From assembly GCA_003228405.1 (NCBI GenBank), contig QIDK01000136.1, forward strand, positions 1 to 44,182: 44,182 nucleotides of DNA. The letters are read 5' to 3'. Positions 1 through 44,182 of the stretch are shown here, in pieces. This stretch comes from Gammaproteobacteria bacterium (GTDB taxonomy: Bacteria > Pseudomonadota > Gammaproteobacteria > SZUA-229). Position 1 is the stretch's first letter. Every line of letters begins with the position of its first letter. Made by a program: the position numbers and the translations under genes. The notes below the pieces were generated by a model that saw only the letters and a program-made list of their open reading frames with translations, did not search any database and had not been told where the DNA came from.

Positions 1-1
1 C

Positions 2-1687
2 CTCACCGTTGCTCTGGTACTCATTCCACAATCTATGGCCTATGCGACTCTGGCGGGCTTACCCGAAGTTTATGGTTTATATATCGCCTTTGTACCCGTA
101 TTTATTGCTGCTCTGTGGGGCTCATCTCGCCAGCTGGGCACAGGCCCGGTTGCGGTGGTTTCTACCTTGACCGCCACCACATTAACGCCAGTGGTTATTA
201 GTCTGCTGGATCCGGGGCATTCCCATGAACAGTTTATGGCGCTGTTTATTCCCACCGCCATGTTTCTAACCTTGCTGGTTGGACTGTTTCAATTTTCACT
301 GGGCCTGTTTCGACTCGGTGCGATTGTTAATTTTTTATCTCACCCGGTCATAGTCGGCTTTACCAATGCCGCCGCCCTGTTTATCGGCCTGACTCAGGTT
401 TCTAAAATTTTTGGCATTGATATGCCCGGAAGTGTCAGTGACCATTTTCTTAGTGTGCGTATCTGGGGCGTCATCAAGAATATGGATGAAACCCATCTGA
501 TCACCTTAATAATGGGCATTTCCTCATTTGCTATTTTAATCGGCATGAATCGCTTTCTACCCAGATACCCCGGTGTGCTGGTTGCGGTGGTTATCACCGT
601 AATTGCCAGCTATTTACTGGGTTTCGAAGAAATGGGTGGCAATGTCGTTGGCTCTATTCCCGAAGGTTTGCCCGGCTTTGCAATGCCCGCCTTTAGTTAT
701 GAAGCACTCTCCAGCCTGCTGGTGGGTGCGGTGGTCATTTCTCTGGTCGGGTTTATGGAAGCCATCTCCATTGCCAAAGCCATGGCCGCTAAAACAAAGG
801 ATCGAGTTGACCCAAATCAGGAACTTATTGGTCAGGGCCTGGGAAATATTGTGGGCAGTTTTTTTCAGTCCTACCCTTCATCCGGCTCTTTTTCACGCTC
901 TGCGGTCAATTTAAATGCCGGGGCTAAAACCGGCTTTTCATCCGTTGTTACCGCCATTATTGTGGTTATCACATTATTATTTCTTACCCCGTTATTATAT
1001 CACCTGCCTAAAGCGACCCTGGCCGCGGTGGTTATTATGGCCGTATTTGGCCTGATTAATGTCAAAGCTGTAAAGCATATCTGGCGCACTAACAAGCATG
1101 ATGGTGCAGCGGCTATCATTACCTTCATTGCTACCATTGTCTCTGCACCACAACTGGATCATGGCATTATGATCGGTGCGGTGATGGCCATTGTTTTATA
1201 TTTATATCGCACCATGCGCCCACGGGTTGCACTGCTAGGCCGATATAAAGATGGCACCCTGCGTGATCTTGAAGTGCATAAGAACCTGCCCATTGATAAT
1301 AATATTATTGCAGTGCGCTTCGATGGCTCCCTGTATTTTGCTAATGTTTCCTACTTTGAAGATGCCATGCTAAAAGCAGTCGCCGAACACCCCGAGGCAA
1401 AATACCTGCTGGTCGTGGGGGATGCTATTAACCAGATCGATGCTTCTGGCGAGGAAGTACTGCACCATTTAGTGGAACGTCTGGCAGAGAACAATGTGAC
1501 CGTGATATTTAGTGGTTTAAAACGCCAGGTACTCCAGGTATTTCGAGCAACCGGTTTAAATAATATTATTGGCGAACAGCATATTTTCCCCGATGAAGAT
1601 ATGGCAATTGATGCTATTTATGAATTATTAGGCCACGGTGCAGCAGGAAGATATTGCCCGCTGAAGAAACCTGCGAAATTGATATAA
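2..1687 (+). CDS. sulP: SulP/SLC26 anion permease with C-terminal STAS domain (5'-partial)
   Basis: Frame is open from nt 2 (LTVALVLIPQSMAYATLAGLP..YGLY), so the true start lies left of the window. SulP motifs GSSRQLGTGP, NQELIGQG and GSFSRSAVN; STAS segment RFDGSLYFAN...IDASG. Confidence 0.93.
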   Translation, partial: LTVALVLIPQSMAYATLAGLPEVYGLYIAFVPVFIAALWGSSRQLGTGPVAVVSTLTATTLTPVVISLLDPGHSHEQFMALFIPTAMFLTLLVGLFQFSLGLFRLGAIVNFLSHPVIVGFTNAAALFIGLTQVSKIFGIDMPGSVSDHFLSVRIWGVIKNMDETHLITLIMGISSFAILIGMNRFLPRYPGVLVAVVITVIASYLLGFEEMGGNVVGSIPEGLPGFAMPAFSYEALSSLLVGAVVISLVGFMEAISIAKAMAAKTKDRVDPNQELIGQGLGNIVGSFFQSYPSSGSFSRSAVNLNAGAKTGFSSVVTAIIVVITLLFLTPLLYHLPKATLAAVVIMAVFGLINVKAVKHIWRTNKHDGAAAIITFIATIVSAPQLDHGIMIGAVMAIVLYLYRTMRPRVALLGRYKDGTLRDLEVHKNLPIDNNIIAVRFDGSLYFANVSYFEDAMLKAVAEHPEAKYLLVVGDAINQIDASGEEVLHHLVERLAENNVTVIFSGLKRQVLQVFRATGLNNIIGEQHIFPDEDMAIDAIYELLGHGAAGRYCPLKKPAKLI

Positions 1688-1787
1688 ATGAAATTTGCCT
1701 GTAGTGATCCACCTTATAATTTTTTTATATTTATTACACAGTAAATTAATACAAACATAAACAAGTAAATATCCACTAACTAAAAAT

Positions 1788-1978
1788 GAGGTTTTGATTT
1801 AGCCCTGTAAAGGCGCATAAAAGCCAACCAACACGTTGTCATTCCCGCGTGCTTCTAGCGGGAATCCAGTGACTTCGAGCAACGTAAAGACGCTGGATCC
1901 CCGACACGGGCATTCGGGGATGACACACATTTTAAGACTATAGTATAAAACCTGTTCCACGCCCTGAGGATGTGGTTT
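1788..1978. repeat. Dispersed palindromic REP/MITE-like element, copy 1 (GTCATTCCCGC...GCGGGAATCCAG...CTGGATCCCCG...CGGGGATGAC core at 1838-1924)
   Basis: Colinear with 28311-28498 at an offset of about 26520, including the identical 23-nt block TAGCGGGAATCCAGTGACTTCGA; several internal hairpins. Confidence 0.85.
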
Positions 1979-2012
1979 TTTTAATAAATTAGATTCACTT
2001 TATAATTCCAAT

Positions 2013-3680
2013 ATGAAATACATTAACGGTTTGCACTTTAATAATATTCGCGGCGATATTTATGGCGGCCTCACCGCTGCAGTTGTTGCACTTCCTCTGG
2101 CCATGGCAATGGGTGTCGCTTCAGGCGCTGACCCAATCGCGGGTATGTATGGGGCGATCTTTGTCGGTTTATTTGCCGCACTGTTTGGTGGCACCCCCGC
2201 TCAGATATCAGGGCCCACCGGCCCGATGACCGTGGTAATGGCAGCCATATTTATCCAGTACACGGCAATGTATCCTGATGATCCTGCACAGGGAGCTGCA
2301 ATTGCATTTACCGTTGTGATACTCGGTGGTCTGTTCCAGATTGTGTTTGGCCTGCTGAAATTTGGAAAATATATTGAGCTGGTGCCCCATCCCGTAGTAT
2401 CTGGCTTTATGACCGGCATTGGCGTCATTATAATTCTATTGCAATTCGGGCCATTGCTTGGGCATGCCGCTGACTCAAATCCGCTACAGGCGGCACAGTC
2501 CATACCTACATATATGAGTCAGATTGATAACCATTCATTAATACTCGGCATTATTGCACTTGCAATTGTTTACGGAGTGCCACTATTTATACCTAAGCTG
2601 GGCAAACTAATCCCCTCACCCCTGCTTGCGTTAGTGCTTGGCACACTCTGCTATGTACTTTTTTTTACTGCGGGCAGCACACCCATTATTGGCGATATAC
2701 CCACCGGCTTGCCAGAGTTGCGCTTACCCGTAATTGAACCCGCGTTGTTTTTAGACATGATTGCATCGGGTATGACACTGGCCGGTCTGGGCGCCATTGA
2801 TTCATTACTCACCTCACTGGTCGCAGATAATATAACCCGCACCCAGCATAAACCCGACCGTGAACTGATTGGCCAGGGCATTGGCAACACCTTTGCCGGT
2901 TTATTTGGCGGCCTGCCTGGCGCGGGTGCCACCATGCGTACCGTAGTAAATGTAAAGGCCGGTGGACGTACGCCGATTTCCGGCGCATTACACAGTCTTA
3001 TTTTATTACTGATTACACTTGGTGCAGGCGGCCTCGCCAGTGATATTCCCAAAGCTGTTCTGGCCGGTATTTTAATTAAGGTCGGCACAGATATTATCGA
3101 CTGGGATTACATAAAACGACTTAAAGATGCACCCAAAGCCGGCGTGTTTATTATGTTCACTGTACTCATTATTACCGTCACCGTAGACCTGCTACTCGCG
3201 TTTGCTGTGGGCATGATTATCGCCAGCTTTCTGTTTATGCAACGCATGACTGAATTGCAGATTAAAAATATGCGCCCCATAACAAGGCCTGGCACAGAGG
3301 TGCCATTAAACGATGAAGAAACAGAAATCATGCAGCAGGCGGATGGTAAAATATTACTCTTTCATCTGAGTGGCCCAATGAGCTTTTCATCTGCCAAGTC
3401 ACTGGTCAGATATCATGCCGGTATAGTAGATTACAGTATTATGCTACTGGACCTGACCGAAGTACCGGTAATTGATTTCACTGTAACCCGTGCACTCGAA
3501 GATATTATTTTAGACACCCTGGATGAGGGTCGAGAAATTTTACTGGTAGGCGCATGCAGTAAAGTACATAACATGCTGAAAAAGCAGAGAGTATTAAAAC
3601 TTTTTGACAATAAAAACATCTATAAGAAACGTATAGATGCATTAAAGCATGCACAAAATTCACTAAACTCCGCTCAATAA
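2013..3680 (+). CDS. SulP family anion transporter, BicA-like (probable bicarbonate transporter), with STAS domain
   Basis: N-terminus NNIRGDIYGGLTAAVVALPLA, plus GGTPAQISGPTGPM, GAIDSLLTS and GGLPGAGATMRT, typical of the BicA-like SulP clade. Substrate is inferred. Confidence 0.88.
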   Translation: MKYINGLHFNNIRGDIYGGLTAAVVALPLAMAMGVASGADPIAGMYGAIFVGLFAALFGGTPAQISGPTGPMTVVMAAIFIQYTAMYPDDPAQGAAIAFTVVILGGLFQIVFGLLKFGKYIELVPHPVVSGFMTGIGVIIILLQFGPLLGHAADSNPLQAAQSIPTYMSQIDNHSLILGIIALAIVYGVPLFIPKLGKLIPSPLLALVLGTLCYVLFFTAGSTPIIGDIPTGLPELRLPVIEPALFLDMIASGMTLAGLGAIDSLLTSLVADNITRTQHKPDRELIGQGIGNTFAGLFGGLPGAGATMRTVVNVKAGGRTPISGALHSLILLLITLGAGGLASDIPKAVLAGILIKVGTDIIDWDYIKRLKDAPKAGVFIMFTVLIITVTVDLLLAFAVGMIIASFLFMQRMTELQIKNMRPITRPGTEVPLNDEETEIMQQADGKILLFHLSGPMSFSSAKSLVRYHAGIVDYSIMLLDLTEVPVIDFTVTRALEDIILDTLDEGREILLVGACSKVHNMLKKQRVLKLFDNKNIYKKRIDALKHAQNSLNSAQ

Positions 3681-3729
3681 TATGCTGGTATAATCTTTAC
3701 AGAGTAAATAACACCCGAACCATAGCCTG

Positions 3730-4686
3730 CTAGGAAGGTAAAAATTCTATAGGATAGGTTACCGTAATCTGCTCTACCTTCTTCGCACCAAACTTAAATT
3801 GCTTAATGCGGCTCAACAGTCGCCTTTCAAGATTAGGATCACCCAGCTCACTGGAAACAATTTTAACCCTGATAACATTGCCGCCTGGTGCAATGGTTAT
3901 CGCCAGTACAATCTTTCCTTTGATGCCGGGGTTCTTACGACGAGCTCGATTATATATTGAATATAATTTGCTCTTATTCTGATCAAATACTATTGTAATA
4001 TCTTCTTCTGCTCTCACACCACCACTTCGAGATTTGCTCCTGCGTTTTGCATCACGGCTATTACCTGCTGCATCTGATGATAATAGAGACTGTCTGACCA
4101 GCGTTATTTCACGTTGTGATAACTGCGTTTTACCAACAAGGCTTGCGTACTCGTCAGAGTTTACACCACCACTACCTTTGCTGGCACCAGCAGTTAACAG
4201 GTCTCTGTTATGTCCGGCTGCTCTGGTTGCGGAAGCTGAACTCGCTTTAACTTTTCCGCCCACCATAGCACTAACATCCGATGTATCCATTAAATCGGCA
4301 AGCTCATTACCCAATGCAAGCAGGCCTGAATCTGCTGCTTTTTGACGGGCTTTCTTTTGCGTTTTGGTTAATGGTTTCTGTTTATCTTTTTTCCTGGATA
4401 TTTTTTTTACTTTAGGTTTAGGTTTGGCTATGGGCTTGGGCTTTGGTTTAGGCTTAACGACTTTAGGCTTCGGTTTTTCTTTTTTCTCAAGTATAAAGTT
4501 TGCAATACGCTCAGGCACAACTGCTCGTGCTTCTCGATCAGGTTCAGGTACGTCAATAGATGACATCACAATTGCAAACAATAAAGAGACAGCAACAGTA
4601 ATGGCGGTGATGAGTTTGAATTTCGAATCACCTTTGCCTTCCGGGTGCCAGCCTAGTGCCAGCTGATCATAATAAGCCGTAGACAC
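3730..4686 (-). CDS. TonB-like energy transducer with AgmX/PglI-type (GltG-like) C-terminal domain
   Basis: Single N-terminal TM helix, KPKP-rich linker and C-terminal YNRARRKNPGIKGKIVLAITIAPGGNV...VTYPIEF; last gene of an exbB-exbD-exbD run. GTG start overlaps the upstream stop. Confidence 0.8.
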   Translation of the reverse strand: MSTAYYDQLALGWHPEGKGDSKFKLITAITVAVSLLFAIVMSSIDVPEPDREARAVVPERIANFILEKKEKPKPKVVKPKPKPKPIAKPKPKVKKISRKKDKQKPLTKTQKKARQKAADSGLLALGNELADLMDTSDVSAMVGGKVKASSASATRAAGHNRDLLTAGASKGSGGVNSDEYASLVGKTQLSQREITLVRQSLLSSDAAGNSRDAKRRSKSRSGGVRAEEDITIVFDQNKSKLYSIYNRARRKNPGIKGKIVLAITIAPGGNVIRVKIVSSELGDPNLERRLLSRIKQFKFGAKKVEQITVTYPIEFLPS

Positions 4687-5201
4687 TAGTTATTCTCTCC
4701 AGATGCTGCTTTTTGAATAGCAGCAAAGGCTATTTTAGTGTAATTAGCTTCACGACTGGTGGCTAAAATTTTTCTTAACAATTCATAGGGAATATTTTCA
4801 TCTCCCATAATGGTAACCGCTTTGCCCTTAACCTTACCATCTGGCCCCTTTACCACTCGACTTTTAGATGCCTGAAAAATTAATTCTTTTTCAAGGCCGG
4901 CAATAAGGGGTAAATCCTGCCGCATGACCTCGCTTATAATTGCGACTTCTCTGCCCTGCACCAGGATATTTCTGTGAGTCACAGAAATAATAATTGTCTC
5001 TTTCGGCGCTTTAGTTGCGATAGATGTAGGCAGATGAATATCTTTTTTCTTGGGTAACTGATGAACACTAGATGAACTTACCAGCAGGAAGAAAACCAGT
5101 ATGGTAAATATATCCATTAATGACACAAGATTTAAAGAAGGCTGTTTGCGTCGCGTATGGTGCCGCTCCATTCTCTTTGCACGACGTGATTTATTCATCA
5201 T
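4686..5201 (-). CDS. ExbD/TolR family protein (TM Asp retained)
   Basis: LNLVSLMDIFTILVFFLL TM motif; periplasmic IMGDENIPYELL motif. Confidence 0.88.
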   Translation of the reverse strand: MMNKSRRAKRMERHHTRRKQPSLNLVSLMDIFTILVFFLLVSSSSVHQLPKKKDIHLPTSIATKAPKETIIISVTHRNILVQGREVAIISEVMRQDLPLIAGLEKELIFQASKSRVVKGPDGKVKGKAVTIMGDENIPYELLRKILATSREANYTKIAFAAIQKAASGENN

Positions 5202-5749
5202 TTTGAAGTCACCTCGGCCTCTGTTGCTGGCGCAGCAGCTGCAGGATGGGTATCTTCTAACAGCTCAGGCGCATCTCCAATTGAGATATTTGGAAATAGC
5301 TCTACTGTTTCAACTTCAGTAATCTGCACTATATCTGCATAGCGAACCCGATCCATAATCATAATCAGGGTTTTGTAATTAACTTTAGGCTCGAGTAATA
5401 AGGTAATATTCTGTTCTTCAGGAAATCGCGATTTAATTTCAACGAGTACATCGGTAAAATATTTCCAGTTTGTATCGTCTTCAGATCGGGGGAAATATTT
5501 AATGCGACCCAGATTAGAGTCTCTAATTTCAAAACTGGTTTTACGCACAACGAGTTCTAGCTGTAGCTTAATTTTTTCTTCCTGTTTCGCAATTGCATTT
5601 TTAGAAGGTAAATTAAGTTCGAGCACAGTAACGCGAGAAAACACCGCCGTAATTAAAAGAAATGGGATTAAAATCACCATTAAATTTAGAAAAGCAGTGA
5701 TATTAAGTTCAACATCTTTGCTTATGTGTTTGCGCCTGACCAGTTTCAT
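5198..5749 (-). CDS. ExbD/TolR family protein (Asn in place of the conserved TM Asp)
   Basis: ELNITAFLNLMVILIPFLL TM motif; periplasmic LLEPKVNYKTLIMIMD motif. Confidence 0.85.
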   Translation of the reverse strand: MKLVRRKHISKDVELNITAFLNLMVILIPFLLITAVFSRVTVLELNLPSKNAIAKQEEKIKLQLELVVRKTSFEIRDSNLGRIKYFPRSEDDTNWKYFTDVLVEIKSRFPEEQNITLLLEPKVNYKTLIMIMDRVRYADIVQITEVETVELFPNISIGDAPELLEDTHPAAAAPATEAEVTSK

Positions 5750-5809
5750 TCCGTATCTCTTATTCTTTACTCTTACATGCTATAAATTAAGTCTGGAAAA
5801 TTTGTAAGA

Positions 5810-6427
5810 TTAGCTTTTAGTAATCAGATTTAAACACTTAACCGCCGCCATCTCGATATTATCTACCAGGCGTGCTGTTTTAGTGACGAGATAGGAATGT
5901 ATTAAAATAAGAGGTATTGCAGCAACCAGACCGAATGCAGTGGTATTCATGGCCACAGATATACTTGCAGATAGCAGGTCAGCTTTTTCAGCCGGATCAG
6001 CAGAGGCAACCGCTGTAAAGGCATCAATCAGACCAATAATAGTACCTAACAGCCCAAGTAAAGTTGCAATATTGGCATAGGTCGCCAGATAGTGAGTTCT
6101 CTCCTCAAGTTCTGGCATAACCTCCATCATGCCTTCTTCCATTGCAGATTCGATACTCTCACGAGGTGAATTTGAATGTTTACGGGCAAAACCGTAATTT
6201 AGCATGGTGGCTAATGGCGTTTTAACCGTTTCTGTTAATTTCATGGCACGGGAATAATCTTCCGCTTTTAGCATAGGCACCAGCTGCTCCCATACCTTTT
6301 TTGTTCTGCCCTGTGTTTTGGTGATATAAAGAAATCGCTCAATCGCGATGGCAAGGCCAACCGCCAGTACCAGCAGGATGATATACATAAACACACCACC
6401 ATCTTGAAAAAAACCAACAAAACCCAT
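5810..6427 (-). CDS. MotA/TolQ/ExbB proton channel protein
   Basis: GGVFMY...IAIER first TM; ANIATLLGLLGTIIGLIDAF and ISVAMNTTAFGL channel motifs. Confidence 0.93.
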   Translation of the reverse strand: MGFVGFFQDGGVFMYIILLVLAVGLAIAIERFLYITKTQGRTKKVWEQLVPMLKAEDYSRAMKLTETVKTPLATMLNYGFARKHSNSPRESIESAMEEGMMEVMPELEERTHYLATYANIATLLGLLGTIIGLIDAFTAVASADPAEKADLLSASISVAMNTTAFGLVAAIPLILIHSYLVTKTARLVDNIEMAAVKCLNLITKS

Positions 6428-6514
6428 GAGAATCCCCTATGAAATCAAATTTTCGTAATTCTATAGACTTTTATAGAATCAGCAAACTATTAATTAACGA
6501 TTGCCCGCAATTAC

Positions 6515-6530
6515 TGCAAATTTTGCACCA
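6515..6530 (-). promoter_or_regulatory. Candidate sigma-54 (-24/-12) promoter for the exbB-exbD-exbD-tonB module
   Basis: Minus strand reads TGGTGCAAAATTTGCA, an exact fit to TGGYRYR-N4-TTGCW, about 90 nt upstream of the exbB ATG. Confidence 0.55.
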
Positions 6531-6625
6531 CAGACAAAGCAGGCTATTGAATGTCTGTGGGTAATGATAGCCGAAAGATCTTAATCACCGCGAAGTATCA
6601 TGCATATTACAGTAATAAATATCTT

Positions 6626-6883
6626 TTATTTCTCATCTACATCCGTATTTTTAAAAAATGCGATGGTTTTCATAAAAACAGATGATTCTTCTGTATCGAC
6701 AGCTGTTTTTTCCTCAGTCTCTTCACCTGCCGCCTCAGATTTGCTACCATTGAACTCTTCATCGATTTTATCAATTATAATTTTTCGTTGCGATCGATAC
6801 TCATCAAAGCGGATGTGATTCTGATAATAATCTTTTGACAGGTCTCTCAGTTTTGCAGAGTAGCTTATATCACTCATTATCAT
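6626..6883 (-). CDS. Small hypothetical T6SS-associated protein, SHOCT-like N-terminal helix pair and acidic tail
   Basis: Start overlaps the ppkA stop (TAATG). LRDLSKDYYQNHIRFDEYRSQRKIII resembles the SHOCT pattern by eye only. Confidence 0.6.
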   Translation of the reverse strand: MIMSDISYSAKLRDLSKDYYQNHIRFDEYRSQRKIIIDKIDEEFNGSKSEAAGEETEEKTAVDTEESSVFMKTIAFFKNTDVDEK

Positions 6884-9609
6884 TACCTCAGTTCCCTCAA
6901 CACTCTAAAACCGGTTGCATAATCAGCTAAACCATTATGGCTGTTTGTGGTTGTTATATCACAATCATCCATAGTTTGCTTAAATGAACCGCCTACAGCA
7001 ACCAGCTTACGACCTTTGCCATAAACCCATTCCTGCACATTACCTACGTAGTTGACAAGTCCCCAGCCATTTTGCTTGCCAATATTGACATGTACCAGTT
7101 TGCCGCCTTTCTGAATACCGCGGGTGCTTAATTGACAGTTTCTATTTGCATCCAGTTTTTTACGCCTGGATTTGGCCGCATACAGCCATTCATTTTTAGT
7201 CGGTAAACGGTATTTCTGCCCTGATTGTCTACTTAACCATTTCAGATATGATTTAACGACTTTAAAGGTCAGTTCGGATGCAGGCAACTGAGTATTGCGC
7301 CCACTCATTAATTTACAACTTGATGATTTTTTACAGAACTTGTTTAACTCATTAATAGATACTTCATATTTGCCAATGGCGAAGGTTTTTATTTTATTAT
7401 TTCCCGGCACTACCACGAGAACGGGGCCACTTCCTGCTTCCTTTATTTTATCTTTACATACTGCCCGCTTGCCACGCGCCCCAAGCCCCGCAAGTGATTT
7501 ATCACAGGGATCTCGAGACTTAATCTGTATCGCCGCAAGTACTTTATTCGATTTAAATATACGCAGGCTGTGCTTTTTAGCTTCACGCGCGCGTTCAGGA
7601 AAGGCTTTTCCTGTTTGTGTAATGCAACTGGCTAATGAATTAACAAGTTTCTTTTTTAAAGCTTTATATCGGCCAGGATCAAGATCTCTTAATTTATCAA
7701 TAGCGGTTTCAAAATTGCGCATATTAAGACGCCCCTGACACTTCAGTTGATTATTTGCATTACTCAATGCAACATCAAATAACGAAATCTCTTTTTGCTT
7801 TGCAGTTAATTTCTTATTATTGGTCTGCATCCTTTTTTGTCTGGCCAGCATATTAGCCTGATCCTTTTTAGCCTGCTGTGCCTGTTTATCCTTGTTTCTC
7901 TGAATAGCGAATGCTATATCCTTTATTTTAAGATCCAGTGCGTCATGATCATCTGTATATCGCCTGGCATTTTCAATTAAATGTTTCGCCTTCGTGTATT
8001 TATAACTGCTTGTCGCAACGGATATTTCTTTTAAGTACAATTTATAAATAAATGCTTTCTGATCATCTACCCAGGGGTCTTCGCCCTTTGTTAAGACCAG
8101 CAGGTCTGAAACGTCTTTCCAGGTTGAATCTTGCCAGGGGTCAGTAAAAGTCGGCTTTTCTAATAGTGATTTCAAATCTTCTTTATAAAAATCAATGCGT
8201 ATTTTTAACTCCAGCTCAGTGCGTATATCAAATTCAGAATAAGGGTCTATTGGCCTTTCCTGAATAAACAAAAAATACCCTGTGATAACAACAGATAGTA
8301 ATAAAGCAAACACGGTGGCTAGTCGATTTGTTGTTTTAAGACTGGGCGATATAGCTTCAATAAACTTTTCAACACTTTCAATTCTATCTTCACGCCTGAA
8401 AGAAATTGCTTTTTCAATTGCTTTCCATTGATACTTTTTTATATTAGAAATTCGTTTTGGTTTTAGTTTTTGTCTTTCCGCCTCATCAGCTGGAACCTTG
8501 TTATAAGGGTGAGAACCTGTAAATAATTCATAAGCTACACAACCAAGCGCATAAATATCATCACGTATATCAGGTTCTTCTCCTTCCAGCATTTCAAGGC
8601 TGGCATAGGCTGGGGTTAACGCGCCTAAATTACCCGCATCGAATACGGTTTTATCCTCTGGATTATCTTCCATGTGCTCAACCTGTGACACCGCACGTGC
8701 GATACCAAAATCAAATACTTTAGCCAGCCCTCTTTGGGTTACAAATACATTGCCCGGTTTAAAATCAGAATGAATGATTTTTTCTGCATGTGCATGAGAC
8801 AGGGCAGAAGACATTCCTTTTATTATTTCCCATGCATCGTCAGTGGGTAGCCCGGTTGATTTATATTGCCTGATCAACTGATCTAGAGGATGACCATCCA
8901 TAAATTCCATGGTCATAAAAACCGTATCTCCATCACGGTCGAAATCGAAAACATTCACGATATTAGGATGGGCGATTCGCTGGGATTTTCTTGATTCTCG
9001 CTGTAAAGAAATAAAGGCTTCAGGGTGTGCTTTAAATTCTTCACTTAAAACTTTTATGGCAACATAAGGGTCTCGATCCTGGGCTTCTACCTTAAGCAGA
9101 TCTTTCGCTTTATATACTATACCCATACCACCCGCACCAATGACGCTCTCAAGTACAAAGCGTTCTTTTAAAATGCCATGCTCACCTACTTCTACAGACG
9201 AAGCTAAAAACTGCCCTGTAGATAATGATGGCTCCACCTGGCCTGGCATTTCACTGGTGTTAGCGGCCTGTGGAATTCGGGTTTTATCTTCAGGCGGTGT
9301 TACTACAGGTTTAAACCGGGTAACATCTGGCGCAGGATTTATATTTTTAGCGGGTGCGATTCTGGTTTTGTCTTCTGCTATATTAGTCTGTGCTTCAGGC
9401 ACGGGTATGCGGGTTTTATCCGCTTGCGCCTGAGTGCGGCCCTGAAGCTCTGAAATTTCCTTTCTGGCAGCGGCTAATCGCGTTTTTTCCTCATCGGTAT
9501 TCTGATTATCAGGTCTTTTTGAAGGTGCAATACGTGTTGGATCTTCAGAGCCTGGTACGTTTGATACGGGGGATTTAATTCTGGTTTTATCTGAGTCTTT
9601 ATCACTCAT
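6883..9609 (-). CDS. ppkA: T6SS Ser/Thr kinase PpkA with TM helix and C-terminal FGE-sulfatase (TagR-like) domain
   Basis: Hanks motifs IGAGGMGIVY, VAIK, HSDFKPGN, DFG and TPAYAS; TM LATVFALLLSVVITGYFLF; FGE motifs KYEVS, YRLPTKNEWLYAA, NGWGL..YVGNVQEW and GFRV. Confidence 0.9.
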   Translation of the reverse strand: MSDKDSDKTRIKSPVSNVPGSEDPTRIAPSKRPDNQNTDEEKTRLAAARKEISELQGRTQAQADKTRIPVPEAQTNIAEDKTRIAPAKNINPAPDVTRFKPVVTPPEDKTRIPQAANTSEMPGQVEPSLSTGQFLASSVEVGEHGILKERFVLESVIGAGGMGIVYKAKDLLKVEAQDRDPYVAIKVLSEEFKAHPEAFISLQRESRKSQRIAHPNIVNVFDFDRDGDTVFMTMEFMDGHPLDQLIRQYKSTGLPTDDAWEIIKGMSSALSHAHAEKIIHSDFKPGNVFVTQRGLAKVFDFGIARAVSQVEHMEDNPEDKTVFDAGNLGALTPAYASLEMLEGEEPDIRDDIYALGCVAYELFTGSHPYNKVPADEAERQKLKPKRISNIKKYQWKAIEKAISFRREDRIESVEKFIEAISPSLKTTNRLATVFALLLSVVITGYFLFIQERPIDPYSEFDIRTELELKIRIDFYKEDLKSLLEKPTFTDPWQDSTWKDVSDLLVLTKGEDPWVDDQKAFIYKLYLKEISVATSSYKYTKAKHLIENARRYTDDHDALDLKIKDIAFAIQRNKDKQAQQAKKDQANMLARQKRMQTNNKKLTAKQKEISLFDVALSNANNQLKCQGRLNMRNFETAIDKLRDLDPGRYKALKKKLVNSLASCITQTGKAFPERAREAKKHSLRIFKSNKVLAAIQIKSRDPCDKSLAGLGARGKRAVCKDKIKEAGSGPVLVVVPGNNKIKTFAIGKYEVSINELNKFCKKSSSCKLMSGRNTQLPASELTFKVVKSYLKWLSRQSGQKYRLPTKNEWLYAAKSRRKKLDANRNCQLSTRGIQKGGKLVHVNIGKQNGWGLVNYVGNVQEWVYGKGRKLVAVGGSFKQTMDDCDITTTNSHNGLADYATGFRVLRELR

Positions 9610-9615
9610 ATTGAA

Positions 9616-10398
9616 TCACACTACTTCTGCTGTTACTTGATTTGAATATGCTGCATCGGGTTCGCCTTTTACCAGTATCACTGACACATTATCATTGGCA
9701 CCATTATCCAGTGCTTTTTGAATTAATGAGTCTACCGCTTCTTTTAAAGGTAAGCTGGCTAATGCCTGAGCCATTTCTTCCATAGATACCATGTTGTAAA
9801 GGCCGTCACTGCAAAGCAAAAATGTGTCTCCCAGTTGAACACTGAATACATTTATATCAATATACACTTCCGGGCTTGCACCAATGGCCCGAGTAATGAC
9901 ATTTGAATCTGGATGAACTTCTGCTTCTTCGGGGGTTAAAAAACCTTGCTGAACGAGTTCTTCTACCTGGCTATGGTCACGAGATAATTGTATAAAATCA
10001 CCATTTCGAAAACGATATAAACGAGAATCTCCTGCCCACAGACAAATACCCACATGGCCTTTTATGGCTAAACTTACAACGGTGCTACCCAGTGTTCGGC
10101 CATCGAGCATTATATCTGCATACTCAAGTATGCGGTGATTCACATCAATTAAACTGTCTTCAATACTATCTATAAATTCATTCAGTGATGATTTATTGGT
10201 AATCTCCTGTAGAGATTTTACGATCATATTGCTGGCAACATTACCCGCCTCATAACCACCCATACCATCAGCCACCGCCCACAGTTGTACCTCAGGTAGT
10301 GAAATAATTGAGTCTTCATTCACTTCTCTGACCATGCCCACATTGGTATCTTCTACTGAACTCCAACGAATAGGGCGTCTGATCGTTGTATCACTCAT
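9616..10398 (-). CDS. pppA: PP2C-family Ser/Thr phosphatase PppA
   Basis: RE.NED, VADGMGG, GDSRLY, DHS, LLCSDGL and DNVS motifs; sits between tagF and ppkA. Confidence 0.92.
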   Translation of the reverse strand: MSDTTIRRPIRWSSVEDTNVGMVREVNEDSIISLPEVQLWAVADGMGGYEAGNVASNMIVKSLQEITNKSSLNEFIDSIEDSLIDVNHRILEYADIMLDGRTLGSTVVSLAIKGHVGICLWAGDSRLYRFRNGDFIQLSRDHSQVEELVQQGFLTPEEAEVHPDSNVITRAIGASPEVYIDINVFSVQLGDTFLLCSDGLYNMVSMEEMAQALASLPLKEAVDSLIQKALDNGANDNVSVILVKGEPDAAYSNQVTAEVV

Positions 10399-10414
10399 AA
10401 ATCAGTTTCCAAAA

Positions 10415-11140
10415 TTAAATTTGTTGTATATTGTATGGTATTTTCCAGTCACGCTGTTGCCACTGGCCATCCAGCATCGATGCTATGCCACCGATTGGGG
10501 GTAAACCCTGACAGCTAAATAACATAGGGCTAATTAATTGTGAGCCAGATGTTTGCCATAAACTAAAGCTGGATAAACCGGATGTTAAAACGGCATTAAG
10601 CATATAGGGTAATACCGTTTGCATATGGCCATTGGCAGAATTAAGGCCAAACAGCATTGGCCCCATTTCGCCTAAATTAAAAGTGGCCTGATAACTTTCA
10701 GAAGACAGTAATTCAATATCATTTACCGCAGCTATCAGTGCATCAGCATCAATACTGCCGTCTAAAGCAGATAGACATTGTGACTCCAGAGCATCAAACC
10801 ATTCGTTGCTATCCAGCATAAACTTGACTGGATTTACACCAGAATCAAAGGGTTTTACCAGACTAATGGGAAAATATCGGCCCACTCTGTCTACACTTGG
10901 CATCATTAAGCCGGCCCACATATTGCTGTCAATAACGCCGGGAGACAGAACAAACCGCCAGATAGGGCTGGTTAAATATATGTCTAACCAGTCATCCCCC
11001 ATCTGCTCCTGTGAACCTGCAATAAAATGCTGTAACCATTCATCCCAGGGTGTAATAAATGATGAATTTAAATTACGGAAAATAAAATCACCATATGCTG
11101 GCAATTTGCCATAAAGCCCTACTTTTAAATCAGAATTCAT
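10415..11140 (-). CDS. tagF: T6SS-associated protein TagF
   Basis: GLYGKLPAYGDF, WDEWL, PIWRF and PSVDRVGRYFP motifs. Confidence 0.93.
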   Translation of the reverse strand: MNSDLKVGLYGKLPAYGDFIFRNLNSSFITPWDEWLQHFIAGSQEQMGDDWLDIYLTSPIWRFVLSPGVIDSNMWAGLMMPSVDRVGRYFPISLVKPFDSGVNPVKFMLDSNEWFDALESQCLSALDGSIDADALIAAVNDIELLSSESYQATFNLGEMGPMLFGLNSANGHMQTVLPYMLNAVLTSGLSSFSLWQTSGSQLISPMLFSCQGLPPIGGIASMLDGQWQQRDWKIPYNIQQI

Positions 11141-11164
11141 ATCAATAGATCTCTAAATTGACCT

Positions 11165-14100
11165 TTAAATTGAAGCAGGACACCTGAAAGCGCCCAATAA
11201 ATTTTGACTAAATGGATTATTGACGCTTTTAGCCTTAATCAAATATTTGATACTGTGTACATTCTGCCTCTTATTACCCGCCTGTTCTGCAACACTATAG
11301 GTGACCAGGTAAACATTAGATTTTCTGGTTTTTGTTATCTTTGATCTATCCTGCAACTTGAACCAGGCCCAGGGCCCATCAAAAGATTTTTCATAACGAT
11401 CTTCATTAAGATCTTCAAAAACAATACGCACCCGTTTGTTTTCATCTTCACCAGACCAGTTTAAATCTTTCCAGAACTTAGGACCATGATTATAGCTTAT
11501 ACGCTGGCTGCCTACCTCAAGTAAAAAGCGGGCATCTTGTTTCTCCATGCGATAGGGTTTTAACTGAAAGGAAACACTGGGTACTTCCGGGTTCTTTCTA
11601 AAAAATACATTTTTAATTGTTTGCGCACGTCGAATCTGCTTCAGTGTAGATGTGCTTAAACCAAGTGAATAGTTATCGACAACCCGATTAGACCAGCCTT
11701 TTCGGGTATTCACAAAAGGCTTTACCAGCTCGGTATAAAATTTATCCATTGTACCCTGAGGTTTAAAAAACTCACTAAAATCAAATAGCGCCAGTTCATC
11801 GCTCGATGAACGCTTCAGCGGGTAACGTCCGGCCAAAGCCTGTGTATATGAGCTGTGAACCTGATTCTTCCATTCGCTATTCACATACCGGTGAGCAGAA
11901 GACAGTATTATTTTCCATGTTTCATCAGAAATTGATATCAACCAGCGCTTAACAGGGGCAGGTGTTTTCCTTGAAAAGCTACGCAATGATGTGATTGCAT
12001 TCCCTGCACCGCTTAAATAACGCGCCCTGGCAATCTGATATGCCTGTTTATCAGGATCAGGAGCGACTGAAATTTCGCCGAGAAAATCCTGTAACTGCTG
12101 GATTTTCTGCACAATTGAGGTGATAGGTGCCGGCTTTTTAGAGCTTTCTCTCAACAGTACATTTAAATCTCTAAATTGCTGATCAACTTTAGTGCCTTTA
12201 AATTTATTGGCCATAAAACCGGTTACCGAGCCCATTTTTCCTTCACCATGATCATCATTCATATTCTGTAACAGTTGTGATGATAACTGGGTGTTATTTG
12301 CACTCACCTGTAAGATAGAAAGTAAGGGTGAATAAACCGGGTCAGTAAAACTGGCCAGCACTTCTGTAGCCTGTTTAATGCTCTTAAATTCAGAAATTTT
12401 TAGTGAACGGAAAACTTTTTTCCAGTTAGAAATATAATCCGCCATATACAGGCTTTTTACTCTTTCACTTATTTCGCTTAAATCTTCTTTAACGAAGTCC
12501 ACTCTGGCATTTTCATCATCTGATAATACCCAGCGCTCATTAACAATGTCGGCTATGACAGCAGAGTCTGTGGACAGGTCAATATTGTCATAACCTTCTT
12601 TAGTGAACATATAGGGAACAAGTAACGAGCGTTCAGTAGACGGCGTTATAACATAAGCATCACGCACTGCTTCACCAAACATATTGAGCACATCGATTCT
12701 CTGGTTAAACTCAGGCTTAGTTCTAATGCGACTATAGATACGTTTATGAACCGGCACACGCATTAAAGTATTTCGTGTTTGCTTTACAATCCGGCTATTA
12801 AGCTGTGATGGTTTTAACTCGAGATTTAATAATGCCTCAAGATGTAATTCCAGTTCCTTGCGGCGTGATGCTTCACCCTGCATGTTTTGCGTCCAGTCTG
12901 TAATGAACCAGTCTGAGATTAGTTGCTTATCCATATAATCAGTTTTATTGAACATGAGATACGTTCTAAAGCTGCTGTATAAATCACCGCCCTGATGACC
13001 TTTCTGAATTTGCTTTTCCAGGTAATTAATAATGCGGGGTAAAAACAGTTCTTTTAACTGTGCTGCGTAGGCATTGTTTGCTGAATCATCAACATTACCA
13101 TCATATAAACCCAAACTCGATAACCAGGGATGTTCATTCTGATCATAAACAATACTGGCTTTAGCTAATGAATTTAATGTAGGCAGAACAACTCTGATGT
13201 CTTTATTCCATGCACTAAGGCGTTTGTTTTCTGCATTGAACTCAGCAATATAAGTTTCAACCTCAGACATATATATATTATGCTGGCCAATACTACCTGC
13301 CCAAACCGTTAACAAACCGATAGTCAATAATGCAATACCCGCATAGGCAGAACGTTGCGCCCATTTTATTAATATTTCAAATTTACGGTTTGACCCCACC
13401 AGCTCAGATTCAGGAAAAATAACTTCGCGAAACAGATTACCTAAAAAGAAACTTTTACCCTGGCCCTGCTGTAGCTGAACGTTTTCCCGGCTAAAACCAA
13501 AGTTGGATGACACAGATGACATCATCCGATCAATGGGGGTACCGTCCTGAGTACCACTGGTGAAATAGATACCACGTAAATACGGTTGAAACTGAAATCT
13601 GTTTTTGACAAAAGTTTGTTTAACAAAACTATCAATAACCGATTTAAGGTTTTCAATCTGCTGTGGAAAACCCTGAATGGCTGCGCGTCGCTTTACATCA
13701 CGCTCAGTATGTATGCGCGACAATTCTCTTGAATAAAGTCGTTCCAGCAGTTTCTGGTATTCAGAATCTAGATATTCAAAATCCGGGCTTTGTGTCGGTT
13801 TAGGTGCATTAGGCAGTGTAGTGCCCCAGACCTGCTCCCGCTCTTCTTTACTTAAATCTTCAAAATACTCACTGAAACCAGACACTAAATCGGCCTTGGT
13901 GAACATCAGGTAAATAGGAAAACGTATTTCGAGCTTTTCCATTAACTCATCAACACGGGTTCTTATGGTTTTTGCATGCAGTACCCGCTCTTCTTCTGTT
14001 TGCAGCAGAAGGTCGTGAATACTAATAGCAATGATGGCGCCGTTAATTGGGCGGCGACGTCTATTTTTCTTAAGTAATCGCAGAAAGCCTTCCCACGCAT

Positions 14101-14716
14101 TACTGTCGACCACTTTATGGCTATCCTGAGTTGTGTAGCGGCCTGCCGTATCGATTAACACGGCTTCATTAGTAAACCACCAGTCACAGTTTCGAGTACC
14201 GCCAATGCCCTGTAATGCGCCTTTTCCAAACTGTTCTGCTAATGGAAAATCCAGGCTTGAGTTAACTAATGCGGTTGTTTTACCTGAGCCTGGCGGGCCG
14301 ATAATGATATACCAGGGTAATTCATATAATGCCTTTTTACTGCCCTTACCTTTAAACTTTAATTTTTTAAGCGTTGATAAGGCTTCAGTGAATCGTTGAT
14401 TCATCTGATGTATTTCTTCTGACGATTGATCTGATGATCCATCGAGCACTAATGATTCCTGATTTTCCTCTAAGTCACCGAGGAGTTCATCATTGTGCTT
14501 TTTATTCATCAGTTGAGTGCGTAAGTTATTCAGACCCCATAAAATAGCCAGAATAATAATAGCAACCAGCCGAGCAACGGCACTACCTAAAGGTGCTGTA
14601 TTATCTTCACCAAACTTTATCATGGGCCCGATAAACCAGACAATAATTGAAAGTGCCAGTAAGCCGATAAGCGATATAACGACTGGATTTTTAAAAAATT
14701 CTATAATTTTTTTCAT
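11165..14716 (-). CDS. tssM: T6SS membrane complex subunit TssM (IcmF)
   Basis: Two N-terminal TMs, YELPWYIIIGPPGSGKTT, TRNCDWWF, IDTAGRY, RGIYFTSGTQ, third TM, GRYP and GPWAWF; 1183 aa. Confidence 0.96.
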   Translation of the reverse strand: MKKIIEFFKNPVVISLIGLLALSIIVWFIGPMIKFGEDNTAPLGSAVARLVAIIILAILWGLNNLRTQLMNKKHNDELLGDLEENQESLVLDGSSDQSSEEIHQMNQRFTEALSTLKKLKFKGKGSKKALYELPWYIIIGPPGSGKTTALVNSSLDFPLAEQFGKGALQGIGGTRNCDWWFTNEAVLIDTAGRYTTQDSHKVVDSNAWEGFLRLLKKNRRRRPINGAIIAISIHDLLLQTEEERVLHAKTIRTRVDELMEKLEIRFPIYLMFTKADLVSGFSEYFEDLSKEEREQVWGTTLPNAPKPTQSPDFEYLDSEYQKLLERLYSRELSRIHTERDVKRRAAIQGFPQQIENLKSVIDSFVKQTFVKNRFQFQPYLRGIYFTSGTQDGTPIDRMMSSVSSNFGFSRENVQLQQGQGKSFFLGNLFREVIFPESELVGSNRKFEILIKWAQRSAYAGIALLTIGLLTVWAGSIGQHNIYMSEVETYIAEFNAENKRLSAWNKDIRVVLPTLNSLAKASIVYDQNEHPWLSSLGLYDGNVDDSANNAYAAQLKELFLPRIINYLEKQIQKGHQGGDLYSSFRTYLMFNKTDYMDKQLISDWFITDWTQNMQGEASRRKELELHLEALLNLELKPSQLNSRIVKQTRNTLMRVPVHKRIYSRIRTKPEFNQRIDVLNMFGEAVRDAYVITPSTERSLLVPYMFTKEGYDNIDLSTDSAVIADIVNERWVLSDDENARVDFVKEDLSEISERVKSLYMADYISNWKKVFRSLKISEFKSIKQATEVLASFTDPVYSPLLSILQVSANNTQLSSQLLQNMNDDHGEGKMGSVTGFMANKFKGTKVDQQFRDLNVLLRESSKKPAPITSIVQKIQQLQDFLGEISVAPDPDKQAYQIARARYLSGAGNAITSLRSFSRKTPAPVKRWLISISDETWKIILSSAHRYVNSEWKNQVHSSYTQALAGRYPLKRSSSDELALFDFSEFFKPQGTMDKFYTELVKPFVNTRKGWSNRVVDNYSLGLSTSTLKQIRRAQTIKNVFFRKNPEVPSVSFQLKPYRMEKQDARFLLEVGSQRISYNHGPKFWKDLNWSGEDENKRVRIVFEDLNEDRYEKSFDGPWAWFKLQDRSKITKTRKSNVYLVTYSVAEQAGNKRQNVHSIKYLIKAKSVNNPFSQNLLGAFRCPASI

Positions 14717-14783
14717 GTGTATTTAACTATTATTATTTTAATCTGAATATGCTGTTTGTTTAGATAAGATATTTATAACTAAT

Positions 14784-15743
14784 TTATCTTTCAGGTGTTT
14801 TACGGGCAACAGTGCGCATGTCCGTAATTTCATCCAGCTGCTCAACAACCGGTGATGACGACTCATAAAGCCATACTCTAAAGCCTGAATAACTAAGAAA
14901 CAGAATTGCGCCGACAATACTGGCGATAACCCACATTGGTATGTAGTTCGCCAGTGAATTTCTGCTTTTACCCAGACCCTGCCAGCTGGGTGACAGGGAG
15001 CGTTCATATTCTCCTCGCTGACGGCGTATAACGGTGAATAAATCATCACGCATTTGTTCTATCATATCCCGACCGCGGTGAATAACACGGTACTTGCCCT
15101 CGAAGCCCAGGCTTAATAATATATACATAAGCTCAAGAATATATAAATTTTCAGCTGGTTGCTCTTTCATGCGATCAAGAATAAGAAAAAACTTTTCTCC
15201 ACCTGATGTCTCATTATGAAAAACACTTAATAAGGTTCTTTGCGGCCATGCGCTTTCACTACCCCAGGGCGTATTGAGCACTGCTTCATCAAGTGCCACA
15301 CAGACTGCATAACGTGCAGATAATACGATCTCAGGCTTTATACCTGTTTCTTTAGCTTTGCTTTCAAAGGCTTTAATTTCACTGACCAGGCGTTGATACA
15401 AACCACCCACATCAGGATGTGAAACTGAGACACGGGTTTTTTCAAATACAGCAATCAGGGTAGAGGCAGCATTAACTAAGGGATTAAGCCCGCTTGTAGT
15501 ATTAAAATAAGCGTTAGCAGAACCCTGCACTGGCTGCGCCTGCGACTGAGCCTGATAGGCTGGAGCGGCGGGTTGATGGGCTGCGGGTTGCTGAATTGGA
15601 GGCTGCTGAACCGGTGGCTGCAGTGGCTGCGCAGGGGGTTGCTGTGCACCACCCCGGCCGCCAGGCATTGGCCTGATTACGGTTCTATCTCCATCAACAG
15701 ATGGCTGTTTAAAAACTGTCTTGTCAGATTCATCTGATGACAT
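14784..15743 (-). CDS. tssL: T6SS TssL (DotU), C-terminal TM and no OmpA domain
   Basis: NPLVNAA, ARYAVCVALDEAVLNTPWG, HNETSGGEKFF and LGFEGKY motifs. Start moved to ATG 15743 because GGAG precedes it; the ORF track starts at 15779. Confidence 0.93.
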   Translation of the reverse strand: MSSDESDKTVFKQPSVDGDRTVIRPMPGGRGGAQQPPAQPLQPPVQQPPIQQPAAHQPAAPAYQAQSQAQPVQGSANAYFNTTSGLNPLVNAASTLIAVFEKTRVSVSHPDVGGLYQRLVSEIKAFESKAKETGIKPEIVLSARYAVCVALDEAVLNTPWGSESAWPQRTLLSVFHNETSGGEKFFLILDRMKEQPAENLYILELMYILLSLGFEGKYRVIHRGRDMIEQMRDDLFTVIRRQRGEYERSLSPSWQGLGKSRNSLANYIPMWVIASIVGAILFLSYSGFRVWLYESSSPVVEQLDEITDMRTVARKTPER

Positions 15744-15889
15744 AAGTGCTCCGAATATAAATGCCTGAGGCATTTTCAAAAATAGCTCTATTTAAGAAAC
15801 CACTGACCTAAGCAGAGGTGTCCTGATTTTAATCTGTTATAAAGTGACTGTCATGCTGATGACAGTGAATAATCTTTTAACGCAATCAC

Positions 15890-17224
15890 CTACTGTCGAA
15901 TTGCCCAGAACTCAATTTCAAGTCCCGGAAAATCACCACCAATATGCAATGCAAAACCGCCAGAGTGCTTTAACTCATTCCAGAAATCACTCTGCTTTTC
16001 CAGTTCAAAATAAGTATATCCAGAATGAAAAGGAATTTGGCGCGGTGCAACCGGCAGTGGCTTTATACCAATACCCGGCATAGCCGCATTTACTAATTGG
16101 CGGATTCGTTCAACAGGCCCAATTTTAATCTGCGCGGGTAAATGTGTACGCAATGCTTCTTCGGGTACATCTGCACGAACAGATAGTATAAACATCGCTG
16201 AACCAATAAGAGATCTATCGGGAATTTCTGCAACGCGTATGCCGTATTTTTTCTCAACCAGATTGAGTGAAACAGCCGTTTGCTCATAAACCATACTGAG
16301 GCAGTTTCTCAGCTCACTGATAACCGGAGTGAAGGTTGCCTGTAAATTATCATGCAGATAAACAGGAAATGTGGGGGTACGTTTATTTTTACTCACAAAC
16401 GTGGAAAGCTCACCGATCATCTGCACTGATTCAGCAAAAAGATCGACCGGGTGCAAACCATTCATATTAGAAAGATGATTTGTCATGGGTTCTATTCGAT
16501 TAATTAGCTGCAGCATCATATAGTCAGCAACTTCTGCTGTGCCACCTCGATTAGTATCAGCCAGGCGCCCGGCTATTGCTTCGCCTCTGTGATGCAGGAG
16601 GCCGATAACTTCGGTTAAATAACCCGCCAGTTTGGGCGATTTTTTACAATCCAGACAGGTTGCAATATAGTTATCATCAAGTAAAACATTTTTGTCTTCT
16701 CTTGATTCTGCAATACGAATCAGGCCAATACAGGCATAGCCACTTAGATCATCTGATTCCAGCATCAGCCGAAAACGCAGTTTGCCTACGTTCAGGGTAA
16801 TATTATCTCCCGACTCATTAGACACATCACGGCTTTCCTGCTCGAAGCTGTAATATCGCGCCAGCCCCTGTGTGTTTTCCTGTTCTATTACATCAACAGC
16901 GCCGGGGCGTTTAACGGGTACGCACACATAGACAATGCTGTTATGGGTGTTTTCAGGCACTTCAAAAACCGGTGGCGGCTCATCAACATCCGGAAAACTA
17001 AAGGGGGTACCATCAGGAAAAACGCCCTTACCTTTAGTAACCGAAATTTTACCCAGAGTGAGTAACTGCTGGTCTATTTCAAAATCATGCATGCCCCAAC
17101 CGTAAGCACCATATGCAGAGCATTTACCTTCTAACAGACGTTCAAAATAACGCTCCTGTTGCTGAAAATGCTGTGGATTCAGAAACATGCCTTCTGACCA
17201 GACAACTTTACTATTTAATGACAT
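15890..17224 (-). CDS. tssK: T6SS baseplate subunit TssK
   Basis: KVVWSEGMFLNPQHFQQQ start; PVAPRQIPFH..YTYFEL and FWAIR end. Confidence 0.96.
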   Translation of the reverse strand: MSLNSKVVWSEGMFLNPQHFQQQERYFERLLEGKCSAYGAYGWGMHDFEIDQQLLTLGKISVTKGKGVFPDGTPFSFPDVDEPPPVFEVPENTHNSIVYVCVPVKRPGAVDVIEQENTQGLARYYSFEQESRDVSNESGDNITLNVGKLRFRLMLESDDLSGYACIGLIRIAESREDKNVLLDDNYIATCLDCKKSPKLAGYLTEVIGLLHHRGEAIAGRLADTNRGGTAEVADYMMLQLINRIEPMTNHLSNMNGLHPVDLFAESVQMIGELSTFVSKNKRTPTFPVYLHDNLQATFTPVISELRNCLSMVYEQTAVSLNLVEKKYGIRVAEIPDRSLIGSAMFILSVRADVPEEALRTHLPAQIKIGPVERIRQLVNAAMPGIGIKPLPVAPRQIPFHSGYTYFELEKQSDFWNELKHSGGFALHIGGDFPGLEIEFWAIRQ

Positions 17225-17367
17225 TCTTATTCGCCAATATTTTATTTATATACATGATTCAATAAAATTATTACCAGTAGCCCTGAAATCATGGTCAGGT
17301 TACTGGTAAATCATTCCCCGTTTATTCTTACATATCTGTAAGCCAGAACACTTTCATCCGGTTACTG

Positions 17368-17961
17368 TCATAATGGTTTCTTTACTTTATCAGCTGCTTT
17401 CTGGGTTTTATCCAGGCTGTCTTTTGACCCCTTAAAATCAAAGCCATCATCAACCTCTTCGTTAACTTTTTCGTCAAAAATCAGCCTGTTTCCAGACACC
17501 CGAATAACAACCGAATTTCTGAACACATTATTTGCAACAACAGGAATTATCAGTTTATATTTTGCACCTTTAAACTCCAGGAACTCGCCATAAAGTGCAA
17601 CATAACGGGTTTTTTTGTCTAAAACAAAACGCTCTGTACGACTCTCGCCTGGTTTAAAATGTTTTATTTTATGAACTGTAATCATGTCAGCGCCCAGCAC
17701 TTCTTTATCACGTTCATAAATTTCAATGAAGTCCGCTTTCTGCATCATTTTTCTGGCTTTTAATTCATACATTCGAATAAATAACGGCGATGCCTTACCC
17801 AGTTCATCCGGATTGATATCAGCATCTATTATATATTTAATCTGTAAATCAGTATCCAGGCCAAAATAGCCTCCTACTGTACCATTCATTGACTGACAGG
17901 CAGCAAGCCCCACTAAAAGCACTGCAATCACTGTTGCTTTAAAAAGTTGTAATTGTTTCAT
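17368..17961 (-). CDS. tssJ: T6SS outer-membrane lipoprotein TssJ
   Basis: Signal peptide MKQLQLFKATVIAVLLVGLAA-C (lipobox), then DINPD...SPL..RMYEL and PGE. Start moved to ATG 17961. Confidence 0.9.
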   Translation of the reverse strand: MKQLQLFKATVIAVLLVGLAACQSMNGTVGGYFGLDTDLQIKYIIDADINPDELGKASPLFIRMYELKARKMMQKADFIEIYERDKEVLGADMITVHKIKHFKPGESRTERFVLDKKTRYVALYGEFLEFKGAKYKLIIPVVANNVFRNSVVIRVSGNRLIFDEKVNEEVDDGFDFKGSKDSLDKTQKAADKVKKPL

Positions 17962-17971
17962 AAGAGCCCTA

Positions 17972-19591
17972 TTAATTCGTTTTAATATTTTGTGTTTTTC
18001 TTGCAATCACCAGTTTTTGCAACTGGTCTTCATACGCCTGAACAAACTCATCACCAAACAGGTACTGAAAAGAGTTGTCGATATCGCCGACAAGCTCATT
18101 ATAGTATTCGAGATATAATTCCCAGTTTTTAGCTTTTTGGCTGCTGGGAATTATGCCGCCCTTTTTCTGTTTGGCAAACCGCTGTTCCAGCAATATGGGA
18201 TCAAATCTTTCAATAACGCCTTTAAAAGCGGCGCGAATACCGGCCAGTATAGCGACCTGATGCTCGGCTATGCCTTCAAAGCCTTCTTTAACGGCTTCAA
18301 CTGGTTTTTTATACGCATTACCCTGCTTAATAAACATGTTTTCCAGTGCATCATCGACATTGGCCGAAAACTTAAGCGGATTATTCTCTACCGGCTGAAT
18401 GGTGGTCACATTCATTCTGAATTCATTTTTAATCGAGCTGCGTGAACCTAATACCTGCATGAGCCCACTCACCATTTCTCTGACAACTTCGCCCACTATC
18501 ATATTTATCTGCGCAATTTCAGCATCAACTAAATTCTTATTGTTCAGGCCCATTGCTTCAATCAGAGTGGTATCGACACTAACGTCCTTTTTAACACGCC
18601 GTTGCTGTGCGCTAATCTTCTGTTTTAATATGTCGAGCTCTGCCTGAATTCTTTTATTTTCCTGCTGTTGAGCCAGCAGAGCCTCTGAATTTTGCTTATC
18701 AGCCTGTCTGCTAGCAGGCTGGGGTACAGCCTGAGACGGAGCTGGCTGCGCTGCTACCGGCTTAGGTGCTACCGGCTTAGGTGCTACCGGCTTAGGTGCT
18801 ACCGGCTTGGGTGCAACCGGCGGGGGTGTAGGCGCTACCGGTGGGGGTGTGGGTGCTACCGGAGGGGGTGCTGATGGCTGGGCCGGAGCCGACATTAAAT
18901 CATCATCCCAGTCATCGGGTATGCCCCCGCCACCTTGCTCAGGCACTGAATTTGGCCATGAAACCTGCTGATTTAAAGGGTCTGCCTGATCTGAATGGCT
19001 AGGCCCTGCAAACGGGTCGCTTGCTGGGGATGCCTGAAACGGATCGGCTGAGCCCACAAAGCCCTGAGCCCCACCCTGAACTTTATCCAGTGCGGCTAAG
19101 GGATCGGTTTCTTCCGGGCTCGTACTAAACAGGGGGTCTGAGCTGGATACATGCCCACCACCAAATGGACTGGCATCATTATGCCCAAAGTTATCTCCGG
19201 GTAAAGGTGCAGTATAGATATCATCCCCTGAAGTTGTGGCAAACGGGTCGGAATGAGCGCCCTGCATTGCTGAATTAACACTAACTGAAAACTCATAATC
19301 ACCTAATACAAACACATTTCCGTCATTCAGAGGCAATTTGGTGCCCTTACCCATAGGGTTGACGGAACCATTAAAGAAAGTGCCGTTGGTGCTCTGGTCG
19401 GTAAGATAAAACTGACCATTTTCACAACTAACACGGCAATGACAGGCGGATAAATAACGCTCAGGGTCATCTAGTACCCAGGCGTTATTTTTTCCACGGC
19501 CAATTGAGCCGCCCTGTTCATCGAAGGTTTTAGTGGGTTCTGTAATACTCACCGATTCCGGTGCTTTGGTAATGGTAACTTCTATTGGCAT
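17972..19591 (-). CDS. tagH: T6SS FHA-domain protein TagH/Fha
   Basis: N-terminal FHA (IGRG..N.WVL.D, S..H, STNGTF), Pro-rich linker, C-terminal NNPLKFS...HQVA...FGDEF..AYE.Q. Confidence 0.93.
   Translation of the reverse strand: MPIEVTITKAPESVSITEPTKTFDEQGGSIGRGKNNAWVLDDPERYLSACHCRVSCENGQFYLTDQSTNGTFFNGSVNPMGKGTKLPLNDGNVFVLGDYEFSVSVNSAMQGAHSDPFATTSGDDIYTAPLPGDNFGHNDASPFGGGHVSSSDPLFSTSPEETDPLAALDKVQGGAQGFVGSADPFQASPASDPFAGPSHSDQADPLNQQVSWPNSVPEQGGGGIPDDWDDDLMSAPAQPSAPPPVAPTPPPVAPTPPPVAPKPVAPKPVAPKPVAPKPVAAQPAPSQAVPQPASRQADKQNSEALLAQQQENKRIQAELDILKQKISAQQRRVKKDVSVDTTLIEAMGLNNKNLVDAEIAQINMIVGEVVREMVSGLMQVLGSRSSIKNEFRMNVTTIQPVENNPLKFSANVDDALENMFIKQGNAYKKPVEAVKEGFEGIAEHQVAILAGIRAAFKGVIERFDPILLEQRFAKQKKGGIIPSSQKAKNWELYLEYYNELVGDIDNSFQYLFGDEFVQAYEDQLQKLVIARKTQNIKTN
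18752..18870. repeat. In-frame tandem repeats in tagH: four 15-bp units (PKPVA) plus about three 21-bp units (PTPPPVA)
   Basis: TGCTACCGGCTTAGG x3 plus one variant at 18752-18811, followed by degenerate 21-mers at 18812-18870. Confidence 0.9.
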
Positions 19592-19961
19592 CTATAACAT
19601 CGTCCTGACAATCAACTAAGCGGGTTATTATTTCTTCTCTATAAATCGTGATCGGGTAATTTGCAAAGCTCATCAATCAGCTTAGCCGGGTAAATCACAT
19701 TCATTGCAAACCACCAATTGTAGCCTTTCTGGTGTTGAACACCAGCGCAACCCTTAAATAGTACCCATAGATCGTCGATCTTCCAAGTATATGGCGATAT
19801 TTCTTAATAATTTATTTAACTTAGTCCGTTAAATGGTCTCTTAGCTTTACATCAGCAATTCAATACTTTATAACTATACTGCTTAGACGCGCTAGCAAAC
19901 CCTGCATATCAGACTTTGCTAATGCACGGGTGGAAATATAACACGAAGGAATAATTATAAA

Positions 19962-21068
19962 ATGGCGTCAGATCAAATCATACCACTGGATAGTTTGTTA
20001 CAACCGATATCTGAGGATAACCCGGTTGGTGACGATATTCGTGATGACCCTTCCCCTACATCGCTCTACTACTCGATAAAAGACGCGCGCAGCGCTGCTC
20101 GTGCTGCTGAACGCAACAATATGTTCGATAGCAACAACAGTGAGGCCGATGATCAATGGCGCAAAATTATCGATTTAGCGCCTGATATTTTACAGAATAA
20201 CGCCAAAGACCTCGAAGTTGCCAGCTGGTACACAGAAGCATTAATACGCCATTACGGCTTTCAGGGGCTAAGAGATGGCTTCAAGCTCATTCTTGGTCTG
20301 GTAGACCAGTACTGGGATGGCCTCTACCCGTTACCGGATGAAGACGGTGTTGAAACACGTGTAGCATCACTCACCGGCTTAAATGGCGAAGGCGCCGAAG
20401 GCGTTTTAATCGCACCTATCCGCAGTGTATCTATCACTGAAGGTTATGAACCCGGCCCATTCAGCTTCTGGAAATACCAGCAGGCGCTGGAAGTAGAAAA
20501 AATAATCGATGAAGAAGCCAGGGCAGATAAAGCCTCTAAATTAGGCTTTAGCAGTGATGATGTCGACCTTGCCGTGTCTGAATCCAGCGAAGCATTCTAT
20601 GTAAATATTCGTGATGATGTCAGTATATCCATCGATACATATAAACAGATTGGCAGTATGCTAGACGAATATTGCGGCATTAATGACGCCCCCCCTATCA
20701 GCAATATTATTAATATTCTTGAAGACTGTCTGGGTGCAATTAATCATATCGGCAAGTACAAAATGCCGTCAGAAGACGAAGATGACTCTGCGGATGGCGC
20801 AGAAAACGCATCTTCTGGTGCAGCAGGATCATCAGCTCAAAGTTCTGGCCCGGTTAAAAACCGCGACGATGCGTTTAAGAAACTCACCGAAATTTCAGAG
20901 TATTTTCGTAAAACAGAGCCCCATTCGCCAATTTCATATATACTTAAACGAGCCGTAAAATGGGGCGATATGCCATTGGATGACCTGATGAGGGAACTCA
21001 TACCTGATTCTTCTGCAAGAGACTTCTACGGTTCTTTAACAGGTGTTAAATCAGAAGACGATTCATAA
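19962..21068 (+). CDS. tssA: T6SS TssA (ImpA, short form)
   Basis: LLQPISEDNPVGDDIR, KDLEVASW, WDGLYP and C-terminal YFRKTEPHSP..Y...RAVKWG. Confidence 0.95.
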   Translation: MASDQIIPLDSLLQPISEDNPVGDDIRDDPSPTSLYYSIKDARSAARAAERNNMFDSNNSEADDQWRKIIDLAPDILQNNAKDLEVASWYTEALIRHYGFQGLRDGFKLILGLVDQYWDGLYPLPDEDGVETRVASLTGLNGEGAEGVLIAPIRSVSITEGYEPGPFSFWKYQQALEVEKIIDEEARADKASKLGFSSDDVDLAVSESSEAFYVNIRDDVSISIDTYKQIGSMLDEYCGINDAPPISNIINILEDCLGAINHIGKYKMPSEDEDDSADGAENASSGAAGSSAQSSGPVKNRDDAFKKLTEISEYFRKTEPHSPISYILKRAVKWGDMPLDDLMRELIPDSSARDFYGSLTGVKSEDDS

Positions 21069-21098
21069 TAAATTTTTACTTTTAAAGAGGACTAAGCT

Positions 21099-21620
21099 AT
21101 GTCTGAAAGTATTCATGACAAGTTAAAACGTGTAAGAAAGCCCCGTGTTCATATTACCTATGATGTAGAAACAAATGGAGCCGTGCAAAACAAAGAAATC
21201 CCGTTCGTAATGGGAGTAATGGGTGATTATTCCGGTGATAATACCGAAACTAAAAAAGCCCTGAAAGATCGCAAGTTTTCACAGGTTGATCGCGATAACT
21301 TCAATGAGGTCATGAATAATGTCGCCCCCCAGGTGAATATGAAAGTTGAAAACACCCTGGAAGGTGATGGCAGCGAGATGTCGGTTGAGCTTGGCTTTAA
21401 AAACATGGAAGACTTTGAACCACAGAATATTGTAGAAAAAGTTGACCCCCTTAAAAAACTGATGGAAACGCGCAACAAACTACGTGACCTGCTAACCAAG
21501 GCTGATCGCTCTGAAGATCTGGAAAATTTACTGGAAGAAGTTTTGAGCAACTCAGATGCTCTTAGCTCTTTACAGGGTGAGCTAGGCACAGATGACGACA
21601 AAGAAGGTGACAAGAAATGA
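21099..21620 (+). CDS. tssB: T6SS sheath small subunit TssB
   Basis: [26 protein letters not shown] and DRDNFN motifs. Confidence 0.97.
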
Positions 21621-23107
21621 GCAAAACTGAAAATCAATCGCAGGGCCAGGAAGCAGAAGCACAGGAAGAAGTCAGTTTTCTTGAACAGGCTATTTCTGCA
21701 ACCAAACAAACTTCACGTGATGAAACTGAAGAACTGCTTAAAACCCTAACTAAAGGCGCTATGGATGGCACAGTCAAATGGGATAAAAACCTGACTGTGA
21801 CTATTAATAGTGCCATTGCTGCTATTGATGAAGTTATGTCGATACAGCTATCCGCTATTATGCAAAATGAAAAGTTTCAGAAACTGGAAGGCTCATGGCG
21901 TGGTTTGAACCACCTTGTGATGAATTCTGAAACCAGCACCGATTTAAAAATTCGCGTGCTCAATATAAGCAAAAAAGAATTGACCAAAGATCTTGAAAAA
22001 GCAGTTGAATTTGATCAGAGTCAAATCTTCAAGAAAATTTATGAAAGTGAATTTGGCACCGCCGGTGGTGAACCTTATGCCGCTTTAATCGGTGACTTCG
22101 AATTCTCTGGTCATCCAGATGATTTAGATATGCTGATGAACATGTCGAATGTTGCAGCCGCTGGTTTCTGCCCATTCATCTCGGCGGCCGATCCAAAAAT
22201 GTTTGGTTTTGACAGCTTCACAGAATTATCAAAACCTCGTGATTTAGAAAAAATATTTGATTCAGCAGAATACATTAAATGGCGCAGTTTCCGTGACAGC
22301 GAAGATTCACGCTTTGTTACCTTAACTATGCCTCGTGTTTTAGCCCGCCTGCCTTATGGTAGTGACACCAAACCGGTAGAAGCCTTCAATTTTGAAGAGG
22401 CCACATTAGATTCAGTGGGTCGCCAGTTAGAAAGTGGTCATGATGAATACTGCTGGATGAATGCAGCTTATGCCATGGGTACTACACTCACTAAATCCTA
22501 TGCCGAATATGGCTGGTGCACCAGTATTCGTGGTGCTGAGGGTGGCGGTAAAGTTGAAGGTCTGCCGAGTCATACATTTGTGAGTGATGATGGTGACACC
22601 GACCAGAAATGCCCAACAGAAATTGGCATTACAGACCGCCGCGAAGCAGAGCTAAGCAAGCTTGGCTTCCTGCCATTATGCCATTATAAAAACACTGACT
22701 ACGCGGTATTCTTTGGTGGCCAAACCACCCAGAAACCCAAGAAGTTTGATGACCCGGCTGCAACCGCGAATTCAGAAATTTCAGCACGCCTGCCATACAT
22801 AATGGCAACCTCACGTATTGCTCATTTCCTCAAAGTCATGGCGCGTGACAAAATTGGTTCCTTTATGGAAGCCAGTGATGCAGAAGAATGGCTGAACCGC
22901 TGGATCTCTGGTTACGTAAATGCAAGCCCTGGTGCCAGCGCGGAAATGAAAGCCCGCTTCCCACTTGCAGAAGCCACGATTGAAGTAAAAGAAGTTCCTG
23001 GTCAGCCAGGTGTATACAGTGCAGTTGCCTGGATGCGCCCCTGGTTACAGATGGAAGAACTTAGCGCTTCAATGCGAATGGTTGCCAGCATTCCTAAAGC
23101 AGGTTAA
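21617..23107 (+). CDS. tssC: T6SS sheath large subunit TssC (copy 1)
   Basis: [39 protein letters not shown] and MARDKIGSF motifs. Confidence 0.97.
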
Positions 23108-23128
23108 TGCGGCGCACTGTTAGTGAAT

Positions 23129-23168
23129 AAAAAGAAACCGTATCTAATGTAGATGCGGTTTCTTTTTT
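23129..23168 (+). terminator. Intrinsic terminator after tssC1 (potentially bidirectional)
   Basis: AAGAAACCGTATCTA-ATG-TAGATGCGGTTTCTT stem with a T-tract after it and an A-tract before it. Confidence 0.8.
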
Positions 23169-23240
23169 ATTTTATCTGTCATCCTGCTATTTAAGCTCCT
23201 TCACAATCACCCAGCCAGATAACAATAACCGAGCAAGTAA

Positions 23241-24737
23241 ATGTCCAGGGATAAACAGACAGACTCAAACTTCAATATAGACAGCCTCTGCTCAAGGCCA
23301 TCCTATATCACCAGTATTCAGCAGTTTTTAGATGAAATAGATGGTTTAAAAGCACTCAGCTACTGGCTCACAGAATTTACTCCTGCCAGAGAATTAAAAA
23401 ACCCGGAAGACATTATTGATGCCTTACACCGCTCAATTGCCGACATAGATCACATGATCAATGATCAGGTTAATGTCATTATTCACCAGCCACAGTTTCA
23501 AAAGCTGGAAGCCTCATGGCGAGGACTATGGTATTTAGCCGTGCAGGCTGATGGTACTAAAAATATAAAAATTAAAGTTCTGGATGTAACCTGGGGAGAA
23601 CTTGCCAGAGACATGTCCCGCTCCCTGGAGTTTGATCAAAGCCAGCTATTTCAAAAAGTCTACAATGAAGAATATGGCACTCCTGGCGGTGAACCTTATG
23701 GCGTTTTAATTGGTGACTATGAAATAAGCCATAAACCATCAAAAACACACAAGCATGATGATATAGCGACACTCAATGGCATTGCCCAGGTAGCGACTGC
23801 TTCATTTTCTCCTTTTATAGCGGCGGCATCTCCCGAACTTTTTGGTCTGGATGATTACTCTACACTCGGCCACCCGGTAAATTTACACAGTATTTTTGCA
23901 CAGAAAGAATATATAAAATGGCGTGCATTCAGAGATAAAACAGACTCACAGTTCGTTGGTTTAACCATGCCACATATTTTAATGCGCCTGCCCTACCGTA
24001 AAACACCGGGCAGCTATAAAGGTATGTTTTTCTGCGAACAATCGTCTACCCGGGGCCGGGAAAACTATTGCTGGGGAAATGCGGCTTATGCATTTGCGGC
24101 CATTATGATTCGTGAATTTGCAAATGTAGGCTGGTTTGGACATATTCGAGGCGTACCCAGAAACCAGATAGGGGGTGGCCTTTTAACCAATCTGCCCTGT
24201 GATGCATTTGATACAGATGCGGAAGACATTGCCATTAAACCCGTAACAGATGTCATTATCACAGATATTAAAGAGCGTGAATTAAGTGAGCTGGGCCTGA
24301 TTCCTCTATGTCAGTGTTATGACACACCCTTTTCTGCGTTTTATGGAAATCAGTCATTACGTAAACCCGCAAGACAGTCTAACCGCGAAGGCGAAGTTAA
24401 TGCACGCCTTTCTGCCATGCTACAGCATGTACTATGTGGCGCAAGAATAGCGCATTACATAAAAGTGATGATTAGAGACAAGGTGGGCTCGTTTACAACC
24501 GCCGAAGAATGTGAAGATTTTTTACGTGACTGGCTGTATAAATACACCACAGGCAGAGAAGATCTGGAATGGGAGGAACAGGCACGTTATCCCTTACGCG
24601 AAGCTGCGGTAAAAGTAAAAGAACACCCTGAAAAACCGGGTAGTTATGCCTGTGTTATTCACTTACGTCCCCATTATCAACTGGATAATATGGTATCAGA
24701 ACTGGAACTGGTGACTGAGCTGGCTCAGCCTGCTTAA
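23241..24737 (+). CDS. tssC: Second, divergent TssC paralog (ImpD-like)
   Basis: FQKLEASWRGL, EEYGTPGGEPYG, IKVMIRDKVGSF and LRPHYQL motifs, with a distinct N-terminus. Confidence 0.92.
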   Translation: MSRDKQTDSNFNIDSLCSRPSYITSIQQFLDEIDGLKALSYWLTEFTPARELKNPEDIIDALHRSIADIDHMINDQVNVIIHQPQFQKLEASWRGLWYLAVQADGTKNIKIKVLDVTWGELARDMSRSLEFDQSQLFQKVYNEEYGTPGGEPYGVLIGDYEISHKPSKTHKHDDIATLNGIAQVATASFSPFIAAASPELFGLDDYSTLGHPVNLHSIFAQKEYIKWRAFRDKTDSQFVGLTMPHILMRLPYRKTPGSYKGMFFCEQSSTRGRENYCWGNAAYAFAAIMIREFANVGWFGHIRGVPRNQIGGGLLTNLPCDAFDTDAEDIAIKPVTDVIITDIKERELSELGLIPLCQCYDTPFSAFYGNQSLRKPARQSNREGEVNARLSAMLQHVLCGARIAHYIKVMIRDKVGSFTTAEECEDFLRDWLYKYTTGREDLEWEEQARYPLREAAVKVKEHPEKPGSYACVIHLRPHYQLDNMVSELELVTELAQPA

Positions 24738-24867
24738 TTTATATAAAGTACTTCGCATAAAGCACTTAACTAATATAAAATTATACTGCTGTCATGCCTG
24801 CTAAGTCAGGAATATTTAGCAAGCGGAGCAGCTGTTATGAAATTACTAATATTTTGACTGGAAATAA

Positions 24868-25365
24868 ATGGCAAGAGTAGACAAAAAAAAGAAACTACGA
24901 CCCTCCATACTGGATCGCTTAATAGATAACGACCCAAATAATAACGTGGAAGTAGATCCAGATCAGCACCAGAAATTAAAAGAGCTACGTAGCAGTGTGC
25001 GTCGTGATCTGGAAAACTTACTCAATACCCGTTTTAGAATGATAGAACCCGACAGTGAATATAAGGAAATTCAGCATTCATTACTAAACTACGGCCTGCC
25101 GGATCTGGCCACTGTTAATATTTCAGACAATGAAAAACGCAAACTATTTATTGAAAGACTGGAACTAATACTCATAGAATTTGAACCCAGGTTCAAATCT
25201 GTAAAAGTAAATTATATGGAAAACTCAGACTCACTAGACCGCACCTTAAGATTTAGAATTGATGCCATACTCTATGCAGACCCTTCGCCTGAAGTTGTAG
25301 TATTCGACTCAATTCTTGAGCCAGTTACGCGCACCGTTAATGTAGAGGAAACCAGTCATGGCTGA
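24868..25365 (+). CDS. tssE: T6SS baseplate subunit TssE (gp25-like)
   Basis: PSILDRL, VRRDLENLLNTR, YGLPD and FEPR motifs. Confidence 0.95.
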   Translation: MARVDKKKKLRPSILDRLIDNDPNNNVEVDPDQHQKLKELRSSVRRDLENLLNTRFRMIEPDSEYKEIQHSLLNYGLPDLATVNISDNEKRKLFIERLELILIEFEPRFKSVKVNYMENSDSLDRTLRFRIDAILYADPSPEVVVFDSILEPVTRTVNVEETSHG

Positions 25366-27193
25366 TGAATTACTCCCCTACTATGAAAAAGAGCTGGCCT
25401 ACATTCGCCAGATGGGTTCAGAGTTCGCCTCAGAGCACCCTAAAATTGCGGGACGCCTGGGCATCAATGCAGAAACCATTGAAGACCCGCATGTATCACG
25501 TTTAATAGAAAGTTTTGCTTATTTAAATGCACGCATTCAGCACAAACTCGACGATGACTTTCCTGAGTTAAGCGATGCTTTATTAGAAGTATTATTCCCC
25601 CACTACCAACGCCCTATACCCTCTATGAGCGTTGTGCAATTTGTAGCAGATGAAGAAAAACTGGAAGCCACCTATAAGCTACCCAAAAACACATTACTTG
25701 AAACAGAACAGTTTGGCGGTGAAACCTGCCGCTTTTCTGCCATTTACGAAACCCAGTTACATCCCTTTAAACTAACCGAAGCGACTTTATTAGGCCGCCC
25801 CTTTACAACACCCGGCTCACAAAACTTAAAAGGCTGTGGTGGTGTATTAAAATTATCACTGCAAACATTTAATGATGAGATTACTTTTTCAGAAATCAGA
25901 CCCGAGCGTATTCGTTTTTATCTGAAGGGACAACCACAACATATAAATCCTTTATATGAACTGTTGCTTAATAATTGCCAGGCCGTGGTTATGGCTACTT
26001 CTGAAACCGATGCCAGCCCTGTTAAATTACCACCCAGTATTATTAAACCTGTCGGTTTTACAGTTGATGAAGGTTTATTACCCTATCCTGATTCATCATT
26101 TATGGGTTATAGATTACTTACAGAATATTTCGCCTTCCCGGAAAAATTCATGTTTATTGAATTAGAAGGCTTTGCAGATAAAATTGCTGACAGCGCAGAA
26201 GGAACACTGGAGTTTTATATTTATCTGGAAAAATCCGATGTTGAGCTCGAACACAATATTTCTGTTGATACATTTCAGACAGGCTGCTGTCCTGCTGTAA
26301 ACCTGTTTGAACATAGAACCGACCCGATAAAACTCGATCATACAACAACAGAATATCAGATCATTCCAGATGCAAGGCGGCCAATAGGTTATGAGGTTTA
26401 TGCTGTAAATAAAGTAACTGCATCAACACCTGCCGGAGACAAAGAAGAGTACCTGCCTCTTTATGGCACCAACCACGAGAATCAGGATACTGAAAATCAC
26501 GCTTACTGGTTTGCGCAGCGGCGTGCTGCAAAAATGGGTACTTATTTACGTGATGAAGGTAGCGATGTTTTTCTGAGCCTGGTCGATTTATATTTCAACC
26601 CGAATAACCCTGATGATCGCACCTTATCAATCACCTCAACCTGTAGCAACAGAGACCAGCCCTCCAAGCTGCCATTCTCATCAAATCAACCAAAGTTACA
26701 GTGTGTAGATAGTGCGCCGCCCTGTGAGCTAATACGCTGTGTTACGCAACCCAGCACCACGGTAAGACCCTCTATGAGAAACAACGCCCGTTGGCGTTTA
26801 ATTTCTCATTTAAGCCTGAACCACTTATCTATAACCGGTAGAGATGATGCAACCAGTGCATTAAAAGAAATATTACGTTTATATGATTTTAAGGAGTCAT
26901 CAATAAATCGTGCACAGATTGAATCTATTACCCAGGTTAACACCCGATCAATTAGTGCGCCATTAACCATTGATGGCCGAGCCACATTATGCAGAGGCAT
27001 AGAAATAGAAATAGAGTTAGATGATTCACAACTAACCGGCAGTAGTAGTTATCTGTTTGCCACAATACTAGAACATTTCTTTGCACTCTATTGTTCATTA
27101 AATTCATTTACTCGTGTTTTAGTTAAATTAAAAAGTAAAGAAGGTTACCTTAAAAAATGTCCACCAAGGGCTGGCGAAAAAATACTTCTATAA
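25358..27193 (+). CDS. tssF: T6SS baseplate subunit TssF
   Basis: YYEKEL.YIR..G.EFA..HPKIAGRL, DPHVSRLIESFA, EYFAFPEKF, WRLISHLSLN and NSFTR motifs. Confidence 0.96.
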   Translation: MADELLPYYEKELAYIRQMGSEFASEHPKIAGRLGINAETIEDPHVSRLIESFAYLNARIQHKLDDDFPELSDALLEVLFPHYQRPIPSMSVVQFVADEEKLEATYKLPKNTLLETEQFGGETCRFSAIYETQLHPFKLTEATLLGRPFTTPGSQNLKGCGGVLKLSLQTFNDEITFSEIRPERIRFYLKGQPQHINPLYELLLNNCQAVVMATSETDASPVKLPPSIIKPVGFTVDEGLLPYPDSSFMGYRLLTEYFAFPEKFMFIELEGFADKIADSAEGTLEFYIYLEKSDVELEHNISVDTFQTGCCPAVNLFEHRTDPIKLDHTTTEYQIIPDARRPIGYEVYAVNKVTASTPAGDKEEYLPLYGTNHENQDTENHAYWFAQRRAAKMGTYLRDEGSDVFLSLVDLYFNPNNPDDRTLSITSTCSNRDQPSKLPFSSNQPKLQCVDSAPPCELIRCVTQPSTTVRPSMRNNARWRLISHLSLNHLSITGRDDATSALKEILRLYDFKESSINRAQIESITQVNTRSISAPLTIDGRATLCRGIEIEIELDDSQLTGSSSYLFATILEHFFALYCSLNSFTRVLVKLKSKEGYLKKCPPRAGEKILL

Positions 27194-28272
27194 CACGTAA
27201 GGTGACAGAAGCACCTTACGAATTTCAGTTTCTACAGGCGGTACGTCTGTTGGAACGTTCAACCCTGTTCGAAAAAGAAAGTTCAAAATCAAATATCGCC
27301 AGCAATCCGGTCGCCTGCTTTACACCCCCAACTAGCGAATCTTTACGTTTTAAAACGAATCAGTCTTTAGCTTTTCCATCATCTGAAATAGACAGCATTC
27401 AACGCATAGATAAAAATGCAGGCTCTTCGCAATGGCAGATGGTGGTAAACATAATGGGTTTAACCGGCGCAATGGGTGTTTTACCCTTTCATTATACTGA
27501 ACTGATACTCAAGCGGCAAAAACAAAAAGATGAAACCATGGACCATTTCTTTGATTTATTTAATCATAGAACCCTGTCCCTGTTTTTTCAGGCATCGGTT
27601 AAATATAACCTGCCGCTTCACTATGAACGAAATAAGTTACATAATTCACAGAAAAACCAGCATGAACCCCAGACCAGAGCCCTGTTATCATTAATAGGCA
27701 TGGGAACAGCTGGCTTAGCTAACCGCCTCTACACCAGTGATGAATCGCTGATATATTATAGCGGCCTGTTAAGCCAGAAAGTGAGAACATCTACAGGCTT
27801 AAAACAAATGCTCCGTTCACACTTTAATATTCCGGTGGAAATTGATCAGTTCATAGGCCAGTGGCAGGATTTAATTGATGATGTGCGCACAAAATTACCC
27901 GAATTCAATAATCCCACTGGCAGAAATATCTGTTTAGGCCGCTCTGCCATGCTTGGAAAAAAAGGCTGGTTTGCTCAGGGTAGAATACACATTATTCTCG
28001 GCCCATTAAACAAACAGCAACTACAGACATTTGCACCTGGCACCCATGCTTTAAAAGCACTAAATGAACTGGTAAGAATGTATGTGGGTATGGAAAATGA
28101 CTACGAATTTATTATACGTATTAAAAGAAGTGATATCCCTGAAAAAATACAGCTAGGTAAAAAAGAACCCGCTATTATGGGCTGGAACACCTGGTTATCT
28201 AATAAACCTGCCGACTTTGAAGATAAAAACAGGACTATAGATATTTCTGTTTCGGCGAGTAGACTGGGGTAA
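27157..28272 (+). CDS. tssG: T6SS baseplate subunit TssG
   Basis: FLQAVRLLE, SLAFP, GLTG..GVLP.HYTE, FFDLFNHR and GWNTWL motifs; overlaps the end of tssF. Confidence 0.95.
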   Translation: MSTKGWRKNTSITRKVTEAPYEFQFLQAVRLLERSTLFEKESSKSNIASNPVACFTPPTSESLRFKTNQSLAFPSSEIDSIQRIDKNAGSSQWQMVVNIMGLTGAMGVLPFHYTELILKRQKQKDETMDHFFDLFNHRTLSLFFQASVKYNLPLHYERNKLHNSQKNQHEPQTRALLSLIGMGTAGLANRLYTSDESLIYYSGLLSQKVRTSTGLKQMLRSHFNIPVEIDQFIGQWQDLIDDVRTKLPEFNNPTGRNICLGRSAMLGKKGWFAQGRIHIILGPLNKQQLQTFAPGTHALKALNELVRMYVGMENDYEFIIRIKRSDIPEKIQLGKKEPAIMGWNTWLSNKPADFEDKNRTIDISVSASRLG

Positions 28273-28310
28273 ATACACAGCGTGTTTTGTAACACAGGGA
28301 AAATTAATCA

Positions 28311-28498
28311 GAGGTTCCCTGGCCCTAAAAGGGTACATAAAAGCTAACAAACACGTCGTCATTCCTGCGTGCTTTTAGCGGGAATCCAGTGACTTCGAAC
28401 AACGCAAAGACACAGGACCCCCGACAAAAACGTTCTGGGATGACAGACATTTTCAGGCAATAGCCTAAAACCTGTTGCAAGCCCAAAGGATGTGGTTA
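28311..28498. repeat. Dispersed palindromic REP/MITE-like element, copy 2 (core 28358-28444)
   Basis: Homologous to 1788-1978 and in the same orientation; lies between tssG and clpV. Confidence 0.85.
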
Positions 28499-28583
28499 TT
28501 ATTTTTAATAAACGCCCGAATTAATACATTAAAACGCAATTTAGCACACAAAATATTTAGATAACAGAGCGAAGGAAACCATT

Positions 28584-31271
28584 ATGATTACAATTGACCT
28601 AAAATCATTGGTAGGAAAACAAAATGACTCATGCCGCACAGCACTCGAAGGTGCTGCAGGAATCTGCATGGCACGTACCCATTACAATATTGAAATTGAA
28701 CACTGGCTTATAAAGTTACTTGAATTACCTGATAGCGATATCTCTGCTCTGCTGGAAAAATTTGAAATAAATCCCGGTAAGTTAATGGCCGATTTAAATA
28801 AAGAGCTGGATAAATTCAAATCCGGCAACACCCGGGCACCCGCATTATCTCCAACCGTTGTAGATCTGGCTAAAAATGCCTGGATGTTAGCCTCAGTTGA
28901 ATACAGCCATCCGCAGGCCACTTCGGCTCACGTACTCGCGGCATTAATGCTCGATGAAAACCTGCGTCGTTCTACTGAAATATCTTCTGGCGAGCTTAAG
29001 AAAATTGCGCCGGAATCCCTGCGTGCGGTTTTGCCGAGCATTGTTGGCAGCACATCTGAATCTGTTAGTGCGGCAGTCGGTGACACAAGTATTTCTGCAG
29101 GTGGTGTTCCAAGCGGCCCAACAAGTACACCCTCACTCGATAAATTTACGGTCAATCTTACCGACGATGCTAAAAATGGAAAGATTGATGCGATATTAGG
29201 GCGTGATGAAGAAGTCAGACAAATCATCGATATTTTAACGCGTCGTCGCCAGAATAATCCCATTCTCACCGGAGAGGCCGGTGTAGGCAAAACCGCCGTA
29301 GTTGAAGGTTTTGCATTGCGCATTGCATCCGGCGATGTGCCCGATATCTTAAAAGGCGTTTCAGTGCGCAGCCTCGACCTTGGCCTGTTACAGGCGGGAG
29401 CCAGCGTTAAAGGTGAATTTGAGAACAGGCTTAAGTCTGTTATTGCAGAAGTAAAAGCCTCCCCGGAACCTATTATTATGTTTATCGATGAAGCCCATAC
29501 TTTAATTGGCGCTGGCGGTAAAGAAGGCCAGGGAGATGCAGCTAACTTATTAAAACCTGCCCTGGCTCGTGGTGAATTACGCACCATTGCAGCCACAACA
29601 TGGGCAGAGTACAAAAAATATTTTGAGCGTGACCCTGCCCTGACACGTCGTTTCCAGGTGGTTAAAATTGAAGAGCCTGATGAAACAAAAGCCATTAATA
29701 TGATGCGTTCTATTTCAGTTATGCTTGCCAGCCATCACGGCGTGCGCATTATGGATGAAGCAATTATTGACTCGGTTAAATTATCCAGTCGTTATATTAC
29801 CGCACGCCAGCTGCCCGATAAATCAGTTAGTTTATTAGACACAGCCTGCGCCAGAGTTTCATTAAGCCAGAGCACAACCCCGGCTGCCATTGAAGATACA
29901 CGCCGGCAGATTACCCAGCATGAATCCAATATCACTTCATTAGAGCGGGAAAATGCCACACTTGGTAATTGTGATGAGCGGATTGCAGAAATTAATGCCG
30001 AAAAAGAACAGCTGGAAAAAAACCTTGAAACTCAGAATACTCAATGGCAAAAAGAAACGAAGATAGTAAATAAAATTCATCAGCTACAGGGGAAAATTGA
30101 GGATGACTTCCATGCCCATAATTTATCTGAGAAAGAATTAAAAGAAGAAAATGCACCTCAAAAGCTGGCTGACGCAGAACGAGAAACCATAAAAGCAGAT
30201 CTGCATAAAATGATGAATGAGCTAACCGAATTACAGGGTGAAAACCCGCTCATACAGGTTAATGTTGATAGTCAGGCGATTGCTGAAGTGGTTGCCAACT
30301 GGACAGGTATTCCTGTTGGTAAAATGGTATCCGATGAAATCAATAATATTCTCGACCTTACAAATGTACTGGGGCAACGGGTTATTGGACAGAAGCATGG
30401 CCTCGAAGCCATAGCTCAGGCCATTCGCACATCTCGCGCCGGCTTAACCGACCCCCGTAAACCCATTGGCGTGTTCTTTTTAGTCGGTTCAAGCGGTGTA
30501 GGTAAAACTGAAACTGCTCTTGCCCTTGCTGATTTACTCTATGGCGGTGAGCAAAATATTACCACCATTAATATGTCAGAATTTAAAGAAGAGCATAAAG
30601 TTTCTATGTTGTTGGGTTCACCCCCGGGCTATGTTGGCTTCGGTGAAGGTGGGGTTTTAACCGAAGCGGTACGTAAAAAACCTTACAGTGTTATTTTATT
30701 AGATGAAATGGAAAAGGCCCACCCGGGTGTGCAGGATATTTTCTATAATCTATTAGACAAAGGCACCATAAGAGATGGCGAAGGCCGGGATATCGATTTC
30801 CGCAACACGGTTATTATTATGACTTCTAATGCGGGAGAAGAGCATATTCGTGCTCTTTGTGCAGCCGGCGATGAACTACCTGAGCCAGATGTATTACTGG
30901 ATAATTTCCGTCCGCAGCTACTGCAATACTTCAAACCCGCATTCCTCGGCAGAACAACCGTGATACCTTATTACCCTCTAAGTGATGACGATTTAATGAA
31001 AATCTGCAAAATTAATATGAATCGCATCGACAAACGCATTAAAGATCATTACGGAGCTGAATTTAGCTACGATGAAGACCTGATACTGCATGTCGTCGCC
31101 AGAAGTCAGGAAGTCGATACCGGGGCCAGAAATATCGAAAGTATCTTAACTCGCACCATGCTGCCAGAAATGGCATCCGAGTGCCTGACCCGTATCGCCA
31201 GTAATGAACCAATCAATAAAATTCATGTATCTGTCGATGATGATGGTAAATTTGGCTATCAGATAAATTAA
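28584..31271 (+). CDS. tssH: T6SS AAA+ ATPase ClpV (TssH)
   Basis: ClpV-type N-terminus, RRRQNNPILTGEAGVGKT, TTWAEYKKYFE.D.AL.RRF, second Walker A GSSGVGKT and LLDEMEKAH. Confidence 0.97.
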   Translation: MITIDLKSLVGKQNDSCRTALEGAAGICMARTHYNIEIEHWLIKLLELPDSDISALLEKFEINPGKLMADLNKELDKFKSGNTRAPALSPTVVDLAKNAWMLASVEYSHPQATSAHVLAALMLDENLRRSTEISSGELKKIAPESLRAVLPSIVGSTSESVSAAVGDTSISAGGVPSGPTSTPSLDKFTVNLTDDAKNGKIDAILGRDEEVRQIIDILTRRRQNNPILTGEAGVGKTAVVEGFALRIASGDVPDILKGVSVRSLDLGLLQAGASVKGEFENRLKSVIAEVKASPEPIIMFIDEAHTLIGAGGKEGQGDAANLLKPALARGELRTIAATTWAEYKKYFERDPALTRRFQVVKIEEPDETKAINMMRSISVMLASHHGVRIMDEAIIDSVKLSSRYITARQLPDKSVSLLDTACARVSLSQSTTPAAIEDTRRQITQHESNITSLERENATLGNCDERIAEINAEKEQLEKNLETQNTQWQKETKIVNKIHQLQGKIEDDFHAHNLSEKELKEENAPQKLADAERETIKADLHKMMNELTELQGENPLIQVNVDSQAIAEVVANWTGIPVGKMVSDEINNILDLTNVLGQRVIGQKHGLEAIAQAIRTSRAGLTDPRKPIGVFFLVGSSGVGKTETALALADLLYGGEQNITTINMSEFKEEHKVSMLLGSPPGYVGFGEGGVLTEAVRKKPYSVILLDEMEKAHPGVQDIFYNLLDKGTIRDGEGRDIDFRNTVIIMTSNAGEEHIRALCAAGDELPEPDVLLDNFRPQLLQYFKPAFLGRTTVIPYYPLSDDDLMKICKINMNRIDKRIKDHYGAEFSYDEDLILHVVARSQEVDTGARNIESILTRTMLPEMASECLTRIASNEPINKIHVSVDDDGKFGYQIN

Positions 31272-31377
31272 GCCGGCAAATCTCTGTCACTATTTGATCA
31301 GAGGTTCTACTTTAGTGCAGTCTGGGTGAATTCAGACTGTAGCTAAAAACCATGTTTTCCTGCAATTCACACAGGCA

Positions 31378-31440
31378 ACATCATCATTAATTATTGCTTT
31401 ACCAAAACTTTCATACTGCGCAGACCAGACCACGCTAATT
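31378..31440 (-). pseudogene. Short relic of an Rhs-associated core ([21 protein letters not shown])
   Basis: 31378-31430 matches 33801-33853 at 50 of 53 nt. Confidence 0.75.
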
Positions 31441-31528
31441 CCATTTTTCATTAACTAAGATTTAGCTCGAGTATGCTTACACCGATGTCAGCATAATATC
31501 CGCGCATTTGTTTAAACATAAAGGGCTT

Positions 31529-31558
31529 TGACCCATTTAACTGTTGACCCCTTTAACT
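31529..31558. repeat. TGACCC(A/C)TTTAACT tandem motif, left border of the Rhs cassette
   Basis: TGACCCATTTAACT at 31529-31542 and TGACCCCTTTAACT at 31545-31558; the same motif recurs at 34561-34596. Confidence 0.75.
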
Positions 31559-31748
31559 GATATTGTAATCCCTCTAAAAAATAGACGATGCTCATTCGAA
31601 ACTGGAAGCCTGCCCTGAATTGGTTTATGATTGAGTTTGAAGAACGTTTAACTGATTATATTTAACCATGACAGTTACACAGAATTATTTACAGCGTCCT
31701 AATTTAATATTCCACCTATTTGGCTAATAATGAAAAGACCTGATACTA

Positions 31749-32213
31749 TTATTTAGGAGTTAGTACAAGATCTTTTATAACAGTATACTCTTTAGTACTT
31801 TTCCCTAGAGTATAAGTAAATATAAATTGACTTGTCATTTTATCATTTGGTGTATCTGTAGTGAAGCCCCAAACTTTCTCAAATGATATTGATTTACCTC
31901 GAGCCAGTGTCCTGCTATTTTTCCATGGCCATTTATTTACAATATCACCTAAACCACTCGTTTGTTTGTTACCTAAGCTTTTAAAAATAACACTTTTCAT
32001 ATGTAATGATTTACGATAGCCATTCGTTAGCTTTATAGCAAATTTAGAGTAATCATATATCTTGATTCCATCGACCTTAGTAGTCTTTTTTACATGATAT
32101 ACAGGTGATTTTGGATTAAAAGCAACTTTTAATTTCGAACCTGCATTGGCTGTGCTTTGTTGTTGAAATATCAATAAAATTAATACAGATAACATAAATT
32201 TAATTTTTTTCAT
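31749..32213 (-). CDS. Hypothetical exported basic protein, possibly an orphan immunity protein
   Basis: Signal-peptide-like MKKIKFMLSVLILLIF...ANA; AT-rich; third gene of the Rhs cassette. Confidence 0.7.
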   Translation of the reverse strand: MKKIKFMLSVLILLIFQQQSTANAGSKLKVAFNPKSPVYHVKKTTKVDGIKIYDYSKFAIKLTNGYRKSLHMKSVIFKSLGNKQTSGLGDIVNKWPWKNSRTLARGKSISFEKVWGFTTDTPNDKMTSQFIFTYTLGKSTKEYTVIKDLVLTPK

Positions 32214-32244
32214 AAATGCTCACTTATATTTTGGTTTTAAAATT

Positions 32245-33351
32245 TTAGTTAACTGACTTTTTGTACAGATTTATTATACTATTTGTATAGTCTGTCCAAA
32301 TAATTGCATCATTACTTATAAACATACGCTGCCTCAGTTTTCCTATGACTTTCGGTAACTTTTCTTCTCCAGGTCCTGCTCCAACAACAATATAGGTTTT
32401 GCCATCATAAGCAATTGAGGTATAAAAATCTGGTTGTCCTGTTGACGTAAATGACCAGTCATAACCATCTTTGCTTTTTGCTACTGTTCCACAGTTACCT
32501 ACTGCAATAAATTGTTTACCATCCCATATTGCATCGTATAAATCTGCCTCTGTATTCAATTTTTGAACTTTCCAGGTTTTGCCTTGATCACTGCTTGTTG
32601 AAATATATCCAAAATCACCAACTGATACAAAAACAGAGTCATTTTGAATCAAAGTTTGAGCATAGCCATGCGGTTGTTTTTCTCCACCAAGATATTCCCA
32701 ATCGATAACATTATCACTTACATATACACCTTTGCTTCTAGTTAGTAGGTAAAATTTATTATCAAATACCATCATATCTCTTGAGGATGGCATTAATCTA
32801 CCTTTTTTTAAATTGTATATATCATCTCCATAAAAAAAATATTCATCTTTATAAGTTTCATTCTTATCCAAAGAAAACATACCTCTTTTATTATACGGCA
32901 CCCCCCAATACTCCATTCTCAGAAGCATATTTTGTTTGGAAAAATCTAAAAACAAATGGATATCATGAAAAAAAACTTCATCTATATGGTAATTCCCCCC
33001 ACCCATTAATGATACATCGATCATGCTCCAATTTATCAAGTCATCACTAATATATATTTCATGTGATGCGCTAGTAACAAAGTATTTTTCACCATTCCAT
33101 GAAATTGAATTTAGACCATACTCATCAATATCATTTAGCAACCAGGCTTTTCCATCTCTACTTGATAAAATATATCCATTACTATCAACTATTCTAAAAT
33201 AACCATTTATAAATTTAACATCATTAAACACACCCAAATGGGTCAAACTATTTTTTATCGGTTTAAAGCAACCTGTATTTACATCTTCAGACCTAACATT
33301 AAAAACCCATGCACAAATAATTACATAAACGAGCCAAAAGAACCTCCTCAT
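32245..33351 (-). CDS. Exported BNR/Asp-box repeat beta-propeller protein, candidate Rhs immunity protein
   Basis: N-terminal hydrophobic signal and six S-x-D/N-x(3-4)-W motifs (SRDGKAW, SDDLINW, SDNVIDW, SSDQGKTW, SKDGYDW, SNDAIIW); starts 3 nt after the Rhs stop. Confidence 0.75.
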   Translation of the reverse strand: MRRFFWLVYVIICAWVFNVRSEDVNTGCFKPIKNSLTHLGVFNDVKFINGYFRIVDSNGYILSSRDGKAWLLNDIDEYGLNSISWNGEKYFVTSASHEIYISDDLINWSMIDVSLMGGGNYHIDEVFFHDIHLFLDFSKQNMLLRMEYWGVPYNKRGMFSLDKNETYKDEYFFYGDDIYNLKKGRLMPSSRDMMVFDNKFYLLTRSKGVYVSDNVIDWEYLGGEKQPHGYAQTLIQNDSVFVSVGDFGYISTSSDQGKTWKVQKLNTEADLYDAIWDGKQFIAVGNCGTVAKSKDGYDWSFTSTGQPDFYTSIAYDGKTYIVVGAGPGEEKLPKVIGKLRQRMFISNDAIIWTDYTNSIINLYKKSVN

Positions 33352-33354
33352 AAC

Positions 33355-34564
33355 TCATCCCCCACAAAACAAATCAGGGTCATAGTCTTTATCCAATTCT
33401 TTCAAAATATCATCTAAAAGCTTGCTTGGGTCATCATTTTTACCATCTCCATCGCTATCAGTATCAGGGTTTTTATCTCGAGTAACAGTAGCTACTTGAT
33501 CACCATTATCACACGTACATGTAAACGTCATCTCTCCTCCCCCATCTCCACGTGTTCCATCCTGTCCTCCGGTTATATTCCAGTTTCCATTCAGACCAAA
33601 TAGGTCTATCCAGTAAAGCGGATTATTGAAAACGTAAATATATGTATTTATGCCGCCTCTAAGCCCAATAGGATCACTGATGATAAAGCGCCCAAGACTT
33701 GAAGAATAATACCTAAATCTATTATAACTAAGCCCGGATTCTAAATCCAGATACTGCCCAGGCAGACGATGTAAACACAACCGTCGTGCCATTACCATCC
33801 ACATCATCATTAACAACTGCTTTACCAAAACTTTCATACTGCGCAGACCAGACTATTGACTTACTACTATTTATTAACAGTCTCGGCGCTTCAAGATGAT
33901 CTTTAAACACATCATAAATACCATTGACATCGGCAACTTGTATCGGTGTAAAACTGTTTGGTAAATAAGCATAACGTATTTGTTGTAGACCGCTGTTATT
34001 ATATTCGGTTAACAGTTTATTTCTGTCCCATAAAAACCAGGTGGTTGTCCCATTCACTGTTTTATTTAACCGTTTACCAAATGGGTCGTATAAATAACTG
34101 GCTGTTGTTCCGGTTTTAGTGAAATTTGTTAATCGATTAATGTGGTTGTAGGTATATGTTTCACCATTGGCATTGGATGTCATATTTCCATCATTATCAA
34201 ACACGTAACTTGTTATTCCCGGTGATGCTGTTATGCGATTATTGCTGTCATAATTATATAGTGCGGCATCTACAGGATCTTCTCGGTTTCCTACCCTGTC
34301 ATAAGCATAGTTTTCTGCAGTCAAGCCACTTGCTGCTGGATGTATCGCCTGTGTCAGCTCATCTAAGCCGTTATAGTTATAATCATGTAAACCGATACTG
34401 TCTGTTATAGTATCCACATTGTTGGCAGCGTCATAGATGTAATCCAGCCTTTCTAGCTGTATGGTACCATCCATTTGGGTAATATCTTTTACTGGTCCAT
34501 TGGTTTCATAGTTGTAGTCAGTAATAATTCCAGTTGGGCTTGTGAGCTGCTTTAATTTTCTGCC
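33355..34564 (-). pseudogene. 5'-truncated, frameshifted Rhs (YD-repeat) protein with RHS-associated core and a 78-aa variable C-terminus
   Basis: YD repeats (YIYDAANN, YAYDRVGNR, YLYDPFGKR), DHLEAPR..W...YESFG, then a frame change near 33770 into [19 protein letters not shown]...GRF...DPIGL.GG.N.Y.YV.NNP...IDLFGL. The frame stays open without an ATG up to the repeat at about 34561. Confidence 0.88.
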
Positions 34565-34596
34565 CCCTTTAACTCTTTAACTTGACCCCTTTAACT
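34561..34596. repeat. TG(A/C)CCCCTTTAACT tandem motif, right border of the Rhs cassette
   Basis: TGCCCCCTTTAACT at 34561-34574, CTTTAACT, then TGACCCCTTTAACT at 34583-34596. Confidence 0.75.
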
Positions 34597-35101
34597 TTTT
34601 ATGGCATGTGCCATGGAAAGACGTGGCCCCGTTATCAGTTATGCTTTATAAGAGATCGGGCTTTGGTTAGGGTGCGGGCACTATTTCCCGCACTTATGCG
34701 TGAATTAACACCAGCCTTTTTAGGCTCACGTTTCTTCCCCTCCGGTTCCAGAAGGGTCTCGGCCATTGCTCTCTGGCTTATGGTTAAATGCCGGTTTTTT
34801 CATATAACAGAAAAAAGGAATGAAGTCTTCTGTGTAAGGGGGCTTTTTGCGGGACTGGCTGGGCTGATGCACAAAACCGTAAGAAGCTCTTGCCCTGGAA
34901 TGCTAGAATCTGGCATCTCAGAACAATATAGCGGGTTCTTTCTGGAATGTGGCCTTATGCCTTGTTAATCATCACGTTCATAACAGCCCTGTATGCAACG
35001 TTCCCAGAGTGGGCGGGGCTTATGGGGCTGATACTGCTATCTATTATCAAATAGACAACTATTCATTAGCAAAGCCAGGTTATTTTTCATATACTCACTA
35101 T

Positions 35102-35452
35102 ATGGATAAGATATGTGAAACAACTATTAATATACTTGGCTTTTTTGATAAAGAGGAAAATATCTGGTCGGCTGTCGCGCTTGAACTTGATTTATGGGGT
35201 TACGGTGACACTAAAGATGAATCGCTTAAGGAGATAATAGAAGCCATTCAGGCACAAATAGGGTTTTCGGAATTTAAAAATAACCCTGACTTACTATTAC
35301 ACCCAGCACCAGCCATGTATTTTCACATGTATGCACAAGCACAGAATGAAGCGCTACAGGCTGGTGTGTATCATAATGCAATAGAAAGAGATACTTTTGC
35401 AGCTGGCATCCCTTTTCCAACTGATTCGAATAGTCGCTACGCAGTAGCTTAA
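35102..35452 (+). CDS. hicB: HicB-like antitoxin (partial RNase H fold, no evident DNA-binding domain)
   Basis: WSAVALELDLWGYGDTKDESLKEIIEAI fits the HicB pattern; lies directly upstream of hicA. Start moved to ATG 35102; the ORF track starts at 34949. Confidence 0.72.
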   Translation: MDKICETTINILGFFDKEENIWSAVALELDLWGYGDTKDESLKEIIEAIQAQIGFSEFKNNPDLLLHPAPAMYFHMYAQAQNEALQAGVYHNAIERDTFAAGIPFPTDSNSRYAVA

Positions 35453-35457
35453 ATTCA

Positions 35458-35694
35458 GTGCCTAAAACTTTTTCGTTTAATGAATTAATTAAACTTTTAC
35501 AGAAGCACGATAACCGCTTTGAAATATATTTAGACAAAGGAAAAGGTAGTCACCGGATGCTTTTCCATCCAGACATAAATGGGCGGAGTGAATCTTACCC
35601 GTTGAAATTCCACGGAAAAAAAACAGAAGTCCGCATAGGTCATTTAACAGCTATCATTCGCCGTTTTGATTTGCCTAAAAAAATATTTAGATAA
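35458..35694 (+). CDS. hicA: HicA family toxin (dsRBD-like mRNA interferase)
   Basis: 78 aa, basic, with ELIKLL, the GKGSH catalytic-His motif, P..H...EV..G.L..I. Confidence 0.85.
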   Translation: MPKTFSFNELIKLLQKHDNRFEIYLDKGKGSHRMLFHPDINGRSESYPLKFHGKKTEVRIGHLTAIIRRFDLPKKIFR

Positions 35695-35827
35695 TCTTAA
35701 GCCACTTCTGCCAGTTGCTGCCACCTCGATGATTGCTTGATGCTGATGCCCATACGGTTAATCTCTGTTAGACCTGCCAGCAAGCGGGTACGTGATGATT
35801 ATCACAGCATTATGTGAGGTGAATACT

Positions 35828-36010
35828 ATGAAAGAAACATTTAAGCATTCCGATGGTAGTGACATCATAGTGAATGAAAAGGACTATGAAGACATTAAAA
35901 ATCTGACTGATGAAGAGTTTGAAAAGATGGCGCAGGCAGATTCAGATCACCCCCCTATGTCTGATGAAGAATCAAAAAGACTTAAACGGATTAACCCTCG
36001 AATCCTCTAA
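35828..36010 (+). CDS. Small acidic protein resembling the N-terminal part of BrnA/HigA-type antitoxins, probably truncated
   Basis: GAGGT RBS before ATG 35828; LTDEEFEKMAQADSDHPPMSDEE pattern recognised by eye; no C-terminal DNA-binding domain. Confidence 0.5.
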   Translation: MKETFKHSDGSDIIVNEKDYEDIKNLTDEEFEKMAQADSDHPPMSDEESKRLKRINPRIL

Positions 36011-36625
36011 TTAAAAACGTTAAAAAAACCCCCGGTACTGGAGGGACACCGGGAGTAAAATAGGTATGGATTTCGACCGCTACCTGTTTTTTACGCATAA
36101 CAGCCCTGGTTAATCCAGAACTGAGTTTTCATATCGGGCAGCAACAGTCTAAAGCCTTTATCCTGTGCAAACTTCACCATTTGTTTAGCATCGGATTGGC
36201 CTACGTCGGCATTCACAAAAAAAAATATAACCCGCTTTCACAATTTCAGTAGAGAGCTGCATCATTAGCGTTGTTTTGCCGCGTTAAAGAATTGGAAAAT
36301 CGCGCCTTCTGAGAAGAGCTGGCTCGACTGGATATAGAGGAAGATCAGTAATGTATTTAGAAGGGCTGGGTTTTTATACGAGTATGCAGACCGCATTTAA
36401 CGGCCGCCAATTCCCAGGTTTTTATTAAGCTGTTAATTTTTTATTTTTGCATACTAAGATATCAGCAGATTGCTGGATGCTGTTTAGTTTGAGGTTTGCT
36501 GCTTGAGATTGTTCTGAATTCTGATTTTGAAGAGACATTATTTGCTCCAGTTAGTGGATACTTAGCCTCTTTGTATATTGTTTGTGCAAATTTATTTAAT
36601 ACCCACTTTTCGAAAAAGTCAATAC

Positions 36626-36668
36626 AAAAAAAGCCTCTTAGAAATTTATATGGAATCTCTAAGAGGCT
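36626..36668 (-). terminator. Probable intrinsic terminator downstream of tRNA-Ser
   Basis: AGCCTCTTAGA...TCTAAGAGGCT inverted repeat followed on the minus strand by a T-tract; the loop is long (15 nt). Confidence 0.6.
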
Positions 36669-36674
36669 CTTGTA

Positions 36675-36764
36675 TGGCGGAGAGCGAGGGATTCGAACCC
36701 TCGATACTGTTTCCAATATACACCCTTAGCAGGGGTGCGCCTTCAGCCACTCGGCCAGCTCTCC
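36675..36764 (-). tRNA. tRNA-Ser(GCT)
   Basis: GGAGAGCTGGCCGAGTGGCTGAAGGCG, anticodon arm CACCC-CTGCTAA-GGGTG, long variable arm, GGTTCGAATCC and encoded CCA; conserved position downstream of csrA. Confidence 0.97.
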
Positions 36765-36980
36765 AGTTCTTTTTTAACAGTATTATGTACTGCTATTGTA
36801 ATGTGCGCCTTATTCCGGACTCCTGTCCTCCACCCCTTCAGGGCCATGGTGATAAAAGGCAATCACCATGTTCAAATTGTTCCAGACAATTTAGTCAGCC
36901 ACTCGGCCAGCTCTCCAGTTCTTTTTTAACTGCACTATGTGCTGCTATTGTAATGTGCGCCTTATTGCGGACTCCTGCCC
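36743..36980 (-). repeat. 152-bp-period tandem array of tRNA-Ser 5' fragments interrupted by an 83-bp multi-hairpin element
   Basis: 36743-36825 is nearly identical to 36895-36977. The element at 36812-36894 sits inside the GTGCGCCTT/TCAGCCACTCGG tRNA sequence. Confidence 0.85.
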
Positions 36981-37015
36981 AATAACCTGTATGCTAAATC
37001 TTTGCTTTGTTTAAA

Positions 37016-37044
37016 CAAAACCGCCGCGAATGGCGGCGGTTTTG
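37016..37044. other. Perfect 12-bp hairpin CAAAACCGCCGC-GAATG-GCGGCGGTTTTG
   Basis: Inverted repeat seen directly; lies just downstream of the predicted tRNA promoter. Confidence 0.7.
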
Positions 37045-37052
37045 AGGTGGCT

Positions 37053-37081
37053 AGAATACCTTTGATCCTGTCTCAGGTAAA
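37053..37081 (-). promoter_or_regulatory. Sigma-70 promoter for the tRNA transcript
   Basis: TTTACC-17 nt-TATTCT followed by a GC-rich discriminator (AGCCACC). Confidence 0.6.
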
Positions 37082-37409
37082 GCCTAAATTGCCACTGAGC
37101 CAGTGATTAATTCAGGTTAATGAGCTTGCTGTTCAAAAGTTTCAGGCACATCGCAAACAGCATAGCCAATAGCTGGCTATTAGCTTAAATTTCAACGTAG
37201 TAACGGGAAGTTTTGGGTACTAAGATCACAATTGTGATTTGATCAGGGGCTCCCTGCAACTATTCATCTTTAAATTAGTAACTGTTCAGGTTGCCCCTGT
37301 ATGGCTTTATATCAAAGTGAAAATGTGAATTTACAGGCGTAAATATATATTCTTCAACACTGATACAGGGTCACACAGAGGTAATCTGAATAGTTACAAT
37401 GGCTAATGA

Positions 37410-37613
37410 TTAACCTGCAGTATTACTGTTACCCGCGTTCTGACTTTCCTGTTCTCTCTGTATTCGATCGTAAATTTCTTCACGATGAACAGAAATTTCT
37501 TTAGGTGCATTAATACCAATACGAACCTGGTTGCCTTTAACACCCAGAACCGTAACTGATACATCATCACCAATCATCAGCGTTTCGCCTACACGGCGAG
37601 TTAGAATCAACAT
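37410..37613 (-). CDS. csrA: Carbon storage regulator CsrA
   Basis: [18 protein letters not shown]...[19 protein letters not shown]. Confidence 0.98.
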
Positions 37614-37719
37614 CTTTTCCTTCTCCTTTTTTCAATCACCAATGGCATCAAGAGTTCTTATGTACTCTTCAAGCACGTGATAATTTTAACACAGCTGTAA
37701 TGTATCTGTGGGATATTTT

Positions 37720-38949
37720 TTAGACGGCTTCCTGATCCAGGTCAAACTCACTGTGAAGTGTTCTCACCCCTAGCTCCAGGTATTTCTCATCAACGACCAC
37801 TGAAATCTTAATTTCCGAGGTAGAAATCATGAGTATATTTATCGCTTCTCTGGCTAGCGCTGCAAACATGCTGGAGGCAATACCCGCATGAGAACGCATG
37901 CCTACGCCGACTAATGAGATTTTAACAATCGCATCATTACCTTTTACTTTTTTAGCCCCCAGCTTTTTACCCGTTTTTTCAAGTAATGCCAGGGCCTTAT
38001 CGTAATCATTACGGTGTACAGTGAAAGTGAAGTCTGTGGTGCCATCTTCACCTACGTTCTGTACTATCATGTCTATTTCAATATTGGCTTCTGTAACAGG
38101 GCCCAGTATATCCGAGGCTACACCGGGTTTGTCTGGCACACCAGAAATGGTTAGCTGGGCTTCGTCCCGATTAAAGGCGATGCCGGAAATTACGGCCTGT
38201 TCCATCTCTTCATCCTCAGTTGTTATTAATGTACCCACCCCCTCGCCATCTTCAAATGAAGATAATACACGCAGGGGAACATTGTATTTGCCTGCAAATT
38301 CTACGGAGCGTATTTGCAGCACCTTTGAACCTAAACTGGCCATTTCCAGCATTTCTTCAAACGTAATTCTATCCAGTTTTCTGGCTTTGGGTTCTACCCG
38401 CGGGTCGGTGGTATACACGCCGTCAACATCGGTATAAATCTGGCATTCATCGGCTTTTAAAGCCGCTGCCATAGCAACTGCGGTGGTATCGGAACCGCCT
38501 CGACCCAGCGTGGTAATATTACCCTGTTCATCGACGCCCTGAAAACCCGCCACCACAATGATGTTACCCGCGGCCAGATCGGCCTGCATATTGCCGCACT
38601 GAATGTCTTTAATGCGTGCCTTGCTATGTACACTATCCGTAAGCATTTTAATTTGTGCGCCGGTATAGGATTTAGCATCAGCGCCCTTAGCGTGCAGGGC
38701 CATACTGAGCAGGGCTATGGTCGTCTGCTCACCAGTGGAAACCAGAACATCCATTTCACGTAAAGAAAGCCTCGTATCTATTTGATTTGCAAGTGATATT
38801 AAGCGATTTGTTTCGCCGCTCATGGCAGAAACCACCACGACCAACTGGTTTCCCTTATCGCGGGTTGCAATCACACGCTCGGCCACTGCATGTATGCGCT
38901 CAATGGTGCCGACTGAGGTGCCGCCGTATTTCTGGACAATTAGTGCCAT
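37720..38949 (-). CDS. lysC: Aspartate kinase
   Basis: [22 protein letters not shown] and [11 protein letters not shown] motifs; two ACT domains (ISTSEIKIS). Confidence 0.96.
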
Positions 38950-39130
38950 GTGTTTTTTTCTATTAAATGCCAGCTTAAATTTGGATGCGAATTATGTCAT
39001 AGGATGTTTGAGAATGCGAGTTGTTGGGGGTTTGGCTCTTTTTTAAGCGCACAAAGGATATGTCTGCTCTGGCATATCTCCAGCGGGGACAGCCCCTGAG
39101 ATATCCCCACAAAATAATCTTTAAAATCAA

Positions 39131-39350
39131 AAGATAAGGCATTTTTACCGCAAATAAACGCGAATGTACGCTATTTTTGTAGGCGGTAGCTTTAGCTGAC
39201 GAAATATTTGCGCAATGCGAAGCGAGCCGCATAATACATCGGCTCGCTCCGCATCGCCTTCTATATCGCCAGCTAAAGCTACCTCCTACAAATTATATTT
39301 TTTTATTTGCGTGTCTTCGCGTTTATTTGCGGTAAAAATGCCTTTATCTT
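39131..39350. repeat. Nested palindromic element: TACCGCAAAT-type outer arms, GTAG-type REP pair, inner inverted repeat
   Basis: Outer arms start at 39131 and end at 39350; TGTAGGCGGTAGCTTTAGCTGACGA at 39178-39202 pairs with 39266-39290; inner arms at 39216-39229 and 39240-39253. Confidence 0.85.
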
Positions 39351-39355
39351 ATGAC

Positions 39356-41977
39356 TTAAAGCCTCTCAGCTACCCACGCTTGTACCGAAGCTAATGCTGC
39401 ATCCAGATTTTCCGGCTGGCTACCACCTGCCATAGCCATATCGGGCCGGCCACCGCCTTTGCCTCCCACCTGACTAGCCACCATATTCACTAAATCGCCT
39501 GCTTTAACCCGGCTGGTCTGATCTTTTGTGACCCCGGCACAGAGGCTGACTTTTTTATCATCTGCCGTTGCCAGCACAATGGCTGCCGAACCCAGTTTAT
39601 TTTTGAGTTGATCCATGGTGTCACGCAATGACTTACTATCAACTCCATCCAGTTTAACCGCCAGCACTTTTATACCATCCACTTCTACCGCATCTGCGGT
39701 TAAGTCTTTACCTGTCTGGCTTGCCATTTTTGATTTGAGCTGAGCAATTTCTTTTTCCTGGCTTTTAAGCTTGCCTAGCACCTGTGTGAGTTTATCTTCA
39801 ATCTCATCATTACTTGCTTTAAGAAGTGACGATATCTTATTGATTTTATTAGATTGCTTCTGTGAATATTCAACTGCTGCTATACCGGTGACGGCTTCAA
39901 TTCTGCGCACACCCGAGGCTATGCCGGTTTCCGCTATTATTTTAAATGCACCTATATCACCTGAGCGATTAACATGCACACCGCCACACAGCTCTATCGA
40001 AAAATCACCCATGGTCACCACTCGTACTTCATCGCCATATTTTTCGCCAAATAGCGCCATCGCACCTTTGGCTTTGGCATCGGCTATCGCCATTTCTTCA
40101 GACTCGGTGCTCAGGTTACGACGAATCTGCTGATTAACGACTCGTTCAATTTCAGATAGCTGCTCTGGTTTAACCGCTTCGTTATGAGAAAAATCGAAAC
40201 GTAAACGTTCGTTATTAACCAGTGAACCTTTCTGCTGCACATGCTCACCTAAAATATCCTGTAATGCGGCATGCATTAAATGAGTGGCCGAGTGATTGCG
40301 AATGGTTGCATTACGTCTGCCCGTATCAATGCTTGCGATTACCCTGTCGCCCACAGAAAGGGAGCCTTCAGATAATAAGCCAATATGAATAAATGCCCTG
40401 GCCTGCTTCTGTGTATCCATTACTTCAAAGCTGGCGCTGTTATTACTTAGTAAACCCGCATCACCCACCTGACCACCAGACTCTGCATAGAATGGGGTTT
40501 GCTTTAAGATTACGACCGCTTCATCACCTGCCGCAATCGAATTAACTGACTCGCCCTCTTTAAAAATCGCTTCTATCTGAGACTCATCTTTTAAGTGATC
40601 ATATCCCGTAAAATCTGAGACTACATCGGTGTTTATTGCGTCGTTATAATCCACTCCAAATTTGCTGGCTGAGCGAGCCCGATCGCGCTGAGCCTGCATG
40701 GCTTTTTCATAACCCGGCATATCCAGAGTGAGATTTTTTTCACGGGCGATATCTGCGGTTAGATCAACCGGAAAACCATAGGTATCATAAAGCTTAAATA
40801 CCATTTCACCGGGTATTTGCCCGTCTTTAATATCTGCAATGCCCTCCTCCAGATGCTTCATGCCATGATCCAGAGTTTCTGCAAAACGCTTTTCTTCCAG
40901 CTTTAAGGCTTTCTCGACTGTAGACTGAGCCTGAGCCAATTCGGGATAGGCTTCACCCATTTGTTCAACCAGCGTTACCACCAGCCTGTGGAAAAACAGA
41001 TTGTTCTGACCCAGCTTATGACCATGCCTTAAGGCACGGCGAATAATGCGTCGCAGCACATAACCCCGACCTTCATTTGAAGGCAATACACCATCTACAA
41101 TTAAAAACGAACAGGAACGAATATGGTCAGCAATGACTTTAAGCGAGCTATGCTTTAAATCGCTGCAACCTGTCGCTTTAGCCGCTGCAGCAATGAGCGC
41201 CTGAAATAGATCGATATCATAGTTGCTATGGCCATTCTGCATAATGGCCGCGAGTCGCTCAAGCCCCATGCCTGTGTCGACTGAAGGCCTGGGCAGAGGA
41301 TGCATTTTGCCGGATTTATCCCGGTTATACTGCATAAACACCAGGTTCCATATTTCTATATAGCGGTCACCATCTTCATCGGGTGTGCCCGGTGGCCCGC
41401 CAAAAATTTCTTCACCATGATCATAAAAAATTTCTGTGCAGGGACCACAGGGGCCGGTATCCCCCATCGACCAGAAGTTATCACTTTCGTGTTTTTTGCC
41501 GCCGGGCTTATCACCTATGCGAGAGAAACGGCTTTTATCCACTCCAATTTCATCTAACCATATGGTTGCCGCTTCTTCGTCTTCAGAATAAACCGTGACC
41601 CAGAGTTTCTCGGCGGGCAGCTCACATACTTCGGTTAAAAACTGCCAGGCATATCGAATTGCGTCCTGTTTGAAATAATCACCAAAACTGAAGTTACCCA
41701 GCATTTCAAAAAAGGTGTGATGTCGAGCCGTGTAACCTACATTTTCCAGGTCATTATGCTTACCCCCGGCACGCACACAGCACTGGCTACTGGTAGCAGT
41801 TGTGTAGCTACGCTTATCCTGCCCAAGGAATACATCCTTAAACTGCACCATACCTGCATTGGTAAATAACAGGGTGGGGTCATTGCCCGGCACCAGAGAG
41901 CTGGAGGCTACAATTTCATGCCCCTTGCCATTAAAATAATCAAGGAACTGCTGTCGAATCTGGGCTGTCGTCATCAT
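39356..41977 (-). CDS. alaS: Alanine--tRNA ligase
   Basis: [41 protein letters not shown], editing-domain HSATH and [14 protein letters not shown]. Confidence 0.99.
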
Positions 41978-42027
41978 GTTAAACTACATTAAAAAGGTTA
42001 ATTAAATAATTGATTTAGTTGATTATA

Positions 42028-42474
42028 TTAATCATCTATATCCATAGAATCCGGGTCAAATACCCAATCTACGGGAAACCCCCGCGATTGCAGATATTTA
42101 GCGCGTTTCGCTTTTTCAGCGTATTCATGCGCCTGCTCATCCGCGTATTTTTTACGGTATTGCTGAAGCATAATATCATGCCACTGCGGATTGTTTTTAT
42201 CTAAAAAATCAGCAAAGAACGCATCATTAATGCCTCGCTCCCGCAGCTCCTGAGCAATGCGCAGCGGACCAAAACCACGCCGCCTGCGCATATTAATATA
42301 ACTTTCAGTAAAACGCTCTTCTGAAAGCAGATTATTAGTAATTAACTTTTCAATACAACAGTCGATTTCATCTTCTTCGAAGTGTTTACGTTTGAGCTTA
42401 CGCCGCATTTCCAGAACGGAATGCTCGCGACGCGAGAGTGCGGCGATGGCGACTTCGTTGATTGAGCGTGGCAT
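42028..42474 (-). CDS. recX: Regulatory protein RecX
   Basis: LSRREHS..E...KL, GP.RI.QEL..RG and YLQSRGF motifs; downstream of recA. Confidence 0.93.
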   Translation of the reverse strand: MPRSINEVAIAALSRREHSVLEMRRKLKRKHFEEDEIDCCIEKLITNNLLSEERFTESYINMRRRRGFGPLRIAQELRERGINDAFFADFLDKNNPQWHDIMLQQYRKKYADEQAHEYAEKAKRAKYLQSRGFPVDWVFDPDSMDIDD

Positions 42475-42494
42475 TTACAAACCCTTTAAAAGAC

Positions 42495-42607
42495 TACCGC
42501 AAATGAACGCGAATAGACGCAAATAAATTCAAAATAAAGTATTTGCGCAGTGCGCCGCAGGCGCACAAGCCTGAAATATTTGCGTCTATTTGCGTTCATT
42601 TGCGGTA
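42495..42607. repeat. TACCGCAAATGAACGC-type palindromic repeat, copy 2
   Basis: 31-bp arms at 42495-42525 and 42577-42607 with one mismatch; internal GTGCGCCGCAGGCGCAC hairpin. Confidence 0.85.
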
Positions 42608-42618
42608 AATTTTTTCAT

Positions 42619-43689
42619 TTATTCCTCAACTGCTTCCGGTATTTCCACTTCCTGTTTCTTTTCGGCTTTTTCTGCCGCTGCTTTTTCTGCCACTGCTTCT
42701 TTTGACGGCATTAGCTCGGCACGAATCTTCACTTCAATTTCATCGGCTATTGCCGGATTTTCTTTCATAAAGGTGCGCACCTTGTCTTTGCCCTGGCCAA
42801 TGCGGTCTCCATTATAGGAATACCAGGCACCGGCTTTATCTATAATTTTGCAGTTCACTCCCATATCGATAATTTCACCCTCATGGGAAATGCCTTCGCC
42901 ATACAATATTTCAAAGTTAACGGTTTTGAATGGCGGCGCTACTTTATTTTTGACTACCTTAACCTTGGTTTCATTACCAATAATCTCCTCGCCCCGTTTA
43001 ATCGCGCCAATGCGACGAATATCCAGACGTACAGATGAATAAAACTTCAGCGCATTACCACCGGTGGTGGTTTCAGGGTTACCGAACATCACACCAATTT
43101 TCATACGCAGCTGGTTAATAAAGATAACCAGTGTATTAGAGCGCTTAATATTCGCGGTGAGTTTACGCAGAGCCTGACTCAATAAACGCGCCTGTAAACC
43201 CATATGTGAATCACCCATATCACCTTCAATTTCAGCTTTAGGCGTGAGCGCTGCCACCGAGTCGATAACCAGCACACTTATCGCACCGGAGCGCACCAGC
43301 ATATCGGTAATTTCCAGCGCCTGCTCACCCGTATCCGGCTGTGAAACCAGCAGCTCATCAACATTAACCCCCAGCTTTTCAGCGTAAGACGGGTCAAGTG
43401 CGTGCTCCGCATCCACAAAGGCACAGGTACCACCCACTTTCTGAGCCTCTGCAATCACCTGCAAGGTTAATGTAGTTTTACCCGAGGACTCCGGGCCGTA
43501 GATTTCAACCACCCGGCCTTTGGGCAAACCGCCTATGCCCAGCGCCACATCCAGCGCAATAGAACCGGTGGATATGGCTTCAATTCCCGAATTAACAGAA
43601 TCCCCCATGCGCATAACCGAACCCTTACCAAACTGCTTTTCAATCTGACTCAATGCCGCACTGAGTGCTTTCTTCTTATTCTCATCCAT
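42619..43689 (-). CDS. recA: Recombinase RecA
   Basis: [27 protein letters not shown] and GGNALKFY motifs. Confidence 0.99.
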
Positions 43690-43751
43690 CGGTATTCCCC
43701 TGTAGTGTGTGATATTTGCATAACGCGATTACTGCGTTGCGGTATAGATGC

Positions 43752-43780
43752 AGAATAGTGGATACATTTTATGATGTCAA
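43752..43780 (-). promoter_or_regulatory. Sigma-70 promoter of recA
   Basis: TTGACA-17 nt-TATTCT, about 60 nt upstream of the recA ATG. Confidence 0.75.
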
Positions 43781-43809
43781 TACTTTTTATCATGTTGATA
43801 AAAAGTATT
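43779..43809. promoter_or_regulatory. Perfect 14-3-14 palindrome, candidate operator overlapping the recA -35 box
   Basis: AATACTTTTTATCA-TGT-TGATAAAAAGTATT. Confidence 0.65.
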
Positions 43810-43845
43810 AGCTATATTATATTTATCAGCAATAATAGATAAAGA

Positions 43846-44026
43846 TTTACCGCGAATGAACGCAAATATGGGCGCAAATAGAAACAAAAGCTTTTGTGTG
43901 CGCTGTGCGCCATGATGAAAATATATTCTATGAAATCCCGGAAGCTTGCTTACCTTGCTCAGAACTGGCGCATAAACTAAAAACATTGGCGTCCATTCGC
44001 GATAATTCGCGATAATTTGCGGTAAA
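43846..44026. repeat. TACCGC-type palindromic repeat, copy 3 (degenerate, different filler)
   Basis: TTTACCGCGAATGAACGCAAAT...ATTCGCGATAATTTGCGGTAAA. Confidence 0.7.
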
Positions 44027-44066
44027 ACAGCTTTTGCTTTTAGCTTGTCCATATATAGAGAACAGA

Positions 44067-44182
44067 ATGGCCTCAAACATTAAAATGCTCCATGAAATCA
44101 AATTCGCCACCCGCCAGCGCTTACAGTTTATCGAGGTAATGGCCTACTACAGCGGCAATATCAGCCGCAGTATGCTGGCCAG
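44067..44182 (+). CDS. Probable WYL-domain (BrxR/CapW-like) transcriptional regulator, N-terminus only (3'-partial)
   Basis: Open frame MASNIKMLHEIKFATRQRLQFIEVMAYYSGNISRSMLA fits the RL.FIE....W/Y.G.I.R..L start of the wHTH in this family. Only 38 codons are visible. Confidence 0.6.
   Translation, partial: MASNIKMLHEIKFATRQRLQFIEVMAYYSGNISRSMLA

Follow-up and report, generated by a model that had tools for sequence, protein, structure and literature searches.

Detailed understanding of how the firing of type VI secretion systems (T6SSs) is controlled is limited to a few models, among which TagQRST-PpkA is the best studied. A T6SS cluster from a gammaproteobacterium of the SZUA-229 lineage (assembly GCA_003228405.1, contig QIDK01000136.1, positions 1 to 44,182; this whole stretch of 44,182 nt is called the window) ends, on one of its arms, in four genes for a motor of the ExbB-ExbD-ExbD-TonB type. 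Does this motor belong to the secretion system, and if so, what does it contribute? The ExbB/ExbD/TonB-like motor and a matching set of TPR protein genes are a conserved add-on of one kind of T6SS cluster. This module probably signals to the T6SS when or where firing should take place.

Motor genes and their junction with the T6SS arm

The initial annotation had described four co-oriented genes about 200 nt behind the last T6SS gene. The ORFs are found exactly at 3730-6427 on the minus strand and the Pfam families agree (Table 1); the gap measures 198 nt if counted from orf85, and the distance from exbB to ppkA is 456 nt. The Pfam cut-offs are 22.9 bits for MotA_ExbB, 25.4 bits for ExbD, and 24.6 bits for TonB_C (PF03544). 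The genes exbDa and exbDb overlap by 4 bases, exbDb and tonB by 1 base. Upstream, the motor genes are flanked by the T6SS arm, downstream by two convergent SulP permease genes.

Table 1. Location of the motor genes, the junction region, and the T6SS genes in the window.
Feature	Position	Strand	Size, evidence, or remark
TonB-like arm	3730-4686	-	318 aa; Pfam, NCBIfam, hydropathy, AlphaFold model and Foldseek
ExbDb (Asp form)	4686-5201	-	171 aa; Pfam PF02472, 61.7 bits
ExbDa (Asn form)	5198-5749	-	183 aa; Pfam PF02472, 53.9 bits
ExbB/TolQ/AglR-type proton channel subunit	5810-6427	-	205 aa; Pfam PF01618, 100 bits
Intergenic region orf85-exbB	6428-6625	-	Distal part variable; 6428-6497 conserved in genus
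orf85	6626-6883	-	85 aa, unannotated; ORF, tblastn
PpkA	6883-9609	-	908 aa; Pfam, hydropathy, alignment
T6SS arm overall	9616-19591	-	Pfam
PppA	9616-10398	-	Pfam
TagF	10415-11140	-	Pfam
TssM	11165-14716	-	Pfam
TssL	14784-15779	-	Pfam
TssK	15890-17224	-	Pfam
TssJ	17368-18006	-	Pfam
Fha	17972-19591	-	Pfam
Divergent T6SS arm (TssA, TssB, TssC, second TssC-like, TssE, TssF, TssG, ClpV)	19962-31271	+	Pfam
ClpV	28584-31271	+	Pfam

Hydropathy analysis places three transmembrane (TM) helices in ExbB, which is 69-95% identical among T6SS-linked orthologs, and ExbDa and ExbDb have one TM helix each. The helix of ExbDb bears a conserved Asp (LMDIF), and ExbDa has Asn at this position; each residue is found in 62 of 62 motors, including those encoded in TPR operons. 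All NCBIfam equivalog models for ExbB, ExbD, TolQ, and TolR score far below their cut-offs, so the subunits are members of the ExbB and ExbD families and not ExbB/ExbD orthologs. The TonB-like arm is composed of a TM helix (residues 26-44), a Lys/Pro-rich spacer (68-100; hydropathy and an alignment of 45 orthologs), a conserved segment GLLALxxELxDLMDTS (121-136), and a C-terminal domain of the AgmX/PglI type (225-318; NF033768, 69.2 bits, cut-off 40). The general TonB models also match (PF03544, 27.6 vs. 24.6 bits; TIGR01352, 43.5 vs. 27.1 bits). In the AlphaFold model the C-terminal domain is predicted with a pLDDT of about 90, and Foldseek relates the predicted tip to the solved C-terminal domains of TonB, HasB, FusB, and TolA (9dc4_T, rmsd 1.9 over 71 columns). 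The SHLS motif holds the conserved His of the TonB TM helix; the TM helix of the arm (ITAITVAVSLLFAIVMSSI) was checked for this residue and contains no His. At its cytoplasmic N-terminus, the arm has a motif that was rejected as a T6SS-specific feature, since Y6, W13, and F23 are common to the TPR-operon paralogs and P15 alone is clade-specific.

The start of orf85 overlaps the stop of ppkA. Its product is small, acidic, and devoid of a TM helix, hence presumably cytoplasmic, and displays a conserved N-terminal motif, S-[FY]-S..LR.LS.DY....I.F.EYR..RK.IL..ID..[FY]NG. Among the 43 loci with PpkA beside the motor, orf85 occurs at the same place in 28 (tblastn); Pfam and NCBIfam returned no family match, and the ESM Atlas matches belong to unnamed clusters only (0.87-0.88). 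In an alignment of 7 loci from the same genus, the 70 nt preceding the ATG of exbB (6428-6497) are conserved and comprise a promoter-like TTGCTG-16-TAGAAT element, designated so solely on the basis of this genus alignment, and a palindrome, TCTATA-N6-TATAGA, at 6460-6477. A consensus scan of the minus strand called neither a promoter nor a terminator in the orf85-exbB gap, whose RNA fold z-score is -1.9. The 198-nt gap and the conserved block suggest that the motor genes may be transcribed separately from the T6SS arm.

PpkA begins with a DKTR-repeat region, followed by a Ser/Thr kinase domain (153-397) and a TM helix (431-449). Its periplasmic part (450-908) contains eight invariant Cys residues and, at 737-863, a TagR-like FGE-sulfatase domain. 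Sequence searches of the periplasmic part against solved structures yielded only weak FGE-fold matches, with E-values near 1e-3, to PvdO, ToxD, and a Treponema variable protein. The idea that the arm tip is a copy of this periplasmic domain was discarded (best BLASTP E-value 0.8). A complex prediction for PpkA 450-908 and arm 101-318, run with alignments and without controls, gave a score of 0.00, which speaks neither for nor against binding.

Co-localization of the motor with T6SS genes

The gene-neighbourhood survey proposed in the initial annotation was performed on 63 loci, retrieved with an alignment of orthologous TonB proteins and two peptide motifs of the window's clade; these loci are a sample of close relatives, many of them from related species, and not of all AgmX-type motors. 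Linkage to ppkA/tssM was found in 42 of the 63: 40 are colinear in the order TssM-TagF-PppA-PpkA-(orf85)-ExbB-ExbD-ExbD-TonB, and in two (L115 and L118) the motor is embedded, with PpkA on one side and TssA on the other, all on the same strand. With three further loci, in which the motor lies at the ClpV end and is convergent with ClpV, T6SS linkage extends to 45 of 63 loci; it is present in all 8 mapped clusters. The T6SS-linked loci are labelled as originating from at least eight named gammaproteobacterial orders, and carriers labelled as cultured isolates include Cellvibrio sp., Teredinibacter, Aliikangiella marina, Colwellia echini, and Psychromonas. Within the genus, orf85-PpkA-PppA-TagF-TssM is located directly upstream of exbB in each of the six genomes that possess an ortholog. 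The linkage of the motor to T6SS is not due to chance.

In a set of 97 genomes of the order, 13 of the 15 genomes with a window-type motor carry a PpkA-FGE gene (2 as partial matches), and otherwise this gene was found in this order only in G119, where the motor is cut by the contig end, in G035, and, as a distant relative, in G149. Three genomes count against a T6SS module, as the motor changes its place within the window's own family. The T6SS arm of G013 ends at orf85 without a motor within 8 kb, and the motor is located elsewhere; G018 and G023 harbor the motor, and a search for the PpkA-FGE ortholog was negative in both. The motor of G023 (88% complete, TssC not found) adjoins a different TPR set, referred to as C99-type.

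Of all adjacencies, ppkA-(orf85)-exbB is the tightest and occurs most widely: it is seen in 43 of the 63 loci, even in L096, where PpkA, motor, and TPR set form one compact divergent unit and the T6SS core genes lie at least 17 kb away. This pattern, together with the recurrence of the same periplasmic FGE domain in the motor-adjacent PpkAs (the kinase plus FGE-sulfatase architecture is found in 42 of 43, the 43rd being split), argues against a purely mechanical or envelope-maintenance accessory, i.e. a Tol-Pal-like PMF-driven tether without signalling to PpkA. Such a tether could anchor or position TssJLM, open and reseal the peptidoglycan and outer membrane at the firing site, or move the apparatus. 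It would fit with the three genomes whose motor is situated near ClpV and not near ppkA, with the similarity of the arm tip also to TolA domain III, and with YbgF/CpoB-like and BamD-like repeats in TPR940, a member of the TPR set (TIGR02795, 64-94 bits over several stretches). Furthermore, force crosses the envelope in the related Agl/Glt machines (PMC3169522). We regard the tether as possible but rather unlikely, and a motor that communicates with PpkA as the better reading.

The TPR set and the descent of both halves

The motor had been termed stand-alone. Locally this is correct: no TonB-dependent receptor, TolB, Pal, TPR, or beta-barrel gene adjoins it, and the window contains no Agl/Glt-style TPR genes beside the motor. 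It does not hold for the genome, as a TPR set resides on another contig of the same assembly, C54. The full set, P469-TPR940-TPR206-P77, encodes a secreted protein of 469 aa, two TPR proteins of about 940 and 206 aa, both with lipoprotein-like signal sequences, and a secreted protein of 77 aa. P77 contains a strand, ELPKILYVVPW, that may be a TonB-box-like partner of the arm's C-terminal domain. In all seven distant clusters that were fetched whole, it directly follows ClpV and thereby forms the terminus of the other T6SS arm; in two genomes of the same genus it lies after ClpV behind an insertion of about 6 kb. In the genome of the window, own-genome tblastn located P469 and TPR940 on C54 (L130: 12008-16233), not after ClpV, and did not find genes for TPR206 and P77.

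An ortholog of the C54-type TPR940, defined by at least 43% identity (paralogs reach at most 39%), was found in 34 of the 36 genomes whose motor is linked to T6SS versus 0 of 2 with an unlinked motor. In a tree of concatenated ExbB, ExbDa, ExbDb, and TonB sequences, the T6SS-linked motors all fall into one clade (53 rows, SH-aLRT 98), nested within the motors of TPR operons. The TPR940 tree mirrors this topology, with a support of 88 for the T6SS clade and of 100 for its sister, L103, followed by L112 and L054; both trees were built without Myxococcus sequences. In L103, the motor half and the TPR half are encoded in one operon, and both halves descend from one Agl/Glt 'core-complex'-like operon that is still intact there. 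Since the C54-type set co-occurs and co-evolves with the motor, the C99-type set was dropped as its partner.

The C99-type set is retained in a side role in another explanation, according to which the motor belongs to an independent Glt-core-like envelope system that travels with the T6SS island or was rearranged beside it, and that, in the family of the window, may serve a motor-less C99-type set in trans. Such a set without a motor of its own exists in G004 (L061), G023 has one beside a window-type motor, and the motors of G013, G018, and G023 are unlinked to T6SS; moreover, the genome of the window contains two more complete TPR-plus-motor clusters (C78 and C62) unrelated to T6SS. Against this stand the colinearity across at least eight named orders, the embedded forms, the agreement of the motor tree with the C54-type TPR tree, and the co-occurrence of the motor with PpkA-FGE in the order. 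Each half also abuts a T6SS arm in co-directional orientation, a layout that one simple island insertion would not be expected to give. We consider independence improbable and treat motor and TPR set as parts of a T6SS module.

Comparison with known systems and proposed function

The resemblance to the Agl-Glt motor core noted in the initial annotation is borne out by the NF033768 match, the stoichiometry of one ExbB to two ExbD genes, and the nesting among TPR-operon motors. The Myxococcus core complex is encoded by aglR, aglQ, aglS and gltD, gltE, gltG, gltC (Luciano et al., 2011; PMC3169522). Both machines combine one MotA/TolQ/ExbB-type (AglR-like) with two ExbD/TolR-type (AglQ/AglS-like) subunits, a TonB-like transducer with an AgmX/PglI C-terminal domain (GltG-like), TPR proteins with lipoprotein-like signals, and a small extra secreted protein. 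Unlike in Agl/Glt, the genes considered here do not form one operon. They are distributed over both distal ends of a T6SS cluster, in the company of PpkA-FGE and orf85, and the dedicated models score low (GltG, 40 vs. 650; GltJ, 29.4 vs. 450); GltE matches to the TPR set (E 1e-3 to 7e-9) are also far below the cut-off. The gammaproteobacterial version of the core complex was termed 'of unknown function', and type VI secretion does not occur in the main text of that paper (Luciano et al., 2011; PMC3169522). A search for a published description of the motor as a T6SS accessory was negative, in agreement with the initial annotation: the main text of Boyer et al. (2009) has no matches for TonB, ExbB, ExbD, TolQ, MotA, or TPR, and among the matches listed for its supplements is one row with COG0810, which belongs to a Yersinia locus.

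With TonB-ExbB-ExbD and TolQRA-Pal, the module has in common the families of its stator, an arm rich in Pro and Lys that spans the periplasm, and the C-terminal fold of TonB and TolA. It differs from them in two distinct ExbD paralogs with the proton-site Asp in only one, in the lack of a His in the arm TM helix, and in the absence of an adjoining TonB-dependent receptor, TolB, or Pal gene. One could envisage a dedicated Ton system that energizes the receptor-mediated uptake of a T6SS-secreted substance, e.g. a metal-binding effector, as described for TseM/MnoT and TonB-dependent transporters (PMC10482370). The TonB fold of the arm's C-terminal domain would suit this, but neither the window flanks nor the 8 mapped clusters contain a receptor gene, the arm is of the AgmX/PglI type, the motor nests with TPR-coupled motors and not with Ton systems, and the ExbB and ExbD equivalog scores mentioned above point the same way. 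An uptake role therefore seems very unlikely, and a signalling role is preferred.

By architecture, the module has a counterpart in TagQRST of the Pseudomonas aeruginosa H1-T6SS, the genes of which presumably occupy the same place in PAO1, just after ppkA. Both are partners of a T6SS regulated by Fha, PpkA, PppA, and TagF, and both comprise an energy-consuming inner-membrane complex, proteins with lipoprotein-like signals that are likely located in the outer membrane, and a periplasmic domain of the FGE-sulfatase fold. They differ in the energy source (ATP-driven TagST there, a presumably PMF-driven ExbB/ExbD pair here), in the FGE domain (separate TagR there, fused to PpkA here), and in having TagQ there and TPR proteins here. 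Residues 127-359 of TagR are FGE-sulfatase-like, and the PpkA periplasmic domain is bound by TagQ/TagR; the TagST ATPase is needed, its role being left unexplained (PMC13713981). In the mapped clusters, the genes from Fha to PpkA and from TssA to ClpV follow each other without space for additional ones. We infer that the module would be functionally analogous to the TagQRST sensor, with the PMF in place of ATP as its source of power.

We hold it to be rather likely that the four genes encode one half, the motor in the inner membrane, of an Agl/Glt relative dedicated to T6SS and that the complete module acts as a PMF-powered sensor feeding PpkA. The motor would consist of an ExbB/AglR-type channel protein, an Asn/Asp heterodimeric ExbD pair, and the TonB-like arm; P469-TPR940-TPR206-P77 would constitute the other half and, with orf85 and PpkA-FGE, complete the accessory module. 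The data show gene content, domains, topology, the conserved linkage, and the co-phylogeny; how the module is energized, which contacts it makes, and in which direction it signals are inferred, as follows. The ExbB/ExbD stator would load the arm via the proton-motive force, and the arm would contact a TPR/P77 assembly in the outer envelope. Cell contact, envelope damage, or load could then alter the connection between arm and TPR assembly, a change that PpkA would receive through its periplasmic domain. PpkA would respond by phosphorylating Fha, thereby licensing the assembly of a T6SS at that moment and site. A bolder version is more tentative and, in our estimation, somewhat doubtful: an entire trans-envelope machine of the Agl/Glt type, related to the focal-adhesion machine of gliding Myxococcus, may have been recruited by a T6SS lineage as a PMF-driven contact or load sensor that aims the T6SS, via the FGE domain of PpkA, at the site of a neighbour or of strain.

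If this bolder version is true, a first function would be assigned to the gammaproteobacterial 'core complex' that has been unexplained since 2011, and T6SS sensor modules would have arisen repeatedly from different energized envelope machines (the TagST ABC system and a Glt-like set). Here, a different energized machine takes the position of TagQRST in clusters that bear the labels of many gammaproteobacteria from the sea and from soil. The module also links the T6SS and Agl/Glt fields, and Fha phosphorylation, sheath dynamics, and killing as read-outs would make one branch of the core complex directly testable. The fixed Asn/Asp pair of the ExbD heterodimer offers an easy starting point for a point mutant with an inactive motor.

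Motor operon and its surroundings

Four minus-strand genes of the window encode an ExbB protein, two ExbD proteins (ExbDa and ExbDb) and a TonB-like protein (the arm), together denoted as the motor. All four score above the curated Pfam cut-offs and follow one arm of the T6SS gene cluster; the initial annotation had placed them correctly. ExbDa and ExbDb overlap by 4 bases, ExbDb and the TonB-like gene by 1 base. Simple hydropathy predicts three transmembrane (TM) helices for ExbB and one each for both ExbDs and the arm (residues 26-44), where a Lys/Pro-rich spacer (residues 68-100) lies C-terminal to the helix. The TM proton site is Asn in the first and Asp in the second ExbD of all 62 aligned motors, a constant split which argues for a stator built as an invariant heterodimer in which a single residue can be protonated.

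The arm C-terminus represents an AgmX/PglI domain (NCBIfam NF033768, 69.2 bits versus a cut-off of 40); with the motor proteins, the NCBIfam equivalog models for ExbB, ExbD, TolQ, TolR, TonB, GltG and GltJ score far under cut-off. Confidence of an arm AlphaFold model (from 45 orthologs) is limited to the TM helix and residues 225-318, and the modelled C-terminal domain resembles the solved C-terminal domains of TonB, HasB, FusB and TolA. This arm tip shows no relationship to PpkA. Among the proposed roles, a mechanical or Tol-Pal-like envelope function ranks second and appears rather unlikely; Ton-type uptake, ranked fourth, is hardly to be expected.

The start of orf85, an 85-aa ORF between ppkA and exbB, overlaps the ppkA stop, and a 198-nt gap separates it from exbB. 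Upstream of orf85/ppkA lie, successively, pppA, tagF, tssM, tssL, tssK, tssJ and fha, while the opposite strand carries tssA, tssB, tssC, a second tssC-like gene, tssE, tssF, tssG and clpV. The tandem TssC/VipB-like sheath genes, a pair found in eight of eight mapped clusters, occupy the place of hcp in many clusters; since hcp and vgrG are located elsewhere in the genome (contig C50), the T6SS is complete. Two tandem SulP/STAS sulfate-permease paralogs lie past the arm gene. clpV is followed by Rhs-like fragments and then by lysC, alaS, recX and recA. One ORF of the low-GC stretch after clpV carries nothing but fragments of RHS repeat and RHS core, and this region, at the place of the TPR gene set of relatives, looks like an effector/immunity remnant.

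In the orf85-exbB gap, a consensus scan called neither promoter nor terminator. Seven same-genus loci have conserved the last 70 nt ahead of the exbB start codon, with the remainder of the gap varying; these 70 nt contain a promoter-like hexamer pair and a 6-N6-6 palindrome, so the motor may be transcribed separately or additionally.

Coordinates of the motor genes and of further features in the window and in related loci
Feature	Position	Strand	Description
ExbB	window 5810-6427	-	205 aa; Pfam MotA_ExbB
ExbDa	window 5198-5749	-	183 aa; Pfam ExbD
ExbDb	window 4686-5201	-	171 aa; Pfam ExbD
TonB-like arm	window 3730-4686	-	318 aa; Pfam TonB_C
SulP/STAS paralogs	window 35-1687, 2013-3680		convergent with motor operon
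PpkA N-terminus	window 9190-9609		residues 1-140
TssC/VipB-like pair	window 21617-24737		496 + 498 aa
Low-GC stretch	window 31749-34474	-	four ORFs; 31-36% GC
hcp + vgrG	C50: 5379-7007
C78 cluster	L011: 4046-13057		complete TPR set + ExbB-ExbD-ExbD-TonB
C62 cluster	L012; contig coordinates 11201-21185		complete TPR set + ExbB-ExbD-ExbD-TonB
C99-type TPR set	L131: 92-8734		own contig C99
Compact unit of a complete MAG chromosome	L096: 106-10966		PpkA-FGE + motor divergent from P469-TPR940-TPR206
clpV/P469 insert of G011	L056: 11535-17453		four genes without Pfam family; 689, 309, 351, 581 aa
Insert protein homolog, Kangiella MAG	L144: about 51-730		48% identity to 309-aa protein

Linkage of the motor to T6SS genes

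Among 61 relatives, 12 genomes harbor arm orthologs (at least 57% identity). Directly upstream of exbB, orf85-PpkA-PppA-TagF-TssM are found in six of six same-genus genomes; in three other genera of the same family, the motor and clpV of the orthologous T6SS point towards each other. The motor of genome G023 comes after a TPR set, DUF3570/DUF4266 genes and a small beta-barrel gene, those of G018 and G013 after ubiH-like genes. G013 is an exception to adjacency: its T6SS arm ends with PpkA-orf85, no motor is present within 8 kb, and the motor is located on another contig.

A wider survey (one genome per species, alignment of ten ortholog arms) yielded 63 loci with 10-kb flanks; its two peptide motifs stem from this clade, so that the sample consists of near relatives of the window arm, and many rows are kin. 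The attachment to the T6SS proposed in the initial annotation recurs: 42 of the 63 loci keep the motor linked to PpkA-side T6SS genes, either in the colinear order TssM-TagF-PppA-PpkA-(orf85)-ExbB-ExbD-ExbD-TonB (40) or embedded between PpkA and TssA on a single strand (2; L115, L118), and three more carry it at the ClpV end. Six have an upstream TPR operon without T6SS, and 11 are cut by a contig end, stand alone or show domain-only likeness (two Polyangia loci). At the one remaining locus (L096), PpkA and motor lie next to a divergent TPR set without pppA, tagF or orf85 alongside; at least about 17 kb separate this unit from the closest TssC (51% identity), and the motor is followed by a 3160-aa ORF. 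T6SS-linked loci are labelled Cellvibrionales, Thiotrichales, Thiohalomonadales, Kangiellales, Alteromonadales, Chromatiales, Oceanospirillales and Tenderiales, with 22 unclassified. T6SS linkage of the motor is strongly supported by these gene orders, and an independent system merely travelling with the T6SS island, ranked third, is improbable.

TPR half and common origin

In relatives, ClpV is followed by two TPR proteins and two others (P469-TPR940-TPR206-P77, the TPR set). Seven distant clusters were retrieved in full (Aliikangiella marina, Cellvibrio sp., a Cellvibrionaceae MAG, Colwellia echini, Teredinibacter sp., a Kangiella MAG and a MAG of the embedded form). All seven show a leftward block TonB-ExbDb-ExbDa-ExbB-(orf85)-PpkA-PppA-TagF-TssM-TssL-TssK-TssJ-Fha and a rightward block TssA-TssB-TssC-TssC2-TssE-TssF-TssG-ClpV-P469-TPR940-TPR206-P77, leaving no space for additional genes. 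Four unknown genes (~6 kb) lie between ClpV and P469 in two same-genus genomes; in a third, the TPR set is ~69 kb from the motor on one contig. TPR940 orthologs of the type on own contig C54 (43-65% identity; paralogs at most 39%) occur in 34 of 36 genomes with a T6SS-linked motor and in neither of two genomes with an unlinked one. The motor had been described as stand-alone, which holds in that no TPR genes lie alongside, but a TPR half exists as part of the same cluster type.

Contigs C78 and C62 of the own assembly (3.09 Mb, 283 contigs, 90.6% complete) each contain a further ExbB-ExbD-ExbD-TonB set, with arms 37-39% and ExbBs 57-59% identical to the window proteins. Each is preceded by five genes, encoding a secreted protein (~200 aa), a protein of ~650 aa, two TPR proteins with lipoprotein-like signal sequences (940-1066 and ~200 aa) and a secreted protein (~100 aa). 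This canonical layout equals that of the gammaproteobacterial Agl/Glt 'core complex', described as aglR, Q, S, gltD, E, G, C plus an additional gene, of unknown function (Luciano et al., 2011; PMC3169522). Two more TPR sets, C99 and C54, both lie at contig ends; C54 ends with P469 and TPR940, and a search of the assembly for TPR206 and P77 found neither.

In a tree of concatenated ExbB, ExbDa, ExbDb and TonB (62 rows, 868 columns; quick IQ-TREE search, support as SH-aLRT only), all T6SS-linked motors fall into one 53-row clade (98), with the unlinked family members L073, L074 and L095 at its unresolved base. Successive outgroups are L101+L103, L112+L054, the C78 type and C62, all TPR-operon motors. 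The TPR940 tree matches, with a T6SS-cluster clade of 12 rows (88), L103 as sister (100) and L112 and L054 next, and L103 itself carries P469-TPR940-TPR200-P100-ExbB-ExbD-ExbD-TonB in a single operon. Tree agreement and the L103 operon indicate that both halves descend from a single core-complex-like operon, divided over both T6SS arms. Each half abuts its own T6SS arm co-directionally, a layout that would not be expected if a two-armed island had simply inserted once into an operon.

The C62 arm (453 aa) has an additional ~135-aa N-terminal extension, presumably cytoplasmic, ahead of the TM helix, and many relatives have arms of this long form (about 450-476 aa). The C99-type TPR set, a third kind, adjoins DUF4266/DUF3570 genes and a two-component system; it lacks its own motor in G004 (L061), its contig stops at the expected motor position in G018 (L066) and the own genome, and it adjoins a T6SS-type motor in G023 (L048/L074). 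The motor may be shared between TPR sets. A homolog of one G011 insert protein is encoded just beyond the tonB-like gene of the Kangiella MAG. Contigs of several independent MAGs break directly upstream of exbB or after TPR genes (L049, L051 and L053 of G016, G027 and G024; L066 on G018:C40; own C54 and C99), which suggests that repeat- or paralog-induced assembly trouble is common at these junctions.

PpkA and the putative role of the module

In PpkA of the window, one TM helix (431-449) connects a kinase domain to a periplasmic part of 459 aa, which has eight Cys that are invariant as well as an FGE-sulfatase domain (PpkA-FGE). This architecture is found in 42 of 43 motor-adjacent PpkAs, the 43rd consisting of two ORFs. 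Within the window's order, 15 of 97 genomes harbor a T6SS-type motor; PpkA-FGE is full in 11 of them, partial at contig ends in two and was not found in G023 and G018. The 82 other genomes contribute just three cases: G119 (with a motor that is truncated at the contig end), G035 (on a 2-kb contig) and, as a distant match, G149.

In PAO1, tagTSRQ is presumably located just after ppkA, the position of the motor here. For the Pseudomonas H1-T6SS, a 2026 study (PMC13713981) assigns TagR residues 127-359 to the FGE-sulfatase superfamily, states that membrane damage favors a TagQ/TagR complex which binds to the PpkA periplasmic domain, and describes the TagST ATPase as needed, without a defined link to other parts. 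The three ingredients of TagQRST recur in the module in other forms: an FGE domain (in PpkA instead of TagR), an outer-envelope protein (TPR proteins with lipoprotein-like signal sequences instead of an outer-membrane lipoprotein) and an energised inner-membrane complex, probably using proton motive force (PMF) instead of ATP. Owing to these parallels and the post-ppkA position, the reading ranked first, and considered probable, is that motor and TPR halves would constitute a PMF-powered envelope sensor controlling PpkA. PMF would drive the inner-membrane ExbB/ExbD-type complex, and the TPR proteins would take the place of the outer-membrane lipoprotein, which by analogy is a plausible mechanism.

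In freely available full-text literature, no description of a T6SS-linked motor/TPR module was found. A review on T6SS accessory factors from 2026 (PMC13584744) contains no occurrence of ExbB, ExbD, TonB, TolQ, proton motive, TPR, tetratricopeptide, Tol-Pal or gliding, and in a 2023 review of T6SS regulation (PMC10482370) TonB appears only for a TonB-dependent transporter. No such motor/TPR term appears in the main text of Boyer et al. (2009); its supplements include at least one COG0810 row.

The cytoplasmic N-terminus of PpkA consists of short repeats built on D-K-T-R-I, and DKT repeats are present in the consensus of 41 PpkA orthologs.
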